64,000 bases of DNA from Candidatus Niyogibacteria bacterium CG10_big_fil_rev_8_21_14_0_10_46_36 (GCA_002772995.1 PFCO01000001.1:64244-128243), one strand, 5' to 3'; numbered from the stretch's first letter, positions 1 to 64,000 are shown. A program made the numbers and translations. Notes: generated from the letters alone by a model not told the origin.

Positions 1-794
1 CGTTTTAAAAACGCGTGCCTTTGCACGTGCACTTTGATATACAGGTCTCCCGGAGCGCCATTCGCAATTGCTTCGCCTTGTCCTGTCATCCGTATCATCT
101 CACCATGCTCAATGCCGGGCGGAACGACAACGGTAATCTCTTCTTCGCGCTTTTCAATACCTACGCCTCCGCAGGTTTTACACTTTTTATCGGGGATAGC
201 TCCTTTTCCTTGGCACTCTTTACATTCCTGAAGCATATGCACAGCGCCAAAAAAGGTCTGGCGCTGTTCGCGCACCGACCCTGATCCGTTGCAGGTTTTG
301 CATTGTTCTGTTTTTGAGCCTTCTTCGGCACCCGAACCCTTGCAGATTTTGCATGCGCCGGTCTTGCGGAGTACTATCGTGCGCGTAGCCCCGAATATTG
401 AATCTTCAAACGGGAGCTCAATATCTATTGAAATATCGTGGCCACGCTTCTGGCGCTTGCGCGCTCCGCCCCCAAAACCGAACATACCCTCAAAAATATC
501 TGAAAATCCACCGAAGTCCTGTCCGCCAAAGTCAGCATTCTGCCAGAAATTCGGGTCAAATCCCTGCGAACCCCTGCCCGCGCCGCTAAATGCACGCCCG
601 TACTGGTCGTATTGCGTTCGACGTGTATCATCCGAGAGCACATAGTAGGCTTCGCTTATTTCTTTGAATTTTTTCTCATCCCCCCCCTGTTTGTCCGGGT
701 GGTATTTATGAGCAAGCTTCCGATACGCCTTTTTGATGTCGTCTTTGGAGGCGCCCTTTTCTATGCCGAGAACCTGATAATAATCAACGCTCAT
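1..794 (-). CDS. dnaJ: Chaperone DnaJ (partial; C-terminus runs off window start)
   Basis: Manual translation of minus strand from ATG at 794: [38 protein letters not shown]... (J-domain with HPD motif), Gly/Phe-rich linker, four CxxCxGxG zinc-finger repeats ([32 protein letters not shown]). No stop before position 1. Not in ORF track because it lacks an in-window stop. Confidence 0.9.
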
Positions 795-796
795 AC

Positions 797-2704
797 TTAT
801 TTTTGTTCGTCTTTTTTATCGACATCCTCATGCTCCACATCATGCGTTTTTACGCCTCCCTCGCTCGCCGTATCCGCATTACCGTCTTTCTCTTTTTCCT
901 GGGCCTGCTTGTAAAGTACTTCACCAATTTTAGCAAGTGCTTGAGAGAGTTCTTTTGACGCGTTTTCTATCTCCTCCTTAGAGCCGGATTCTTTGAGTTT
1001 CTTTAGTGTTTCTATCTTTGCATTCACATCGTCCCGCACGCCTGCTTCTACCTTATCCCCCGCATCACGCAGTGATTTCTCCGCAGAATAAACAAGGGTA
1101 TCAGCAGCATTTTTGACATCAATGGACTCGCGCTTTTTCTTGTCTTCTTCAGCATGTGCTTCCGCGTCCTTCTTCATCTTTTCTACTTCTTCTTTTGAAA
1201 GCCCGCTTGAGCCCTCGATGCGCACGGATTGAGTTTTACCGGTCGCTTTATCTTTTGCAGACACGCTCAAAATACCGTTTGCATCAATGTCGAATTTTAC
1301 TTCAACCTGCGGGATGCCGCGGGGCGACGGCGGAATGCCGTCTAATATAAACCGTCCGAGCGTTTTGTTGTCACCTGCCATCTCACGCTCTCCCTGGAGC
1401 ACATGAATCTCAACCGATGTCTGATTATCAGCTGCAGTAGAAAATACTTGTGTACGCTCCACCGGCACGGTAGTATTTTTTTCAATAAGCCGCGTCATAA
1501 CGCCCCCGAGCGTTTCAAGCCCCAATGATAAAGGCGTCACATCAAGCAACAGCACATCTTTTACATCTCCCTGTAAAATCCCCGCTTGCACCGCAGCACC
1601 ATCCGCAACCACCTCATCAGGATTAATGGTCTTATTTGGCTCTTTGCCGAATAATTCCTTTACGGCCCTCTGAATAGCAGGCATCCGTGTCTGTCCGCCG
1701 ACAAGAATAATTTCGTCAATTTGGGAAATCTCAAAGCCCGCTTCTTTCACTGCGCGCTTCGTAATCTCAATTGAGCGCGAAATATATTCGCCCACAAGGT
1801 CTTCAAATTTTGCACGGGAAAGTTTTACAAGCAAATGCTTAGGACCGGATGCATCTGATGTAATAAACGGAATATTTATTTCAGTTTCCGGCGTTGAAGA
1901 CAATTCGTGTTTTGCTTTTTCTGCAGCATCCTTTAGCCGCTGGAGCGCAAGGGTATCTTTAGAAATATCAATACCCGAATCCTTTTTGAATTCATCTACA
2001 AGCCATTCAATTATCGTCTGGTCAAAATCATCACCTCCGAGATGTGTATCACCGTCGGTTGATTTTACTTCTATTGTGTCGTTTGAAACCTCAAGCACCG
2101 ATACATCAAATGTCCCTCCCCCAAAGTCATATACTACAATCTGCTCATCATTTTTCTTGTTAAATCCATACGCAAGAGCGGCCGCTGTCGGTTCGTTCAG
2201 AATACGACGGACTTTCAGCCCTGCAATTTCGCCCGCATCTTTTGTAGCTTTGCGCTGTGAATCGTCAAAATACGCAGGCACCGTGATGATTGCTTCTTCT
2301 ATCTTTTCTCCAAGTTTCGCTTCAGCGTCATGCTTGAGCTTCTGGAGTATCATTGCCGACATCTCTTCCGGGCGGTACCACTTTTCGCCCATCTTTACCT
2401 CCACCCCTCCCGCGCTTGATTCGCGCATTTCATACGGCATGAGTTTTTTATCTTTTTGCACCTCCGGGTCAGAAAACTTCCGCCCAATAAAGCGTTTTAC
2501 CGAATATACTGTATTCTGCGGGTTGGTTACTGCTTGGCGCTTCGCAAGAAGTCCTGCGAGCCGTTCGTTTGATTTTGAAAGTGCGACCATAGACGGCGTG
2601 GTACGCGCGCCTTCGGTGCTTTCTAATATTTTGGGCTCTCCTCCCTCAACCACTGCCATTGCGGAGTTGGTTGTCCCAAGGTCAATTCCTAATATCTTTG
2701 CCAT
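797..2704 (-). CDS. dnaK: Chaperone DnaK (Hsp70), 635 aa
   Basis: N-terminus [22 protein letters not shown]..., [10 protein letters not shown], canonical Hsp70 motifs throughout; stop 3 nt upstream of dnaJ start. Confidence 0.97.
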
Positions 2705-2734
2705 AGTATTGTGATAAATATATTAATGTAATAA

Positions 2735-3265
2735 TTATTCTTTTGAGAGCTTTACGCGTGATGCACGGATGACTTTTCCATGCATGCGGTAGCCTCGTTG
2801 TGTCTCTTCGGCGACCGTGCCCGGCGGGGCGTCTGATTCGGTCTCGCCTACGCTTTCGTGTATCATCATATCAAATGGGTCTCCTGCGCGTACTGGAATT
2901 ACTTCTGCTCCCTTCCGGCGCAACACATCTTCAAGCTGGCTCCGTATCATTAAAATTCCCTTTTCTATGTCGCTCCCTTCCGCATGTTTGAGTGCAAGAT
3001 CAAAACTATCAAGTACGGGGAGGATATCATGTACCATGCCTTCCGTTGCAAAGCGTGCGAGCGCCTGTTTCCGTTCTGCTTCGTCCTTCTTGTGATTGAT
3101 AAGGTCGGCTTTTGCGCGCTGCCATCCTTCCAGATACTCTTGTTTTTCCTTTCTGCATGCCGCGAGATCCGTGCGCAGCTTGTCTATCCGTCCTTCTGCC
3201 CTGTCTTCGCCTTCTTCTACGATCTCAATGTCGTCGTCTTCTTTTTTGTGTTTTGCTCGTGTCAT
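2735..3265 (-). CDS. grpE: Nucleotide exchange factor GrpE, 176 aa
   Basis: Coiled-coil N-term, then GrpE core (RAKADLINHKKDEAER..., GTVAEETQRGYRMHGKVIRASRVKL); sits between hrcA and dnaK. Confidence 0.9.
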   Translation of the reverse strand: MTRAKHKKEDDDIEIVEEGEDRAEGRIDKLRTDLAACRKEKQEYLEGWQRAKADLINHKKDEAERKQALARFATEGMVHDILPVLDSFDLALKHAEGSDIEKGILMIRSQLEDVLRRKGAEVIPVRAGDPFDMMIHESVGETESDAPPGTVAEETQRGYRMHGKVIRASRVKLSKE

Positions 3266-3948
3266 ATTGATTGTAAAAATCTTCGTATAACATCAGTCGC
3301 CCGTTCGTAATCCATGCGTTTCGGGCCGATAGAAATAATAATGCTTGAGCGCGTCGGCCGCCCTACAACTGAACTAAAATGCGAGCCGTCCGGAAACGGA
3401 TTTTCTTTCCCAATAAATACCTGCGGCGCGCTACTCTCATACTGATAAAAATATTTCATACGGTCATGTGCTTCTTCTACGAACGATGCAAACGCGCGCG
3501 CTACATCATATTCGCGGAATTCCGGCTCATCAAAGAGCTCGTCCATCCCCGCCCACAACACAGAATTTTTATCCAAACTCATCATAGTAAAGAGGCCGGT
3601 CTCTTCCGCAAGCTCGTGGACAAACCGATGAAGCGCGGGGACGCTTTCCGGAAGGCGCTCCTCTTTTTGACGCATTCTCGATTCTTCTGCAAGTATCGTG
3701 TCTACAAAATACCGGTATGCCTTATCTGTAGGAACACGCCCCGCAGAAGTGTGCGGCTGTTCTAAGTACCCCTCGTCATCAAGCCGCATCATTATATTGC
3801 GGACTGTTGCGGGGCTTGCCTTGTAGCGGATGTTCCGCGCAATACGAGCAGAAGACACCGGCTCTGCGGTGTGGATATAGTCCCGGATAACATGTTCCAG
3901 AATTGAAAAATCACGGTCTGTTGCTTCCATTGTTTCCATCATAGACAA
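3262..3948 (-). CDS. hrcA: Heat-inducible transcription repressor HrcA (short form, ~226 aa)
   Basis: N-terminal winged-helix region (RDYIHTAEPVSSARIARNIRYKASPATVRNIMMRLDDEGYLEQPHTSAGRVPT). 4-nt overlap with grpE. CIRCE operator immediately upstream. Track start is TTG at 3948; in-frame ATGs at 3940/3937 are the more likely starts. Confidence 0.8.
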   Translation of the reverse strand: MSMMETMEATDRDFSILEHVIRDYIHTAEPVSSARIARNIRYKASPATVRNIMMRLDDEGYLEQPHTSAGRVPTDKAYRYFVDTILAEESRMRQKEERLPESVPALHRFVHELAEETGLFTMMSLDKNSVLWAGMDELFDEPEFREYDVARAFASFVEEAHDRMKYFYQYESSAPQVFIGKENPFPDGSHFSSVVGRPTRSSIIISIGPKRMDYERATDVIRRFLQSI

Positions 3949-3949
3949 A

Positions 3950-3976
3950 TTAGCACTCCCATGTCAAGAGTGCTAA
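3950..3976. promoter_or_regulatory. CIRCE operator (HrcA binding site), perfect consensus
   Basis: TTAGCACTC-ccatgtcaa-GAGTGCTAA read directly at 3950-3976, abutting the hrcA start. Confidence 0.92.
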
Positions 3977-4081
3977 TTTGTATTTTGTACAAACAAAAAG
4001 AGGGATGCTTTGAGCTTCCCTCTTTTAAGTGATTTTTTATATTTCGTTACAAATTTTTCCCTTTACGATACGGAGCCTCTG

Positions 4082-4675
4082 CTACCTTCTCCCTCGTTGT
4101 CTTCCATGCTGGCGCCTTTGTGAAGCCGAGCCTTTATTCCATGCGCTACTTCTTCCTCGTTCCATCTTACCGTTCTGATACCGCTTTCCTTGGGAGTACC
4201 CCTGGTATTGATGGTGCTTATTACGATTGATGCGCTTATCACGAACCGGCGCTGGAGCTGGGGTGGCAGCAGGCCTAGAATGATCTTTGTGCATTCTTTC
4301 TCTGTATTTTACAGGAAGCCCGTGAGAGTGTTGATGGCTCTTATGATGCCCCTTCCGGCCATGGTGCTTATCATGATGATCTGGCTTCTTGTCTGGGGTA
4401 GTGACAGGCGGCCTTGAGGGACGCTCTCCATGATCTTTGTCTTTCTTATGGTCTTTGTGTTTCTTGCAGTCTTTTTTGGGGTGCTTTTTATGTTTTGGCT
4501 TCTTGTTGGGCGGTGGCACTGGGTCCCCTTTACCTAACTGATGGAGCCACTCCCATGTCAGCATCGTTCCCCCTGTTTCCGTCTGATACGCATTTGCGCC
4601 AAACGAAAATGTGAGAGCAAGCATAAAAACCAACAGAAAAAACTGAATACTTCTCTTAGCAAACTCATACACCAT
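4082..4675 (-). CDS. Secreted histidine/lysine-rich low-complexity protein (hypothetical), 197 aa
   Basis: N-terminal signal peptide (MVYEFAKRSIQFFLLVFMLALTFSFGANA), then HKKHPKKDCKKHKDHKKDKDH... and DHHDKHHGRKGHHKSHQHSHG repeats. Strong SD (GGAGGAGG) 6 nt upstream of ATG. Confidence 0.6.
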   Translation of the reverse strand: MVYEFAKRSIQFFLLVFMLALTFSFGANAYQTETGGTMLTWEWLHQLGKGDPVPPPNKKPKHKKHPKKDCKKHKDHKKDKDHGERPSRPPVTTPDKKPDHHDKHHGRKGHHKSHQHSHGLPVKYRERMHKDHSRPAATPAPAPVRDKRINRNKHHQYQGYSQGKRYQNGKMERGRSSAWNKGSASQRRQHGRQRGRR

Positions 4676-4726
4676 AATAACCTCCTCCGTACTCTGTATT
4701 TTTTAATGCACAAATGTATAGTGCGA

Positions 4727-4770
4727 ATTATATAGTATATATAAAAAAATGTCAAGAGTATGCGCTCTTG
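4727..4770 (-). promoter_or_regulatory. Sigma70-like promoter (TTGACA-17-TATAAT) with overlapping inverted repeat CAAGAG-N6-CTCTTG
   Basis: Minus-strand -10 TATAAT (plus 4727-4732), 17-nt spacer, -35 TTGACA (plus 4750-4755). Palindrome 4753-4770 overlaps the -35 element. Confidence 0.6.
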
Positions 4771-4799
4771 GCTCTATTCATAGAAATGTGCGCATACAT

Positions 4800-4836
4800 A
4801 AACGGCTCACACCCCCGTGTGAGCCGTTTATTTTTC
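4800..4836. terminator. Intrinsic terminator-like hairpin downstream of rpsI
   Basis: aaacggctcacac-cccc-gtgtgagccgttt followed by TTTATTTTT. Perfect 13-bp stem. Confidence 0.6.
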
Positions 4837-4852
4837 CTCCAAGTGCGCTAGA

Positions 4853-5269
4853 CTACCGCTTGCTCCACTGTGGAGCTTTTCTTGCCTTTTTCAGTCCAAA
4901 TTTTCTTCGTTCTTTCACTCGCGGGTCGCGCTTTAAAAATCCAGGCCGCTTGAGTTTTTTACGGATACTTTCGTCTTCTTTTACAAGAGCACGCGCAATC
5001 GCATGGCGGATGGCTTCTGCCTGCCCCCGTATGCCGCCTCCCTGTACTTTTATCGTAATGCGGTACCCGCTTGTTTTTTTGAGCTTTTCTAACGGCTCAA
5101 ACACCGCCCGCTGTAATTCATCAATTGAAAAGAATTTTTCTACCGGCTTGTCGTTAATGGTGATGTGTACTTTTTTTTGCTTATCGTCGGCAAAAACGCG
5201 AGCGCGTGCACTTGCGGTCTTCCGCCGTCCTACGGTTTCGATGTATGTTTCTTTTACTGCTGTAGGCAT
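4853..5269 (-). CDS. rpsI: 30S ribosomal protein S9
   Basis: [19 protein letters not shown]..., C-terminal [12 protein letters not shown]. Confidence 0.93.
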
Positions 5270-5273
5270 ACTA

Positions 5274-5642
5274 TTATTTTTCTATCGTAAGATATTTAAT
5301 AAATTGCTTTCTCAGTTTGTTTTTCGGGAGCATGCCCCATACGGCAGTACGGATAATTTCGGTAGGGTCTTTTTCAAGTTGTTCCTCGTATGTGCGCTTT
5401 TTGAGCCCTGACGGATACCCGGTGAAACGGGTGTATATTTTTTGCTTTTGCTTCTGACCCGAAACTTTTACCTTTGAAGCATTCGTGATTTTTACCGGTA
5501 CCGGCTTTAATTCGTGGCGTTCATAGGATGGCTTATCCTTGCCCATGAGGGTATACGCGATACGCGTCGCAAGACGGCCCAAAATCTGGCCTTCGGCATC
5601 AATGATTATTTCTTCCTGTTTTGTCGGTGTGTCTGTTTTCAT
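5274..5642 (-). CDS. rplM: 50S ribosomal protein L13
   Basis: [38 protein letters not shown]... Start chosen at the internal ATG (MKTDT) to avoid overlap with rplQ; track ORF extends to 5678. Confidence 0.9.
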
Positions 5643-5646
5643 ATGA

Positions 5647-5994
5647 TTATACAAGCTCAATGACCGCCATTCGGGCACTGTCCCCCTTGCGCGGATTTGC
5701 TTTCATGATGCGGGTATACCCGCCGTTCCGCTCTTTGTAGCGGGGACCTACGACTTCAAATAATTGCTTAACCGCGCGGTTATCAAGCGACTCTGCTGCG
5801 CGCCGCCGTGCAACGACAGAACCGGTCCGCGCCTTTGTTATCATCTTTTCGGCATCTATCCGCAGCACCTTTGCCTTTGCCTCGGTGGTCTTTATCTTGC
5901 CCGAAAGAATAAGTGAGCGAAGCAAACTCCGGCGGAGAGCATTCCGCGAATTTCGTTTTCTTCCTAAAATTTTTCCCTTCTTTCGGTGTCGCAT
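5647..5994 (-). CDS. rplQ: 50S ribosomal protein L17
   Basis: MRHRKKGKILGRKRNSRNALRRSL... typical L17. Confidence 0.93.
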   Translation of the reverse strand: MRHRKKGKILGRKRNSRNALRRSLLRSLILSGKIKTTEAKAKVLRIDAEKMITKARTGSVVARRRAAESLDNRAVKQLFEVVGPRYKERNGGYTRIMKANPRKGDSARMAVIELV

Positions 5995-5999
5995 AATAA

Positions 6000-6980
6000 T
6001 TATTCCCTCAATGTAAGACCCATGCCGTCAAGAACCTGCTTGATATCCTCTACCGCCTTCTCTCCGATACCTTCGAGCTTCATGAGGTCCTCAGGGGTCT
6101 TTTTTACCAAACCGCCGACGGTACGGATGCCTGCGTGCGAAAGCGCATTCAATACGCGTCCTGAAAAGTTCAGCTCTTCAATGCGCACTTTCAATACATC
6201 AGACAAATCGCCTTCTTGGCCCGCACCCTCGTCTTTATCTTCTTCCTTGCTGTCTATTTTTTCTTCAATAATTGGCGTTTCTTCCTCCTCAACAAATCCG
6301 ATAATTGCCTTTAGCTGCTCTATCATGATGGTAATTGATTTTTCGAGCGCTTCGCGCGGGGTGAGTGTGCCGTCAGTCTCAATGGTTATACGGAGCCGGT
6401 TAAAGTCTGTCCGGTCGCCCACACGCATGTTCTCTACTTCGTAACGGACACGCCGTATCGGAGTGAACACCGCATCAAGCATCATGGAGCCGATGTCCAT
6501 CTTTTTCTTTTGCTGTGCCGCGTCATGCGCGCGGTACCCGAGTCCCTTTTCTACAGTTACTTCCATAGAGATAGAACTTTCCTTATCCGTAAGAGTTGCA
6601 ATCATGAGTTCCGGATTTGCGAGCTCAAGCTGAGTCGGGACCTTAAAGTCTTTTGCCGTAATCTCCTTCGCACCCTTTACCTGAAGGGTAAGTTTTTGCG
6701 GCTCATCTGAATGCGCTTTCACGCGGAGCTGTTTTAGGTTCAGGAGAATAGTAACAACATCTTCTTTTACGCCGTCGATTGTTGAGAACATGTGCTTTAC
6801 TCCTTCTATTTTTACTTCAGTCGCGGCAGCGCCCGGCAAAGATGACAACAGAATGCGGCGTAACGCATTGCCAAATGTGTGGCCATACCCGGGATACAAG
6901 CCGTCTATTTCGTACACCCCTGTCATTTTCTCTTCGGAAATAACGCGGGGTTTTGATGGCAGTATGATTGATTTATCCAT
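6000..6980 (-). CDS. rpoA: DNA-directed RNA polymerase subunit alpha
   Basis: NTD motifs (GYGHTFGNALRRILLSSLPGAA) and CTD (LNFSGRVLNALSHAGIRTVGGLV). Confidence 0.95.
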   Translation of the reverse strand: MDKSIILPSKPRVISEEKMTGVYEIDGLYPGYGHTFGNALRRILLSSLPGAAATEVKIEGVKHMFSTIDGVKEDVVTILLNLKQLRVKAHSDEPQKLTLQVKGAKEITAKDFKVPTQLELANPELMIATLTDKESSISMEVTVEKGLGYRAHDAAQQKKKMDIGSMMLDAVFTPIRRVRYEVENMRVGDRTDFNRLRITIETDGTLTPREALEKSITIMIEQLKAIIGFVEEEETPIIEEKIDSKEEDKDEGAGQEGDLSDVLKVRIEELNFSGRVLNALSHAGIRTVGGLVKKTPEDLMKLEGIGEKAVEDIKQVLDGMGLTLRE

Positions 6981-7017
6981 ATATGAAAAACTCTGAATGA
7001 TAATACATTATTAAAAA

Positions 7018-7638
7018 TTAACGCGAATAAAATTCCATGACATTGTTCAGGTTCGCCGGAATATCGAAGACATCAATATGCGGCATCCCTTTGACTGTTC
7101 CGGTGAATGTCTTTTTGTCCAACAAAAGCCACCCTGCAACGGCATGATTTTTTAAGCGGATTTCAAGATCAGCAAACAATCCCTTCCCTTGGCTTTGCGG
7201 ACGCAACGATACCACATCGCCTTCCCGTACCTGGAATGACGGGATATTCACCCGTCTGCCGTTTACATGGATATGTCCATGCGAAACAATCTGGCGTGCC
7301 TGTGAGCGCGATGTTGCCAACCCCAAGCGGTACACGACATTATCCAGCCGCTTTTCTAAAAAGGCTACCAAGCGGTTTGAACTCATGCCATCTTTTACCA
7401 CCATTGCTTTCATGACATAGTTACGGAATTGTCGCTCCCGAAGCCCATACGAAAACTTCACCACCTGCTTTTCTTTGAGCTGGGTTCCGTACTCGGATAA
7501 TCCGCGGCGCCGTCCTCCTCTGCCTCGTCCCGGAGCGGTTCCCGGCGGATAGGGCTTTCGCTTCACGGCACAGCGTTCGCGGCCGCATACCGAAACTCCT
7601 AATCGTCTGCATTTTTTACATGTAATGATGGTTGCCAT
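7018..7638 (-). CDS. rpsD: 30S ribosomal protein S4
   Basis: N-terminal Cys zinc-ribbon ([17 protein letters not shown]), S4 domain, [33 protein letters not shown]. Confidence 0.93.
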
Positions 7639-7652
7639 ACAAATATAAATTA

Positions 7653-8087
7653 TTATACGCGGCGCGGCTTTGGCGCTTTCGGTCCGTTGTGCGGGATTGG
7701 CGTTACATCGCGTATTGCGTCAACGCCTATACCGGAACCAATAAGCGTACGGATTGCTGACTCGCGTCCCGCGCCCACTCCTTTTACAAAAATATCAATA
7801 TGGGAAACCCCCACCATTTTCGCCTTCTCAACAATAAGCTCAACTACTTTTGATGCCGCGTACGGCGTGCCTTTGCGTGCGCCCTTAAACCCCATAGCGC
7901 CCGCAGTTGACCAGATGAGCATGTTGCCCTTTTCATCAGAAAATCCGACCATCGTATTGTTATACGTAGCCTGGATATGCACATGCCCCTTTTCGAGCTT
8001 GCGCTTTGGGAGCCTGCTCAACGCGCGGGATTTTAAATCCGCGTTCACGCCGCTTCCTGATTTTCTTGCTATACGCTTTTTACCCAT
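7653..8087 (-). CDS. rpsK: 30S ribosomal protein S11
   Basis: [42 protein letters not shown]... Confidence 0.93.
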
Positions 8088-8088
8088 A

Positions 8089-8475
8089 TTACTTCTTCTC
8101 TAATTTTCGCTTACCGGAACCCATGGTCTGGCGGACATTTCCTCTGCGGGTCCGTGAATTTGTTTTTGTACGCTGTCCGTGCACGGGCAGATTTCTCATG
8201 TGGCGAGTGCCCCGATATGCTTTAATGTCTTTTAATCGCTTTATGTTCGTACGAATGTCGCGGCGCAAGTCTCCTTCTATCGTCATCTGTCCCTCAATAA
8301 TCGCACGGAGGCGATTTACTTCATCAGGAGTTAATTCAGAGACTTTCTTATCCACACCTATCTTTGCCGATTCCGCAATACGACGCGCCAAAGAACGCCC
8401 AATGCCATAAATGGAAGGTAGCGCAAATTCTATTCTTTTATTTTCAGGAATTTCTACTCCTGCAATGCGTGGCAT
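8089..8475 (-). CDS. rpsM: 30S ribosomal protein S13
   Basis: MPRIAGVEIPENKRIEFALPSIYGIGRSLARRI... KAYRGTRHMRNLPVHGQRTKTNSRTRRG. Confidence 0.95.
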   Translation of the reverse strand: MPRIAGVEIPENKRIEFALPSIYGIGRSLARRIAESAKIGVDKKVSELTPDEVNRLRAIIEGQMTIEGDLRRDIRTNIKRLKDIKAYRGTRHMRNLPVHGQRTKTNSRTRRGNVRQTMGSGKRKLEKK

Positions 8476-8486
8476 ATGTGTTTTAT

Positions 8487-8600
8487 TTATCCTTGCCGTT
8501 GTTTATGTTTTGGATTTTTGCAAATAACACGCACTCTTCCCTTGCGTCGTATAACTTTACAATCACTACAAATTTTCTTTACTGATGCGCGTACTTTCAT
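8487..8600 (-). CDS. rpmJ: 50S ribosomal protein L36 (37 aa); absent from ORF track because it is short
   Basis: Manual translation: [37 protein letters not shown], a canonical L36 with CxxC...C zinc ribbon; lies between rpsM and infA as in the conserved alpha-operon neighbourhood. Confidence 0.9.
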
Positions 8601-8606
8601 ATGTTT

Positions 8607-8834
8607 TTACATTCGCTGAATGATTCTCCCCTTTGCAGAGTCGTAATCGTCCATTTCCATCTTTACCTTATCGCCAACCAATACCTTAATGCGATACATC
8701 CGCATCTTCCCCGACAAATGAGCAAAAACAAGGCCTTCGCCGCCTTCTACATCAACACGGAATGTAGCATTTGGCAAGGCCTCAACAACAACTCCTGTCT
8801 TTATTTCCTTCTCTTTTCTTCCTTCTTTTGTCAT
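8607..8834 (-). CDS. infA: Translation initiation factor IF-1
   Basis: S1-like fold sequence [46 protein letters not shown]. Confidence 0.93.
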
Positions 8835-8991
8835 TCAATGAATAAGAATAGTGTAGATAAAATGATAAATAAAGTCAATAACCACGCTCTCCGTGGCCAA
8901 AAAGCCTTATTTTCTATGCTTTTATGCTATCACGCCAAAATATAATACAAAAGAAGCCCACAGGCTCCTCCCTTCTGCTGCCGAAAGCATA

Positions 8992-10461
8992 CTAAGGGGA
9001 ATCAAACAGCCGCCGCTCAATGATAATTTTATCGGTGTTATTTGGGAATACTCGCCACCATGACGGGAAAAACGAGATTGCCGCTTCTTCTATAGATGCG
9101 TACTGTGAAAATATACGCACCTGTTTTCGGTAATCAGCATGCGCCAAGGCGGAGGTAAGGCCGTCATAGTCAATATGCCACGCAACATGCGCAAGACCCT
9201 GAATGCGAAGCGTCATGGTTCCTGCGTCAAAATCAACATCTTCGGTACTATATGACAGGTCATGGACGTTTACGATATCAAATGCCTCCGGATCGGTATC
9301 ATCTTTCGCAAGATACTTATTGATTATCTCTGCTTCTATTGTTTCAAAAGAGACCGCAAGGCCGTCTAGCCGAAGCGACATGTTAAGCGTGAGCTGGTCT
9401 GCAGGCTTGCCAATATCGGCAGAAAAATCTTTCGCAATGGTTGTGATTCGGGATGCGCCTGCCGGGATCAAAAGACCCTCGGGAAGCTCGTTTGTCGCCT
9501 GCCGTTTCAGTTCTTCGGATAGCTGAGTCTGGAGCGATGAAGAAAGATCCGCCGCATCTTTTTCTGTTACTACGCGCGTTTTTCCTTTAAACCCGCCGGT
9601 CATGCCGGCAAATGAACGCGCATAGAATTTATCAAACCGCGGAGAGCCTTTAAATCCGGGGATAGTGAATTCGGCGGGACCAATATTATATTCTTCGCCC
9701 GGCTCGTCGGCGTACACTATCACTTCAATAGAGGACGCCTCTATCGTCCCATCTTTTACATTGGCGCCGGGCACAGTTACTTGTTCAGCAATACGGTATA
9801 TCTTTCCATCTTCCGTTTCAAACCGCGTACGCCTAACAAGCACCTGCGGGTCAGAGCTGAATTCGTTGTAGATGGTCAGCTTGCCCGAAGCCTTTTCCTC
9901 CACATCTTTTTCTCCCTGCGTTTCTGCCCTTCCCTCTATCGTTTCTTCAAGATGGACTGTCTCCACTCGCGCCCCCGTGCTCTCGCTTGCAGAAAACTTT
10001 ACCAAGGTATCAATATTAAAAAACTCCTGATGAGGCGTTACCGCAACCGTCACGCCGGACATCATATCAACAATAAGCAAAAACAGCGTGAACGCAAGAA
10101 CGCCGTATAAAATAAAAAATGGACGCGTACCATACCATCGGCGAGTGCCGTTTCCTTGCGGCTCTGAACGCTTCCGCTTTGTTGTTTTCGGCTTGAATGA
10201 TTTTTGTGTATGCGCAGGCTTCATCTTTGCAAAGAAAGAATCCGCCTTTACGGTATGCGCCTCTGTTTTAACCACGGATACCGGCGCAGAAAAATCTTCT
10301 TGTTTTTCTGCAAAAGAAACCTTTGGCTCTTCTTCTTTTTTCGGTGCTACCCGCCGTATCGGAATATGCGCGCCCGGTTTTGATACGCCCGAAGAAGCCG
10401 TTTTTTTAACGACCATATCGTGCATGAGGGGCTTTTTGTTGTTATGAGGAGATGGTGTCAT
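8992..10461 (-). CDS. Hypothetical bitopic membrane protein, 489 aa
   Basis: ~110-aa K/P-rich disordered N-terminal region, one TM helix (FFILYGVLAFTLFLLIV), large extracytoplasmic domain. No recognisable family. Confidence 0.5.
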   Translation of the reverse strand: MTPSPHNNKKPLMHDMVVKKTASSGVSKPGAHIPIRRVAPKKEEEPKVSFAEKQEDFSAPVSVVKTEAHTVKADSFFAKMKPAHTQKSFKPKTTKRKRSEPQGNGTRRWYGTRPFFILYGVLAFTLFLLIVDMMSGVTVAVTPHQEFFNIDTLVKFSASESTGARVETVHLEETIEGRAETQGEKDVEEKASGKLTIYNEFSSDPQVLVRRTRFETEDGKIYRIAEQVTVPGANVKDGTIEASSIEVIVYADEPGEEYNIGPAEFTIPGFKGSPRFDKFYARSFAGMTGGFKGKTRVVTEKDAADLSSSLQTQLSEELKRQATNELPEGLLIPAGASRITTIAKDFSADIGKPADQLTLNMSLRLDGLAVSFETIEAEIINKYLAKDDTDPEAFDIVNVHDLSYSTEDVDFDAGTMTLRIQGLAHVAWHIDYDGLTSALAHADYRKQVRIFSQYASIEEAAISFFPSWWRVFPNNTDKIIIERRLFDSP

Positions 10462-10493
10462 ATGCCAAAAATGAGGGGCTTTTTTTAATAGTA

Positions 10494-11711
10494 CTAATCT
10501 ATGCTATTTAATTCAACCGGGAGCGCCAGCATATACAAGAATGCCGCCTCCACTCCTCCAATAAACGCAGAGGTCGGCCCGTCAAACGCCGTGCGGAAAA
10601 ATGAAGGCGTAAAGAGATGAATATCAAACGGCTTGTCTTGAAGGACATATTCTTTGAACGATTCGTCAGAGAATGCTTTCACAAATCCGTCATATACTGC
10701 GCCTTCGCCCAAAAATGCAACCGTCTTGGGAAGTAACGCGCGGGAAGACGCATCTTTCAGCACCTTTTCCAAAAGAGATTTCCACTCTCCGATACCTTCT
10801 TCGATAATTGATGCTATCTTTTTTTCTTTTGACGCTTCAACTTTTCCCTGCGCCCACGCATGGAAAAGCGATATGGCATCTTTTGGCGGAACGCCTAAGG
10901 CGCTTGCAAGCCTGCGGATAATAAAGTGAAGCCCTTTGCCGAATGAAAATGTCTCTTCAATGATGCCCTTCCGAATAACCGTTACATCGGTTATCTCCCC
11001 TCCTATCTCTACCGCGAGCACCCCCGCGTCGATATTAAATGCCACCTTGCCTTCTTCATCTTCCCATAATTGTTTGAGTGTCCGAAAAAATATAAACGGA
11101 CTTGTATAAAATGTTATGTCTTCGGGAGCAAAATGAGTCTCAAGCACATGCGTCAAGTGGTCAATAAAACTCTTGAGACTCAAGCTCATATACATATCAA
11201 GCGATACCTCGTGCGCCTTTTTATTCAAAAAATCATTTACTTCGTAGCCATTCATGAGAATCTTCATAAATGACATTTCGATAATCGCGTAATCCTCTGC
11301 TGGAAAAGAAAACTGTTTGCGCGCATCCTGTATAAACCGCTCTTTTTCCTCATTAATATTCTCTTTTAAAAACGATTTTTCGGCTACGAACGGCTCTTTG
11401 TTGCTTATGTTTACAATCCGGGTCTGTGAAAAGTACCACGGCGAAGACAAAAGCACATGCACATCATGGATGCGCTCGCCATGCAAGACATCAGCAAAGT
11501 CTTTTTTCACCTCACCAAACTCGTGTTTTACAAATTGCTCAAGCGCCTTAAAGTCAGGCTGCGGCATGACGGAATGCGGACGCAAAACGCTTTTAATAAT
11601 ACGCGGCTTTGCTCCATTCCTGACGCCATAGATAATTGCGTTGACACTCCCCGTGCCTATCGCAATACCAATATTAATCTTTTCGTTATGAGATCGTCTG
11701 AGTGCAGACAT
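10494..11711 (-). CDS. Putative actin-fold (ASKHA) ATPase, PilM/FtsA-like, 405 aa
   Basis: Phosphate-1-like IGIAIGTGSVNAII near N-terminus and phosphate-2-like NIDAGVLAVEIGGEITDVTV; weak family assignment. Confidence 0.4.
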   Translation of the reverse strand: MSALRRSHNEKINIGIAIGTGSVNAIIYGVRNGAKPRIIKSVLRPHSVMPQPDFKALEQFVKHEFGEVKKDFADVLHGERIHDVHVLLSSPWYFSQTRIVNISNKEPFVAEKSFLKENINEEKERFIQDARKQFSFPAEDYAIIEMSFMKILMNGYEVNDFLNKKAHEVSLDMYMSLSLKSFIDHLTHVLETHFAPEDITFYTSPFIFFRTLKQLWEDEEGKVAFNIDAGVLAVEIGGEITDVTVIRKGIIEETFSFGKGLHFIIRRLASALGVPPKDAISLFHAWAQGKVEASKEKKIASIIEEGIGEWKSLLEKVLKDASSRALLPKTVAFLGEGAVYDGFVKAFSDESFKEYVLQDKPFDIHLFTPSFFRTAFDGPTSAFIGGVEAAFLYMLALPVELNSID

Positions 11712-11732
11712 AATTCCATCTGAAACCCCTAA

Positions 11733-13445
11733 TTAGGGCTCTATGATGGCCCGGATGCGCCGGACACCTGCTGAAGAAGATTCTTCTTTGGTGATAGTTA
11801 TCTTCCCTATCTCTCCGGTGTGCCGTACATGCGGCCCTCCGCAGAGTTCGCGGGAAAACACTTCGCCGTCTTTTACAACACTATAGACGGAAACGCGCTC
11901 CGGATATTTTTCTTTAAAGAATGCGAGCGCCCCGTTCCGTATTGCATCCTCATATGCCATCTCTTCCATTATAACATCAAAATCGCCCTCAACCACTTTG
12001 TTTGCCATGTCTTCTATCTGCTGGAGCTCATCCTGAGTAACCTTGCGCGGGAAGGTAAAATCAAAACGCGTGCGTTCCGCGGTGATATCGGAACCTGCCT
12101 GCTGTACATCGCCCCCCAATACCTTGCGGAGAGATGCCTGGAGCAGATGCGTTGCGGTGTGCAGGCGGGTTACTTTTTTGACCTCTTCGTCGTTTGCCGC
12201 CTTTAATTCTCCGGTGTTCAAAATAAGTCCGTGCCCGCCGAATTTTTTCTCTTGGCCTTTGCGCGATGCTTCTTGATGGCGCTCAAATTCCTTATCAAAG
12301 TTTTCTCGTTTTAATGCTGAGGCATGCTCTCCCCCCTCTTCTTTTATAATTTCGTACGGAATCCCGTAGCTTTCGTACAACATAAATGCGGACTCCGCAG
12401 TAATCATGTCTTGCTTGTGTAATTCCCGCAATCCTCGGCGAAGCGTTTTTGAAAATTTTTGGTATTCTTCATCAAACACGCCCTCGATAACAGCATAGGT
12501 AAGATTTTTGTAAAACGAGCTATACTCCCGAACAATATGCTCAAATGCTTTTTTGATGTTAATCCCCTTTTCGCCATACACAATGATGCGACGCATGAGC
12601 CTGCGCAGCACATACCCGGAATCTTTATTGGAAGGACGCACGCTATCTGCAATCAAAAACGCAACTCCACGGACATGATCAGCAAAAATTCTTTTTCTAC
12701 GGATATCCATTGCTTCAGGGAGAAGCGCCATAACAGACCTAAATAAATCCGTATCAAAAATAGTCGGCACGCCCTGCGAAACCATTGCGAGCCGTTCAAG
12801 CCCCATGCCTGTATCCACGCCGGGTGTTTCGAGCTTGCGAAGTGTTTTATCGGGGTTGCAATAAAATTCGTTAAACACAATATTCCAGACTTCTATATCT
12901 TTCCCTCCGGCGCTTTTTACATATATTTCCGTTGTCGGCCCGCATGGCCCCTCGCTCCCGGTGGGACCCCAGAAGTTATCTTCGCGGCCTAATTTTTTTA
13001 TGTTTGTAACGCCGAGCGCTTTCCATATCTCTTCAGACTCGGTGTCGGCGGGCACTTCGCTATCGCCCTCAAACACGCTTACATATTCTATCGGCAAGCC
13101 GATTTCTCTCGTAATAAAATCATATCCATATTGGATTGCCTCCTTTTTAAAATACCCGCCAAACGAAAAATTTCCGAGCATTTCAAAAAATGTCAGATGC
13201 GACTCGTCTCCCACTTCGTCAATATCAGAAGTACGAAACGATTTTTGCACAGAAGCCGTATTCTTGCTCCCAAAATCGCGCACCGGATCCGCCCTACCAA
13301 TAAAGTAAGGTTTAAATTGCTGCATCCCCGCGGTCGTTAACAACACCGACGGGTCATCAGGAATAAGAGAAGACGACGGGACGACCGCATGGCCCCGTTC
13401 CTTAAAAAAATCAAGAAATTTTTCACGGAGTTCGTTTGAATTCAT
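11733..13445 (-). CDS. alaS: Alanine--tRNA ligase, short form (570 aa) lacking the C-terminal C-Ala domain
   Basis: MNSNELREKFLDFFKERGHAVVPSSSLIPDDPSVLLTTAGMQQFKPYF (class II aminoacylation domain); HTATHLL and CGGPHV editing-domain motifs. Confidence 0.85.
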   Translation of the reverse strand: MNSNELREKFLDFFKERGHAVVPSSSLIPDDPSVLLTTAGMQQFKPYFIGRADPVRDFGSKNTASVQKSFRTSDIDEVGDESHLTFFEMLGNFSFGGYFKKEAIQYGYDFITREIGLPIEYVSVFEGDSEVPADTESEEIWKALGVTNIKKLGREDNFWGPTGSEGPCGPTTEIYVKSAGGKDIEVWNIVFNEFYCNPDKTLRKLETPGVDTGMGLERLAMVSQGVPTIFDTDLFRSVMALLPEAMDIRRKRIFADHVRGVAFLIADSVRPSNKDSGYVLRRLMRRIIVYGEKGINIKKAFEHIVREYSSFYKNLTYAVIEGVFDEEYQKFSKTLRRGLRELHKQDMITAESAFMLYESYGIPYEIIKEEGGEHASALKRENFDKEFERHQEASRKGQEKKFGGHGLILNTGELKAANDEEVKKVTRLHTATHLLQASLRKVLGGDVQQAGSDITAERTRFDFTFPRKVTQDELQQIEDMANKVVEGDFDVIMEEMAYEDAIRNGALAFFKEKYPERVSVYSVVKDGEVFSRELCGGPHVRHTGEIGKITITKEESSSAGVRRIRAIIEP

Positions 13446-13486
13446 CTTTCCTTATTAAACCAGATTTTTATACTCCCGCAAATGAA

Positions 13487-13517
13487 TATTGACAAGAAGC
13501 AAAATATAATATATAAT
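13487..13517 (+). promoter_or_regulatory. Sigma70-like promoter TTGACA-17-TATAAT
   Basis: ttgaca-agaagcaaaatataata-tataat directly read; followed by SD aagggggaa and ATG at 13560. Confidence 0.6.
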
Positions 13518-13559
13518 TTTTTAAAATCCTGGTTGGATATTTAAAAAGGGGGAAATTCC

Positions 13560-13907
13560 ATGGACCTAAAAAAGATACACCCTGATGCAATAACATTTGG
13601 CGCTGTCGCATGCTGCGCGCTTGCGAATCTTCAATCTGATGCATCTGAAATACAAGAAGCATACAGAACCCGCGTCCCCCGCAAAGAATGGGTGGCTGGG
13701 TTCCTTAGTATATTTAGAGACACAACGCAGCTTATCTTTATCCCGACGGAGACACACAAAGACTTTTATATGGAAGTTATTGAAAAAGAATTTGAAGCGC
13801 TGAAGACCACAAAAGAAGACGCGCTCGTATGCGGACATACTCCTTCCGAGCACATAGAAGCGCTTTGCAAGGTGCTTCATGCATTCAATCGCGGAGAAAT
13901 CCATTAA
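13560..13907 (+). CDS. Hypothetical protein, 115 aa (lone plus-strand gene)
   Basis: Own promoter and SD upstream, intrinsic terminator immediately downstream. Preferred over the antisense ORF 13566..13910 because of these signals. Confidence 0.5.
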   Translation: MDLKKIHPDAITFGAVACCALANLQSDASEIQEAYRTRVPRKEWVAGFLSIFRDTTQLIFIPTETHKDFYMEVIEKEFEALKTTKEDALVCGHTPSEHIEALCKVLHAFNRGEIH

Positions 13908-13911
13908 CAAA

Positions 13912-13938
13912 AAGCGGCCCGACGGCCGCTTTTTTTAT
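13912..13938. terminator. Bidirectional intrinsic terminator
   Basis: aaaaa-gcggccc-gac-gggccgc-ttttttt between the convergent hypothetical gene and secF. Confidence 0.7.
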
Positions 13939-14841
13939 TTATTTTCGAGAAGAGAATTGTTGCCAGGTTACGATAAGCGGGCTTGCAAGAAAGATAGATG
14001 AGTAGGTTCCCGCAACAACTCCCACCAAAAGAGTAAGGGAGAAGAATGTCGTTGATGATTCGCCGAAAAGAAAGAGGAGGAAGAGCACAACAAAGAGTGT
14101 AAAAGATGTTGCAATAGAGCGCCCCATAACTTCGCTTAAGCTCTTTCCTACGACTTCCTCAAAAGGAATAGTAGAACCGATGCGCGTAATATTCTCGCGG
14201 ATGCGGTCGAATACAATTATAGTGTCATGGACCGAAAACCCAAGAATGGTCAAAAGAGCAGTCACAAAGAGCGTTCCCACTTCAACATGATAAAACTGAC
14301 CTAAAAGCGAAAAGAGTCCCACCGGAATAATAACATCATGAGCAAGAGCAATCAGCGCCACTAGCCCATACTTCCATGACGCAACCGGACGCGACACCTT
14401 ACGAAAACTCCATGTGATAAAAATAAGTATCATCAAGAGCACCAGCAAAAGTGCCGTAAATGATTTTCGCCGCAATTCATTCCCGATAACCGGACCAATG
14501 GAATCAAAACGCAACTCCTCAAGCACCACTGCGGGCTCTGTGTCCCCGGCAAGTGCCTGAAGAATGATTTGGTGTTCGGTTTCTGTTATATCACGGGTGC
14601 GTATTAAAAGATTGCTCTCCTCCGAAGGTTGTAATACCGCCGAACCAAACTTCACATTATTCAGACGTTCTTGCAATATTGGGATTTCCGGACGCACATC
14701 AGTAAAGCGCACTTCTAAAAGCGACCCTCCCGTAAAATCAATACCAAACTGCAGTCCCCACACAGCAAGAAACACAATGCTCGCGCATACAAGCACCCCT
14801 GAAAATATATAAAATAGTTTTCTATGCGTTACGATGAACAT
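13939..14841 (-). CDS. secF: Protein translocase subunit SecF
   Basis: 6-TM SecF architecture; IDFTGGSLLEVRF motif; adjacent to secD. Confidence 0.9.
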   Translation of the reverse strand: MFIVTHRKLFYIFSGVLVCASIVFLAVWGLQFGIDFTGGSLLEVRFTDVRPEIPILQERLNNVKFGSAVLQPSEESNLLIRTRDITETEHQIILQALAGDTEPAVVLEELRFDSIGPVIGNELRRKSFTALLLVLLMILIFITWSFRKVSRPVASWKYGLVALIALAHDVIIPVGLFSLLGQFYHVEVGTLFVTALLTILGFSVHDTIIVFDRIRENITRIGSTIPFEEVVGKSLSEVMGRSIATSFTLFVVLFLLFLFGESSTTFFSLTLLVGVVAGTYSSIFLASPLIVTWQQFSSRK

Positions 14842-14846
14842 ATTTT

Positions 14847-16208
14847 TTATTTAATGCCGCTTCCATACAGAAACGAACTTATCGCTTTGTTGCGGAATCC
14901 CACCGCAAGTAAAAATGTGCGAGTCACCAAAAATGCGGATGTTAAGCTCGCGAACACTCCAATACCAAGGGTTAACGCAAACCCCTTTATAATACTTGTC
15001 CCAAACCAGAACAAGATGGTTGAAGTAATAAGCGTAGAAATGTTTGCGTCTCTGATAGACGGCCACGCGCGCCAAAATCCTTCTTTTACACCAATGTCCA
15101 GCTGCTGTCCGCGGCGGACTTCCTCCTTGATGCGCTCAAAAATAAGAATATTTGCATCCACCGCCATACCGACCGAAAGAATAAATCCTGCGATGCCCGC
15201 GGTTGTAAGTGTAACGCCAAACAGCTTAAACAAAAAAAGCAGGACAATGGTATAGAATGCGATCGAAAAAATACCGATGAGCCCGGGGAGCCGGTACCAT
15301 AAGAGCAGGAACAACGCAACCGCAATGAGCGCATACGCGCCCGCATTCACTCCTTTTGCAAGAGCTGAAGCGCCAAGCGACGGCCCGACATTCTGCTGTG
15401 ATATCAATTCAATAGGAAGCGGGAGCGCCCCCGAATTTAAATTACGCACTAAATCACGCACTTCTTCCGCGGTAAAGTTTCCGGTAATCTGCGCTTGTCC
15501 CCCCGATATTTCCCCCTGCACAACCGGCGTACTTATAGGAACGCCGTCCAAATAAATGGCTATGGTTTTCCCGACATTATCGCGGGTAAGCTGCCGGAAA
15601 ATTTCCGCCCCGTCATCATTGAATTGGAGCCCCACACTCGGCCCCAAACTGCTCTGTCCGTCTCCAAACAATATAGTTGCTTCTTTTAAATATCTCCCGG
15701 TAAGGTCAGTATGCAAATAAAAAAGATCGTCAGGAATTGCCGTACCTGCAGGTATCGGCTCACCTTCTTGAATGCCTAAGTCCGCAAGCATCTGTTTTGC
15801 TTCTTCTTCAGGGCGTTCGGTACGAAATTCCAAAAACGGGGTTTGGCCGATTATCTGGATTGCCTGTCCTATGTCAAAGACGCCCGCAAGCTCTACGATA
15901 AGACGCTGCTCGTCGCCTGACTGCTGAACCTGCACCAACGGTTCGGTAACGCCAAAAAAGTTTACACGCCGTTCAACAACATCTCGGAGACCTGCCATCG
16001 CTTCGTCTATGTTGCGCCCGCCCAAAACGGATGTATCAGCGCGATACACTAAATGCGTTCCTCCCTGCAAATCAAGACCGAGCTTGAATGGGACAACGTC
16101 TTGAAATGCTCCACCGATAAATGGAGAAATATTGATATAGCCCAAACATACCCCTAACAAGAGGAGGATAACGGCTCCTATGCGTATTGCTAATTGAGAT
16201 TTCATCAT
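14847..16208 (-). CDS. secD: Protein translocase subunit SecD
   Basis: LGLDLQGGTHLVY motif, periplasmic domain then C-terminal TM bundle. Confidence 0.9.
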   Translation of the reverse strand: MMKSQLAIRIGAVILLLLGVCLGYINISPFIGGAFQDVVPFKLGLDLQGGTHLVYRADTSVLGGRNIDEAMAGLRDVVERRVNFFGVTEPLVQVQQSGDEQRLIVELAGVFDIGQAIQIIGQTPFLEFRTERPEEEAKQMLADLGIQEGEPIPAGTAIPDDLFYLHTDLTGRYLKEATILFGDGQSSLGPSVGLQFNDDGAEIFRQLTRDNVGKTIAIYLDGVPISTPVVQGEISGGQAQITGNFTAEEVRDLVRNLNSGALPLPIELISQQNVGPSLGASALAKGVNAGAYALIAVALFLLLWYRLPGLIGIFSIAFYTIVLLFLFKLFGVTLTTAGIAGFILSVGMAVDANILIFERIKEEVRRGQQLDIGVKEGFWRAWPSIRDANISTLITSTILFWFGTSIIKGFALTLGIGVFASLTSAFLVTRTFLLAVGFRNKAISSFLYGSGIK

Positions 16209-16212
16209 ACGA

Positions 16213-17658
16213 TCAATGCTCTTCTTCCAGAATAATCTCCGAGGGAGATGCCTTAAAATGTTTTTTTAATATAGCGATTATAGCATCTTTCCCCTGTTCG
16301 TATTCCTCAGGCGGGATGAAGATATCTCCCATACTAATATCTTGGTGATAATGTTTCAAGATGAACGAAGAATCCTCCATACTAAGAGCAGTTCGGATGC
16401 CAAATTGCTTACGGATAATCATAAGGGGGGTCATGGAAAGCGCGGAAAAAAGAGAACGTGTTTTTTCGTGTTCTTTTTTGGACGAAATGCCTTCTTCATA
16501 GTCTAAAAACTTGCTCTGAGAAAATACCAGGAACGGGTGCACCGATATTTTCTGGAAATCCCGCCGCATGTTCTTAAACAATGTTTCAGCTCCTGAATTT
16601 TTCCCCCATATGCGCACCACGCGCTTGGCGGGTTTACGCGCAATCAGCCTGCCTGACCACGAAAATGGATGTGTTTCCGCATACTGATACAACAATTCAA
16701 AAAAAGTCGTATCTTGGAGCATAACATATTCTTCAAGATCGCTCGGGATAGGATAGTCTATTTCGCGGGTAGAAAATGCTTCTTTCAGATAATATTCAAA
16801 GCAACGCACTGTCTTGTGAAAATACACCTGCGTGAACATGTTGTAGCGCGCGAGCAAATAATATTCAAACGAGTGAACGCCCGCTTCAAAAATAGATGTT
16901 ATATATTCCCCCTTTCGCTCTATGACGCCGAACGAATTGATAAGCCAATATGCGTCGTAGTTGCCGTACGGAACGCCGGTAAAATATGAATCGCGTAACA
17001 GATAATCCATCCGGTCGATGTCGATATCGCCGGATATCCACGAACGGATAAGCGCATGAAGTGCTTTTGTGTTGATGTCTGAAGAAAATTGCTTGTGCCA
17101 TGAATCAGGAATACGGATGTGTTTATGGATGAGAGACGCTATAATCTCCGCTTCGGTTTCTGACAAAACCGCCTTATATTTCCGTCCGCGGAAAAGCACA
17201 TCTTTTGCAAGCGCGTATATGATAAGGACGCTGTAATCTTCGTGTTTCGCGCGCCGAGCCTGCTTTTCTTTAAAACGGGATTGTGGGATAGCAAGGTCTT
17301 TCAAATCGGGCATATGATACTCTGTTGCGTGAGAGAACGGCGCATGTCCGATATCATGCAAGAGTCCCGAAAGCTTCATCATAAGCATTAGGAATTCTTT
17401 TTCTTTTTTCTTGAGAACCCGCGCAAGCACAGAATATTCTTTGTTGTAAAAAAATTGCCGGCCGATGAGAGACGCCATATGCATCGCACCCAATGAATGC
17501 GAAAAACGGTCGTGTACCGCGCCAGGAAATACAAAATGCACAAGCGCTAACTGCTTAATGTGGCGCAAACGCTGAAAGTACGGATGGTCAATGACTGTTT
17601 TTTCCCGCTCGCCATACGGAATAATCCGGTGGATAGTATCATTAATCTTGTAGCGCAT
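16213..17658 (-). CDS. HD-domain dNTP triphosphohydrolase (dGTPase-like), 481 aa
   Basis: HDRFSHSLGAMHMAS ... LLHDIGHAPFSH motif pair typical of the Dgt/SAMHD1 family. Confidence 0.75.
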   Translation of the reverse strand: MRYKINDTIHRIIPYGEREKTVIDHPYFQRLRHIKQLALVHFVFPGAVHDRFSHSLGAMHMASLIGRQFFYNKEYSVLARVLKKKEKEFLMLMMKLSGLLHDIGHAPFSHATEYHMPDLKDLAIPQSRFKEKQARRAKHEDYSVLIIYALAKDVLFRGRKYKAVLSETEAEIIASLIHKHIRIPDSWHKQFSSDINTKALHALIRSWISGDIDIDRMDYLLRDSYFTGVPYGNYDAYWLINSFGVIERKGEYITSIFEAGVHSFEYYLLARYNMFTQVYFHKTVRCFEYYLKEAFSTREIDYPIPSDLEEYVMLQDTTFFELLYQYAETHPFSWSGRLIARKPAKRVVRIWGKNSGAETLFKNMRRDFQKISVHPFLVFSQSKFLDYEEGISSKKEHEKTRSLFSALSMTPLMIIRKQFGIRTALSMEDSSFILKHYHQDISMGDIFIPPEEYEQGKDAIIAILKKHFKASPSEIILEEEH

Positions 17659-17667
17659 AATTCCAGC

Positions 17668-17700
17668 ATACCATAGAAAAAGCCCCGCTCTTACTGACGG
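17668..17700 (-). terminator. Intrinsic terminator downstream of folA fusion gene
   Basis: Minus strand: gccccgtcagtaagagcggggc followed by TTTTTCT. Confidence 0.6.
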
Positions 17701-17710
17701 GGCTTACGGG

Positions 17711-18484
17711 TTACATAACCTGTATTGCATAATATTCGATAATAGAATTTGCAAGAAGTTTTTGGCACATTGACTCAACGCTCTTGCGGATGCTTGCCGA
17801 GCTTGTCCCGCGCATTTCAAGCTGTATGCGCTTTCCAATCCGTACGCGATTCACATGAGTAAACCCGAGCGTGTGAAGTCCCTTCATAATAGCAGCCCCT
17901 TCCGGATCAAGAATAGAATCCTTCGGCATGATTTCAACGACGACATGGAATGCCCGCTCGAGGACACTCCGTTCTTTTTCGGTCAACTTTGCGTAGGTGA
18001 CATACGCGTGGCGATGCATGTTCTCTTCATCAGGCAATGCTTCAATGCGGGATATTTCTTTCCACCATGAGGAATCAATATCCGGGAAGAACGCGTCTCC
18101 CTCGCACTCATAATCAATTTCGGTGATATAAAGCCGTTCGGTATATCTCAATCCCTCCTTATACACCACTGAACCGCCAATAATAAATATCTCTTCTGCG
18201 TGAGGAGATATTTGGGCATAAAAAAGCCCCTCACCTAATGAATGCGCGACAAGACACCCCGGAGCCGCGTATACATCACGCTTTGTGATAACAATATTAG
18301 TCCTTTGCGGAAGGGGCTTTTTTCCAATTGACTCAAATGTCTTTCGTCCCATGATAACCGGATGCCCTTTTGTCATACTCGCAAAGTACGCCATATCCTT
18401 CGGTAAATGCCAGGGCAACTTTCCCCTATGTCCGATAACATTGTTTTTTGCCATAGCCGCAATCATTGATACCGCCATAATCAT
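17711..18484 (-). CDS. folA: Dihydrofolate reductase fused to a C-terminal PurS domain, 257 aa
   Basis: N-terminal ~175 aa is DHFR (IGHRGKLPWHLPKDMAYFASMTKGHPVIMGRKTFESIG, IIGGSVVY). C-terminal ~80 aa matches PurS closely (ILDPEGAAIMKGLHTLGFTHVNRVRIGKRIQLEM...SMCQKLLANSIIEYYAIQV versus the PurS VLDPQG...LGF...VRIGK...MCEKLLANTVIEDY pattern). Confidence 0.85.
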   Translation of the reverse strand: MIMAVSMIAAMAKNNVIGHRGKLPWHLPKDMAYFASMTKGHPVIMGRKTFESIGKKPLPQRTNIVITKRDVYAAPGCLVAHSLGEGLFYAQISPHAEEIFIIGGSVVYKEGLRYTERLYITEIDYECEGDAFFPDIDSSWWKEISRIEALPDEENMHRHAYVTYAKLTEKERSVLERAFHVVVEIMPKDSILDPEGAAIMKGLHTLGFTHVNRVRIGKRIQLEMRGTSSASIRKSVESMCQKLLANSIIEYYAIQVM

Positions 18485-18490
18485 CTCTCC

Positions 18491-19426
18491 TTACACCGCG
18501 ATGGGCGCTTTTATCGCCGGATACGGTTCATAGTTGAGTAATGCAATATCGCTGTACGAAAAATCAAATATCGAATCAATAGATGCATTAAGCTTAACAA
18601 CCGGTAACGGCTTGGGAGCGCGTTCAAGCTGTTCGTTCACTTGTTCTATGTGATTTCTGTAAATATGAACATCGCCGAATGTGTGCACGAATTCATGCGG
18701 CTTGAGCCCGGTTACACGCGCAATCATGCATGTAAGCAGGGCGTAGGAAGCGATATTGAAAGGAACGCCCAAAAATACATCAGCACTTCGCTGGTACATG
18801 TGGCACGAAAGGTTGCCGTCTGCGACATAGAACTGGAAAAAACAATGACATGGTGGAAGCGCCATCTTGCTGATATATGAAACATTCCAAGCGCTTACGA
18901 TAAGACGCCTGCTATCAGGGTTCTTTTGTATCTGGGACACGACATCCGCTATCTGGTCTATCGGCTTTCCGTCCAGTCCTGGCCATGCGCGCCATTGTTT
19001 TCCGTACACGGGCCCAAGATCCCCCCACCGGAGCGCAAAGAGATTGTCCGTCCGTATTTTTTCTGCAAATTCTTGAGCGGACTCGCCTGCATATTCCTCG
19101 CTTTTCTTATACGCCGCAAACGGCCAATCGTCCCAAATGTGTACTTTTTTTTCAACAAGAGATTGGATGTTTGTTTCTCCGCGCAAAAGCCACAGCAGCT
19201 CCTCAACAACCAAACGAAACGGCATTCTTTTTGTTGTAAGCAGCGGGAATCCTTTTTTGAGATCAAAACGGAGCTGGCGGCCAAACACGCTTTTTGTACC
19301 CACGCCCGTTCTGTCTTCTTTTTCATTTCCGTTGTCTCTGATGTCACGCAATAAGTCTAGATACGCCTGCATGCATATTCTCCCTGTAAAAGAATTTTCT
19401 TTATTTTGCCACCAAAAAAACCGCAC
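18491..19426 (-). CDS. thyA: Thymidylate synthase (ThyA type)
   Basis: [47 protein letters not shown]. Confidence 0.95.
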
Positions 19427-19450
19427 GGCAAGCCGTGCGGATTGGTATAT

Positions 19451-20095
19451 TTAAATCTGTATACCAAATCTTCTTAAGAAAAATGCATCAATACATTTTT
19501 TTGTTTTCTTCCAAACATCTTCCACGGAGCGTGAGGCGTCGATGATGTTCCATCTGTTTATGTCTTCTTCCGCCTGCTCTAAGAAGCTTTTGCGGACGCG
19601 CCGTTGGTAATCCATATCCTTTTTTTCAAACGATGTTTCGGCCCTTGCTCGTGTGAATGCCTTTTCCGGGTCTACATCATACAGCAGTATCATGTCAGGC
19701 CACGTGCCGCTTCGGGCTTTGCCGCTTTGTTCTCTGATACGATTGACGGGCATGCCTCCACCTGCACCCTGATATGCGATACTTGAGGGTTCGAATCTGT
19801 CGCAAAGCACTATTTTCTTTTCTTTGAGCGCAGGAAGGATCTTTTGTTCTACATGTATCCGCCTGTCTTCGCAAAAAAGCGCCAATTGCTCCTCTGCGGT
19901 CAATGATTCGTCAGAGAGCACCTTTTCACGGATTGCAATATCACCGCCCCCCGGCTCTTTCGTCCGCAGTACAGGATATCCTTTGCTTTCCAAATACCGC
20001 TCTGCCATTTCTAGCTGAGTGGTTTTTCCTACCTTGTCGCCTCCTTCAAATAAAATAAAAATGCCCCTCGGCAATGCTTTCATATACATATACAC
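19451..20095 (-). CDS. tmk: Thymidylate kinase
   Basis: P-loop ILFEGGDKVGKTTQ, LID region; real start probably MKALPRG a few codons inside. Confidence 0.9.
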   Translation of the reverse strand: MYMYMKALPRGIFILFEGGDKVGKTTQLEMAERYLESKGYPVLRTKEPGGGDIAIREKVLSDESLTAEEQLALFCEDRRIHVEQKILPALKEKKIVLCDRFEPSSIAYQGAGGGMPVNRIREQSGKARSGTWPDMILLYDVDPEKAFTRARAETSFEKKDMDYQRRVRKSFLEQAEEDINRWNIIDASRSVEDVWKKTKKCIDAFFLRRFGIQI

Positions 20096-20098
20096 TCC

Positions 20099-20629
20099 TT
20101 AATCATATCGTTTTTTTGACTGTTCAAAAAATTTTTTTTGAAAATATGCAGCGACCTCCTCTTGATTGAATTCTTTCGTAATGCGCTTTGCTTTTGCTAT
20201 ATCGGCATACGGAACGCCGCGGATATAACTCATGAGCATATACTTCGTCATTGAGAACATCGGGCTCGGCAGCTCATCTACGGGAAACCAGCTCCATGCC
20301 TCGCACTTTTCCGGTTCCATTACGCAAGGCTCGCCCCCCTCCCAGTCCGCGACATACCCTAAATGCGTGTATTGCTTCGTCGGATCCTCATGGACATAGT
20401 GCGCTTCGTGCGCAAGACAAAAATAACACAAATGCCCTATCCGTAACGCATCTCCTGTTTCCTCTTTTAATTCGCGCGACACTGCATCTTCCCAAGATTC
20501 TCCCAGCTCAACCAAACCTCCCGGGAACGCCCATTCTCCCGCCCCGTGTGATCCTTTCCGCTTCCCCAAAAGAATGAGATCGCTTTTGAATATCATCACT
20601 CCGATACCGGTATATGGACCTCTCTGCAT
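20099..20629 (-). CDS. Nudix hydrolase
   Basis: Nudix box GGLVELGESWEDAVSRELKEETG. Confidence 0.85.
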   Translation of the reverse strand: MQRGPYTGIGVMIFKSDLILLGKRKGSHGAGEWAFPGGLVELGESWEDAVSRELKEETGDALRIGHLCYFCLAHEAHYVHEDPTKQYTHLGYVADWEGGEPCVMEPEKCEAWSWFPVDELPSPMFSMTKYMLMSYIRGVPYADIAKAKRITKEFNQEEVAAYFQKKFFEQSKKRYD

Positions 20630-20798
20630 AACTCTATGCCTCCTTGTAAATGAACATTTTATTGTAGAAAAAGTATACCCCGCTGGCAGTCTGATTGTCT
20701 AGTGGAAAAACTTTTATTGAAATAGATGCCCGCGATTGCGCGATTCTTTGTTTTTTCTGTACAAAATTTCGGCCGGGGTATATCATAAACCGTATATT

Positions 20799-21233
20799 AT
20801 GAAAGTACGAATCAAAAGGATTGATAAAACGCTCCCACTCCCTGTATACCAAACGACGGGAGCAGCTGCATTTGATCTCTACGCGCGCACTGATACCGTC
20901 GTGGAGCCGCAGTCTCTTGCGTATATTCCCACCAATCTGATCATCGAATCACCTCAAAATCATGTTCTTATTCTTGCCTCTCGGAGCAGCTCTCCCAAAA
21001 AGGGACTTTTGATACCGCACGGCATCGGTGTCATTGACTCCGACTATTGCGGAGATAGCGATGAGATCCTTTTCCAAGTGCTTAACTTTACCGATGCACC
21101 TGTCACCATACAACGCGGAGACCGTATCGGCCAGGGAATGTTCGTGAGGCTTTCGCGTGCGCTTTCGTGGGATGAGCAAGAATCCATGGATAAAAAAAGC
21201 AGGGGCGGATTTGGCAGCACCGGAACAGCATAA
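20799..21233 (+). CDS. dut: dUTP diphosphatase (dUTPase)
   Basis: MKVRIKRIDKTLPLPVYQTTGAAAFDLYA..., GIGVIDSDYCGD, C-terminal RGGFGSTG motif. Start placed at the internal ATG (20799). Confidence 0.9.
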   Translation: MKVRIKRIDKTLPLPVYQTTGAAAFDLYARTDTVVEPQSLAYIPTNLIIESPQNHVLILASRSSSPKKGLLIPHGIGVIDSDYCGDSDEILFQVLNFTDAPVTIQRGDRIGQGMFVRLSRALSWDEQESMDKKSRGGFGSTGTA

Positions 21234-21235
21234 AA

Positions 21236-21262
21236 ACCGATGCGTATGCATCGGTTTTTTCG
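21236..21262. terminator. Bidirectional intrinsic terminator between convergent dut and dCMP deaminase
   Basis: aaaaccgatgcgtatgcatcggtttttt. Confidence 0.7.
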
Positions 21263-21264
21263 TA

Positions 21265-21849
21265 TTATGTTTTTTTTGTGCGCAGTCCCGCGTCCCTCTT
21301 TGGCAAAGCGCCGTCAAGCGGCACTTTGGTCACTTTGAGCCGGTAATTTTCTCTATGTAATATGCCGCCCTTGTTTGTCATATCATCAAATAACTGCTGG
21401 AAGAGTTGCTGATAATCGACATAGCGCTGCTCAAAGACAATATCTTTTCTTTTCAGCTCACTCATGAACTCTTTTCCTTTCGCGTTGTCATACTCGCCGT
21501 AACAAATAATCTTTTTTATTCCTACCGAAATAAGTGTCCGTAAGCATCGGATGCATGGCGTACCTACTATCATAACCGTTGCCCCTTCAAGCTGTTTCGG
21601 GTCGGTATTGAACACAGCATTCTCTTCGCTATGGTTGGTGCGCTCACAATGACCGTCAATCATAAGATGGCCCGCTTCGTCACAATGCGGCTCTCCGGGA
21701 AGCGACCCATTGTACCCAACTCCGACGATACGCTTGTTTTTTATTATGCCGCTTGCAATATGGAACCGATCGCAAGTCGACATAGGAGTATGGCATAAAA
21801 TAGAACACAAAAATACCCGCTCACGCTTTTCATCCCGTTCCTTGCTCAT
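21265..21849 (-). CDS. dCMP deaminase (cytidine/deoxycytidylate deaminase family)
   Basis: HSEENA (H[AS]E) and PCIRC (PCxxC) zinc-binding motifs. Start placed at MSKERDEK; track ORF extends to 21912. Confidence 0.8.
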   Translation of the reverse strand: MSKERDEKRERVFLCSILCHTPMSTCDRFHIASGIIKNKRIVGVGYNGSLPGEPHCDEAGHLMIDGHCERTNHSEENAVFNTDPKQLEGATVMIVGTPCIRCLRTLISVGIKKIICYGEYDNAKGKEFMSELKRKDIVFEQRYVDYQQLFQQLFDDMTNKGGILHRENYRLKVTKVPLDGALPKRDAGLRTKKT

Positions 21850-21902
21850 GATATATGTCTCCTTTTGAATGTACTGCACCGTTATTGTATGTATTTCGGA
21901 AC

Positions 21903-21932
21903 AAAAAAACAACCCCGCCGTAAGCGGGGTTG
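21903..21932 (-). terminator. Intrinsic terminator downstream of rplK
   Basis: Minus strand: caaccccgc-ttacg-gcggggttg followed by TTTTTTT. Confidence 0.7.
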
Positions 21933-21953
21933 TCCAATGTAATAGAACGTTGA

Positions 21954-22379
21954 TTACTTTACCTCTATGCCCATGGAACGCGCTGTGCCTTCTATGATTT
22001 TTGCCGCCTCGTCTACATCGTAAGCATTCAGGTCTTCCATTTTTGTTTCTGCAATTTCGCGCGCTTGTGCTTTGGTTATTTTCCCCACTTTTGTAGTAAG
22101 CGGGTTTGCCGCTCCCTTTTCAACACCTGCTGCTTTTTTGATAAGAAATGCTGCAGGCGATGTTTTTAGCTTAAAGTCAAAGCTGCGGTCTTCGTAAATA
22201 GTGAGCTCCGCCGGGATGATATCTCCAGCCCGGTCCTTGGTTGCATCATTGAACTTTGAACAAAATTCTCCGATGTTTATTCCATGCGGACCAAGCGCCG
22301 TTCCTACCGGAGGCGCAGGCGTAGCTTTCCCCGCGGGAAGCTGCAATTTTACGATGGATTTTATCTTTTTTGTTGCCAT
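21954..22379 (-). CDS. rplK: 50S ribosomal protein L11
   Basis: [44 protein letters not shown]... Confidence 0.95.
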
Positions 22380-22392
22380 AATAATATTGAAA

Positions 22393-22938
22393 TTATAGTT
22401 TCTTCATCTGAAGAATGTCAATCTCTACCGGTGTTTCGCGCCCGAACATACCAACAAGCACTTTTACCTTACCCCGCTCCTCATCAATTTCTGAAATTTT
22501 CCCTTCAAATTCTTTGAACGGACCGTCGGTAATACGGACTGGGTCACCGATAGAAACATCAATCTTAAATTTCGGTTCCTCAACGCCCATGCGCTTAAAG
22601 AGACCGTCTACTTCGTTCTTTGAAAGCGGTGTCGGCGTTGTGCCTGACCCGACGAACCCCGTCACGCGGGGAGTGTTCCGTACCACGTACCACGAATCAT
22701 CCGTTACCACCATTTCTACAAGAACATACCCGGGATATATTTTTTCTTCAACAATATGACGCTTACCGCCTTTTATTTTTATCTTTTTTTCCGTCGGGAC
22801 AAGAACGCTGAAGATTTTATCTTCCATGCCGAGCGACTCAATGCGCTGCTTGAGATTCCGAACAACCGCAGCTTCATATCCGGAATATGTATGAATTGCG
22901 TACCAATTCCTTCCCTGTTCTAACTGCTGTTTTCCCAT
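22393..22938 (-). CDS. nusG: Transcription termination/antitermination factor NusG
   Basis: NGN domain [11 protein letters not shown]..., KOW motif [22 protein letters not shown]. Confidence 0.95.
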
Positions 22939-22941
22939 ATG

Positions 22942-23124
22942 TTACAAAAGCACCTCAAGGATAGATGTAAACGCAAAGTCCAGCACGCCCAAGAAAAGCG
23001 CAATCGCAATAGAAATGCCAATCACAAGAATAGTGTACCGGGTGGTCTCTGCGCGCGTCGGCCAAGTGACCTGCTTTAATTCAAGACGCGAACCTTTTAC
23101 GTAATCAACAAGTTTTTGAATCAT
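22942..23124 (-). CDS. secE: Preprotein translocase subunit SecE (60 aa)
   Basis: Single C-terminal TM helix; conserved position upstream of nusG. Confidence 0.85.
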   Translation of the reverse strand: MIQKLVDYVKGSRLELKQVTWPTRAETTRYTILVIGISIAIALFLGVLDFAFTSILEVLL

Positions 23125-23137
23125 AATGTCATCTATC

Positions 23138-23163
23138 TTAAAAAGCCCCGCAGGGGCTTTTTA
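23138..23163. terminator. Intrinsic terminator downstream of gyrB
   Basis: aaaaa-gcccc-gca-ggggc-ttttt. Confidence 0.65.
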
Positions 23164-23215
23164 TGTTCAATAATATCTACAGTATAAAGAAAAGGATGAA
23201 TTCTGTCAACGAACA

Positions 23216-26511
<3,296 letters not shown>

Positions 26512-26574
26512 GATACGCTAAGTATAGCCGAAAACAGGCCACTTGGAAAGCCTAAAAGGTGGAAAAATATATCA

Positions 26575-26604
26575 AAAAAAGGGCCTTACTAAGCCCTTTT
26601 TATA
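26575..26604. terminator. Terminator-like hairpin downstream of pyrH
   Basis: aaaaaaa-gggccttactaagccc-ttttt (stem with one bulge). Confidence 0.45.
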
Positions 26605-26611
26605 GTCATTG

Positions 26612-27433
26612 TTAGAAAATTATCCGCGAGCCTATCTTCTCCCCCAAGAGAAGCCGTTTAAGATTGCCTTGCGTAAAAATATTAAAGACATGCGCAGGCT
26701 TCTTGAAACGGTTTAAAGAAAGCATCACTTCTTCAACTATCTCAAGCTCCTTATTCTTAACATCACGATAATCTATCTCCGGAAAGAAATGTGCGTCTTT
26801 ATGAAGTACCGGATCGCTATCGTAAATACCATCCACCTTAGTCCCCTTCAGTATGGCATCTGCCTTAATATCAACCGCGAGAAGCATCGCCGTTGAATCG
26901 GTAGTGAAGTTGGGACGCCCGCTTCCCCCGACCTGTATCACTATACGCCCTTTTTCAAGGTGGCGACGCGCCCGCTTATGGAAATACGGCTCCGCAATAT
27001 TTTTTGCCTCTATCGCACTCATAAGCCGCGGCGTTAAGCCGTACCCCTCCAACACATCGCCGAGCAGCACTCCGTTCATTATTGTCGCAAGCATGCCGAT
27101 ATAATCAGCGCTTGCATGGTCAAGGAAACGATCGTTCTCGCGTGAACGCCCTCTTAGTATATTGCCGCCGCCGAGCACAACCCCAATCTCTACCCCTAAG
27201 TCATGCGCTTCTTTTATTTCTTGCGCCGCAATTTCTGCGCGCGTTTCGCTTAAATTGCTTTCATCGTCACGGAATATCTCGCCTGTTAGCTTCAAAATAA
27301 TCCGTTTGTATATCGGCTCGCTTTTCAATATGCTCCCTCCTTGTGTAAAAATATCTCTGCCAACGATATGAAAAACCAACTCACTTGTCAAATAAAAACC
27401 CCGCACACAGCGAGGCTTTTTATTTGGGTCCAA
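26612..27433 (-). CDS. pyrH: UMP kinase
   Basis: KRIILKLTGEIF, GVVLGGGNILRG. Confidence 0.9.
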   Translation of the reverse strand: MDPNKKPRCVRGFYLTSELVFHIVGRDIFTQGGSILKSEPIYKRIILKLTGEIFRDDESNLSETRAEIAAQEIKEAHDLGVEIGVVLGGGNILRGRSRENDRFLDHASADYIGMLATIMNGVLLGDVLEGYGLTPRLMSAIEAKNIAEPYFHKRARRHLEKGRIVIQVGGSGRPNFTTDSTAMLLAVDIKADAILKGTKVDGIYDSDPVLHKDAHFFPEIDYRDVKNKELEIVEEVMLSLNRFKKPAHVFNIFTQGNLKRLLLGEKIGSRIIF

Positions 27434-27440
27434 ATGTATG

Positions 27441-28967
27441 TTATCGCTTTACTAGCGTAACTTTTACCGAAACGGTCGGACTAACATTATCTCGAAAACG
27501 CATATTTGCGGGTAAAATAAGCCGTGAAGAGAATGTTTTTGTCGCATCGAGCCCGTCTACGCTGATAGGCTGAGTAATAATGAATTCAGGGGGCACTATG
27601 CCCTCAGGGACTAACACGCCTACGCGGTCAGGCGTTATGGTTATTGAACTTATACGGTAACCGCTTGCTACAGTACCTTGGGTGTCTGTGCGCACCGAAA
27701 CATCAAAAGAATTGAATTTTTTCACCTGGACGGTTATCTGCGAAGGAACTACCTCAACCACCGAAAAGCTCGCTGGATGGATAATCATATCTTCGCTTAA
27801 CACAATAACATTACGCCCCTCCGAAAAATTTTTTGCGTCGACTGCAATCTCTATAAGCCGTTCGTCAATGCGCTCAAACGCAAGCTGGCCACGGCTTACA
27901 AAAGTAACAGTGACTTCGCGCGGTTCGGACTCCTGAATAAAGAGACGCTCCGGCAAATTACGGTACACGATGGGCAACGAGAAACTCCGCTGAACCGTTT
28001 CTGCCTGGAAAGAAAAGAAGAACCATATAACAAGCGCGCTCCCCACTGCAAGCAATTTAAGATACGAGTTGTGTTTTATAAAATCAGTCCACATAGAACC
28101 TACCGGACCTTGCGCCATATCTTTATAAAATTTTTTCAAAGATGATTCGAGTTCCTCAACGCTGCCAAGCTCCTTTAGTTTTCCGTTATGCGCAACGGAT
28201 ATCGTTCCGCGTTCCTCTGAAACAGATACCGCCAGAGCGTCCGTATGTTCGGCAATACCCAATGCTGCACTATGACGAGTCCCCCGCTTTCCTATCTGCT
28301 TAAAATTTGACGAGAGCGGCAAGTGTGCGCCAAGCCGTGCAATACGGTTTTTGCTAATAATTACCGCACCATCATGCCCGATAGAATGCGGATCAAAAAT
28401 GCTCTCTAAAAGCTCTTCGGAAATAAGACCGTCAATGCGCTTCCCTCCATCAAGAAAACGCTCGATATTTTCATTCCCCGGGAATACAATGAGCGCTCCC
28501 CGTTTTTCTTTTGCAAGCTTTGCCACGGCCTGCAATATTTCATTAACATCAAATGGGAAGATGGAGGTTTCCTGTTTGAGCTTAAACTGCCGCGTATTCC
28601 AGAAAGAAATGAACTCAAAAAATCGCCGGAGCTCCTGATTGAAAATAATGACAAGCACAACAATAAACACCGCAAAGAATGATTGCAGCACCAGCGAAGT
28701 GAGATACAGATGGAACGCCTGGGCAAGCGAATAAATGATAACCAAAATACCGATGCCGGCAAGAATTGGCCAAGAGTGCGTCCGCTTAAATAAGATGATT
28801 ATAATGTACAAAAAAAGCGCGATTATGAGCACGTCAAAAACATCAACAATACGGACATTGCTAAAAAATCCGTCTATTGAATACAAAGTAGCGAGTAATT
28901 CCTGCATATATGTATCATAACAAAAAGCCTGAAAGAGAAAAAATCCGCTCTTCACGGATTCTCCCAA
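27441..28967 (-). CDS. cdaA: Diadenylate cyclase CdaA fused to CdaR/YbbR-domain regulator, 508 aa
   Basis: Three N-terminal TM helices; DAC-domain motifs HDGAVIIS, GTRHSAALG, SEERGTIS; then a fourth TM segment and ~230 aa resembling YbbR-type beta-rich repeats. Confidence 0.8.
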   Translation of the reverse strand: MGESVKSGFFLFQAFCYDTYMQELLATLYSIDGFFSNVRIVDVFDVLIIALFLYIIIILFKRTHSWPILAGIGILVIIYSLAQAFHLYLTSLVLQSFFAVFIVVLVIIFNQELRRFFEFISFWNTRQFKLKQETSIFPFDVNEILQAVAKLAKEKRGALIVFPGNENIERFLDGGKRIDGLISEELLESIFDPHSIGHDGAVIISKNRIARLGAHLPLSSNFKQIGKRGTRHSAALGIAEHTDALAVSVSEERGTISVAHNGKLKELGSVEELESSLKKFYKDMAQGPVGSMWTDFIKHNSYLKLLAVGSALVIWFFFSFQAETVQRSFSLPIVYRNLPERLFIQESEPREVTVTFVSRGQLAFERIDERLIEIAVDAKNFSEGRNVIVLSEDMIIHPASFSVVEVVPSQITVQVKKFNSFDVSVRTDTQGTVASGYRISSITITPDRVGVLVPEGIVPPEFIITQPISVDGLDATKTFSSRLILPANMRFRDNVSPTVSVKVTLVKR

Positions 28968-28990
28968 AACCCTTCCGATGTTTATCTCCC

Positions 28991-29377
28991 TTATGGAGTA
29001 GCAAGCTGGCCGTCTATCTGTTCGAGCATTGCCTTTAGGTCGACATCAGCTTTTATAATGTACCCCCTTGCTCCCAGCGCCAGAGCTTCCGCAATTTTTT
29101 CCATATCTGACATCTGAGATAAAATAATCACCGACAAAGCACTCAGCTCCGGGTCTTGTTTCATCTTTTGCATAACGCCAACACCGGACAAATCCGGCAT
29201 CATGAGGTCAAGCAGAATGAGGTCGGGCTTTAGCTCCTTCGCTTTCGTGATACCTTTCTCCCCACTTGACGCAAGCTCTACCTGATAGGATGCATTGTGT
29301 TCTTTTAGAGCATCTGCAAGAACACGGCTCAGCGCTATATCGTCATCTATAATAAGAATTTTCTTTTGATACTCCAT
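28991..29377 (-). CDS. Stand-alone response-regulator receiver protein (CheY-like), 128 aa
   Basis: DDD acidic pocket (IIDDDIA), phospho-acceptor Asp in LILLDLMMPD, Lys in GARGYIIKAD. Confidence 0.85.
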   Translation of the reverse strand: MEYQKKILIIDDDIALSRVLADALKEHNASYQVELASSGEKGITKAKELKPDLILLDLMMPDLSGVGVMQKMKQDPELSALSVIILSQMSDMEKIAEALALGARGYIIKADVDLKAMLEQIDGQLATP

Positions 29378-29387
29378 AATGGCATTA

Positions 29388-29753
29388 TTACGTTACTATT
29401 TTTTTGATACGCTCGGTCAGCGATTCTAAATTAAAATTCGCTTTTACTAAATAATCCTCAGCACCTATACGCTTCGCTTTTTCAATATGATCCCCCTCTC
29501 CGAACTGTGAAAGCATAAACACAGGAATGTCCTTTGTTTTGGGATCTTCTTTAATATGCGTTAAAAGCTCAAGACCATTCATCGGCTGCATCATAAAATC
29601 AAGAACAACTACATCAACATGCGTTTTTGCCAGATACTCAAGCGCCGCGGCACCACTTGTGCGCGTCACCACCTCAAAACCGCGTCCCTCAAACCAATCG
29701 GAGAGCACAGCTAAAAATGTTTTGTCATCATCAACGAGAAGAATTTTCGCCAT
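29388..29753 (-). CDS. Stand-alone response-regulator receiver protein, 121 aa
   Basis: LLVDDDK, VVVLDFMMQP, GAEDYLVKAN. Confidence 0.85.
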   Translation of the reverse strand: MAKILLVDDDKTFLAVLSDWFEGRGFEVVTRTSGAAALEYLAKTHVDVVVLDFMMQPMNGLELLTHIKEDPKTKDIPVFMLSQFGEGDHIEKAKRIGAEDYLVKANFNLESLTERIKKIVT

Positions 29754-29756
29754 AGA

Positions 29757-30155
29757 CTATGATTTCTTTTCTCCCTCCGAAAGAATCGTTTCTATCTGGC
29801 TTATCATGCTCTCGAGACTAAAATCAGATTTTACCAGATACCCCTTAATACCGAGGCTCATTGTTTCAGATATCTTTTCGTAATCCGAAAGCTGGGAAAC
29901 AATAAGCACCGCCGTTGCTTTTATATCTTCGTGCTCCCGAAGCTTCTTTAAAAAATCTTCTCCCCGCATTTTGGGAAGTACGAGATCAAGCAAAATAAGG
30001 TCGGGTTTTTCTTGAGTCGCTTTTGTGAGCCCCTCTTCGCCGTCAACAGCAGTTATGATTTGGGTGAACCCATGTTGTGACAATCCGTCTTCAAGCACCT
30101 TTACAAAATTTGCATCATCTTCTACGATAAGGATCCTTTTTGTGTTCTTGTCCAT
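29757..30155 (-). CDS. Stand-alone response-regulator receiver protein, 132 aa
   Basis: LIVEDDA, LILLDLVLP, GIKGYLVKSD. Confidence 0.85.
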   Translation of the reverse strand: MDKNTKRILIVEDDANFVKVLEDGLSQHGFTQIITAVDGEEGLTKATQEKPDLILLDLVLPKMRGEDFLKKLREHEDIKATAVLIVSQLSDYEKISETMSLGIKGYLVKSDFSLESMISQIETILSEGEKKS

Positions 30156-30175
30156 ATCCCATCACTATATCATTA

Positions 30176-31048
30176 TTAAAACGGAACGGTAAAGAAAAAT
30201 GTCGTCCCTTTATTTTCTTCGGAGCCCGCTCCAATAGTCCCTCCTGTATGGCGCACTAAATGGCGCGCTATCAAAAGGCTGATGCCATGTGCTCTTTTTA
30301 TTTTTTCAAGAAATGTCTCTCCCATTCCCTCATATTTCTTAAAAAGCAGCGGGAGGGTCTCCGTGGGTATGCCGACATCGCTATGCGTGATCACAACAAC
30401 CACTGCGTCGGCGTCTTCTCCTCCCTCGCTATACGTCGGCGGATACCATGTTATATTGTTGCGCTTCGCCTCCTTTGTTATGTCACCTCCCTTCGTGTGA
30501 CGAAACACATTTAGGACAATCTTCCCTCCTGGTTCATTAAACTTTATCGCGTTGGAAAGAAGAATGTTGATTGTGTCTGACACAACCCTTCCATCAAATG
30601 CAATGGAGGCAGGGACTTCTTTCCCAAAAGACATACGCACAGTAAGTCCTGCGTTCTTTATCGCAAGCGAAAAAAATGAAAGACGATCTTTGATAAGCTG
30701 TGTAATATCGCCATCTATTTTTTTGACCACCAATGTCCCCGCACCCAGCTTTGCCGCGTCAGAAATATTATTTATCAATACAAGCATTGCTAATGCGCTG
30801 TCGTGGATAAGCCCGGTGTACTGTGTCTTGCGCTCCTCTGTCATGGTACGAGAAGAAAGCATCAGCTCGCTCATCTTCTGTACATTGTCCAGTGGTCCCC
30901 TCAAATCATGCACCAAGAGAGATACGAGCTCCTGAAGAACTTTTTTGCTTCTTTCAGAAACAGCGCTTGCTTTTCTGCGCCAATACCATGCAGATATAAC
31001 AAGAAGAATGATGCATGCTATGAGAATGCCGTATACGAAAAAATCCAT
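30176..31048 (-). CDS. Sensor histidine kinase (single TM, HisKA + HATPase_c), 290 aa
   Basis: H-box LVHDLRGPL, N-box ILLSNAIKFNEPGG, G-boxes; one N-terminal TM helix and no sizeable sensor domain. Confidence 0.85.
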   Translation of the reverse strand: MDFFVYGILIACIILLVISAWYWRRKASAVSERSKKVLQELVSLLVHDLRGPLDNVQKMSELMLSSRTMTEERKTQYTGLIHDSALAMLVLINNISDAAKLGAGTLVVKKIDGDITQLIKDRLSFFSLAIKNAGLTVRMSFGKEVPASIAFDGRVVSDTINILLSNAIKFNEPGGKIVLNVFRHTKGGDITKEAKRNNITWYPPTYSEGGEDADAVVVVITHSDVGIPTETLPLLFKKYEGMGETFLEKIKRAHGISLLIARHLVRHTGGTIGAGSEENKGTTFFFTVPF

Positions 31049-31093
31049 GCGTTTAGTATAGCACTTTTTGTATCTAAGGAATGTGGAAAAACA

Positions 31094-31127
31094 AACAAAC
31101 CGCCGGTACGGCGGTTTGTTTGTTTTA
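31094..31127. terminator. Intrinsic terminator downstream of the tRNA pair
   Basis: aaacaaaccgccg-gtac-ggcggtttgtttgtttt. Confidence 0.65.
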
Positions 31128-31131
31128 TGAG

Positions 31132-31206
31132 CGGGCGCGACCGGATTTGAACCGGCGATCTTCTCCGTGACAGGGAGACGTGTTAACCGGGCTACACCAC
31201 GCGCCC
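31132..31206 (-). tRNA. tRNA-Asp (anticodon GTC)
   Basis: Manual fold: acceptor GGGCGCG/CGCGCCC, D-arm, anticodon stem TCTCC/GGAGA with loop cTGTCac, T-arm GCCGG-TTCAAAT-CCGGT. CCA not encoded. Confidence 0.85.
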
Positions 31207-31234
31207 ATATATAGATGCAAGCTATGCACCATTG

Positions 31235-31308
31235 TGCCGGGGGTGGGATTCGAACCCACGACCTAGGGCTTATGAGTCCCTCGCTCTAACCAACTGAGCC
31301 ACCCCGAC
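31235..31308 (-). tRNA. tRNA with CAT anticodon (elongator Met or Ile2-lysidine type)
   Basis: Acceptor GTCGGGG/CCCCGGC (G1-C72 paired, so not initiator), T-arm GTGGG-TTCGAAT-CCCAC, anticodon loop cTCATaa. A31:G39 mismatch in the anticodon stem. Confidence 0.8.
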
Positions 31309-31402
31309 AATACACAAAACACTAGTCTATTGTTAAAAATATACCCTGTTTTTTATTTTTTTTCAAGAAGGGCGGGGCGCATGCGCAATCTTTTTTAGAG
31401 CG

Positions 31403-32323
31403 TCAAAGCCAGCGCTTATATACAAAAATACCGAAGAGACAAGCCGATATTACGCTTGTGATACTAACAATTATCCAAAATGCATGGTCCGACGCAGCAA
31501 GCGGAAGGCGGACATTCATACCATAAAAGCTGGCGATGATCATGGGCACGGTAAGGACAATGGTGAGCACGGTCAGCACTTTTATAATACGGTTCAGATT
31601 GTTCGTCATAATAGTAGAATAAGCACCCCGGATATTTACTATCAATTTTATGTTTGACGAACAGAGCTTTACCAGCTGATCATTGCTCAGCATAAAGTCT
31701 TCTATCAAGTCCTTATCTTCTTCATATAATGTAAGCGACTTCCCATGAAGCAAGGTGCGCAGACTGTCATTGATCGGGACAAGAGCCGATATAAAATCAT
31801 TCAAGATGTGCTCAAATGTCACAAATTGGATAATATCTTTGTTGTCTATCCGGTCAATGCTCACGCTCGTCCCCCGTATTTTTCTGCTGATATTATTCAA
31901 AAAACGATGATAAGCGTTGTTCACTTCAGATAATATCTGGAGCACTAATTTTGTTTTTTGGGTTGTGGAGAACTCTATTCTTTCATCTCTAAACTTCTCA
32001 AAAATGGGCAGATATTGCTCTGCAAGCGTGAGCACAAAATCTGTTCCAATCGCGATAAGAAGCGGCGCGGTGCTCGCTCTCCCTTCTACTTCATATGGTA
32101 CACGGATAAAAATATAGATTATAGAATCTTCAATCTCTAAACGAGGTACCTCATACGGATCCATGGCATCCTGCAAAAGCCCGATATCAAACGCATACGC
32201 GTCCGCAAGACGCTCCAGCTCTTCAGAAGTCGGCTTTTCTGCGTACAGCCAGGAACCCGCTCTGAATTCGTTGAGCGCTTTTATACTCTTATCTTTGAGT
32301 GCTTTGTGGTATATCGTAACCAT
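31403..32323 (-). CDS. corA: CorA-family Mg2+/Co2+ transporter
   Basis: C-terminal two TM helices with signature YGMNVRLP (GMN motif). Confidence 0.85.
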   Translation of the reverse strand: MVTIYHKALKDKSIKALNEFRAGSWLYAEKPTSEELERLADAYAFDIGLLQDAMDPYEVPRLEIEDSIIYIFIRVPYEVEGRASTAPLLIAIGTDFVLTLAEQYLPIFEKFRDERIEFSTTQKTKLVLQILSEVNNAYHRFLNNISRKIRGTSVSIDRIDNKDIIQFVTFEHILNDFISALVPINDSLRTLLHGKSLTLYEEDKDLIEDFMLSNDQLVKLCSSNIKLIVNIRGAYSTIMTNNLNRIIKVLTVLTIVLTVPMIIASFYGMNVRLPLAASDHAFWIIVSITSVISACLFGIFVYKRWL

Positions 32324-32347
32324 GTGTATCTATGATACCGTTATTTG

Positions 32348-33880
32348 TTATTCATATTCAATCGTCGCAGGCGGCTTTTGAGTGATATCGTAGAGTACCC
32401 GGTTTACTCCTTTTACTTCCCGGACTATGCGGTTTGAAATGCGCTCAAGCAAACTGTGGTTCATTTTATACCAGTCGGCAGTCATCCCATCTACAGAGTG
32501 CACCGCGCGGAGCGCAATAATGTGCTCATATGTCCGCGCATCTCCCATTACTCCCACTGTGCGTAATGGCAAAAGAACTGCAAACGCCTGCCATATCTTT
32601 CCGTATTCCCCCGCCCTCCGCAATTCTTCTATATAAATAGCGTCTGCTTCACGCACCATATGCAACCGCTCTTCGGTAACTTCTCCCACAACGCGGATAG
32701 AAAGACCGGGCCCCGGAAACGGGTGGCGCCAAAGCACTTTTTTGGGCAAGCGTAACTCTTCTCCGAGCCTCCGGACTTCATCCTTATACAGATCGGCAAG
32801 CGGTTCGAGGATGTGGAACCCAAACCGTTCCGGCAATGTGAGATTGTGGTGGCTTTTTATTTTTTCTGCCACATGCGAACCATACGCGGACTCTATCCTG
32901 TCCGGATAAATGGTGCCCTGCGCTAGAAACCGTACGGGGTATTTTTTAAAATCATATGCAATCATCCGTTCAAATACATGGATAAATGTATGCCCGATAA
33001 TCTTCCTTTTCTTTTCCGGATCCTCTATTCCCTTCAGCCGTTCAAGAAAATTCTTACGCGCATCCACGGTACGTATGTCATGGAGGCCTTGCGCGGTGAT
33101 TGCTTTTCCCACCGCCCCGACTTCGTCTTTGCGCAATAATCCATTATCAACAAATACGCCGTGTAGTTGTCTGCCGATTGCACGATGAAGCAGCGTTGCC
33201 GCAACAAGAGAATCAACACCCCCTGAAAGCGCGATGACAACATGCGCGTCCCCCACCATTTCTCGCATAGAAGCAATAATCTCATCTTTCAATATGGGCA
33301 TACTCCAATTCTTCTTGGCGCCGCATACAGAAAAGACAAAATTGGCAATAATGTCCTTTCCCCGTTTTGTATACGCGACTTCGGGATGAAACTGCACTCC
33401 AAACCACGGTTTTTTCTCATGAGCAAACGCAGCATGAGCGCAGGCTTCAGTTGAAGCAATCGCCTGGAACCCCTGCGGAAGCATATACACATAATCTCCA
33501 TGAGAAAACCACACAGGTTCTTTTTTTGTGAGCCCTTTAAAGAGCGGGTTGCGCGAGGTACATGATATTTTTTCTTTTCCGTATTCGCGGACTTCTCCCG
33601 TCCGCACAACCCCCCCGAAAAATTTTGCCATGACCTGCGCACCGTAACAAATGCCGAATACCGGTATACCTAATTCAAAAATCTCTTTTTGCGGACGCGG
33701 ATATCCGTTCTCTAGCACAGACCGCGGACCGCCCGAAAGAATAATACCCACAGGATGGAATGCCCGTATCTCTTCTATCGATGCCTGAAAATGCAAAATC
33801 TCGGCACGCACGCCGAGATCCCGTATTCTCCTTGCTATAAGATGAGCGAATTGTGAACCGAAGTTCAATATTACAATCAT
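32348..33880 (-). CDS. guaA: GMP synthase (glutamine-hydrolysing)
   Basis: GATase N-term (FGICYGAQ), ATP-PPase SGGVDS motif, C-terminal dimerisation domain. Confidence 0.95.
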   Translation of the reverse strand: MIVILNFGSQFAHLIARRIRDLGVRAEILHFQASIEEIRAFHPVGIILSGGPRSVLENGYPRPQKEIFELGIPVFGICYGAQVMAKFFGGVVRTGEVREYGKEKISCTSRNPLFKGLTKKEPVWFSHGDYVYMLPQGFQAIASTEACAHAAFAHEKKPWFGVQFHPEVAYTKRGKDIIANFVFSVCGAKKNWSMPILKDEIIASMREMVGDAHVVIALSGGVDSLVAATLLHRAIGRQLHGVFVDNGLLRKDEVGAVGKAITAQGLHDIRTVDARKNFLERLKGIEDPEKKRKIIGHTFIHVFERMIAYDFKKYPVRFLAQGTIYPDRIESAYGSHVAEKIKSHHNLTLPERFGFHILEPLADLYKDEVRRLGEELRLPKKVLWRHPFPGPGLSIRVVGEVTEERLHMVREADAIYIEELRRAGEYGKIWQAFAVLLPLRTVGVMGDARTYEHIIALRAVHSVDGMTADWYKMNHSLLERISNRIVREVKGVNRVLYDITQKPPATIEYE

Positions 33881-33910
33881 ACCTATAGTATATCATTCGC
33901 CCCCCTTTCA

Positions 33911-34435
33911 TCAAATTTTTTTTCTCCGTGACAGATCTTTGAGTATCTTTACATATCCTCTCCGCTCTGCGTTCTTCCAATCAAGACCAAGGATAGAGAC
34001 AAGCTCATCAATGTTTTTTTTTGTTGATTCTATCTCCACAAAATGCAACCGCCCCACCCTATCAAGCTCTATAAATGCGTCTCCCAGTTTCCAATGTTCC
34101 CGGTATTTCTCATACGAAAAATCTTCTACAAAGCCAAGTGCCCGTATCATCTTTTCCGCTTTTTGGAAATTATCCGCCTCGGTCTCAAATTCTTCTTTTA
34201 TCTTGTATTTTTTGCTGTTCTGTTTTGAGGGGGTTTTTACTGCCATGTAGACGCCGTGGTCATCCCATTCCCGCAGCCGAAAAATAGTATTCTTTTTGTG
34301 AAGATCCCGGCGCCTAGTGTCAAAAAAAATGCTTCTTTCCATCCCTTTCCATATCATATGCGCGCCTCTCTGTTCAAGAATTTTTCTGGCAGAAGAAAAG
34401 TCACGCACCTTAAATTTTACTTCTATTTCCTGCAT
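33911..34435 (-). CDS. CYTH-domain protein (triphosphate tunnel metalloenzyme / class IV adenylate cyclase-like), 174 aa
   Basis: N-terminal EIEVKFKV signature (ExExK) and spaced acidic/basic residues typical of CYTH. Confidence 0.7.
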   Translation of the reverse strand: MQEIEVKFKVRDFSSARKILEQRGAHMIWKGMERSIFFDTRRRDLHKKNTIFRLREWDDHGVYMAVKTPSKQNSKKYKIKEEFETEADNFQKAEKMIRALGFVEDFSYEKYREHWKLGDAFIELDRVGRLHFVEIESTKKNIDELVSILGLDWKNAERRGYVKILKDLSRRKKI

Positions 34436-34493
34436 GCAATATTTACAAAATAATAACAGGTAGTATCATATATTCACGATAGCATTATTATCG

Positions 34494-35150
34494 ATGAAAG
34501 AATCTGAAAACACAACAATGGTACCCATAGCAACAACAAAGCGTGCATTTGACATACTGAGCGCAAGTTTTTTTATTATGCTCCTTTCCCCGATATTCCT
34601 TCTTATAAGTATATGCATATATATTGAAGGCGTTTTCAATAAAAAAAATAGGGGGCCTGTTTTTTACACGGAAACGCGCATGTCGCAAGGAAAACCATTC
34701 ACACTCCGCAAGTTCCGCATTTTTAAGGTGGCAAGTTACCAGTCTATCCGTGATCGGGGTGAAATCGTGAGCACAAAGATGCTTGAACGAAAGCCGGGAA
34801 CCATGACTAGGACGGGAAATATATTAAAAAAATTCTATCTCGATGAATTACCACAGCTGTTCAGCGTGCTTCGGGGAGATATGAGCATGGTGGGAACACG
34901 TCCCTGGACTCCCCCTGATTACAAAAAAGAAATCGCAAAGGGAATATACCGGAAGAAAGCTATCAAGGCGGGTATTACCGGCCCAGTACAAATTCATAAA
35001 CACGACGCAAAAGCGGTGGGAGGCGAACATATGCTTGATGACCGCTATGTCTCTTACCAACGCGCGCACAGAGGTATGCGTATAGTTTTTTACGATATAA
35101 AAATCCTTCTGCTCTCCTTGTGGTTTATGGTGAAGGGGCAGGGACTTTAG
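34494..35150 (+). CDS. Phosphoglycosyl transferase (bacterial sugar transferase family, small PglC/WbaP-C-like)
   Basis: One N-terminal hydrophobic helix; KFRIF; conserved DELPQLFSVLRGDMSMVGTRP motif. Confidence 0.85.
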   Translation: MKESENTTMVPIATTKRAFDILSASFFIMLLSPIFLLISICIYIEGVFNKKNRGPVFYTETRMSQGKPFTLRKFRIFKVASYQSIRDRGEIVSTKMLERKPGTMTRTGNILKKFYLDELPQLFSVLRGDMSMVGTRPWTPPDYKKEIAKGIYRKKAIKAGITGPVQIHKHDAKAVGGEHMLDDRYVSYQRAHRGMRIVFYDIKILLLSLWFMVKGQGL

Positions 35151-35593
35151 AGCGACCGCTGATATCTTTTCACCAGAGAGGAGCTGGACTGAATCTTGCC
35201 TCCTTTTCCTGTGTTAAATGCCATTTTGCATTTGATAATTTTGCATACTTCCTTCTCACGGGCATTTTTTTGTGTCACATCCCCGCCGTTCGCAAAAATA
35301 TGCGGACGGATACGCATAAGCGCATCAGTAACGCTCATGTCTTTGGGGTTTTTCGGATGACCCGTTACTACTACCTTGTCTACAAACGAAAGCGCTTCAA
35401 TAATCTCTTTACGCTCCCGTTCGGGCATAAACACATATCCCTTTTTCGCACGGAGCCAGTGGTCATTATTCAGAACAACAATCAGCCTATCCCCTAGTGT
35501 TTTTGCTTCCTTAAAAAGACGGATATGCCCGATATGAATCGGGTCAAATCCTCCGGATACCGCGACAATGATAGGTGAGACACTCTTCCTCAT
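35147..35593 (-). CDS. Cytidylyltransferase-superfamily nucleotidyltransferase (TagD / HldE-domain-II-like)
   Basis: IVAVSGGFDPIHIGHIRLF (HxGH) and GDRLIVVLNND... GGD motifs. Start placed at MRKSV; track ORF begins 12 codons earlier. Confidence 0.7.
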   Translation of the reverse strand: MRKSVSPIIVAVSGGFDPIHIGHIRLFKEAKTLGDRLIVVLNNDHWLRAKKGYVFMPERERKEIIEALSFVDKVVVTGHPKNPKDMSVTDALMRIRPHIFANGGDVTQKNAREKEVCKIIKCKMAFNTGKGGKIQSSSSLVKRYQRSL

Positions 35594-35795
35594 AATCTTC
35601 TTTTTGCGTTTAAACTTCTTTAAGGTCATAGTTCAGAATAGCATCCGTATCGCCAAAAAGAAACTTCCCGGAAAACGACTTTCCTGAGAAAAAAGCGGCA
35701 GCCAATGCTTGTCATCGGGCCACATGTCCCGAAGCGGTATTTCATTAACCAAGAACCACTGCGACTTCATTTCATCACCTTACACATACAAAAAT

Positions 35796-35830
35796 ATTGA
35801 CAAAATATAAATATAATGATATAATCTCAA
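35796..35830 (+). promoter_or_regulatory. Sigma70-like promoter TTGACA-17-TATAAT
   Basis: ttgaca-aaatataaatataatga-tataat; strong SD (ggagg) 8 nt before the ATG at 35868. Confidence 0.55.
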
Positions 35831-35867
35831 AAAGTTAGTATTTCATAAAAAAATACGGAGGTTAAGA

Positions 35868-36080
35868 ATGGCAAAAATAGATAGTCCCAACTGGACGGAA
35901 CACGGATGCGAAAAACACCGCCTTCCCGAAGTCCCCTGTCCCCAATGTTTTGCCGAAGAGGACGCTGATATTGAGGTTCAAATCACTGAAACGGAAGTAA
36001 GGGAGCTTGATTTCAGCCCTGAGCTCTCGGTCCGAGACCTATTACCCCTTGGCTGGCTTGCCGACCGCATAATTGGCTAA
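35868..36080 (+). CDS. Small acidic Cys-containing hypothetical protein, 70 aa
   Basis: Own promoter plus SD; HGCEKH...CPQC possible zinc-binding cluster; lone plus-strand gene. Confidence 0.5.
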   Translation: MAKIDSPNWTEHGCEKHRLPEVPCPQCFAEEDADIEVQITETEVRELDFSPELSVRDLLPLGWLADRIIG

Positions 36081-36117
36081 CCAACATAGTGCTAAGCATC
36101 ACTCTAAACTGCTTTTT

Positions 36118-38796
36118 TTATTTGCCATGGCACTTTTTATACTTCTTGCCCGAACCACAGGGACAGAGGTCATTCCGTCCTACTTTTTCCCCTTCCGGCG
36201 TTTTAGGTGCTGACTGCGCTTTCGGTGCGGCATGCACGTGCGTGCTTTCCATTGAAAGCGGGCTTTGAGCCGAAGCATGCGACGCATGCATTTCTGTCTG
36301 CTTAATAGGCGGATTTGAACCAACACGGAATACAATATGAGAAAGATGCGCCCGGATTGCCGCTTGCATTTCTTTGAACATGCGCGAGCCTTCATTTTTA
36401 TACTCAATAAGCGGGTCCCGCTGGCCATACGCACGAAGACGGACAGAGGAGCGCATATACTCCATCGCCTCCAAATGATTCGCCCAGCTAAGATCAACTA
36501 TCTGGAGGGTGTACGCTCGCAATAGATTCGCGAACGCCTGCTCCCCGAGCCCTGTTTTTCGATTATCAAACATGCCACGCCACACATTGTGAACATACAT
36601 ATGCATTTCGTTGCGTATCTCTTCAGCACCCCCCTTCCCTTTTTTTATCTCAAGCAAGCGGCTATGCACATCAGACGCAACACCGAGACGCGCGTGAAGA
36701 TTTTCGTATATTTCTTCTATATTCCATTCATCAATAAAATTATGCTGGGTATGAAACGCGAGTATGCTGTCTATTTCTTCTTCTATCATCTCTCCTGCTT
36801 TTTCAAATATTTTTTCCGGCTCCGAAAAAAGAAAATCCTTGCGTGTTGTATACAATGACATGCGTTGCCTGTTTAATACATCATCATATTCGAGCAAGTG
36901 CTTGCGCGCATCAAAATTAAATCCTTCTATTTTCTCTTGCGCGGACGAAAGTGCGCGCGACACCATATTATGTTCAATAGGAACATCTTCGGGTATGCCG
37001 AAGCGCCCCATCATATTTTTTATACGGTCAGGACCAAAGATGCGCATCAGGTCATCTTCAAGCGAAACATAAAATTGCGTCTCCCCCGGGTCGCCTTGGC
37101 GTCCCGCACGGCCCCGAAGCTGGTTATCAATGCGGCGTGCTTCGTGCCGTTCGGTTCCTAATACAAAAAGTCCTCCGAGTTCCTTTACCCGTTTCGCTTC
37201 TTCAACGCTTTGCGGGTTGCCCCCCAAAATAATGTCTACACCGCGTCCTGCCATATTAGTTGCAACAGTAACCGCGCCGGGGCGGCCTGCCTGCGCAATA
37301 ACTTGCGCTTCATGTTCGTGATTCTTTGCGTTCAGCATCTCGTGTGGAATGCCTTCTTTTTTTAATAACGCTGAGAGATACTCATTCTTTTCTATAGATG
37401 TAGTCCCCAGCAATATCGGCTGACCCTTTGTGTGCCGTTCTTTAATCTCACGAACAACCGCCTTCCACTTTCCTCCGGTCGTCTGGAAAATCCTGTCTGG
37501 AAGATCTTTTCTCATAAGCTGCTTGTTTGTGGGAATAATAAGAACATCCAAATCATACACCCTGCTAAATTCCTCCGCTGATGTTGCTGCGGTCCCTGTC
37601 ATGCCGGAAAGTTTGTCATACATCCGAAATAAATTCTGGAATGTAATAGATGCCATGGTGCGGGATTCGCGCTGGACGACAACCCCTTCTTTTGCTTCAA
37701 CCGCCTGATGCAGCCCGTCCGACCACCTACGCCCTGGCATGAGCCTCCCGGTAAACTCATCCACAATAATAATGTCTCCGTCTTTAACTACATAGTCTTT
37801 ATCTTTATGGAAAAGCGCTTGCGCGCGGAGTGCCTGCTCTAGATGATGCACATATCGGATACCTCCCTCAGAATACATATCTTGAATGCCTAAAAGCTTC
37901 TCAACGCGGTCGATGCCTTCTTCCGTTATAGTTACCGCTTTCATTTTTTCATCAATATTGTAGTCCCGCCCTTCTTCTAATTGCGGGGTAAGGCGCGAAA
38001 ATGTCCGGTACAGTGCCCCTGATTCTTGGTCGGGTGCGGAAATAATAAGCGGCGTACGCGCCTCATCAATTAAAATGGAATCTATTTCATCGATAACCGC
38101 AAAAAATGGCTCACGCTGAACTAATGCGTCAGGAGTTGATGCAAGATTATCCCGCAAATAATCAAATCCAAATTCATTATTTGTTCCGTAGGTAATATCT
38201 GCCTCGTATGCTTCTTTGCGCGATACCGGACGCCAATGGTTGAGACGGTCATCTCCGTGGTCATGCTGGTCAGTATAAGCCGGGTCATATACCGCGGAAA
38301 AGTCGTGCGTAATAACACCGACCGAAACGCCAAGTGTATGGTACACGGGAGCCATCCATCCGCCTCCAACACGGGCAAGATATTCGTTCGGGGTTATCAA
38401 GTGGCATCCTTTGCCGAGCAAGCTATTTAAATAGAGAGGGAGTGTCGCAACAAGCGTCTTTCCTTCACCGGTCCGCATCTCAGCAATCCCTCCCTGATGC
38501 AACACCATGCCTCCGATAAGCTGCACGTCAAAATGGCGCAGTCCTATGGAACGACGAGACGCTTCCCGCACCAATGCAAACGCCTCGGGAAGTATTTCAT
38601 TCAGCATGTTTTTCTGCTCGTCAAAAGAAGCGCCTTCTTGCAGGCGCTTCTTTAACTGTTGTGTCCGTTCTTTAAGAGCGTCGTCGGAATATGATTGTAT
38701 TTTTTCTTCCGCATTGTTGATGTCTGGAATAGCTGCGGACAATTTTTCTATTGCGCGCTTATGCGGATCGCCAAATATTTTTTTAAATAGAGACAT
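36118..38796 (-). CDS. secA: Protein translocase ATPase SecA, 892 aa
   Basis: DEAD-like motor motifs (GEGKTLVATLP, DEIDSILIDEARTPLIIS), C-terminal zinc-binding tail CPCGSGKKYKKCHGK. Confidence 0.97.
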   Translation of the reverse strand: MSLFKKIFGDPHKRAIEKLSAAIPDINNAEEKIQSYSDDALKERTQQLKKRLQEGASFDEQKNMLNEILPEAFALVREASRRSIGLRHFDVQLIGGMVLHQGGIAEMRTGEGKTLVATLPLYLNSLLGKGCHLITPNEYLARVGGGWMAPVYHTLGVSVGVITHDFSAVYDPAYTDQHDHGDDRLNHWRPVSRKEAYEADITYGTNNEFGFDYLRDNLASTPDALVQREPFFAVIDEIDSILIDEARTPLIISAPDQESGALYRTFSRLTPQLEEGRDYNIDEKMKAVTITEEGIDRVEKLLGIQDMYSEGGIRYVHHLEQALRAQALFHKDKDYVVKDGDIIIVDEFTGRLMPGRRWSDGLHQAVEAKEGVVVQRESRTMASITFQNLFRMYDKLSGMTGTAATSAEEFSRVYDLDVLIIPTNKQLMRKDLPDRIFQTTGGKWKAVVREIKERHTKGQPILLGTTSIEKNEYLSALLKKEGIPHEMLNAKNHEHEAQVIAQAGRPGAVTVATNMAGRGVDIILGGNPQSVEEAKRVKELGGLFVLGTERHEARRIDNQLRGRAGRQGDPGETQFYVSLEDDLMRIFGPDRIKNMMGRFGIPEDVPIEHNMVSRALSSAQEKIEGFNFDARKHLLEYDDVLNRQRMSLYTTRKDFLFSEPEKIFEKAGEMIEEEIDSILAFHTQHNFIDEWNIEEIYENLHARLGVASDVHSRLLEIKKGKGGAEEIRNEMHMYVHNVWRGMFDNRKTGLGEQAFANLLRAYTLQIVDLSWANHLEAMEYMRSSVRLRAYGQRDPLIEYKNEGSRMFKEMQAAIRAHLSHIVFRVGSNPPIKQTEMHASHASAQSPLSMESTHVHAAPKAQSAPKTPEGEKVGRNDLCPCGSGKKYKKCHGK

Positions 38797-38799
38797 GTA

Positions 38800-39174
38800 T
38801 TATTGATTACTTTTGAGCACTTCTTTTGCTTGTCTCGCGCCGCGTCGCGAACGAGATTCTTTCTTCCCCTTAAAGCTTTTGATACGCCGCTCAATTCCGT
38901 CTTTTGCTTCGTTCACCGCCGCCTCAAGCGATGCCGCAACCGCGCTCATGCGGAGAGGAAGGCGTCTCCCAGGAACCACGACTTGTGCTTCACAAAACCA
39001 CTGCGTGCTGGCATTGCGCACACTTCGCTTGCGTATCTCTATATCGCACTGGGCGTTCATTTTTTTGTCTATTTTGGGAAGCAGCCGCTTAATAGGAACA
39101 GCAAGCTTAGTATTGACTAACACTTCAATAGATTTTGTAATTTCAAGATTTTTGCTATATATGCGTATTTTCAT
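38800..39174 (-). CDS. hpf: Ribosome hibernation promoting factor (HPF/RaiA family)
   Basis: MKIRIYSKNLEITKSIEVLVNTKL... beta-alpha-beta-beta-beta-alpha pattern of the HPF/YfiA family; stop 3 nt from secA start. Confidence 0.7.
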   Translation of the reverse strand: MKIRIYSKNLEITKSIEVLVNTKLAVPIKRLLPKIDKKMNAQCDIEIRKRSVRNASTQWFCEAQVVVPGRRLPLRMSAVAASLEAAVNEAKDGIERRIKSFKGKKESRSRRGARQAKEVLKSNQ

Positions 39175-39235
39175 AGGGTCAGTATATCAAAAAAGAAGCG
39201 CCCCGTAAATCAGGACGCTTCTCGAGAGATCAAAA

Positions 39236-39361
39236 TTATCTCCTCTTGCGGCGTGAGCTCTTTTTGGTGCTCTTCTTTGCTGCCTTTCTTCGCTTCGTTG
39301 TCTTTCGTTTCGTAGTCTTGCGTGAGCTCTTTTTCGCTGCTTTCTTTCTTTTTTTTGCCAT
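39236..39361 (-). CDS. Candidate very basic K/R-rich small protein, 41 aa (low confidence)
   Basis: MAKKRKKAAKKSSRKTTKRKTTKRRKAAKKSTKKSSRRKRR from ATG at 39361; no clear SD; could be non-coding low-complexity DNA. Confidence 0.25.
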   Translation of the reverse strand: MAKKRKKAAKKSSRKTTKRKTTKRRKAAKKSTKKSSRRKRR

Positions 39362-39631
39362 AAAAAATGCGAAAAAAATTCTACCCAACAAACATCGACC
39401 GCGAGCTGTTTGTTGTTCCAACTCATACTACAATAAAATTGTAATACGAGTTGGAATAGAGTGTAAAAATTTTTTATAAAATTTTCTTGAAAGTACTTCT
39501 ATATATATTATCAAATGATTTATTGACAAAAACAATAAAAAATTTCTAAACCTGTGGATAAATATTTTAAAAAAATATTATACATATGCGCGTTATGCAA
39601 TAAAAAAATATTACATCACGCAAAAAAAATA

Positions 39632-39657
39632 AAAAACTTTTCTCTAGAAAAGTTTTT
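39632..39657. repeat. Perfect 11-bp-arm AT-rich inverted repeat (aaaaacttttc-tcta-gaaaagttttt), flanked by a T-run on the minus strand
   Basis: Read directly; terminator-like on the minus strand (weak, only 2 GC pairs) or a protein-binding palindrome. Confidence 0.5.
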
Positions 39658-39670
39658 ACATGCATTCTTT

Positions 39671-39742
39671 TCCCTGAAAGTCAGGGGGAGGTTTGACTCC
39701 ATCATACATCATGTGTGAGTGCGCTCACCCCTGACCGTCAGG
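39671..39742. other. Candidate structured element: two copies of a CCTGA/TCAGG hairpin flanking the 14-bp perfect palindrome GTGAGTGCGCTCAC
   Basis: cCCTGAaagTCAGGg ... GTGAGTGCGCTCAC c CCTGAccgTCAGG read directly in a 500-bp AT-rich non-coding region. Confidence 0.45.
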
Positions 39743-39810
39743 AAAAAGAATATTCTCTTCCATAATACTACCACCACATGTACGAAAATGAAAGACTCAT
39801 AAAGACCCAT

Positions 39811-39839
39811 AAAAAACGAAAAATCCCGGCAGAGCCGGG
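39811..39839 (-). terminator. Intrinsic terminator (minus strand)
   Basis: Minus strand: cccggctctgccggg followed by ATTTTTCGTTTTTT. Confidence 0.65.
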
Positions 39840-39893
39840 AACTTTCGTGATGATGATGAAATGTGTCAAAAATTGGCACACTCACTTATTAGG

Positions 39894-39922
39894 AGTATAG
39901 CAAATTGCTTAACATATGTCAA
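39894..39922 (-). promoter_or_regulatory. Sigma70-like promoter TTGACA-17-TATACT on minus strand, ~45 nt upstream of the 39811-39839 terminator
   Basis: Minus strand ttgaca-tatgttaagcaatttgc-tatact, read directly as plus 39894-39922. Confidence 0.5.
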
Positions 39923-39942
39923 TAAGTATGCTTTTGGGAAGT

Positions 39943-40863
39943 CTACTCTTCCAGACCATAGAGCTTTTTCAGTTCTAAAATGCCTTCTTTAAAATCTACG
40001 CGAGGCTCCCATCCCAATAGCTCCTTTGCTTTCGAAATGCCGGCGAGCGTATGCTTCGGTTCAAGTCGCGGTTCAATAAACTCATACGGACCTCCTATCA
40101 GTTCTGCTATTTCTAAAACTGTTTTATTGTTTCCTCCGCCTGTATTTATCACTTCTCCCCTTCCTACTTTTTCAGATTCCGCGGCAAGAATATTTGCACG
40201 CACAATATCATAGACATGCGTAAAATCACGCGACTGTTTTCCATCCGGAACAACGGTAAGCTTTTCTCCCTTTTTTCTTTGCTCCAAAAATCTTCCTATA
40301 ACTAAAGCGTATGCGCCTTCCGTATTCGCTCCAGGACCATACACATTAAAATACCGCAAAGAAACCGTTGGGAGACTATAAATGCCGCTGAATAGTTTGC
40401 ACAACATTTCTCCCTGCAATTTTTGCAACGCATACGGACTCAACGGGCGCGGTTCCATTTCTTCTTGCAGCGGGAGTTCTTCTTGATTGCCGTATGCCGA
40501 AGAAGACGCGGAATACACGACTCGCTTTACTTTTGCATCACGCGCGGCAAGCAATACATTCAGCGTGCCGGTAACATTAATATCGTGAGTTGTCCGCGGG
40601 TCTTGTATGGATGGCTGCACACGCGGGAGAGCCGCAATATGGAATACAATATCCGCTCCGGAAAACAAGGGTGCTATATCTTCAAATGAGCGGATATCCT
40701 TTTCTTGAAAATCCGCCTGCGGGTGTAGCCGCTCTTTTTTTCCTGTCAATAAATTATCGATAACAGTTACTCTGCATCCGCGCAAAAGAAGCTCACGCAC
40801 CACATGAGAACCGATAAATCCCGCGCCTCCCGTAACGATTACTTTTTTACCACTGATGTCCAT
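39943..40863 (-). CDS. NAD-dependent epimerase/dehydratase (GalE/UDP-sugar 4-epimerase family)
   Basis: Rossmann VIVTGGAGFIGSH, catalytic YALQK (YxxxK). Confidence 0.8.
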   Translation of the reverse strand: MDISGKKVIVTGGAGFIGSHVVRELLLRGCRVTVIDNLLTGKKERLHPQADFQEKDIRSFEDIAPLFSGADIVFHIAALPRVQPSIQDPRTTHDINVTGTLNVLLAARDAKVKRVVYSASSSAYGNQEELPLQEEMEPRPLSPYALQKLQGEMLCKLFSGIYSLPTVSLRYFNVYGPGANTEGAYALVIGRFLEQRKKGEKLTVVPDGKQSRDFTHVYDIVRANILAAESEKVGRGEVINTGGGNNKTVLEIAELIGGPYEFIEPRLEPKHTLAGISKAKELLGWEPRVDFKEGILELKKLYGLEE

Positions 40864-42016
40864 GAATAAGTTCTTTAAATATGATCTTCATCTTCCCGGC
40901 TATGCTTGTATCCCAATTATACCTCTCCTCCACCATACGCTTGGCATTTTGAATAATGCTATCGCGTAATGCATTATCGCGCATAAGTCTCTCCGCCTGC
41001 ATCGCAATACTTTTTGGATTGCGGACATTGCAAAAGAGACCCGTCACTCCGTCAGTTAAAAAATCAGGGATGCCGCCCACCGGAGTTGCAATAACCGGCA
41101 CCTCTGCCGCCATTGCCTCCAAAAAAGAATTCCCGAGACCCTCAGAAAGCGAAGGCCGTATGTATATATCAGCAATGCGCAAATATTTGGGCATATCCGC
41201 GTGGCTAATCTCGCCAAGAAAAAAAACTCTTTCGGCAACATGCAGATTTGTTGCAAGCTTTTTTAAATCGCGCTCAAGCGGACCCTTGCCAAGCACTAAA
41301 AATTTAACCCGATGAGGAAGACGTTCTAAGGCTCTTATACCATCGTCAACAGCATTTTTCAACACTAATCGCGAAGTGGTGATAACATACACATCCTCTT
41401 TACCCTTTCCTAGTGCGCGCTTTAACGCATCTAATTCTTGGGGGGCGTACTGCCGAGAAAAATGCGTATACGCGACCCCATTTGGCACCACATCAATCGG
41501 AACACGAGCTCCCCTTTTCTCTGCAAGTGATTTTAAATAATTACTGATAACCTGAATTCTGTCTGCCAAACGCAATGCCATCTTCCACATTAAAAACATA
41601 AGTCCTCCATACCGGTATGTCAGATGTGCTTCCGAATCGCCTTCTTGCAGTGTCAGCAGCACCGGCGTTTTTCTATGCAAACCGAGTACTTTCAAAAGAA
41701 ATGGCGACATGCTCGTAAACGATACCATCATGCTCCAAAAAAGAGAGAACGGCTGCTCTTTCACGAGAGACCGCGCCCGCAAGGCGCCGAGTACCGGGGA
41801 GCATAATTTATCAAAAAACGGCAACACTCCCCAACCAACACGATATACCTCTATGCTTCCCACGCGTTCGTGTTTTTTGTGCGCCCGCGAAAATCGGGTA
41901 GTAATCATAAAAAAATCGTATTCCGGCATACGATCAGTAATCTCTTTTATTGCGAGTTCCGCTCCTCCCACAAGCGGAAGGTACGCCGTTGAAAAAATAA
42001 GAACGCGCTGTTTCAT
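40847..42016 (-). CDS. Glycosyltransferase family 4 (GT-B)
   Basis: EGLGNSFLEAMAAEVPVIATPVGG (E-X7-E motif region). Confidence 0.85.
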   Translation of the reverse strand: MKQRVLIFSTAYLPLVGGAELAIKEITDRMPEYDFFMITTRFSRAHKKHERVGSIEVYRVGWGVLPFFDKLCSPVLGALRARSLVKEQPFSLFWSMMVSFTSMSPFLLKVLGLHRKTPVLLTLQEGDSEAHLTYRYGGLMFLMWKMALRLADRIQVISNYLKSLAEKRGARVPIDVVPNGVAYTHFSRQYAPQELDALKRALGKGKEDVYVITTSRLVLKNAVDDGIRALERLPHRVKFLVLGKGPLERDLKKLATNLHVAERVFFLGEISHADMPKYLRIADIYIRPSLSEGLGNSFLEAMAAEVPVIATPVGGIPDFLTDGVTGLFCNVRNPKSIAMQAERLMRDNALRDSIIQNAKRMVEERYNWDTSIAGKMKIIFKELIHGHQW

Positions 42017-42891
42017 ACGACTTGTGTACGCGAACGAACAATGCTTGCGATATAATCTCTAATACTATGCTCAGCTTTCCAGCCAAGCGCCCGTGCGGTA
42101 GTCGTATCAATCGATGAATCAATGCGGTTGCCGGGACGATTCGGTATCATTTCAATTTCGCTCTCAAACATATTTGCTATATCAAGAATGGAATGCGATT
42201 CCTCTGACCCAAGCCCGTATTCCTCTCTTTCTCCTTTTTCTCCAATAAGAATAAGGCCTTGCACAATATCGTTCACATGAGTAAAATTCCGGCGCTGATT
42301 CCCGGGCATGCGCACGGTCAGCGGTCCTCCTTTTATATACTGCTCCTTAAATATTTGAATCACTGAACCATATTCTCCCGAACGTTCACGCGGACCATAC
42401 ACATTATAGAAGTACGCAATAGAATACGGCAGGCCATACCAATCGCCATAATTTTTCACCAAGTCAGAATTTGTCGCCTTCGTCCACGCATACGGGCTTT
42501 GATGCCTGCCGAACCCGTTGTCCGCGAATTTCGTACTTGACCCCGCATATATAAGCTTGCATCCCTGCTGCCTGCAAAATTCTATTACGGCAAATGTCCC
42601 CATGCTATTGTATTCCCATACTTGCCGCACATCTTGAAAACTTTGTTCAACGCGCGGGTATTCTCCCAAATGATACACTATGGAAACCGGTTCTGTGATG
42701 TGGGAAAATATATCTTTTGTATCGCCTTCGATATACGTAGCACCCTCAATATGATTTTCTTTGAGTCCAGTGAAATAATTATCAAGCGAAACAACGCGGA
42801 TATGCGAATCCGCAGCAAGCCGCTCTATAAGGTTAGTGCCGATAAATCCTGCTCCTCCGGTAACTAATACCGTTTTTTGATGAGTAGCCAT
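42013..42891 (-). CDS. NAD-dependent epimerase/dehydratase (second GalE-family paralog)
   Basis: VLVTGGAGFIGTN, YAWTK (YxxxK). Confidence 0.8.
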   Translation of the reverse strand: MATHQKTVLVTGGAGFIGTNLIERLAADSHIRVVSLDNYFTGLKENHIEGATYIEGDTKDIFSHITEPVSIVYHLGEYPRVEQSFQDVRQVWEYNSMGTFAVIEFCRQQGCKLIYAGSSTKFADNGFGRHQSPYAWTKATNSDLVKNYGDWYGLPYSIAYFYNVYGPRERSGEYGSVIQIFKEQYIKGGPLTVRMPGNQRRNFTHVNDIVQGLILIGEKGEREEYGLGSEESHSILDIANMFESEIEMIPNRPGNRIDSSIDTTTARALGWKAEHSIRDYIASIVRSRTQVV

Positions 42892-42896
42892 AGAAT

Positions 42897-43904
42897 CTAT
42901 TTTTTTTCTTTTTTCTTTGGAGATGCTTTCTTGTTTGTTTTTTCTTTTAAAAACGCCGCGACCTCATGGTCATGCCCCGTCGCTTTATCAAACGGAATAC
43001 CTTGCACTTCAAGAAGCGTGTTATTGTAATCCCGGACTGCCTCAAGAATCCGCACACCACGGTCAAGCAGCAAGCGATTTTCTGACTTGGGGGGTAACTG
43101 CTTCTCAAGCGTACGGGCAGTAAAAATAATTGCATCAAGATCCTTTGGCAAACAATATCCGCCGAAGCCCCGGTATGTTCCGTGATGCACATCAAGCCAC
43201 GCGTCTCCAATCCGCCGGTCATGAGCAACCATTTTCCGAACATTATTATAGTCAACGGGCGCTTTTATTCCTTCTTTTTTAAAAACATATTCAATGGCAT
43301 TGCAGATATCTGCGAATATATTACCGAACGCGACCTTCACCGCCCCGAATGAATTCCCTGCGTATTTCCCAAGTTCAGCCTCTGTCGCATTAATCCGCGT
43401 AAAGTTATACGCTCCGAGCGTCCCCGGAGAAGTAAAAAATGCGCGAGGAAGGAGATTGAGTATTTCTGAGGTGTGCTCCTTTGCTGATACGGTATGCCCG
43501 ACGACCTGCCGGTCGGGATTTATCATATCTTCCCATGCGCGCGATTCGGTCAAAAATTCCGGGTTAAACAAAACTTTTACTTTATACTTTTTAGCAATCC
43601 GTTCCGCCGTACCCGGTTCAACCGTAGACTTAATCACAAATGCCTTTTTCTTGTCGGCATACTCTTGAATCACGCTTTCTACAATCTTTACATTGCAGCT
43701 TCCGTCGGGATTCCGGGGTGTCGGCACCGTAACAAAAATAATATCTGCCTTTCTCACATTATCAGAGTATTGCTTCTTTGGATCAGTATCATAACAAAAT
43801 AGGTTCTTCCCGCGCACAAACCCTTCCAGCTCAAAATACCGTTTGAGCGGCTCGCCCACCATCCCCAATCCCACTATTCCTATGTTCGGTTTTTCTGTTG
43901 CCAT
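42897..43904 (-). CDS. Nucleotide-sugar dehydrogenase (UDP-glucose/UDP-ManNAc 6-dehydrogenase family)
   Basis: N-terminal IGIVGLGMVG Rossmann, catalytic GGYCLPKD. K-rich C-terminal tail. Start placed at the internal ATG (MATEKPN). Confidence 0.8.
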   Translation of the reverse strand: MATEKPNIGIVGLGMVGEPLKRYFELEGFVRGKNLFCYDTDPKKQYSDNVRKADIIFVTVPTPRNPDGSCNVKIVESVIQEYADKKKAFVIKSTVEPGTAERIAKKYKVKVLFNPEFLTESRAWEDMINPDRQVVGHTVSAKEHTSEILNLLPRAFFTSPGTLGAYNFTRINATEAELGKYAGNSFGAVKVAFGNIFADICNAIEYVFKKEGIKAPVDYNNVRKMVAHDRRIGDAWLDVHHGTYRGFGGYCLPKDLDAIIFTARTLEKQLPPKSENRLLLDRGVRILEAVRDYNNTLLEVQGIPFDKATGHDHEVAAFLKEKTNKKASPKKKEKK

Positions 43905-43932
43905 AAAATATAGAGTATGACTAAATGCTCTA

Positions 43933-46209
43933 TCATTCAAGCGCGTCGAGACTCGCTAAAAAATTGTTAATTTCTTCCGCCAATGAAGGATCTTTCTCAA
44001 GAACCTCGCCGACAACCCGCCGCGCATCGGCATATCTTCCTTCATCCGCATATATCTCTGCGAGCAAAAGGCCCGCACGAGTTACCCGAGGATCCAAATT
44101 ATACACATCTTCAATGAACTTCCGTCCCCCCGGAGAATTATTCCCCTGCGCGACATCCAAGATAACATTCATCTTGGTTGTGTCGATATCGTTCAAATTA
44201 CCGCCGAGCCAAATCTTAAGTCTTTGCGTCTCTACCAATGCGGTGTCATAGCGCTCCGCGATAACATTGATGAAAGGCAAGTTATAAGACACCTCATAGC
44301 TGAATTTGTTATGCAATGCCAATTTTTTCTCCGCCTCACGAATAAGATCAAGCGCTATATCGTATTGACGCAACTTCGTATAAAAATTCGCGACAAACGG
44401 ATATAAAGGAATATAGTTCGGGGCGAACGCAATCGCGTCCTCGTGTATCTGGATTGATCGTCTTAGCAAATCCTCATCATCTTTTACAATTCCCAATACT
44501 CCATATAAACGTCCGAGCATGATAGAAAAACGGATATTGGGATGCGTTGTTCCGTAACTCGCGACTTCTTTTTCTAGCTCATCCTGTGCGCGAGTGGCTA
44601 TCGCCTGAATTTGAGCATTTTGCAAAAGACCAGGACTCCCCGAAAGTCCATCTGATACTAAACGCGCAAGCTGTTCCCGGACCTCCGGCTCTCCTATAGT
44701 CCCATGAGACGATGCGAGCGCCTCATTAAAATAACTAAGCACGGCATCGTTTTTCCCTTCTCCAACTGCACGGAACGCATCAATAAGAGCAGTGGATGCG
44801 CGATGCGGTTTTATTGTAGCAATGTACATAAACGCAAACGAGGCAAAAAACACTGCTATCACACCAAAGATATGTATGCCGGATATCGCCCGACTACTCA
44901 TGCTCTGGTATTTCTGCTCCCATGTCTCTTTTGAGACGGTCATCAAAACCGCGAGAAAAGCAACGACAATCGTAAGCATCATGTGTGTTGCGAGCACATC
45001 AAATACGAAAAGTGTCTGGAAAAGATATGTGATGACCATTCCAAATAATATGAGTGCGTCACGCGGTTTTAAAATGCCCCGCTTTGCGGCCTTCCGTAAA
45101 GAAAAGAGTATTGCGGCAATCAATAATAAATATGCGAAAAAACCAATGATACCAGTAGATACCAGCCACTCAAGCGGAACATTGTGCGTTCTATCAAACC
45201 ACGGTTCATTGCCGAATAACGCGGGGTTATAATGCTCTCCAAAAGGAATAATAAAATTATTCAATCCCCACCCAAGTACCGGCCTATCTAAAAATGCATC
45301 AACTGCCATTCCCCAAATAATAAAGCGGGAAGATACGGTAGTATCGGTTATCGAGATGCGCGAGAAGCGCGCAAGGACGCTGTTATTTTTTACGAACGAA
45401 ACGTCTTCAAGCATCCCGAGACCAAGGGGGGCAAGCGCGAGCGTGATAAGAATCAATCCTATGATCAGTTTTTTCTTTTTTTCTTTCACCATGAACATAG
45501 ACACAAAGACCATCGCTCCCAAGCCGGCAACAATACCTACAAGCGCTCCGCGCGAACCGGTCAAGAAAAATATAACGAGCTCAAAAAACGCGAGCGCCGC
45601 AAAAAGCACGCGAAGATACGTATTTCTGACATAAAAGAAAAAATACCCCAAAAGGAAGATGTGAAAAGTTAAATACGCGGCAACATATAACGGATTTCCC
45701 AGGGTTGAAATAACCCGGTCGCTATCGGCGAATGTTGTCACCGCCCCCGCGTATTCAAGCAGCCCATAAAATGACAAGAGAACACTTGCGGCAATAGACA
45801 TCCCGAAAAGGACAAACCAATCTCTCCGCTTCTGAAACACGCCTACAAGTACCAACAACAAGAGAAGTAAATGGAAATACGCGATGAATCCTTCCATGCG
45901 CTCAAAATTTGACCAAAAACTGTACGACGGATCAGTACTAAAAACGCTTGCAAGAAATGCCACCCCTATCAATAAAGAAAAAGCGATTATGATAAAGCTT
46001 TTTTTGGGCCAATAGTGCTTAAAATTGAGTATAAGCAGGCCGATCCAGCCGGCGGCAACAACATCAACAATCCCCCGAAAAAGAAAATTTTTAGTGGTAA
46101 TATACGGAAAAAACGCGCTCTTTGAAACGATTAACAATGTGAACGGCAACGCATAAATGCCGATACGCACTACCCATAACAATATTTTTTCTAATTCTCT
46201 TGATTGCAT
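43933..46209 (-). CDS. O-antigen ligase/polymerase-family membrane protein with C-terminal TPR-like domain, 758 aa
   Basis: ~12 TM helices with Wzy_C-like FLTGSRGALVG region; ~300-aa soluble alpha-helical repeat C-terminus. Confidence 0.7.
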   Translation of the reverse strand: MQSRELEKILLWVVRIGIYALPFTLLIVSKSAFFPYITTKNFLFRGIVDVVAAGWIGLLILNFKHYWPKKSFIIIAFSLLIGVAFLASVFSTDPSYSFWSNFERMEGFIAYFHLLLLLLVLVGVFQKRRDWFVLFGMSIAASVLLSFYGLLEYAGAVTTFADSDRVISTLGNPLYVAAYLTFHIFLLGYFFFYVRNTYLRVLFAALAFFELVIFFLTGSRGALVGIVAGLGAMVFVSMFMVKEKKKKLIIGLILITLALAPLGLGMLEDVSFVKNNSVLARFSRISITDTTVSSRFIIWGMAVDAFLDRPVLGWGLNNFIIPFGEHYNPALFGNEPWFDRTHNVPLEWLVSTGIIGFFAYLLLIAAILFSLRKAAKRGILKPRDALILFGMVITYLFQTLFVFDVLATHMMLTIVVAFLAVLMTVSKETWEQKYQSMSSRAISGIHIFGVIAVFFASFAFMYIATIKPHRASTALIDAFRAVGEGKNDAVLSYFNEALASSHGTIGEPEVREQLARLVSDGLSGSPGLLQNAQIQAIATRAQDELEKEVASYGTTHPNIRFSIMLGRLYGVLGIVKDDEDLLRRSIQIHEDAIAFAPNYIPLYPFVANFYTKLRQYDIALDLIREAEKKLALHNKFSYEVSYNLPFINVIAERYDTALVETQRLKIWLGGNLNDIDTTKMNVILDVAQGNNSPGGRKFIEDVYNLDPRVTRAGLLLAEIYADEGRYADARRVVGEVLEKDPSLAEEINNFLASLDALE

Positions 46210-46255
46210 AAGTAATTAAAGACTATCACAGTCCCCTATAAAAATAAATGCGCTA

Positions 46256-47284
46256 TTATTGTAAACGTTTTTTGACGATATCCGCGATAAAATCTTCTGT
46301 TATCTGCACCGCTTCGTGCGTAGCGCCTCCTATGTGCGGAACGATAATGAGCCTGCCCATCTTCTCAAAATCTTCAAAAGAAACGCATGCATGATTATAT
46401 AACTCATTCCCGCTTAAGTGCTTGCCGCCTCCCATATCCTCGCGCGCCATAACATCAAGCGCCGCGCCTTTTATCCATCCTTCTTTCAAGGCGCACAACA
46501 ACGCTTCTTCATCAACAAGTTCTCCGCGCGCCGTATTTACAACATAGGGCGTTTTTTCTTTCATCAATGCAAAATGTCTCCGCTGCAAAATAACTTCCGG
46601 CCTCTCCTGGTCATATGACGCATGCATGGATATAATATCTGCCCTTTTGCATAATTCTTCTAATGACAATGCTTTTTTTGCCGACCGTGCTGTTTTTTTG
46701 TACGGATCATAAAATAATACATTCATCCGAAACGCCTTTGCATATTGCGCGACAATTTTTCCTAAACGTCCGAACCCTATGATGCCGAGCGTCTTCCCCG
46801 CAAGCTGGTTGCCTTTGAAGGCATCTCGGTTCCATCTTTCGGAAGCGCTGCCAACACCTCTGCTGTTACCGTATCCGGTAACGGTGCCATACGCCCAAGG
46901 AATATTTCGAGCTAATGCCAATATAAGCCCCCACGTCATCTCCGCGGTTGAGGGGATATGTTTTAAAAATCCTGTGCGCCCCTTCAGAGAAATGATTTTT
47001 ATTTTTCTCTTCTTGGCTTCTCTCGTATCAATGTGATTCAGCCCTGTTGTATTTGTCGCAATTATTTTGAGATTTGGCATCTTATCCATCCACAAAAAGT
47101 CTATTTTATGCCTAAGACGCACCACGAGAACATTCGTATGCGCAAGGAAATCTTTTCTCTCATCGTCACTCGTCACTGACAGCGCAAGATCATCCTCCCA
47201 AAACCGGACATTACCAAGAGCGCGATAGATGGTAACCGCATTTGGAGAATAATCATGTTTTCCTTCTAAAATAAGTATGTTCAT
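46256..47284 (-). CDS. D-isomer-specific 2-hydroxyacid dehydrogenase (NAD-binding)
   Basis: GKTLGIIGFGRLGKIVAQYAKAFRMNV NAD-binding fingerprint, catalytic His near the C-terminus (IVPHIGGAT). Confidence 0.8.
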   Translation of the reverse strand: MNILILEGKHDYSPNAVTIYRALGNVRFWEDDLALSVTSDDERKDFLAHTNVLVVRLRHKIDFLWMDKMPNLKIIATNTTGLNHIDTREAKKRKIKIISLKGRTGFLKHIPSTAEMTWGLILALARNIPWAYGTVTGYGNSRGVGSASERWNRDAFKGNQLAGKTLGIIGFGRLGKIVAQYAKAFRMNVLFYDPYKKTARSAKKALSLEELCKRADIISMHASYDQERPEVILQRRHFALMKEKTPYVVNTARGELVDEEALLCALKEGWIKGAALDVMAREDMGGGKHLSGNELYNHACVSFEDFEKMGRLIIVPHIGGATHEAVQITEDFIADIVKKRLQ

Positions 47285-48012
47285 ACTCCTTTTTCCAACC
47301 GTATTAATGCTTTTTCGGCGACCTCCCAATCTTCGGGCTCATCAATGTCAACTATGTATTTTGTTTCTATTGTATATGGGGCAACCCGCTTCCCATAAAA
47401 ATGAGGGTCCTTTCCCTCAAATAAAAGATCTGTCTTAAAAAGATAGATCGCGCCAACGCTCCAATATGCATCTTTAAGGTCCTGCCGCCGTATCGCGCGG
47501 TTGCGCACCGGATCACCGTTTATCAACTCCATAAAACCGTCATCCCGTATGACCATGCCCTTATACGGGCTGAATTGCTTCGGTATCTTTGAAACGCTCA
47601 ACACAGTGTCTGCGCCGGCATCAAGAAGAGCAACGGCGTCCTTGATATGAAAAGGCTGACGCAACGGCGAAGTCGGCTGTAATATCATCACATAATCAGG
47701 TTTATATCCTTCCCGCTCCTTGAGCCACTCTACCGCATGCCGAATGACCGGTAAATGCGCCGTATTGTCTTTCGCTAATTCTTTCGGCCGTATGAACGGA
47801 ACTTCGCATCCATAGCGTTTCGCGACTTCCGCTATGTCTGCGTCATCGGTTGAAAGAATAAGACGGTCAAATACCTCGGATCTTTGCGCAGCAGCGATCG
47901 TATAAAAAATAAGCGGCTTTCCCAAAAGCGGCTTTACATTTTTGCCCGGAATTCCTTTCGAACCTCCACGCGCAGTAACAATGCCTAATATTTTTTTATG
48001 GCTCTTGCTCAT
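47281..48012 (-). CDS. neuA: Acylneuraminate (CMP-nonulosonate) cytidylyltransferase
   Basis: ILGIVTARGGSKGIPGKNVKPLLGKPLIFYTI signature of CMP-NeuAc/CMP-Kdo synthetase family. Start placed at MSKSHKK; track ORF has a long upstream extension. Confidence 0.8.
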   Translation of the reverse strand: MSKSHKKILGIVTARGGSKGIPGKNVKPLLGKPLIFYTIAAAQRSEVFDRLILSTDDADIAEVAKRYGCEVPFIRPKELAKDNTAHLPVIRHAVEWLKEREGYKPDYVMILQPTSPLRQPFHIKDAVALLDAGADTVLSVSKIPKQFSPYKGMVIRDDGFMELINGDPVRNRAIRRQDLKDAYWSVGAIYLFKTDLLFEGKDPHFYGKRVAPYTIETKYIVDIDEPEDWEVAEKALIRLEKGV

Positions 48013-49171
48013 GGAATGTTTTTTGAATATACAGAGGAACTGTCGCAAGTGTTTCCGCGATACGCTCTGCGGTGTTTTCTCCATGGTACATGCTTGACGC
48101 CGGATACCGCCCATGCGTCATCTGCTTTTGTATCGCCTTTTTTATGTCTTCTTTTGTGTCAGAAACCTCTACGACATTTTCTGAACGCAATCGTCCGTTT
48201 TGCCGCGTGCCTGTCATAACAACAGGAACTCCCAAGTACGAACACTCTTTTATGCCCGCTGAAGAATTCCCGATAAGCATTTTAGTGTTTTTCAGCAACG
48301 CAAGAAAAACTTTCGGCGGCAAATACCGCGTGAATCTGATGGTATGACCCTCTGCCGTATCACGAAATCTGCGGAGCTCGTGCGAGATTTCTTCAGCACC
48401 TGCGTCAAAATTCGGCCAAAACCATAACGCGGGCATCCCTGTTTCATGTACCGCCTCCAAAAGCATCCGTGTTTTTTCTCCCAATGTTCCTACCTCAGTG
48501 CTTACGGGATGATACATCACCATCAAAAAATCATTATTGAATGCGATGCGCGCGCCACTCCCCGTTTCATCAAAATCTATAACGTCTGCCGAGTCGGTGG
48601 CGGCTTTGTGCACCAGCTCAACATCGGGACTGCCGAAATTAAATACATATTCCGGCCGCTCTCCCATGCAGATGACCCGCTTACGCGCATCTTCATTCGT
48701 CGTAAAGTGGATGTGCGCAAGCTTGGTAATCGCATGCCTTACTGATTCGTCGAGTGTCCCCGAAACATCTCCTCCTTCAATGTGCGCAACAGGGATATTC
48801 ATGTACGCCGCTGCAGTTGCCGCCGCAAGTACTTCAAACCGGTCCCCGCGCACAAGCACAAGATCAGGCTGTATTGCTCCGAAAATCGTCGAGAACTCTA
48901 TTGTTCCAAGTCCCGCGGTTTTTGCTTTTGTGATGCCGTCACTGCCTTCCAAATTGAAATATGCATCATGAATATGAGTAAATCCTCCGCGCCGCAATTC
49001 TTCCTTTATGTTTGTAAACTTGGAAAGATACTTTGGAAGAAGAGCAGCTCCCCCGACAATAATGTGCAGCTCCGTATCATCACGCCTGCGGAGCTCTTCA
49101 AGTATCAAAAAATTCCTGCTGTAATGAATAAAGCTCGTAATTACAAAACAAATTTTTCTTTTCTTATTCAT
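47996..49171 (-). CDS. neuC: UDP-N-acetylglucosamine 2-epimerase (hydrolysing, NeuC-like)
   Basis: GT-B-like epimerase_2 fold; genomic context between neuA and neuB. Confidence 0.7.
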   Translation of the reverse strand: MNKKRKICFVITSFIHYSRNFLILEELRRRDDTELHIIVGGAALLPKYLSKFTNIKEELRRGGFTHIHDAYFNLEGSDGITKAKTAGLGTIEFSTIFGAIQPDLVLVRGDRFEVLAAATAAAYMNIPVAHIEGGDVSGTLDESVRHAITKLAHIHFTTNEDARKRVICMGERPEYVFNFGSPDVELVHKAATDSADVIDFDETGSGARIAFNNDFLMVMYHPVSTEVGTLGEKTRMLLEAVHETGMPALWFWPNFDAGAEEISHELRRFRDTAEGHTIRFTRYLPPKVFLALLKNTKMLIGNSSAGIKECSYLGVPVVMTGTRQNGRLRSENVVEVSDTKEDIKKAIQKQMTHGRYPASSMYHGENTAERIAETLATVPLYIQKTFHEQEP

Positions 49172-49360
49172 ATGTCGTCTGTCTTTTTTCTATAAAAATA
49201 ATTGACGAAATAATATATATGTATTGTAGTATGGTTTTTGCTACCTGTCTCCCTAAGTAGCCCGTTCTTCGTGCGTCCCTCTCATTTCTCTCCCCTGAGA
49301 TACAATAATATGGCATTATAATACAATTTATCACCCCACCTAGTCTAGACTTGACAGTAA

Positions 49361-49394
49361 TAAAAAAGAGTGGAATTTTAATTCCACTCTTTTG
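49361..49394. terminator. Intrinsic terminator downstream of neuB
   Basis: aaaaa-agagtggaat-ttta-attccactct-ttt. Confidence 0.65.
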
Positions 49395-49405
49395 CTCAAA
49401 AACCC

Positions 49406-50518
49406 CTACACAATGATGTCTTTAGTGATGGGATCGTATTTTTTTAAAGCTTTCGTTATCGTCTTTCCCAATACAGATTCATACTCTTCTGAGGGCAGCC
49501 CGCCGGCATATTGCTGGGGTCGCATGGCATAAAGCACATCTTTTGTGAGAACAGTGCCTACAGACATGTCATGACCCGCCATAAGCGATTTTCTGAATAA
49601 TGGACGGAAAGCCGACTCTCCTTCTTGGAGACACTTTTCTCTGGGTGCTGTCTGCGCTCTCTTTGCAAAATCACTCGCCAGCACTGCTTTTTTTCTGGAG
49701 CCGCTCTCATATGCCGCATGCGCGCGATCCACTAATTCTTTAAATTCGCCAGGTGTAAATGACACCTTATGGTCAGCGCCATACAACTCGCGGTCCATAG
49801 AAAAATGTTTTTCTATAATCGTTGCGCCCAAAGCTACCGCCGTCTCTACCGAATCAAATGAAAGAGAATGATCCGAAAATCCTATCGGCATCTGAAATAT
49901 CTCTTTATATAGCTCTATTGTTGGGAGACGAAGCTCCTCTGGCGGGCAAGGATATTGCGACACGCAATGCAAAAGTGCAACCTTATCATTCTTCTCCCGC
50001 AAAAAGGCAACTGCTCTTTTTACTTCTTCAAGGGTGCTCATCCCCGAAGAAATAATAATTGGCTTGCCGCTCTCACGCATATAATCGAGCATAACAAAAT
50101 CCAAAATATCACCCGAACCGATTTTCCAAAATTGCATGCCTACAGAATCCAGCATTTTTGCAGCACCCCGGCTCATTGGCGTAGAAAGAAAATATATCCC
50201 CTTTTTATCACAATACGCCTTTAAGGGCTTCCAAAAAGCTTCAAACGGAGTGGCGTTTGTATTACGCGTTACCCAAGAATATCGATCGCTCCCTTTAAAG
50301 TGAGGCGCTGTTACATCAATATCAAGCTGCTCGTCTTCAACATTATGTGTCTGCCATTTTACGGCATCAACACCTGCTGCGGCCGCTTCGTCAACGAGCT
50401 GTTTTGCATTCGCCAAATATTCCTCTACCGAGCGATCTTCTTCCGTTTGGATGAAGTTCTTTCCTGCTTCGGCGATAATAAAAAGGTCCGTGCTTAGCTT
50501 TTCCCAGATCATATCCAT
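49406..50518 (-). CDS. neuB: N-acetylneuraminate (nonulosonate) synthase NeuB family with C-terminal SAF domain
   Basis: IIAEAGKNF, GVDAVKWQTH, IGSGD, IISSGMST, LLHCVSQYP, GFSDHS, GATIIEKHFS, then SAF-like C-terminus. Track ORF extends 26 codons further upstream. Confidence 0.85.
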   Translation of the reverse strand: MDMIWEKLSTDLFIIAEAGKNFIQTEEDRSVEEYLANAKQLVDEAAAAGVDAVKWQTHNVEDEQLDIDVTAPHFKGSDRYSWVTRNTNATPFEAFWKPLKAYCDKKGIYFLSTPMSRGAAKMLDSVGMQFWKIGSGDILDFVMLDYMRESGKPIIISSGMSTLEEVKRAVAFLREKNDKVALLHCVSQYPCPPEELRLPTIELYKEIFQMPIGFSDHSLSFDSVETAVALGATIIEKHFSMDRELYGADHKVSFTPGEFKELVDRAHAAYESGSRKKAVLASDFAKRAQTAPREKCLQEGESAFRPLFRKSLMAGHDMSVGTVLTKDVLYAMRPQQYAGGLPSEEYESVLGKTITKALKKYDPITKDIIV

Positions 50519-50657
50519 GCCTCCTCTTTGTTTGTGAATGTTCATGCCAAAAGAATATAAAACACATACCAAAATGTCAACCAGATGTATTGTCACCCTT
50601 CGGCAAGTTTAGAATAAGCTCAAGGCAAGCTACCAAGAATACCCATAAATAGAATAT

Positions 50658-50690
50658 AAAAAAAGCGGGCACATGAGGCCCGCCCGCAAA
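50658..50690 (-). terminator. Intrinsic terminator downstream of the DUF4956 gene
   Basis: Minus strand: gcgggcctcatgtgcccgc followed by TTTTTTT. Confidence 0.65.
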
Positions 50691-50706
50691 AACTAATAAG
50701 CTAGAT

Positions 50707-51387
50707 CTAATATTCCACATCATCCTTATACGCGATAACTTTTACATGAGAAACGCCCGCGCGCCCGGAAAGCTCCCGCACAAATTCATCAATACGAAGG
50801 GTGTCAATAAACTTTACATGATACACCATCTCGGACGCAGTACCTCCCTCTCGTGCGTTAATGTTCAAAAGCATGCTATTTTTTATGTATTTCTGAAACA
50901 ACTCCTCAAATGAGTGGGACCCGCCGTCCTTACTGTCCACAATAAACGAAAGCAGATGTTCGTGCGAATGGAATGAACCGAAATTAATCTTTGTAAGAAA
51001 AAAGATTATCGCTAATATCAGCGCTGTCGAAACAAGCGCAATCGCGTAATTTCCGGTACCAACTGCCATACCCACACCCAACGCAAAGAAAATAAATCCT
51101 ACATCTTTCGTATCTTTGACCGGCGTCCTGAACCGGATAATGGAAAAAGCGCCCAAGAGAGCAAATGCCCGCGCAACGCTGCTCCCGATGACCATCATCA
51201 CCATTGCAACGATAACCGATACCAATACAAGCGTGAATACAAAGGACTGCGAATACGACACCCCGCGATGGGTTTTTTTATACACATACGCAATCAAAAA
51301 AGACAACCCAAATGTGAGCAGGATATTGAACGCAATATACGGAATGGAGAAAGACGCCCCCGCGCCTTCCGAAAATAAACTTTCCAT
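50707..51387 (-). CDS. DUF4956-family membrane protein, 226 aa
   Basis: 4 TM helices then soluble C-terminal domain; pattern recalled as matching DUF4956 proteins that accompany VTC-domain genes. Confidence 0.6.
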   Translation of the reverse strand: MESLFSEGAGASFSIPYIAFNILLTFGLSFLIAYVYKKTHRGVSYSQSFVFTLVLVSVIVAMVMMVIGSSVARAFALLGAFSIIRFRTPVKDTKDVGFIFFALGVGMAVGTGNYAIALVSTALILAIIFFLTKINFGSFHSHEHLLSFIVDSKDGGSHSFEELFQKYIKNSMLLNINAREGGTASEMVYHVKFIDTLRIDEFVRELSGRAGVSHVKVIAYKDDVEY

Positions 51388-51392
51388 ATGGA

Positions 51393-52139
51393 TTATATAA
51401 TACCGTCCCGTAAAGAAAATGCAATAGAGTCTTTCCGGGATGCATCAAGGCTCTCACAATACTTAGAATACGACATGCGGTGCAAATTGAATTCCCGGAT
51501 AACCTCATGCAGATAGAACGGGAGCTTGCCGTTGAATTTTACCTCCATAACGGTCTTGTCTTGCAGCACCGGAACAAAATCCTCTCCTTCATATATAAGC
51601 GAATTGTGTTTTCGTGCGCGTATGTTCCGGTCAAAGGTTATCCGCACATTTTCATTTAACGAGCCGACGAACGGTTCCCGCTCATACACAACCAGCACCT
51701 CAGGCGCAATAGACCGCAATAACTTCTCCGACAAGAATTCTTGGATAACGTTGTCTTTTTTTTCGGAAAGGGTGTCTTCTTCCCGGCCGGCGAATAGCGC
51801 ATACTCCTTTTTTGAAACATATATTCTATCTTTTAAGATAATAGCGTCATCTTTCCGCTTTATCTCAAAGAATATGTTCTCTGAGAAGACGCCGTTTTGC
51901 TTGTACGCCCGCCATCGTATCTTTTTTCGCTTTCTTACGCCGTCTTTTTTTTCATGGTAATAGAAATAGCGAGGACTATCATAATACAAGCTCCATATTT
52001 CATATGACCCGGTTTGTGATTCTGCAGCACGCGGATCACGAGACATAAATGGCTTAATGCGCTTCTTTATCAAAAATTCTTGCTGCGGAGAGAGCAGATA
52101 TTTAAATTCAAATCGCTGAAAATGAAGCTTGGGAAGCAT
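51393..52139 (-). CDS. VTC-domain protein (polyphosphate-polymerase-like triphosphate tunnel), 248 aa
   Basis: HFQRFEFKYLL start and spaced R/K/E residues typical of the bacterial VTC (CYTH-like) domain. Confidence 0.65.
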   Translation of the reverse strand: MLPKLHFQRFEFKYLLSPQQEFLIKKRIKPFMSRDPRAAESQTGSYEIWSLYYDSPRYFYYHEKKDGVRKRKKIRWRAYKQNGVFSENIFFEIKRKDDAIILKDRIYVSKKEYALFAGREEDTLSEKKDNVIQEFLSEKLLRSIAPEVLVVYEREPFVGSLNENVRITFDRNIRARKHNSLIYEGEDFVPVLQDKTVMEVKFNGKLPFYLHEVIREFNLHRMSYSKYCESLDASRKDSIAFSLRDGII

Positions 52140-52144
52140 AATGG

Positions 52145-54844
52145 TTAAGGATTAAAGATGATGCTTGAATACTCATCGCTTTGCGTATCGATGCCGTTTT
52201 TTTGGAAGATATTGCCATGCAGCTCCGGCATGCCCCCGCCGAATATTTCTTTTTTGCGGTACGCATGCACTCCTATATTATTGCCCGTGATCTCATTGTT
52301 GCTAATAACCGGAGTAGAAAGGTCTTTTACTTCAATGCCGATATTGCAGCCGGTCAAGATATTGCTTGAAATACTATTGCCCTCTGACTTCTCTCCCACG
52401 CTAATGCACTTATCACCAGAGCGCGAGATGGTATTGTTGCGTATCACCAGGCCGCTTCCTGCCCCCGAAAGGTCAATGCCGTCATTTCCGTTCTCTACAA
52501 ATGTGTTCCCGGAAACAATGCCGTGCTTAATATAATCAAGATCAAGCGCATCTGCGCTATTGTGCTCAAATATATTGTTTATGATATCTACTGTCCCATA
52601 CTTCACATTGAGCCCGTCATCCGCATATGCTCCGGCAACAGCGTTATGAGAAAATACAACATCAGCATTATATACAGAAAGCATCCCCGAAAAAAATATC
52701 CCATTTATATTGGCCTCACTTCCGCCACGCATATCAACATATTCAAACACATTCTTAGCATCTCCAGTATTTGCAACCCCAAACACTCCCCAAGCCACGC
52801 CTTCCCGCAATGGACGGAAAGAAATACGCGCAAACTCGCTCCCGCGCGCTTCAACCGGACTATATGATACAAGCGAGGCTCCTTCCTGGAACAAAAGCGT
52901 CGCTCCGGGAGAGACGATAAATGTTGTCCCTACGGGTATCACGGTGATGCCGCTCATAATATGCGTGCCGGAAGAAAGTACAATACTCCCGTTCCGTAAG
53001 AAAAAACCGGCGCGCGAAGACACAAACTCCTGCGGAGACATTGCTATGTCCTTAAAATGATGGAAGGTTGTCTTATCTATGAATCGGGTTTCGGTAAAAT
53101 CAAATTCTTCATGCGTAATTAAGTTCACAAACAAAATATGAACATCCTGCCACGCAAAAGGCATACCTTGCCCAAATGGCTCAAATGTCACGAATATCGT
53201 TTTTGTATCCTTTTTCTCCGGCGATGGAGAAAAATGAAGCGGAATACCCGGAAAGACGACACTATTTTTGCCCGAAATAAATTCCTGGGACAGAAGCGCG
53301 TCTCCCGCATCATGTATGTTATTCTTGTTAGAATCTTCAAATACACGCGCGTTCCCTATTGCTTCTCCAGCAAAGGGAATAGTGAGTGTTTTAACCGCGC
53401 TATCTCCCAATCCCTCTACCGCTATATCTATTTGCAATTCATGCGCCAATGCATCAAGCGAGATAACCCCATTTGCTTGCGTGTCCTGTAGCTGGCCGCG
53501 GAGCAAAAAAAAGCTATCCTGAAAGTCGCTTCTGTTTTGTCTGACTTTAGCGTCAAATGTTCTATTACTATCGTATTTTGCAAAATCACGATAAAAATGG
53601 GGGCGTAAATCGTGATACACCTGATCGAAAAACGCAATGTCGTCTTCTATATTACGGTCATCAGACACATACGCCCAGAGTACTTCTTTTTGGCGAAAGG
53701 AAAATTCGGGATACGCAAGCACCCGATCCACCAGCTTATCATTGCATGCGACAAAATCATTGAACGAAGCACAGCCATCCTCCCCCAAAAAAGGCAAGCT
53801 GATATCCGAACTTATACCGACATCCCAGGGTATAGTCTCAAATTTTCCGCTGCTTGGGTTAGCATACAAACGAACATTCCCGCTTTGACTTTGATGTTTA
53901 CTCCCCGCAAGAAGCGACATGGCGTTCCACGCATAAAATTTTTCCAAATCAAGTATATTGCCGATGTCACGCTGGAATGCGTCGTCAGGCTCTTTTAAAA
54001 CCCACAACAGCGTATCAAGGTCAGCCCTATTCTCAAAATTAAACCGCCCATCATCTGTCTGCTTGTCCCAAAAGGAGATACCATCATACGCAGAAAGGCC
54101 ATCTCCTTCGGAGAGAGATATGTCTTCGGTAATATACAAATTAGCATCGGACGGCAATTCGGAGCGTTCCAAGAATTCTTTTGACCAGTCTTCTATCTGG
54201 TAGTACACTCCCATATCTTTTCCGTTAACACGCAATGTCACATATTTTGCGTCGGGCACAGCAAGGCCAAACTTCTGGGCGCGGTAATCATTCAAGTATT
54301 TTACAAAATACTCGCGGTCGCTTGGAATGATTAATTTTATCACCTCTATACCTCCAAACAAATCTTCTTTTTTAAAATCTACTTGCCAAGATCGTTTTGT
54401 GCGCACCCAATGGTTCGGGTTATCGCCGCGATATCTGACTTTTACCTCATGCTCTCTTCCATTAAAAAAGAAACGCGCCGGCACTTCTTTTTTGAATTCA
54501 TCGCTCAGCCACGCTTCCCCCCGGAGCACCGCATCAGAAAACGGATCCGGAAGATTTGCGTTGAGCGCGCGGAGGTCCTCGCTATCAATTTCAAGGTCGT
54601 ACGAAAGAATATCTGCGCCTCCAAACATATATGGAATATATGCGAGGTTCGAGATATTTACCCCAAGCTCACGGAGCCCCCGATATGTCGGCAATATTTT
54701 TTTTACCAACGGATTAAACACAAGCGCATTTTTGTTCTGCTGCAGAAACACAAGGAGAAAAAACGCATCCACAACAAAAAACCCCGCTATGAGAGCAAAG
54801 AGCGCATATCGCATATATCTTTTTCTTCGGGGCGAAAAAAGCAT
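52145..54844 (-). CDS. CotH-like atypical kinase domain protein fused to a C-terminal right-handed parallel beta-helix, 899 aa
   Basis: N-terminal TM anchor, central region with CotH-like pattern (KRSWQVDFKK..., KYLNDYRAQ..., DANLYI), C-terminal ~200 aa of NNxIxxN pectate-lyase-like repeats (NNIFEHN, GNTFVENGNDGIDL, RNNTISRSGDKCISV, SNNEITGNNIGV). Confidence 0.6.
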   Translation of the reverse strand: MLFSPRRKRYMRYALFALIAGFFVVDAFFLLVFLQQNKNALVFNPLVKKILPTYRGLRELGVNISNLAYIPYMFGGADILSYDLEIDSEDLRALNANLPDPFSDAVLRGEAWLSDEFKKEVPARFFFNGREHEVKVRYRGDNPNHWVRTKRSWQVDFKKEDLFGGIEVIKLIIPSDREYFVKYLNDYRAQKFGLAVPDAKYVTLRVNGKDMGVYYQIEDWSKEFLERSELPSDANLYITEDISLSEGDGLSAYDGISFWDKQTDDGRFNFENRADLDTLLWVLKEPDDAFQRDIGNILDLEKFYAWNAMSLLAGSKHQSQSGNVRLYANPSSGKFETIPWDVGISSDISLPFLGEDGCASFNDFVACNDKLVDRVLAYPEFSFRQKEVLWAYVSDDRNIEDDIAFFDQVYHDLRPHFYRDFAKYDSNRTFDAKVRQNRSDFQDSFFLLRGQLQDTQANGVISLDALAHELQIDIAVEGLGDSAVKTLTIPFAGEAIGNARVFEDSNKNNIHDAGDALLSQEFISGKNSVVFPGIPLHFSPSPEKKDTKTIFVTFEPFGQGMPFAWQDVHILFVNLITHEEFDFTETRFIDKTTFHHFKDIAMSPQEFVSSRAGFFLRNGSIVLSSGTHIMSGITVIPVGTTFIVSPGATLLFQEGASLVSYSPVEARGSEFARISFRPLREGVAWGVFGVANTGDAKNVFEYVDMRGGSEANINGIFFSGMLSVYNADVVFSHNAVAGAYADDGLNVKYGTVDIINNIFEHNSADALDLDYIKHGIVSGNTFVENGNDGIDLSGAGSGLVIRNNTISRSGDKCISVGEKSEGNSISSNILTGCNIGIEVKDLSTPVISNNEITGNNIGVHAYRKKEIFGGGMPELHGNIFQKNGIDTQSDEYSSIIFNP

Positions 54845-54851
54845 ATATAGC

Positions 54852-55844
54852 TTAATAACGGATACGGAATAATCTTCTTAGTAACTTTGTCTTTCGGGAA
54901 TAAAATAACGCGTAGTATAAAAACAGACGGAAACGGGAAAGTTGCCTTTGGAGAACGAGTGGGGGCATGCTTACTAATACATCCAGCTCCTCCGGAGCCG
55001 GAATATTCGCCTTTTCGGCGACAATACGGATGTGATGAACCGACAACCCTGACTTAAGTTGATGCGTCCATTCGCTTCTGTTTTTATATTCGTCATTGTC
55101 TTCATACAAAACACGGAACCCCGCCATTTGCAACATAAGACGGAGCGACTCAGGAGTGAACATAAAGGCATGGTCTATCTGAATTGCGGAGACAAGGGAG
55201 CCGCCCCGGCGGGCTTGCGCTCGGAAATTTTTTACCGACAAAATAAGTCGCCCGCCGGGCTCCAGCACACTATGTGCCCAGATAAAAAACCCCTTCGGAT
55301 CAAGCAAATGATTGAGTGTATGAAAACACAAAATATGGGATACGCCTTGCATTTTTTCTTTGGGAAAATCCTCAAAAAGACAATTATATGTTTTAATCCC
55401 CCGGATATTTGCGAATTCCGCATGCGCTTTTGATGGCTCAATGCCCACAAGTTCTAATTTGGGAAATATATTCTTAAACCCCTGAAGCGCGCCCCCGCTA
55501 TTCGAACCTACATCTATCGTTACGCCTTCCGTATGTACATATGTTGAGAGTGCGCGCGCAAGCGCTTCTCCAAAACGCACACTCATCTGAAATCCGTCTT
55601 CAAGAGATTGTTCCTCTTTCTCGCCTTTCGCGTGCGCCCTATCTTCTCTATAAAAGGATCTGTAGTATTCGTCGTATGCCTCTTTCGTCATGCGTGGATT
55701 TAAATATATCAATCCACAGCGCTTACAAAGACATGTTTGTGCTGCATGGCCATTAGAAGCGCTTCTTGCCAAAATAAAAAAATTATCTCCTCCGCACAGA
55801 TTGCACACTATATGTTCTTTTGGCATGTCTTGATACTGAAACAT
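54852..55844 (-). CDS. Class I SAM-dependent methyltransferase with N-terminal Cys4 zinc ribbon
   Basis: CNLCGG...CKRCG, then motif I IDVGSNSGG. Confidence 0.75.
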   Translation of the reverse strand: MFQYQDMPKEHIVCNLCGGDNFFILARSASNGHAAQTCLCKRCGLIYLNPRMTKEAYDEYYRSFYREDRAHAKGEKEEQSLEDGFQMSVRFGEALARALSTYVHTEGVTIDVGSNSGGALQGFKNIFPKLELVGIEPSKAHAEFANIRGIKTYNCLFEDFPKEKMQGVSHILCFHTLNHLLDPKGFFIWAHSVLEPGGRLILSVKNFRAQARRGGSLVSAIQIDHAFMFTPESLRLMLQMAGFRVLYEDNDEYKNRSEWTHQLKSGLSVHHIRIVAEKANIPAPEELDVLVSMPPLVLQRQLSRFRLFLYYALFYSRKTKLLRRLFRIRY

Positions 55845-55853
55845 AAAGCAACG

Positions 55854-56669
55854 CTACTTAAAGCATATTAAAAAATAACCGTGCGAAAAGAACTTATTCG
55901 TTTTCATGGGTTCCTTCGTCCACAAACGGCGGAACCGTAATATCGCCCGATACAGCATAGTTATCGGCCGTTCACATATATAAGGTATCGGCGTCCATAT
56001 GGGGAATGGATTTGCATAAAAATACGAGCACTTCGCAAACCCTGCGGACTGCGCCGCAGTAACATACTGTTTGGGAGTATCGGTATTCCGATAATAATCT
56101 TTCTGCAGTTTCTTTTTTGGCAAAAACGGGCGCAATAAAAACTTGTATACATCATTCAGCGCTTGCAAAGAAAATTTGCGCGGCAAAATAAGTGTCACCA
56201 ACATGCCACCCGGTTTCATAATACGATAAGCCTCCATCAGCACTTTATGGTAATCGGGCACATGCTCTAAAAGCCCTATGGATGTAACAACATCATACGT
56301 GTCTTCAGCAAGGCCGGTATCTGCCGCATCCGCAACAACAAACTCTCCCGCCCCCTCAAACACATGAAAATTCCTTCGGGCAAGCCCAATGGCATCCGTG
56401 GAACTATCAAGAAGCGTTACCTGCATGCGGTCATACGCGTGAAGAAATAACGCAAGCGTCCCTCTGCCGCATCCTATCTCTAACGCTGTGCGATACCCTT
56501 TTCCTTTGACAATCTTATGAATGAGCTGATAGTAATTATATAAATTAAATTGTCGCTGTGTGCGCGGATGTTCCCCAGGCGGCACGAAAAGAGTCCATTC
56601 CATCCCGGACTCTCTTTTCCCTGAAATATCTTTCCATTTGTCTATGAATTCTTTATTGGGGTATTCCAT
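55854..56669 (-). CDS. Class I SAM-dependent methyltransferase
   Basis: Motif I ALEIGCGRGTLALFL, motif post-I LLDSS. Confidence 0.8.
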   Translation of the reverse strand: MEYPNKEFIDKWKDISGKRESGMEWTLFVPPGEHPRTQRQFNLYNYYQLIHKIVKGKGYRTALEIGCGRGTLALFLHAYDRMQVTLLDSSTDAIGLARRNFHVFEGAGEFVVADAADTGLAEDTYDVVTSIGLLEHVPDYHKVLMEAYRIMKPGGMLVTLILPRKFSLQALNDVYKFLLRPFLPKKKLQKDYYRNTDTPKQYVTAAQSAGFAKCSYFYANPFPIWTPIPYICERPITMLYRAILRFRRLWTKEPMKTNKFFSHGYFLICFK

Positions 56670-56676
56670 AATATCT

Positions 56677-58053
56677 CTATTCTTGGCGCATGGCGGAAAA
56701 TATCACATCCGCTATCCGCTCCGCGGCTTTCCCATCAAAACGCCAGCATTGTTCATCGCGCAACCGTAGTCTGCTCTCGTGATCACACTCCGGATGCGAG
56801 AAATACACATTAATCCACTCTATCAATTCATCAGCAGTAGAAACCATGCGGATGCCACCCGTGCGCAACGCCTTTTGATAATGTTCTGTTTCGTAAAAAC
56901 TCGTTGGTCTTTGAGAAAGCGGGATGTTTTTCCTCATCTCAAAATTAATGTTGATTATAGGCTTATCGAGCATCGCCGCATCAAGTATGAGCGTTGATCC
57001 ATAACTTACAAACACATCAGCGTGCGCCACCGTATCCAATAAATGCTGAAGGTCATCTTGGGTCATGTCCCAATCCAATCCGAATCCTCGTTTTTTGGTA
57101 AAACGCACTCCCGGGACATCAAAAATAATGGAGGGGCGTTTTTTGGCCTCGTTTTCGTCTATAAAATCATTCGGAGGGTAGCGTACCAAAACAACGGCGC
57201 TATGCTTTATTTTTCCATCTCTCATACATGATTGCAACAAATCAAGGATGTCCCAATCAGATGCGCTATTTGAGCGGCCCAGGGGAGCATATACCAAAAT
57301 TTTTTTATCGGGCTCAACACCAAGCCGCTTTGTAAATTCGGCACGAGTAGACGGCGTTCCATACGCATAATAGTCAAACGGAAGCGCCCCCACAACAATA
57401 ATGTTTTTTTCATCTATATCTGCGTGCCGTAATGCCTCTTTTTTCTGTATCTCATTAAACACGAGAAGTATATCGGGGAGCAAGCGCATGATTGCACGCC
57501 CCGTTAACTTGTCCCACGAATTTACGATGCCGATTGAACGCACTCCCCTTTTCTTTGCCTCACGCAGCATGCTTGTCTCTATTTCTCCGAATAGATGCGC
57601 CGTCACGATGAGCTGGGGCGAATACCTGTCAAAATATTGAGAAAAGGCATTGTCACGTATGCAATAATAATCAAAAAAGCGGACCACCCTCCTGCAGAGT
57701 CTATTCGCACATGCCCTCGTTAGAATATAACTTGCGACGTACCCGAAGATGCTGCCACCCATATCACGCGCTCTTTTGCGCCGCAAATCAATGGTTGATG
57801 TGCGGAGTAAGCGGAATTTTAGATATTCAAATATTTCACTCCCCCGGGGTCGTTTGTACGCACCGAACACCTCATATAGTACTTGCGGATGAGAAAATTC
57901 TTTTTTATAATATTCCGCCTTTGCTTCACTCGCGACAAAAAAAACAATTCTGATATCCGTATCAGAAAGTAAAAGCTGATATAAGCGGGTCCGCAAAATA
58001 TTTTTTGCTTCTGCTCCTTGCAATATAGGGATAAAAACAATCTTATTGCTCAT
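56677..58053 (-). CDS. TagF-like CDP-glycerol/ribitol glycerophosphotransferase family protein (paralog A), 458 aa
   Basis: VNSWDKLT, ILVYAPLGRS (compare TagF LYAPTxR), VSYGSTLILDAAMLDKPII (compare TagF ITDYSSxxFDxLLLDKPII). Clear paralogy with 58343..59770. Confidence 0.55.
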   Translation of the reverse strand: MSNKIVFIPILQGAEAKNILRTRLYQLLLSDTDIRIVFFVASEAKAEYYKKEFSHPQVLYEVFGAYKRPRGSEIFEYLKFRLLRTSTIDLRRKRARDMGGSIFGYVASYILTRACANRLCRRVVRFFDYYCIRDNAFSQYFDRYSPQLIVTAHLFGEIETSMLREAKKRGVRSIGIVNSWDKLTGRAIMRLLPDILLVFNEIQKKEALRHADIDEKNIIVVGALPFDYYAYGTPSTRAEFTKRLGVEPDKKILVYAPLGRSNSASDWDILDLLQSCMRDGKIKHSAVVLVRYPPNDFIDENEAKKRPSIIFDVPGVRFTKKRGFGLDWDMTQDDLQHLLDTVAHADVFVSYGSTLILDAAMLDKPIININFEMRKNIPLSQRPTSFYETEHYQKALRTGGIRMVSTADELIEWINVYFSHPECDHESRLRLRDEQCWRFDGKAAERIADVIFSAMRQE

Positions 58054-58142
58054 AACGCACGGTTCTCCATGGTAATCATCATTATTGCATAAATCAGCTA
58101 CCTAGAATACTATATAAAAGTTGTTATCATTCTTACACATCC

Positions 58143-58346
58143 ATGCGCGACAGCCATACGCGAAGTGTTTTAAAAGGAATAACGTATCGTATTTTTGCGA
58201 CAATAACTACCGCGCTGTTTGTTTTTTTTATTACAAAAAACATAAAGCTTTCATTGAGTGTTGGCATTTTTGAAATAGCCGCAAAAATTTTACTCTTTTA
58301 TTCACACGAACGGGTATGGCATGGTATTCGTTGGGGTAAGTTTTAG
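58143..58346 (+). CDS. DUF2061-like small membrane protein, 67 aa
   Basis: Two TM helices and YSHERVWHGIRWG (HER.W motif recalled from DUF2061); lone plus-strand gene between the two TagF-like paralogs; 4-nt overlap with the 3' end of paralog B. Confidence 0.45.
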   Translation: MRDSHTRSVLKGITYRIFATITTALFVFFITKNIKLSLSVGIFEIAAKILLFYSHERVWHGIRWGKF

Positions 58347-59770
58347 ATATCTTCTTTGTTCTTGCCCATGCGAATATCAGAAAAAGCATGGAACCCGTTT
58401 TCAAGCAGCTGCAATATGGCGGATGCGACCCGCGCATGCGCTTTACCGTCGTGCTTGCCACATTGACTTTCTAAAAATGCTTTGCGCTCTTCTCTATGCA
58501 AAGCAGGGGTTGCAAGATATGTATTTATCCATGCAATCAACGCTTCCCGCGAAGGAGCTTTTTTGCAGCCCGTATGCCTAAATAAATATTGATAATGATG
58601 GTATTCACCAAAATGGCGAACACTCCGAAAATATGGCGCTCCCTCCCCCCCGTCAAAATCAGGATAAACAACCGGACGATCAAATGCCGCCATATCAATA
58701 CACAATGAGGACCCCGCATTCACTAGTACATCTGCGTAAAACAAAGAATCGGCAAGATGAACCATGTCACCCCTTCCCATCTCATTATCCTTTCTTTTTC
58801 CACTCTGAAATGCTGTTCCGGGCTTATCAAAAAATATCTTCACTTTTTCTGAAAGGCGAAGCGCATCTTTATTAAAATCATCCCCTGGAGGAATCCGAAC
58901 CAAAAGCTGGGGATGTCCGTGAATCTCCCCCGAAAGAATGGCGTCATGCAGCAACTGAAGCATTTGCCAATCGGTTTCTATAAATTTACTCCCCATGGGT
59001 GCAAACATAATCATTCGCCGCTCTGAATCAAATCCAAGCTTTTCAAAAAATGTCTTTCTCCCCGTGGGCTTATATCCGATATAGTAATCAAACTGCGGCA
59101 TGCCGACTGCAGCAATGTCTTTAAAACGCACCTTGTGGAGCCCCACGAGCTCATTTCTTATAAAATCATTATTTGTTAAAAAATGATCCGCAGCTACGGG
59201 AATTAATGATTTGTTCGTAAGATTGTCCCACGAACGGACCATCCCGAGTGTTTTTATGCCGTGCCGTTTTGCCTCCACAAGCATACGAATGTCATCCCAA
59301 TCAAGCATGTCCGTAGAGAATATCAGGTCCGGTTGATACGCTTGAAAAAAACCGCCAAAAATATTTTGGTCATAGAATGATGAAAAAATATTACGGAACA
59401 ATACGGGCGTGTAGTGCAGACGCGCTATAGTATGGTATAAAAAACGGGAAAGAGCGTATGGTATCCTTTTTTTCTCACGCCAATATTTCGCCCTGCTCTT
59501 AAGAGACATGGTGGATGTGGGTAAAAGCAACGCCCCGGCCGTCCGGAGAATCTGCTCTCTCCGAGAAAGAGGGACCTCGGGAATGCCTACAACAATAATC
59601 CCATCTTTTTCAAATTCGCGTTTGAAAAAATCTTTCTTTCGCTGCGGACAAAAAATAACAATATTTACTTTACCATGCAAAAACTCCAGCACTCCCGAAC
59701 GAAGGATATTCCGGGATATAAGCGTATGGAAACTTGAAATAACAATGGTCTTTTTCTGTTCCTTTTGCAT
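58343..59770 (-). CDS. TagF-like CDP-glycerol/ribitol glycerophosphotransferase family protein (paralog B), 475 aa
   Basis: VRSWDNLT, MIMFAPMGSK, VNAGSSLCIDMAAFDRPVV; collinear similarity with paralog A. Confidence 0.55.
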   Translation of the reverse strand: MQKEQKKTIVISSFHTLISRNILRSGVLEFLHGKVNIVIFCPQRKKDFFKREFEKDGIIVVGIPEVPLSRREQILRTAGALLLPTSTMSLKSRAKYWREKKRIPYALSRFLYHTIARLHYTPVLFRNIFSSFYDQNIFGGFFQAYQPDLIFSTDMLDWDDIRMLVEAKRHGIKTLGMVRSWDNLTNKSLIPVAADHFLTNNDFIRNELVGLHKVRFKDIAAVGMPQFDYYIGYKPTGRKTFFEKLGFDSERRMIMFAPMGSKFIETDWQMLQLLHDAILSGEIHGHPQLLVRIPPGDDFNKDALRLSEKVKIFFDKPGTAFQSGKRKDNEMGRGDMVHLADSLFYADVLVNAGSSLCIDMAAFDRPVVYPDFDGGEGAPYFRSVRHFGEYHHYQYLFRHTGCKKAPSREALIAWINTYLATPALHREERKAFLESQCGKHDGKAHARVASAILQLLENGFHAFSDIRMGKNKEDI

Positions 59771-59825
59771 GATAATTACCCCATATTCTCCCGTAAAATA
59801 AGCATTTCGTCAACCTCTCATTACA

Positions 59826-59858
59826 TATATAAAAAAGCCCTCGGATAACCCGAGAGCT
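59826..59858 (-). terminator. Intrinsic terminator downstream of the aldehyde dehydrogenase gene
   Basis: Minus strand: agctctcggg-ttat-ccgagggct followed by TTTTTTAT. Confidence 0.6.
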
Positions 59859-59864
59859 TTTATT

Positions 59865-61310
59865 TTAGACTGTATCTGGAAAGTATTTTATGTACACGCC
59901 CTTAGTTTCTGTGTACACATCAAGCGCTTCGGTGCCCGGTTCGCGGAAACCGTTCCCCGAAACACCCACTCCGCCGAATGGCATGTTTGGCTCGCTGCCA
60001 TATGTAGGACCATTTACCGACACAATACCGCTTCTGCAATCTCGGATAAAGCACTGGATGGCATCCGAGTGCTTGGTATGGATAGCAGCAGTGAGTCCGT
60101 ACGGGGTTCCGTTAACCATTTCGATCATTTCTCTAAATGTATCGAATACATGGATAGAAACAATAGGCCCGAATAATTCATTCTGCGCAAGCAGGGATGT
60201 ATGAAATTCATCATCTATAATAGTTGGCGCCATAAAATATCCGGGTCGCCCCACTCTATAGCCACCTGCTAAAAATGCGATACGCCCCCTCTTCTTCGCA
60301 TCTTCACATTGCGTCAGCATCGCCATAAGTTGTTTTTCGCTGACAACCGGACCGAGATCGTCTTCATCAGCATTACCGAGCCGCAACACATTCGTTCGTG
60401 CAACTAGTTTTTCTTTGAATACATTCGCTATACTGACATCAACAAGAATACGCGAACCCGCAGCACAGCGCTGTCCCGCATTGCTAAATGCAGAAAGCAG
60501 AGCGCACTCGACCGCCCAATCTATGTCTGCGTCTGCGCATACAACAAGCGGGTTTTTCCCACCGAGTTCCAAAGACACTTTCACCGGACGCTCCGAAACT
60601 ATTCTACGTACTGCAAATCCAGTGCGGGCGGAACCGGTAAAACTAACGAGATCAATATCCTGCTCGATAAGAGCACGCCCAGCTTGTCCATCCCCCTGCA
60701 ATACAGAAAACACGCCCGGAGGAAGACCCGCTTCCGCGAGCATCTCCGCAAACATTATCGTCGTATACGGCGTGTATTCGGACGGTTTTATAACAGCGGT
60801 ATTCCCACAAAGAAGCGCAGGAAACATCTTCCATGCTGTGTTCGCAATGGGCGTATTAAATGAGGTGATAAGAGCACATACGCCAACCGGTTCACGAACC
60901 GTATATGCAAATCTGTCTTTCATCCCGCTCGTCATGGTGCGCCCATAGAAACGCTCGCCTTCGCTCGCCCAAAAATACCCCATACGGATAGCCCCGCTCA
61001 CTTCACCAAGCGCGTCTTTCATGGATTTTCCTGTTTCTATGTGGACGATGCGCGCGATATTGTTCTTATTGCGTTCCATTATCTGTGTTGCTTTGAGAAG
61101 TATAGAGGCCCGTTCTAAAATGGGAGTTTTGCGCCATGAAAAAAATTCATTCCTCGCAGAATCTACAAGAGTAGCGGCATCCTCCTCCGTCCCCTGGTGT
61201 ATCTTAGCTATACTTTTCCCGCTACAGGGATCAAATTTTTCTATACATCCATTCAAGGCCCCCACCCATAACCCTCCGTGCCAATGGCCAATCGTATCGG
61301 GATATCTCAT
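59865..61310 (-). CDS. NAD(P)+-dependent aldehyde dehydrogenase
   Basis: ELGGKNP glutamate motif, catalytic Cys in GQRCAAGSR. Confidence 0.88.
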   Translation of the reverse strand: MRYPDTIGHWHGGLWVGALNGCIEKFDPCSGKSIAKIHQGTEEDAATLVDSARNEFFSWRKTPILERASILLKATQIMERNKNNIARIVHIETGKSMKDALGEVSGAIRMGYFWASEGERFYGRTMTSGMKDRFAYTVREPVGVCALITSFNTPIANTAWKMFPALLCGNTAVIKPSEYTPYTTIMFAEMLAEAGLPPGVFSVLQGDGQAGRALIEQDIDLVSFTGSARTGFAVRRIVSERPVKVSLELGGKNPLVVCADADIDWAVECALLSAFSNAGQRCAAGSRILVDVSIANVFKEKLVARTNVLRLGNADEDDLGPVVSEKQLMAMLTQCEDAKKRGRIAFLAGGYRVGRPGYFMAPTIIDDEFHTSLLAQNELFGPIVSIHVFDTFREMIEMVNGTPYGLTAAIHTKHSDAIQCFIRDCRSGIVSVNGPTYGSEPNMPFGGVGVSGNGFREPGTEALDVYTETKGVYIKYFPDTV

Positions 61311-61383
61311 GAGTGCATACCCTCCTTATCAATGTTCAATTGTGCATACCGTACAAGAAATCCGACAAAAAATCAATATATAA

Positions 61384-61412
61384 AAAGCTCCGGAGTTTCT
61401 TCCGGAGCTTTG
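61384..61412. terminator. Intrinsic terminator downstream of the transketolase gene
   Basis: aaaaa-gctccgga-gtttctt-ccggagc-ttt. Confidence 0.6.
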
Positions 61413-61414
61413 CG

Positions 61415-63346
61415 TTACCTTTCCGTATAACGCTTTTTTATTTTTTGAACGATAGAATCTGCATGAAGCCCATGGTAACGTAATGCTTCATCAGCAGTTC
61501 CGCACGCCGGGATATCTTCAATGCCAATCGTATACACTATCGGACACTCAATATTCTTTTGATAGAGACGGGTTATTTCTGCCATAAACCGTTCTCCAAG
61601 ACCGGTATCACAATAATGGTCGTCTATCACAAACACGCAAGAGAAATCTTCAAATGCGACACTACGGAGCCAGTTGCCATCAATGCAATTCAGCCACGGC
61701 ATGTTGAATATCGCAACAGAAATGCGTTCTTCCCGCCATGCCTGCTCTGCTGCTATCCATGCCTCGGTGAGCATCACGGGTCCGTACGCAAGAATTGCAA
61801 CATCATCTCCGCCCTTGAGCATCGCTCCCTTCCCCTTTTCAAGTTCATATGCAGGGGCAAGCTCGTATGGACATTCACACGGGACAGTAACAAGCCTGAT
61901 GTATGTACTTTCATCATTCTTTTCTACCGCCCAACGGATTGCCATGCGTGCTTCTTGTTCATTCGCCGGCTGAATGATTGTCATCCCCGGCATCGTCATA
62001 AGCGGGATATCGCGTACTGATTGGTGCGAATGGCCGGGACCCGCAGGAATGAGCCCCGCGAGCGAACCAGTATAAATTATCTTTGTCCGTTCGGTTGCAT
62101 TGTTGTATATCTGTTCATTCGGCCGGAGTGTTAAAAAACATCCAAACGAATGCACAACCGGCAAAAGCCCCCCCAACGCCATACCTCCCGCACGCGATAC
62201 CATGTCTTGTTCTGCTATGCCGCACTGGAAATACCGTTCTGGGAACTCTTCACGAAACTGCACGAGCCCGCAATCTTTTACCAAGTCTGCGTCAAGTGCA
62301 ACGATATCTCCCCGCTCACGCGCCATAGAAACAAGTTCTTCGCCATACGCAGAAACAAGTTTCTCTTGCTTCTTAGCTGAATTGGAAGTGGCAACAGCTG
62401 CCGTGCGCTTACGCACAGCCACCGGATGCATATTAAGCGCTGCGGTTTTTTGGGTGAGCGCAGAAAACAATTCTGCAAAAGCATGCTCGTACCGTTCCTG
62501 CGTAAGAGCGCCACTATGGTATTGATACCAGCCGTCTTCAGAACTATCTTCCATGAAAGAAACACCCTTGCCCTTAACCGTGTGTGCGATGATAACGCGT
62601 GGATTCCCGGGTTTTCTCTGGTCGTAAAATGCATGCCATAGAACATTTTCTAACGCAGAAATATCATGACCATTTATTTCAAAAGCATTCCATCCGAATG
62701 CTTCAAATTTCGCTTTTATGTTCCCGAGGTCGCTCGTTTCGGAAACCAGTCTGTCAGATTGATACTTGTTATGGTCAATAATAACGGTCAGTTCGCTCAT
62801 CTGCTCTGCTTTTGCCGAAACAAGCGATTCCCAGACCTGTCCTTCCTGCAATTCACCATCTCCGCATATAACATACACATTTCCCAGTTTGCCCTGGAGA
62901 CGCTTTGCGGATACCATGCCTTTTGCTTTTGATATTCCCATGCCAAGCGAGCCGGTGTTGGTTACCATACCCGGTATCATCCTGTCGGGGTGGCCTGGGA
63001 GTCCGCCTATTCTTCGCAATGCATGTATTTTTTCAAACGCAAGACGCTCCATACCGATTAACAACGCGTAGAATGCGGGCGCATCATGCCCCTTGGAGCT
63101 GAATATAATATCACTACTATAATCTGCGTTGTTTGGATTGTGTAAGCGACGCACCCAAATCCATGTCAGCATATCTATAACGCTGAAAGATGTCCCGATG
63201 TGCCCCGATCCCGCATTCTGTATCATGTAGAGTGCGTTTATCCGGAAGATATCGGCGAGAACAGGACACAGTGAAAATGTATCCTTAATGCTCTCTCTCA
63301 TCCGCCGGATCTCATCAAGCGGGATGTAATACATTATTTTTTTCAA
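61415..63346 (-). CDS. Transketolase (TPP-binding N-terminal and pyrimidine-binding/C-terminal modules in one 643-aa polypeptide)
   Basis: GSGHIGTSFS TPP motif, GDGELQEG, C-terminal transketolase Pyr and C domains. Confidence 0.8.
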   Translation of the reverse strand: MKKIMYYIPLDEIRRMRESIKDTFSLCPVLADIFRINALYMIQNAGSGHIGTSFSVIDMLTWIWVRRLHNPNNADYSSDIIFSSKGHDAPAFYALLIGMERLAFEKIHALRRIGGLPGHPDRMIPGMVTNTGSLGMGISKAKGMVSAKRLQGKLGNVYVICGDGELQEGQVWESLVSAKAEQMSELTVIIDHNKYQSDRLVSETSDLGNIKAKFEAFGWNAFEINGHDISALENVLWHAFYDQRKPGNPRVIIAHTVKGKGVSFMEDSSEDGWYQYHSGALTQERYEHAFAELFSALTQKTAALNMHPVAVRKRTAAVATSNSAKKQEKLVSAYGEELVSMARERGDIVALDADLVKDCGLVQFREEFPERYFQCGIAEQDMVSRAGGMALGGLLPVVHSFGCFLTLRPNEQIYNNATERTKIIYTGSLAGLIPAGPGHSHQSVRDIPLMTMPGMTIIQPANEQEARMAIRWAVEKNDESTYIRLVTVPCECPYELAPAYELEKGKGAMLKGGDDVAILAYGPVMLTEAWIAAEQAWREERISVAIFNMPWLNCIDGNWLRSVAFEDFSCVFVIDDHYCDTGLGERFMAEITRLYQKNIECPIVYTIGIEDIPACGTADEALRYHGLHADSIVQKIKKRYTER

Positions 63347-63361
63347 GGCAGTAACCTCCCG

Positions 63362-64000
63362 TTAGTAAGCACTGAAGCCGCCATCGGCAATAAACACCGC
63401 GCCGGTAATATATGAGGATGCTTTCTCGGATGCAAGGAAAAGCATAAGTCCGTTATACTCATCTTCGTTTGCCATACGCCCGAGCATTGTTTTTTTCGAA
63501 TACGCGCGCACGAACGAATCATCTTGCTTCGCATACACACCTCCCAGCACAACGCAATTGACACGAATGGGTAACGACTGTTCTGCGCAGTACCCCGCAA
63601 GCCATCGCGTGAACCCTATCATCCCCGCTTTTGCGGTCGTGTAAGAATCCGGCTTAAAAAACTCAGCTCCATCATTGCGGCGAAAATCATAGAGGGACTG
63701 GTCGGGAGAGACTATCCCGTAGAGTGACGAGACATTGATGATGCTTGATTTCTGTGCTGGTATCTTTCGGCTCAGCGCGCGTATAAAGCTGCGCGACATA
63801 ACCCGGGCGCTCTTTAGATGAGACATAAGAACCTTTTCCCACGCCTCTTCATCAGTATGCTCAAACCGCCCAAAATCTTTCTCAGACGCATTTGGCGGCG
63901 CATCAATTCCGGCATTGTTGACAAGAATACTTGGAACATTCTCATCATATAGAGAGAGAAGCTCCATAAGTGAATAGACTTCTTCTTTGTTCGTTATATC
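63362..64000 (-). CDS. Short-chain dehydrogenase/reductase (SDR), partial: N-terminus beyond window end
   Basis: LVNNAG, catalytic YTTAKAG (YxxxK), IRVNCVVLGG. The reading frame continues open past 63967 to position 64000, so the Rossmann N-terminus is outside the window. Confidence 0.8.
   Translation of the reverse strand, partial: DITNKEEVYSLMELLSLYDENVPSILVNNAGIDAPPNASEKDFGRFEHTDEEAWEKVLMSHLKSARVMSRSFIRALSRKIPAQKSSIINVSSLYGIVSPDQSLYDFRRNDGAEFFKPDSYTTAKAGMIGFTRWLAGYCAEQSLPIRVNCVVLGGVYAKQDDSFVRAYSKKTMLGRMANEDEYNGLMLFLASEKASSYITGAVFIADGGFSAY

Follow-up and report, generated by a model that had tools for sequence, protein, structure and literature searches.

A window of 64,000 nucleotides from Candidatus Niyogibacteria, a tiny, uncultured member of the Patescibacteria/CPR, contains a three-gene module coding for a CotH-fold/β-helix protein of 899 amino acids, a VTC-domain protein of 248 amino acids and a DUF4956 membrane protein of 226 amino acids. 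The module is real and conserved. We propose, with low confidence (a probability of roughly 0.3), that it may constitute a membrane-docked polyphosphate (polyP) polymerase supplying an extracytoplasmic CotH-like enzyme that modifies a surface glycan.

The cassette consists of three minus-strand genes inside a surface-sugar locus, with gaps of 5 nt between the ORFs, which lie exactly where the first-pass annotation had placed them (Table 1). Its domain assignments were checked by HMM search, and all proved to lie above the Pfam gathering cut-offs: CotH (PF08757) in residues 136–433 of the 899-aa protein (E=1.2e-22; 81.4 bits versus a cut-off of 23.8), VTC (PF09359) in the 248-aa protein (E=3.2e-38; 132 bits versus 23), and DUF4956 (PF16316) in the 226-aa protein (E=6.6e-18; 65.4 bits versus 30.6). 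Glycan genes had been described on both flanks, and we found genes for NeuB, NeuC and a CMP-nonulosonate-type cytidylyltransferase downstream, with methyltransferase and TagF-like genes on the other side. None of the three proteins matched a PADLOC anti-phage defence model at E ≤ 0.01. The cassette had also been credited with its own terminator. A hairpin (8 bp, 6 GC, followed by a T-run) does begin 22 nt past the DUF4956 stop codon, as a consensus match only. A strong terminator-like hairpin was located by consensus scan at 59861–59833, upstream of the TagF-like ORFs. Since the scan found only weak terminator-like sites between 59833 and 50685, the cassette is probably the distal end of a seven-gene operon (59770..50707) rather than a stand-alone unit, and the methyltransferase pair is probably on the same transcript as the CotH gene.

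Table 1. Features of the cassette and its upstream neighbours in the 64,000-nucleotide window
Feature	Coordinates	Strand	Basis
CotH-fold/β-sandwich/β-helix protein, membrane-anchored, 899 aa	52145..54844	-	ORF and Pfam
N-terminal signal-anchor helix, aa 5-36, predicted N-in/C-out	54737..54832	-	AF2 helix, RRKR, K/R counts
CotH kinase-like domain, aa ~80-453, N323 and D340 kept	53486..54607	-	phmmer to 5jd9 and alignments
Catalytic loop SKHQSQSGN, aa 315-323 of the 899-aa protein	within 53486..54607	-	Alignments
β-sandwich linker domain, aa 456-590	53075..53479	-	AF2 secondary structure all-β
Right-handed parallel β-helix, polysaccharide-processing type, aa 614-899	52148..53005	-	
VTC-domain protein, soluble, 248 aa; candidate Vtc4-like triphosphate-tunnel polyphosphate polymerase	51393..52139	-	Pfam, profile and residues
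DUF4956 membrane protein, 226 aa; 5 TM helices (aa 15-133), C-terminal ACT-like domain (aa 143-219)	50707..51387	-	
Terminator-like hairpin and T-run at operon end	50663..50685	-	Consensus scan only
Two SAM-dependent methyltransferase genes directly upstream of the CotH gene, 7-nt gap	54852..56669	-	Pfam Methyltransf_23/11/25
Two TagF-like glycerophosphotransferase-family ORFs, 56677-58053 and 58343-59770	56677..59770	-	Pfam Glyphos_transf, NCBIfam BFO_1060

Synteny was assessed in 57 VTC-seeded CPR loci, 55 of them complete at the DUF4956 position. In 52 of the 57, DUF4956 follows VTC directly and in the same orientation, and none of the 55 lacks it. CotH/β-helix genes are found directly upstream of VTC in 39/57 loci and within ±10 kb in 51/57, with the CotH and β-helix portions fused in 36. 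The same gene order is kept in relatives with just 39–49% CotH identity. Among six Firmicute and Actinomycete records, the VTC→DUF4956 adjacency recurs in every one and CotH adjoins the pair in four. The first-pass annotation had pointed to a CotH/VTC/DUF4956 co-occurrence in other bacteria and had staked its proposal on the three genes being syntenic in some related genome; the co-occurrence is borne out by these counts and by the literature, and the gene order is indeed kept in CPR loci. The possibility that the genes sit together by chance, or through faulty annotation, and are functionally unconnected is very improbable, given Pfam E-values of 1e-18 to 1e-38, and is refuted by a gene order maintained in dozens of species-level genomes at 30–60% identity, across phyla. 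The VTC/DUF4956 pair occurs with no CotH gene nearby in 6/57 CPR loci and in 2/6 of the other loci. In Paenibacillus a Cthe_2159 β-helix lipoprotein occupies the CotH position, and in Acetoanaerobium a PLD-like protein does so. Such variation in the third partner is in line with VTC and DUF4956 forming a core pair that serves varied outward-facing or phosphotransfer modules. The 57 CPR loci are rich in glycan genes, namely those for GT4 (30), epimerases (28), methyltransferases (21) and DegT aminotransferases (15), and ABC exporters, Wzx and Wzy_C-like genes are likewise found. Methyltransferases upstream of the cassette also occur in two of the other CPR loci (L001 and L005).

By sequence, the active-site signature of the yeast polyphosphate polymerase Vtc4 is complete in the cytoplasmic 248-aa VTC protein. 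A CPR VTC profile matched the Vtc4 catalytic domain (3g3q) with an E-value of 1.5e-13, covering 6–239. Vtc4 residues K200, R264, R266, K281, Y359, R361, E426, S457 and K458 are all required for polyP synthesis (bioRxiv 10.1101/2023.01.27.525886). These nine align to K13, R75, R77, K94, Y152, R154, E199, S225 and K226 of the 248-aa protein, and all are invariant in 17 CPR sequences, which strengthens the polyphosphate idea put forward in the earlier annotation. [quoted passage not shown] The yeast VTC complex (Vtc4/Vtc3/Vtc1), a synthase-translocase, shares with this system a homologous tunnel domain with nine triphosphate/Mn ligands, and also a genetic coupling to a small multi-pass membrane protein. 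Unlike its yeast counterpart, the Niyogibacteria protein is soluble and consists of the tunnel domain only, without SPX or a fused TM domain, and its membrane partner (5 TM helices and ACT) has no sequence relationship to Vtc1.

[quoted passage not shown] The score of the DUF4956 protein against MgtC (PF02308), 24.7 bits, falls below the cut-off of 31.4, and it differs from MgtC/SapB/YhiD in belonging to a separate family (PF16316), with invariant motifs peculiar to it and VTC as a constant partner. A search at E ≤ 1e-10 gave 4929 representatives of this family; of the best 150, nearly all are about 225 aa long and none is a VTC–DUF4956 fusion. The two invariant basic motifs are YKKTHxGxSYSQ and RFRTxxKDxKD, and their loops are predicted to be cytoplasmic together with the ACT domain. 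No conserved charged residues lie inside the TM helices, the invariant basic residues being confined to the two short loops, and therefore a polyphosphate conduit is not evident. Nor did a profile search of the PDB (E ≤ 10) reveal likeness to a Vtc1-type channel, no Vtc chains being returned. Among the three proteins, conservation is highest for DUF4956, which has 77% identity to its counterpart in a Niyogibacteria relative (VTC 60–62%, CotH 49%).

These features bear on the possibility that VTC and DUF4956 form a membrane-associated, ACT-regulated cytoplasmic polyP synthase, which would buffer phosphate or energy or regulate glycan export, while an exported CotH acts independently on envelope proteins, host proteins or glycan and the gene linkage reflects only co-regulation with envelope biogenesis. 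We hold this reading to be possible at clearly less than even odds. It suits a soluble VTC protein without a Vtc1-like TM region, the nature of ACT domains as ligand-binding regulatory modules, and the loci in which the pair has no nearby CotH; moreover, MgtC relatives are regulators and not transporters (literature summarised in bioRxiv 10.1101/2024.04.20.589940). The authors who studied Streptococcus intermedius favour polyP that remains cytoplasmic (bioRxiv 10.1101/2024.04.20.589940), a point that counts for this reading and against export. However, it leaves unexplained both why the link to an exported kinase-fold protein is so tight in CPR, Firmicutes and Actinomycetes alike and where an extracytoplasmic kinase fold would find a phosphoryl donor.

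In phmmer the 899-aa protein matches the CotH structure 5jd9 (E=7e-13, aa 119–433), and it shares with CotH of B. cereus an atypical protein-kinase-like fold. The membrane anchor and C-terminal β-helix attributed to it earlier were both recovered. The motif RRKR precedes a hydrophobic stretch modelled by AF2 as a helix, and K and R residues are more numerous on the N-side in 13 of 15 homologues, which favours an N-in/C-out orientation; Beta_helix (PF13229, E=4e-13) and NosD (PF05048) matched residues 730–890. On the basis of the AF2 helix and positive-inside counts, we predict a type-II membrane protein with the CotH fold, β-sandwich and β-helix outside the cell. The N-termini of the Firmicute and Actinomycete cassette CotH proteins appear by eye to be signal-, lipoprotein- or TM-like, and a streptococcal CotH homolog was found in the secretome (bioRxiv 10.1101/2024.04.20.589940). 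The β-sandwich sits where S. intermedius SIR_1594 has an FN3 domain. The closest likenesses of the β-helix are to the catalytic β-helices of AlgG, AlgE4 and GH87, which are periplasmic or extracellular polysaccharide enzymes, and its Asp-rich repeats (DDGxNVKY, DxDLDY, NGNDGID and SGDKCIS) are strongly conserved.

Of the description of this protein as a CotH-like atypical kinase, the CotH family membership stands and the word kinase is insecure. B. subtilis CotH has an essential Asp, D228, and the D228Q mutant is inactive (PMC7821199). By phmmer, MAFFT and hmmalign alike, the corresponding position (D224 in B. cereus) is Q318 here, and the aligned loop SKHQSQSGN contains neither Asp nor Glu. 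The loop varies within the clade, an Asp 3–5 residues ahead of the conserved Asn being found in only 22/54 aligned CotH sequences, including 19/50 from CPR. The metal-binding Asn and Asp are kept as N323 and D340 (N229 and D247 in B. cereus; D247 corresponds to B. subtilis D251), and are conserved in 49/54 and 51/54, respectively, of the CotH sequences from the loci. A conserved His317 lies beside the catalytic position, with His in 46/54 sequences (profile column). Because the canonical Asp is absent and the metal ligands and His317 are kept, the chemistry of the domain, with active-site geometry read from alignments, probably departs from that of a classical Ser kinase. Given the acid-free loop, the domain may be non-catalytic.

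Perhaps, then, CotH in this lineage is a pseudokinase or binding module whose fold merely binds a phosphorylated ligand or polyP, tethering an anionic polymer to the surface for example, while the enzymatic work falls to the β-helix, which as an epimerase, lyase or hydrolase would trim or modify the glycan. The variable, acid-free loop and the inactivity of D228Q are in keeping with this, as are the resemblance of the β-helix to catalytic enzymes, its conserved repeats and the β-helix lipoprotein that stands in for CotH in Paenibacillus. Nevertheless, the retention of N323, D340 and the His argues for a surviving ligand or catalytic site, and an AlgG-type DPHD motif was not visible by eye in the 899-aa sequence. 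We regard this explanation as unlikely.

Under our own proposal of a polymerase supplying an outward-facing CotH-like enzyme, the VTC protein would dock on DUF4956 and polymerise polyP from NTP at the membrane. The polyP or its phosphoryl groups would then reach the outer face, in a translocation step that would be a functional analogue, not a homolog, of the yeast synthase-translocase. The β-helix would grip the glycan as the neighbouring transferases build it, and the CotH-fold domain would use polyP to phosphorylate or polyphosphorylate the glycan or an envelope protein or, alternatively, would bind or anchor polyP to the glycan. PolyP is suggested as the CotH donor because there is no access to ATP outside the cell. 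In comparison with the Bacillus CotH Ser/Thr kinase (5JD9/5JDA) and FAM20, the Niyogibacteria protein is anchored, predicted to face outward, devoid of the catalytic Asp with a conserved His adjoining, and fused to glycan-type domains, whereas Bacillus CotH works in the ATP-containing mother cell.

The suggestion that this was an undescribed system did not survive. [quoted passage not shown] The new elements are that the cassette occurs across CPR in glycan loci other than Pel, that its CotH protein is fused to a β-helix and that the catalytic loop is degenerate. As in the pel accessory cassette, the three genes are contiguous in the window; gene order, VTC catalytic residues and an exopolysaccharide locus setting are common to both, as are an exported CotH whose kinase fold is followed by a β-sandwich, a soluble VTC-like protein and an MgtC-like protein with TM and ACT regions. 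The present cassette differs in its CPR host and in its non-Pel locus with TagF-like, nonulosonate and methyltransferase genes. No pelDEA(DA)FG or DUF4832 genes were found among the listed Pfam/NCBIfam matches of the 20 ORFs scanned, from 36118 to 63967, the NCBIfam list for some ORFs comprising the best 25. Its CotH protein has an extra C-terminal β-helix and signal anchor and lacks the catalytic Asp reported for SIR_1594. The 2024 authors found the trio nowhere but at pel operons (bioRxiv 10.1101/2024.04.20.589940); such a restriction is rejected by our CPR and other loci, in which the trio is common outside them. C. perfringens NELoc-2 and a Planococcus plasmid share contiguous VTC, DUF4956 and CotH genes beside a glycosyltransferase, in the order VTC–DUF4956–CotH–689-aa protein–HEAT–glycosyltransferase. 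Unlike here, CotH is the last of the trio, there is no β-helix fusion, and the partners are a HEAT-repeat protein and a chitin-synthase-like glycosyltransferase.

Two-component-like ORFs (response-regulator- or sensor-kinase-like, judged by eye from their N-termini) flank the VTC/DUF4956 pair in E. faecalis, Paenibacillus, Acetoanaerobium and two Peribacteria loci. Bifidobacterial cassettes bear a DGC/PDE gene (bioRxiv 10.1101/768473 = PMC7112168). Together with the ACT domain as a regulatory module, these would suit a transmembrane signalling device, in which an extracellular pseudokinase or glycan sensor is coupled via the MgtC-like protein to polyP synthesis as an intracellular signal. We consider this improbable; the CPR neighbours are overwhelmingly biosynthetic glycan genes and not regulators.

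The three open reading frames of the cassette lie on the minus strand exactly where the first-pass annotation had placed them, separated by gaps of 5 nt each. Its domain assignments were likewise borne out by Pfam HMM searches, all above curated cut-offs: the 899-aa product contains CotH (E 1.2e-22, aa 136-433) and Beta_helix/NosD (aa 730-890) domains, the 248-aa product (COU47_00665) a VTC domain (E 3.2e-38), and the 226-aa product (COU47_00660) a DUF4956 domain (E 6.6e-18) together with a sub-threshold match to MgtC. The cassette had also been said to end with its own terminator; a terminator-like hairpin is indeed present, but it probably does not mark off a separate unit. Two SAM methyltransferase genes and two ORFs of the TagF-like glycerophosphotransferase family abut the cassette upstream, and the nearest strong terminator-like site in that direction on the same strand is only at 59861-59833, so that the three genes are most simply read as the distal portion of a seven-gene operon. 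Downstream are genes for NeuB and NeuC, for a cytidylyltransferase of the CMP-nonulosonate type, for a 2-hydroxyacid dehydrogenase and for a 758-aa membrane protein that matches the IctB family only weakly, then sugar dehydrogenase and epimerase genes and a GT4 glycosyltransferase gene, beyond which lies secA. Public collections contain proteins identical to all three products. The gene content could point to a Firmicute, but the host genome belongs to the CPR/Patescibacteria.

Features of the cassette, its flanking genes and the predicted regions of the CotH/β-helix protein
Feature	Position	Strand	Basis or remark
DUF4956 ORF, 226 aa	50707-51387	-	ORF call
VTC ORF, 248 aa	51393-52139	-	ORF call
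CotH/β-helix ORF, 899 aa	52145-54844	-	ORF call
N-terminal helix	aa 5-36		AF2 model
CotH domain	aa ~80-453		AF2 model
β-sandwich	aa 456-590		AF2 model
β-helix	aa 614-899		AF2 model
Terminator-like hairpin and T-run	50685-50663	-	22 nt past the last stop codon
NeuB ORF	49406-50596		GTG start
NeuC, cytidylyltransferase and 2-hydroxyacid dehydrogenase ORFs, as a set	47281-48114, 47996-49171, 46256-47329	-	
TagF-like ORFs, 458 and 475 aa	56677-58053, 58343-59770	-	290 nt apart
Aldehyde dehydrogenase, transketolase/DXP-synthase-like and SDR genes	59865-63967	-	directly upstream of the TagF-like genes
SecA, full-length	36118-38796	-	C-terminal SEC-C metal-binding motif
tRNA-Asp(GTC) and tRNA-Met(CAT)	31131-31308	-	

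All relatives of the CotH/β-helix protein at 39-49% identity have VTC and DUF4956 genes immediately downstream, always within glycan loci. An independent scan, seeded with the VTC protein and limited to one genome per species, yielded 57 loci in which ORFs were called and then searched with HMMs built for this analysis; the pattern used (F[QYR]RFEFKY) samples CPR-type sequences almost exclusively. Most of the loci are labelled as CPR (Magasanik-, Peregrini-, Buchanan-, Gracili-, Doudna-, Kuenen-, Komeili-, Giovannoni- and Yanofskybacteria, and CPR3). DUF4956 follows VTC directly on the same strand in 52/57 loci and is present in all 55 that are not cut at that point. A CotH and/or β-helix gene is found immediately upstream of VTC in 39 and within ±10 kb in 51 of the 57, the two domains being fused in a single ORF in 36; in a few loci each has a neighbouring gene to itself, and an additional CotH paralogue is present in some. 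The co-occurrence of the three genes that the first-pass annotation had mentioned for other bacteria is confirmed by these neighbourhood counts, and chance adjacency is excluded. The accompanying genes encode GT4 glycosyltransferases (30/57 loci), NAD-dependent epimerases/dehydratases (28), SAM methyltransferases (21), DegT aminotransferases (15), B12-radical SAM proteins (11), GT2 (10), ABC exporters (8), and carbamoyltransferases, Wzx-like flippases and Wzy_C/TPR proteins (7 each).

Five loci from Magasanikbacteria, Doudnabacteria and others (L007, L008, L022, L026 and L045) contain two CotH-domain genes in tandem upstream of VTC, of which one has a β-helix and the other lacks it, while in L017 and L023 CotH and β-helix are encoded by separate adjacent genes. 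CPR-type cassettes also occur under non-CPR titles (L012, L015, L016, L018, L029, L035, L037, L049, L053; L021, L024). Many records have the title "uncultured Gammaproteobacteria" or "Pseudomonadales", and these labels seem to be CPR MAGs misnamed by an automatic procedure; the two archaeal ones (a Woesearchaeota MAG and "archaeon ARS54") could reflect either mis-binning or a genuine DPANN occurrence.

Outside the CPR, a tblastn search of a plasmid collection with the VTC protein returned six records, including three replicons of several megabases that are catalogued as plasmids, from Pseudobutyrivibrio, Planococcus, Enterococcus, Paenibacillus, Acetoanaerobium and Nonomuraea. VTC is followed by DUF4956 in 6/6, whereas CotH adjoins the pair in 4/6. 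Since the pair is constant while CotH is replaced in two records, VTC and DUF4956 form the obligate core, to which CotH is the usual, though not the invariable, exported addition. Among the listed 120 VTC homologues, 120 DUF4956 homologues and 150 DUF4956 representatives, no VTC–DUF4956 or CotH fusions were seen. The position of CotH after the pair is occupied in Paenibacillus cellulosilyticus (L067, 9461-11359) by a Cthe_2159-type β-helix lipoprotein and in Acetoanaerobium noterae (L068, 9495-11051) by a PLD-like (cardiolipin-synthase-like) protein. Two-component-system-like ORFs, their N-termini judged by eye, adjoin the pair in the Paenibacillus, Acetoanaerobium and E. faecalis loci.

The cassette had been put forward as an undescribed system. 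This does not stand, as the trio has already been reported as accessory genes directly adjoining the pel operons of streptococci, clostridia and bifidobacteria (bioRxiv 10.1101/768473; PMC7112168). The S. intermedius proteins SIR_1594, SIR_1593 and SIR_1592 were studied by structure prediction in a preprint which noted Vtc4-like catalytic residues and a TM + ACT MgtC-like protein, and which did not find the combination outside pel operons (bioRxiv 10.1101/2024.04.20.589940). NELoc-2 of C. perfringens combines VTC and CotH with a 226-aa membrane protein that bears the annotation "tubulin/FtsZ" (PMC2879425), and this extended arrangement recurs on the Planococcus plasmid. The window cassette is therefore a variant of a previously noticed, uncharacterised cassette. 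It differs from the pel-associated form in its CPR host, its non-Pel glycan locus, its β-helix fusion and the absence of the catalytic Asp. Pel operons are not the only setting of the trio, and what the CPR data add is the obligate VTC–DUF4956 core and its broad CPR distribution.

Known polyphosphate (polyP) synthesis in bacteria is attributed to PPK1 and PPK2; the literature searched yielded no experimental study of a VTC-domain protein or VTC-type polyP polymerase from bacteria, or of DUF4956. As single sequences, VTC and DUF4956 retrieved nothing useful from the PDB, but a profile of 17 CPR VTC sequences matched the catalytic domain of yeast Vtc4 (3g3q) with E 1.5e-13. The triphosphate/Mn ligands of Vtc4 seen by cryo-EM are K200, R264, R266, K281, Y359, R361, E426, S457 and K458; all nine are required for polyP synthesis, and K458 is the sole one that differs in the central domains of Vtc2 and Vtc3 (bioRxiv 10.1101/2023.01.27.525886). 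By alignment their equivalents in the window protein are K13, R75, R77, K94, Y152, R154, E199, S225 and K226, invariant across the CPR set. The 248-aa protein has neither a TM segment nor an SPX domain. It is likely to be a polyP polymerase, and is equally likely to act together with DUF4956. The latter is its obligate membrane partner, with conserved basic loops that are predicted to lie in the cytoplasm. With a DUF4956 profile, an ACT-like protein was the only PDB match (E 0.12), and homology to the Vtc1 channel was therefore rejected. An anti-phage defence reading was also rejected, PADLOC giving 0 matches.

The AF2 model of the 899-aa protein (pLDDT 87) comprises four regions. Lysine and arginine are more numerous before than after the hydrophobic helix in 13/15 homologues, from which a type-II anchor is predicted that would leave most of the protein outside the cell. 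By eye, the N-termini of cassette CotH proteins from Firmicutes and Actinomycetes are signal-, lipoprotein- or anchor-like, and the streptococcal homologue is found in the secretome (bioRxiv 10.1101/2024.04.20.589940). The public gene call (889 aa, start at 54814) begins 10 codons downstream of the longest-ORF start at 54844; the latter is the better start because it restores the basic RRKR segment which precedes the anchor helix in all homologues.

B. subtilis CotH requires D228 (D228Q is inactive) and D251 (PMC7821199), which we placed at B. cereus D224 and D247 by their 23-residue spacing. The CotH-like kinase assignment held only in part: besides the Pfam match, D340 retains the second Asp (conserved in 51/54 CotH sequences of the loci) and N323 the Asn that lies five positions beyond the first (49/54), but the catalytic Asp is missing. 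Its position aligns with Q318 by phmmer, MAFFT and hmmalign. Loop length differs between members of the clade (HFD.., HQD.. and HQSD.. forms), which softens a simple reading of Gln replacing Asp given the HxD, HQD and HQxD variants; the robust statement is that the window loop (SKHQSQSGN) has no acidic residue anywhere. An Asp 3-5 residues before the conserved Asn occurs in only 22/54 aligned sequences, 19 of these among 50 from CPR, and H317 is conserved in 46/54 (profile column). On these alignments, with N323, D340 and H317 kept and the Asp lost, the domain probably still binds metal and phosphate; either it is no classical hydroxyl kinase or it is non-catalytic. The CPR data make the catalytic Asp of CotH dispensable in a large clade, which constrains the possible mechanisms.

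The glycan-biosynthesis context is constant across the loci, and a protein of kinase fold and glycan type is predicted to be exported. Such a protein has no obvious phosphoryl donor; in dozens of lineages its neighbours in the cassette are a membrane protein and an enzyme that is a candidate for making the donor. In the reading we favour, VTC would work at the membrane on DUF4956, its product would reach the outward-facing CotH-fold protein, which has no ATP there, and the β-helix would hold the growing polymer in place to be phosphorylated or polyphosphorylated, or to have polyP tethered to it. We put the probability of this whole chain at roughly 0.3. Its main rivals are a signalling device, a CotH pseudokinase in which the β-helix is the real enzyme, and polyP staying cytoplasmic while exported CotH acts independently; the S. 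intermedius preprint also considered that polyP may remain cytoplasmic (bioRxiv 10.1101/2024.04.20.589940), and we regard its export as somewhat doubtful. A bolder version of the favoured chain, which we think unlikely, is a bacterial analogue of the eukaryotic VTC machine: a Vtc4-like polymerase on an MgtC-like protein would deliver polyP to the outer face as the CotH donor for phosphorylation or polyphosphorylation of surface glycan, the CPR form having a non-canonical, possibly His-dependent active site. If true, this would answer the absence of ATP outside the cell and amount to a novel route to anionic polymers of the cell surface, one that is widespread in CPR, Firmicutes and Actinomycetes. 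A real link between the three proteins would be a new decoration route for such polymers, with bearing on streptococcal Pel biofilms and C. perfringens NELoc-2. The hypothesis is concrete and testable, and it bears on the poorly understood envelopes of CPR episymbionts, which keep the module despite their small genomes.

Several minor observations concern the surrounding genes. By size and position, the two TagF-like ORFs have as their counterpart one 925-aa Glyphos_transf protein of the Niyogibacteria relative L001 (3100-5877). There is either a split gene or frameshift in the window or a fusion in the relative. Aldehyde dehydrogenase and transketolase-like genes occupy the same position in L001 (1-3100) as in the window, where they and the SDR may be the source of an unusual precursor for the phosphate-containing polymer. 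The mechanically called NeuC, cytidylyltransferase and 2-hydroxyacid dehydrogenase ORFs overlap by 119 and 49 nt, and in NeuB and the cytidylyltransferase the family match begins about 40 residues in; the true starts probably lie further downstream. The tRNA and SecA genes are ordinary housekeeping context, and nearly every other gene in the window lies on the same strand as these.
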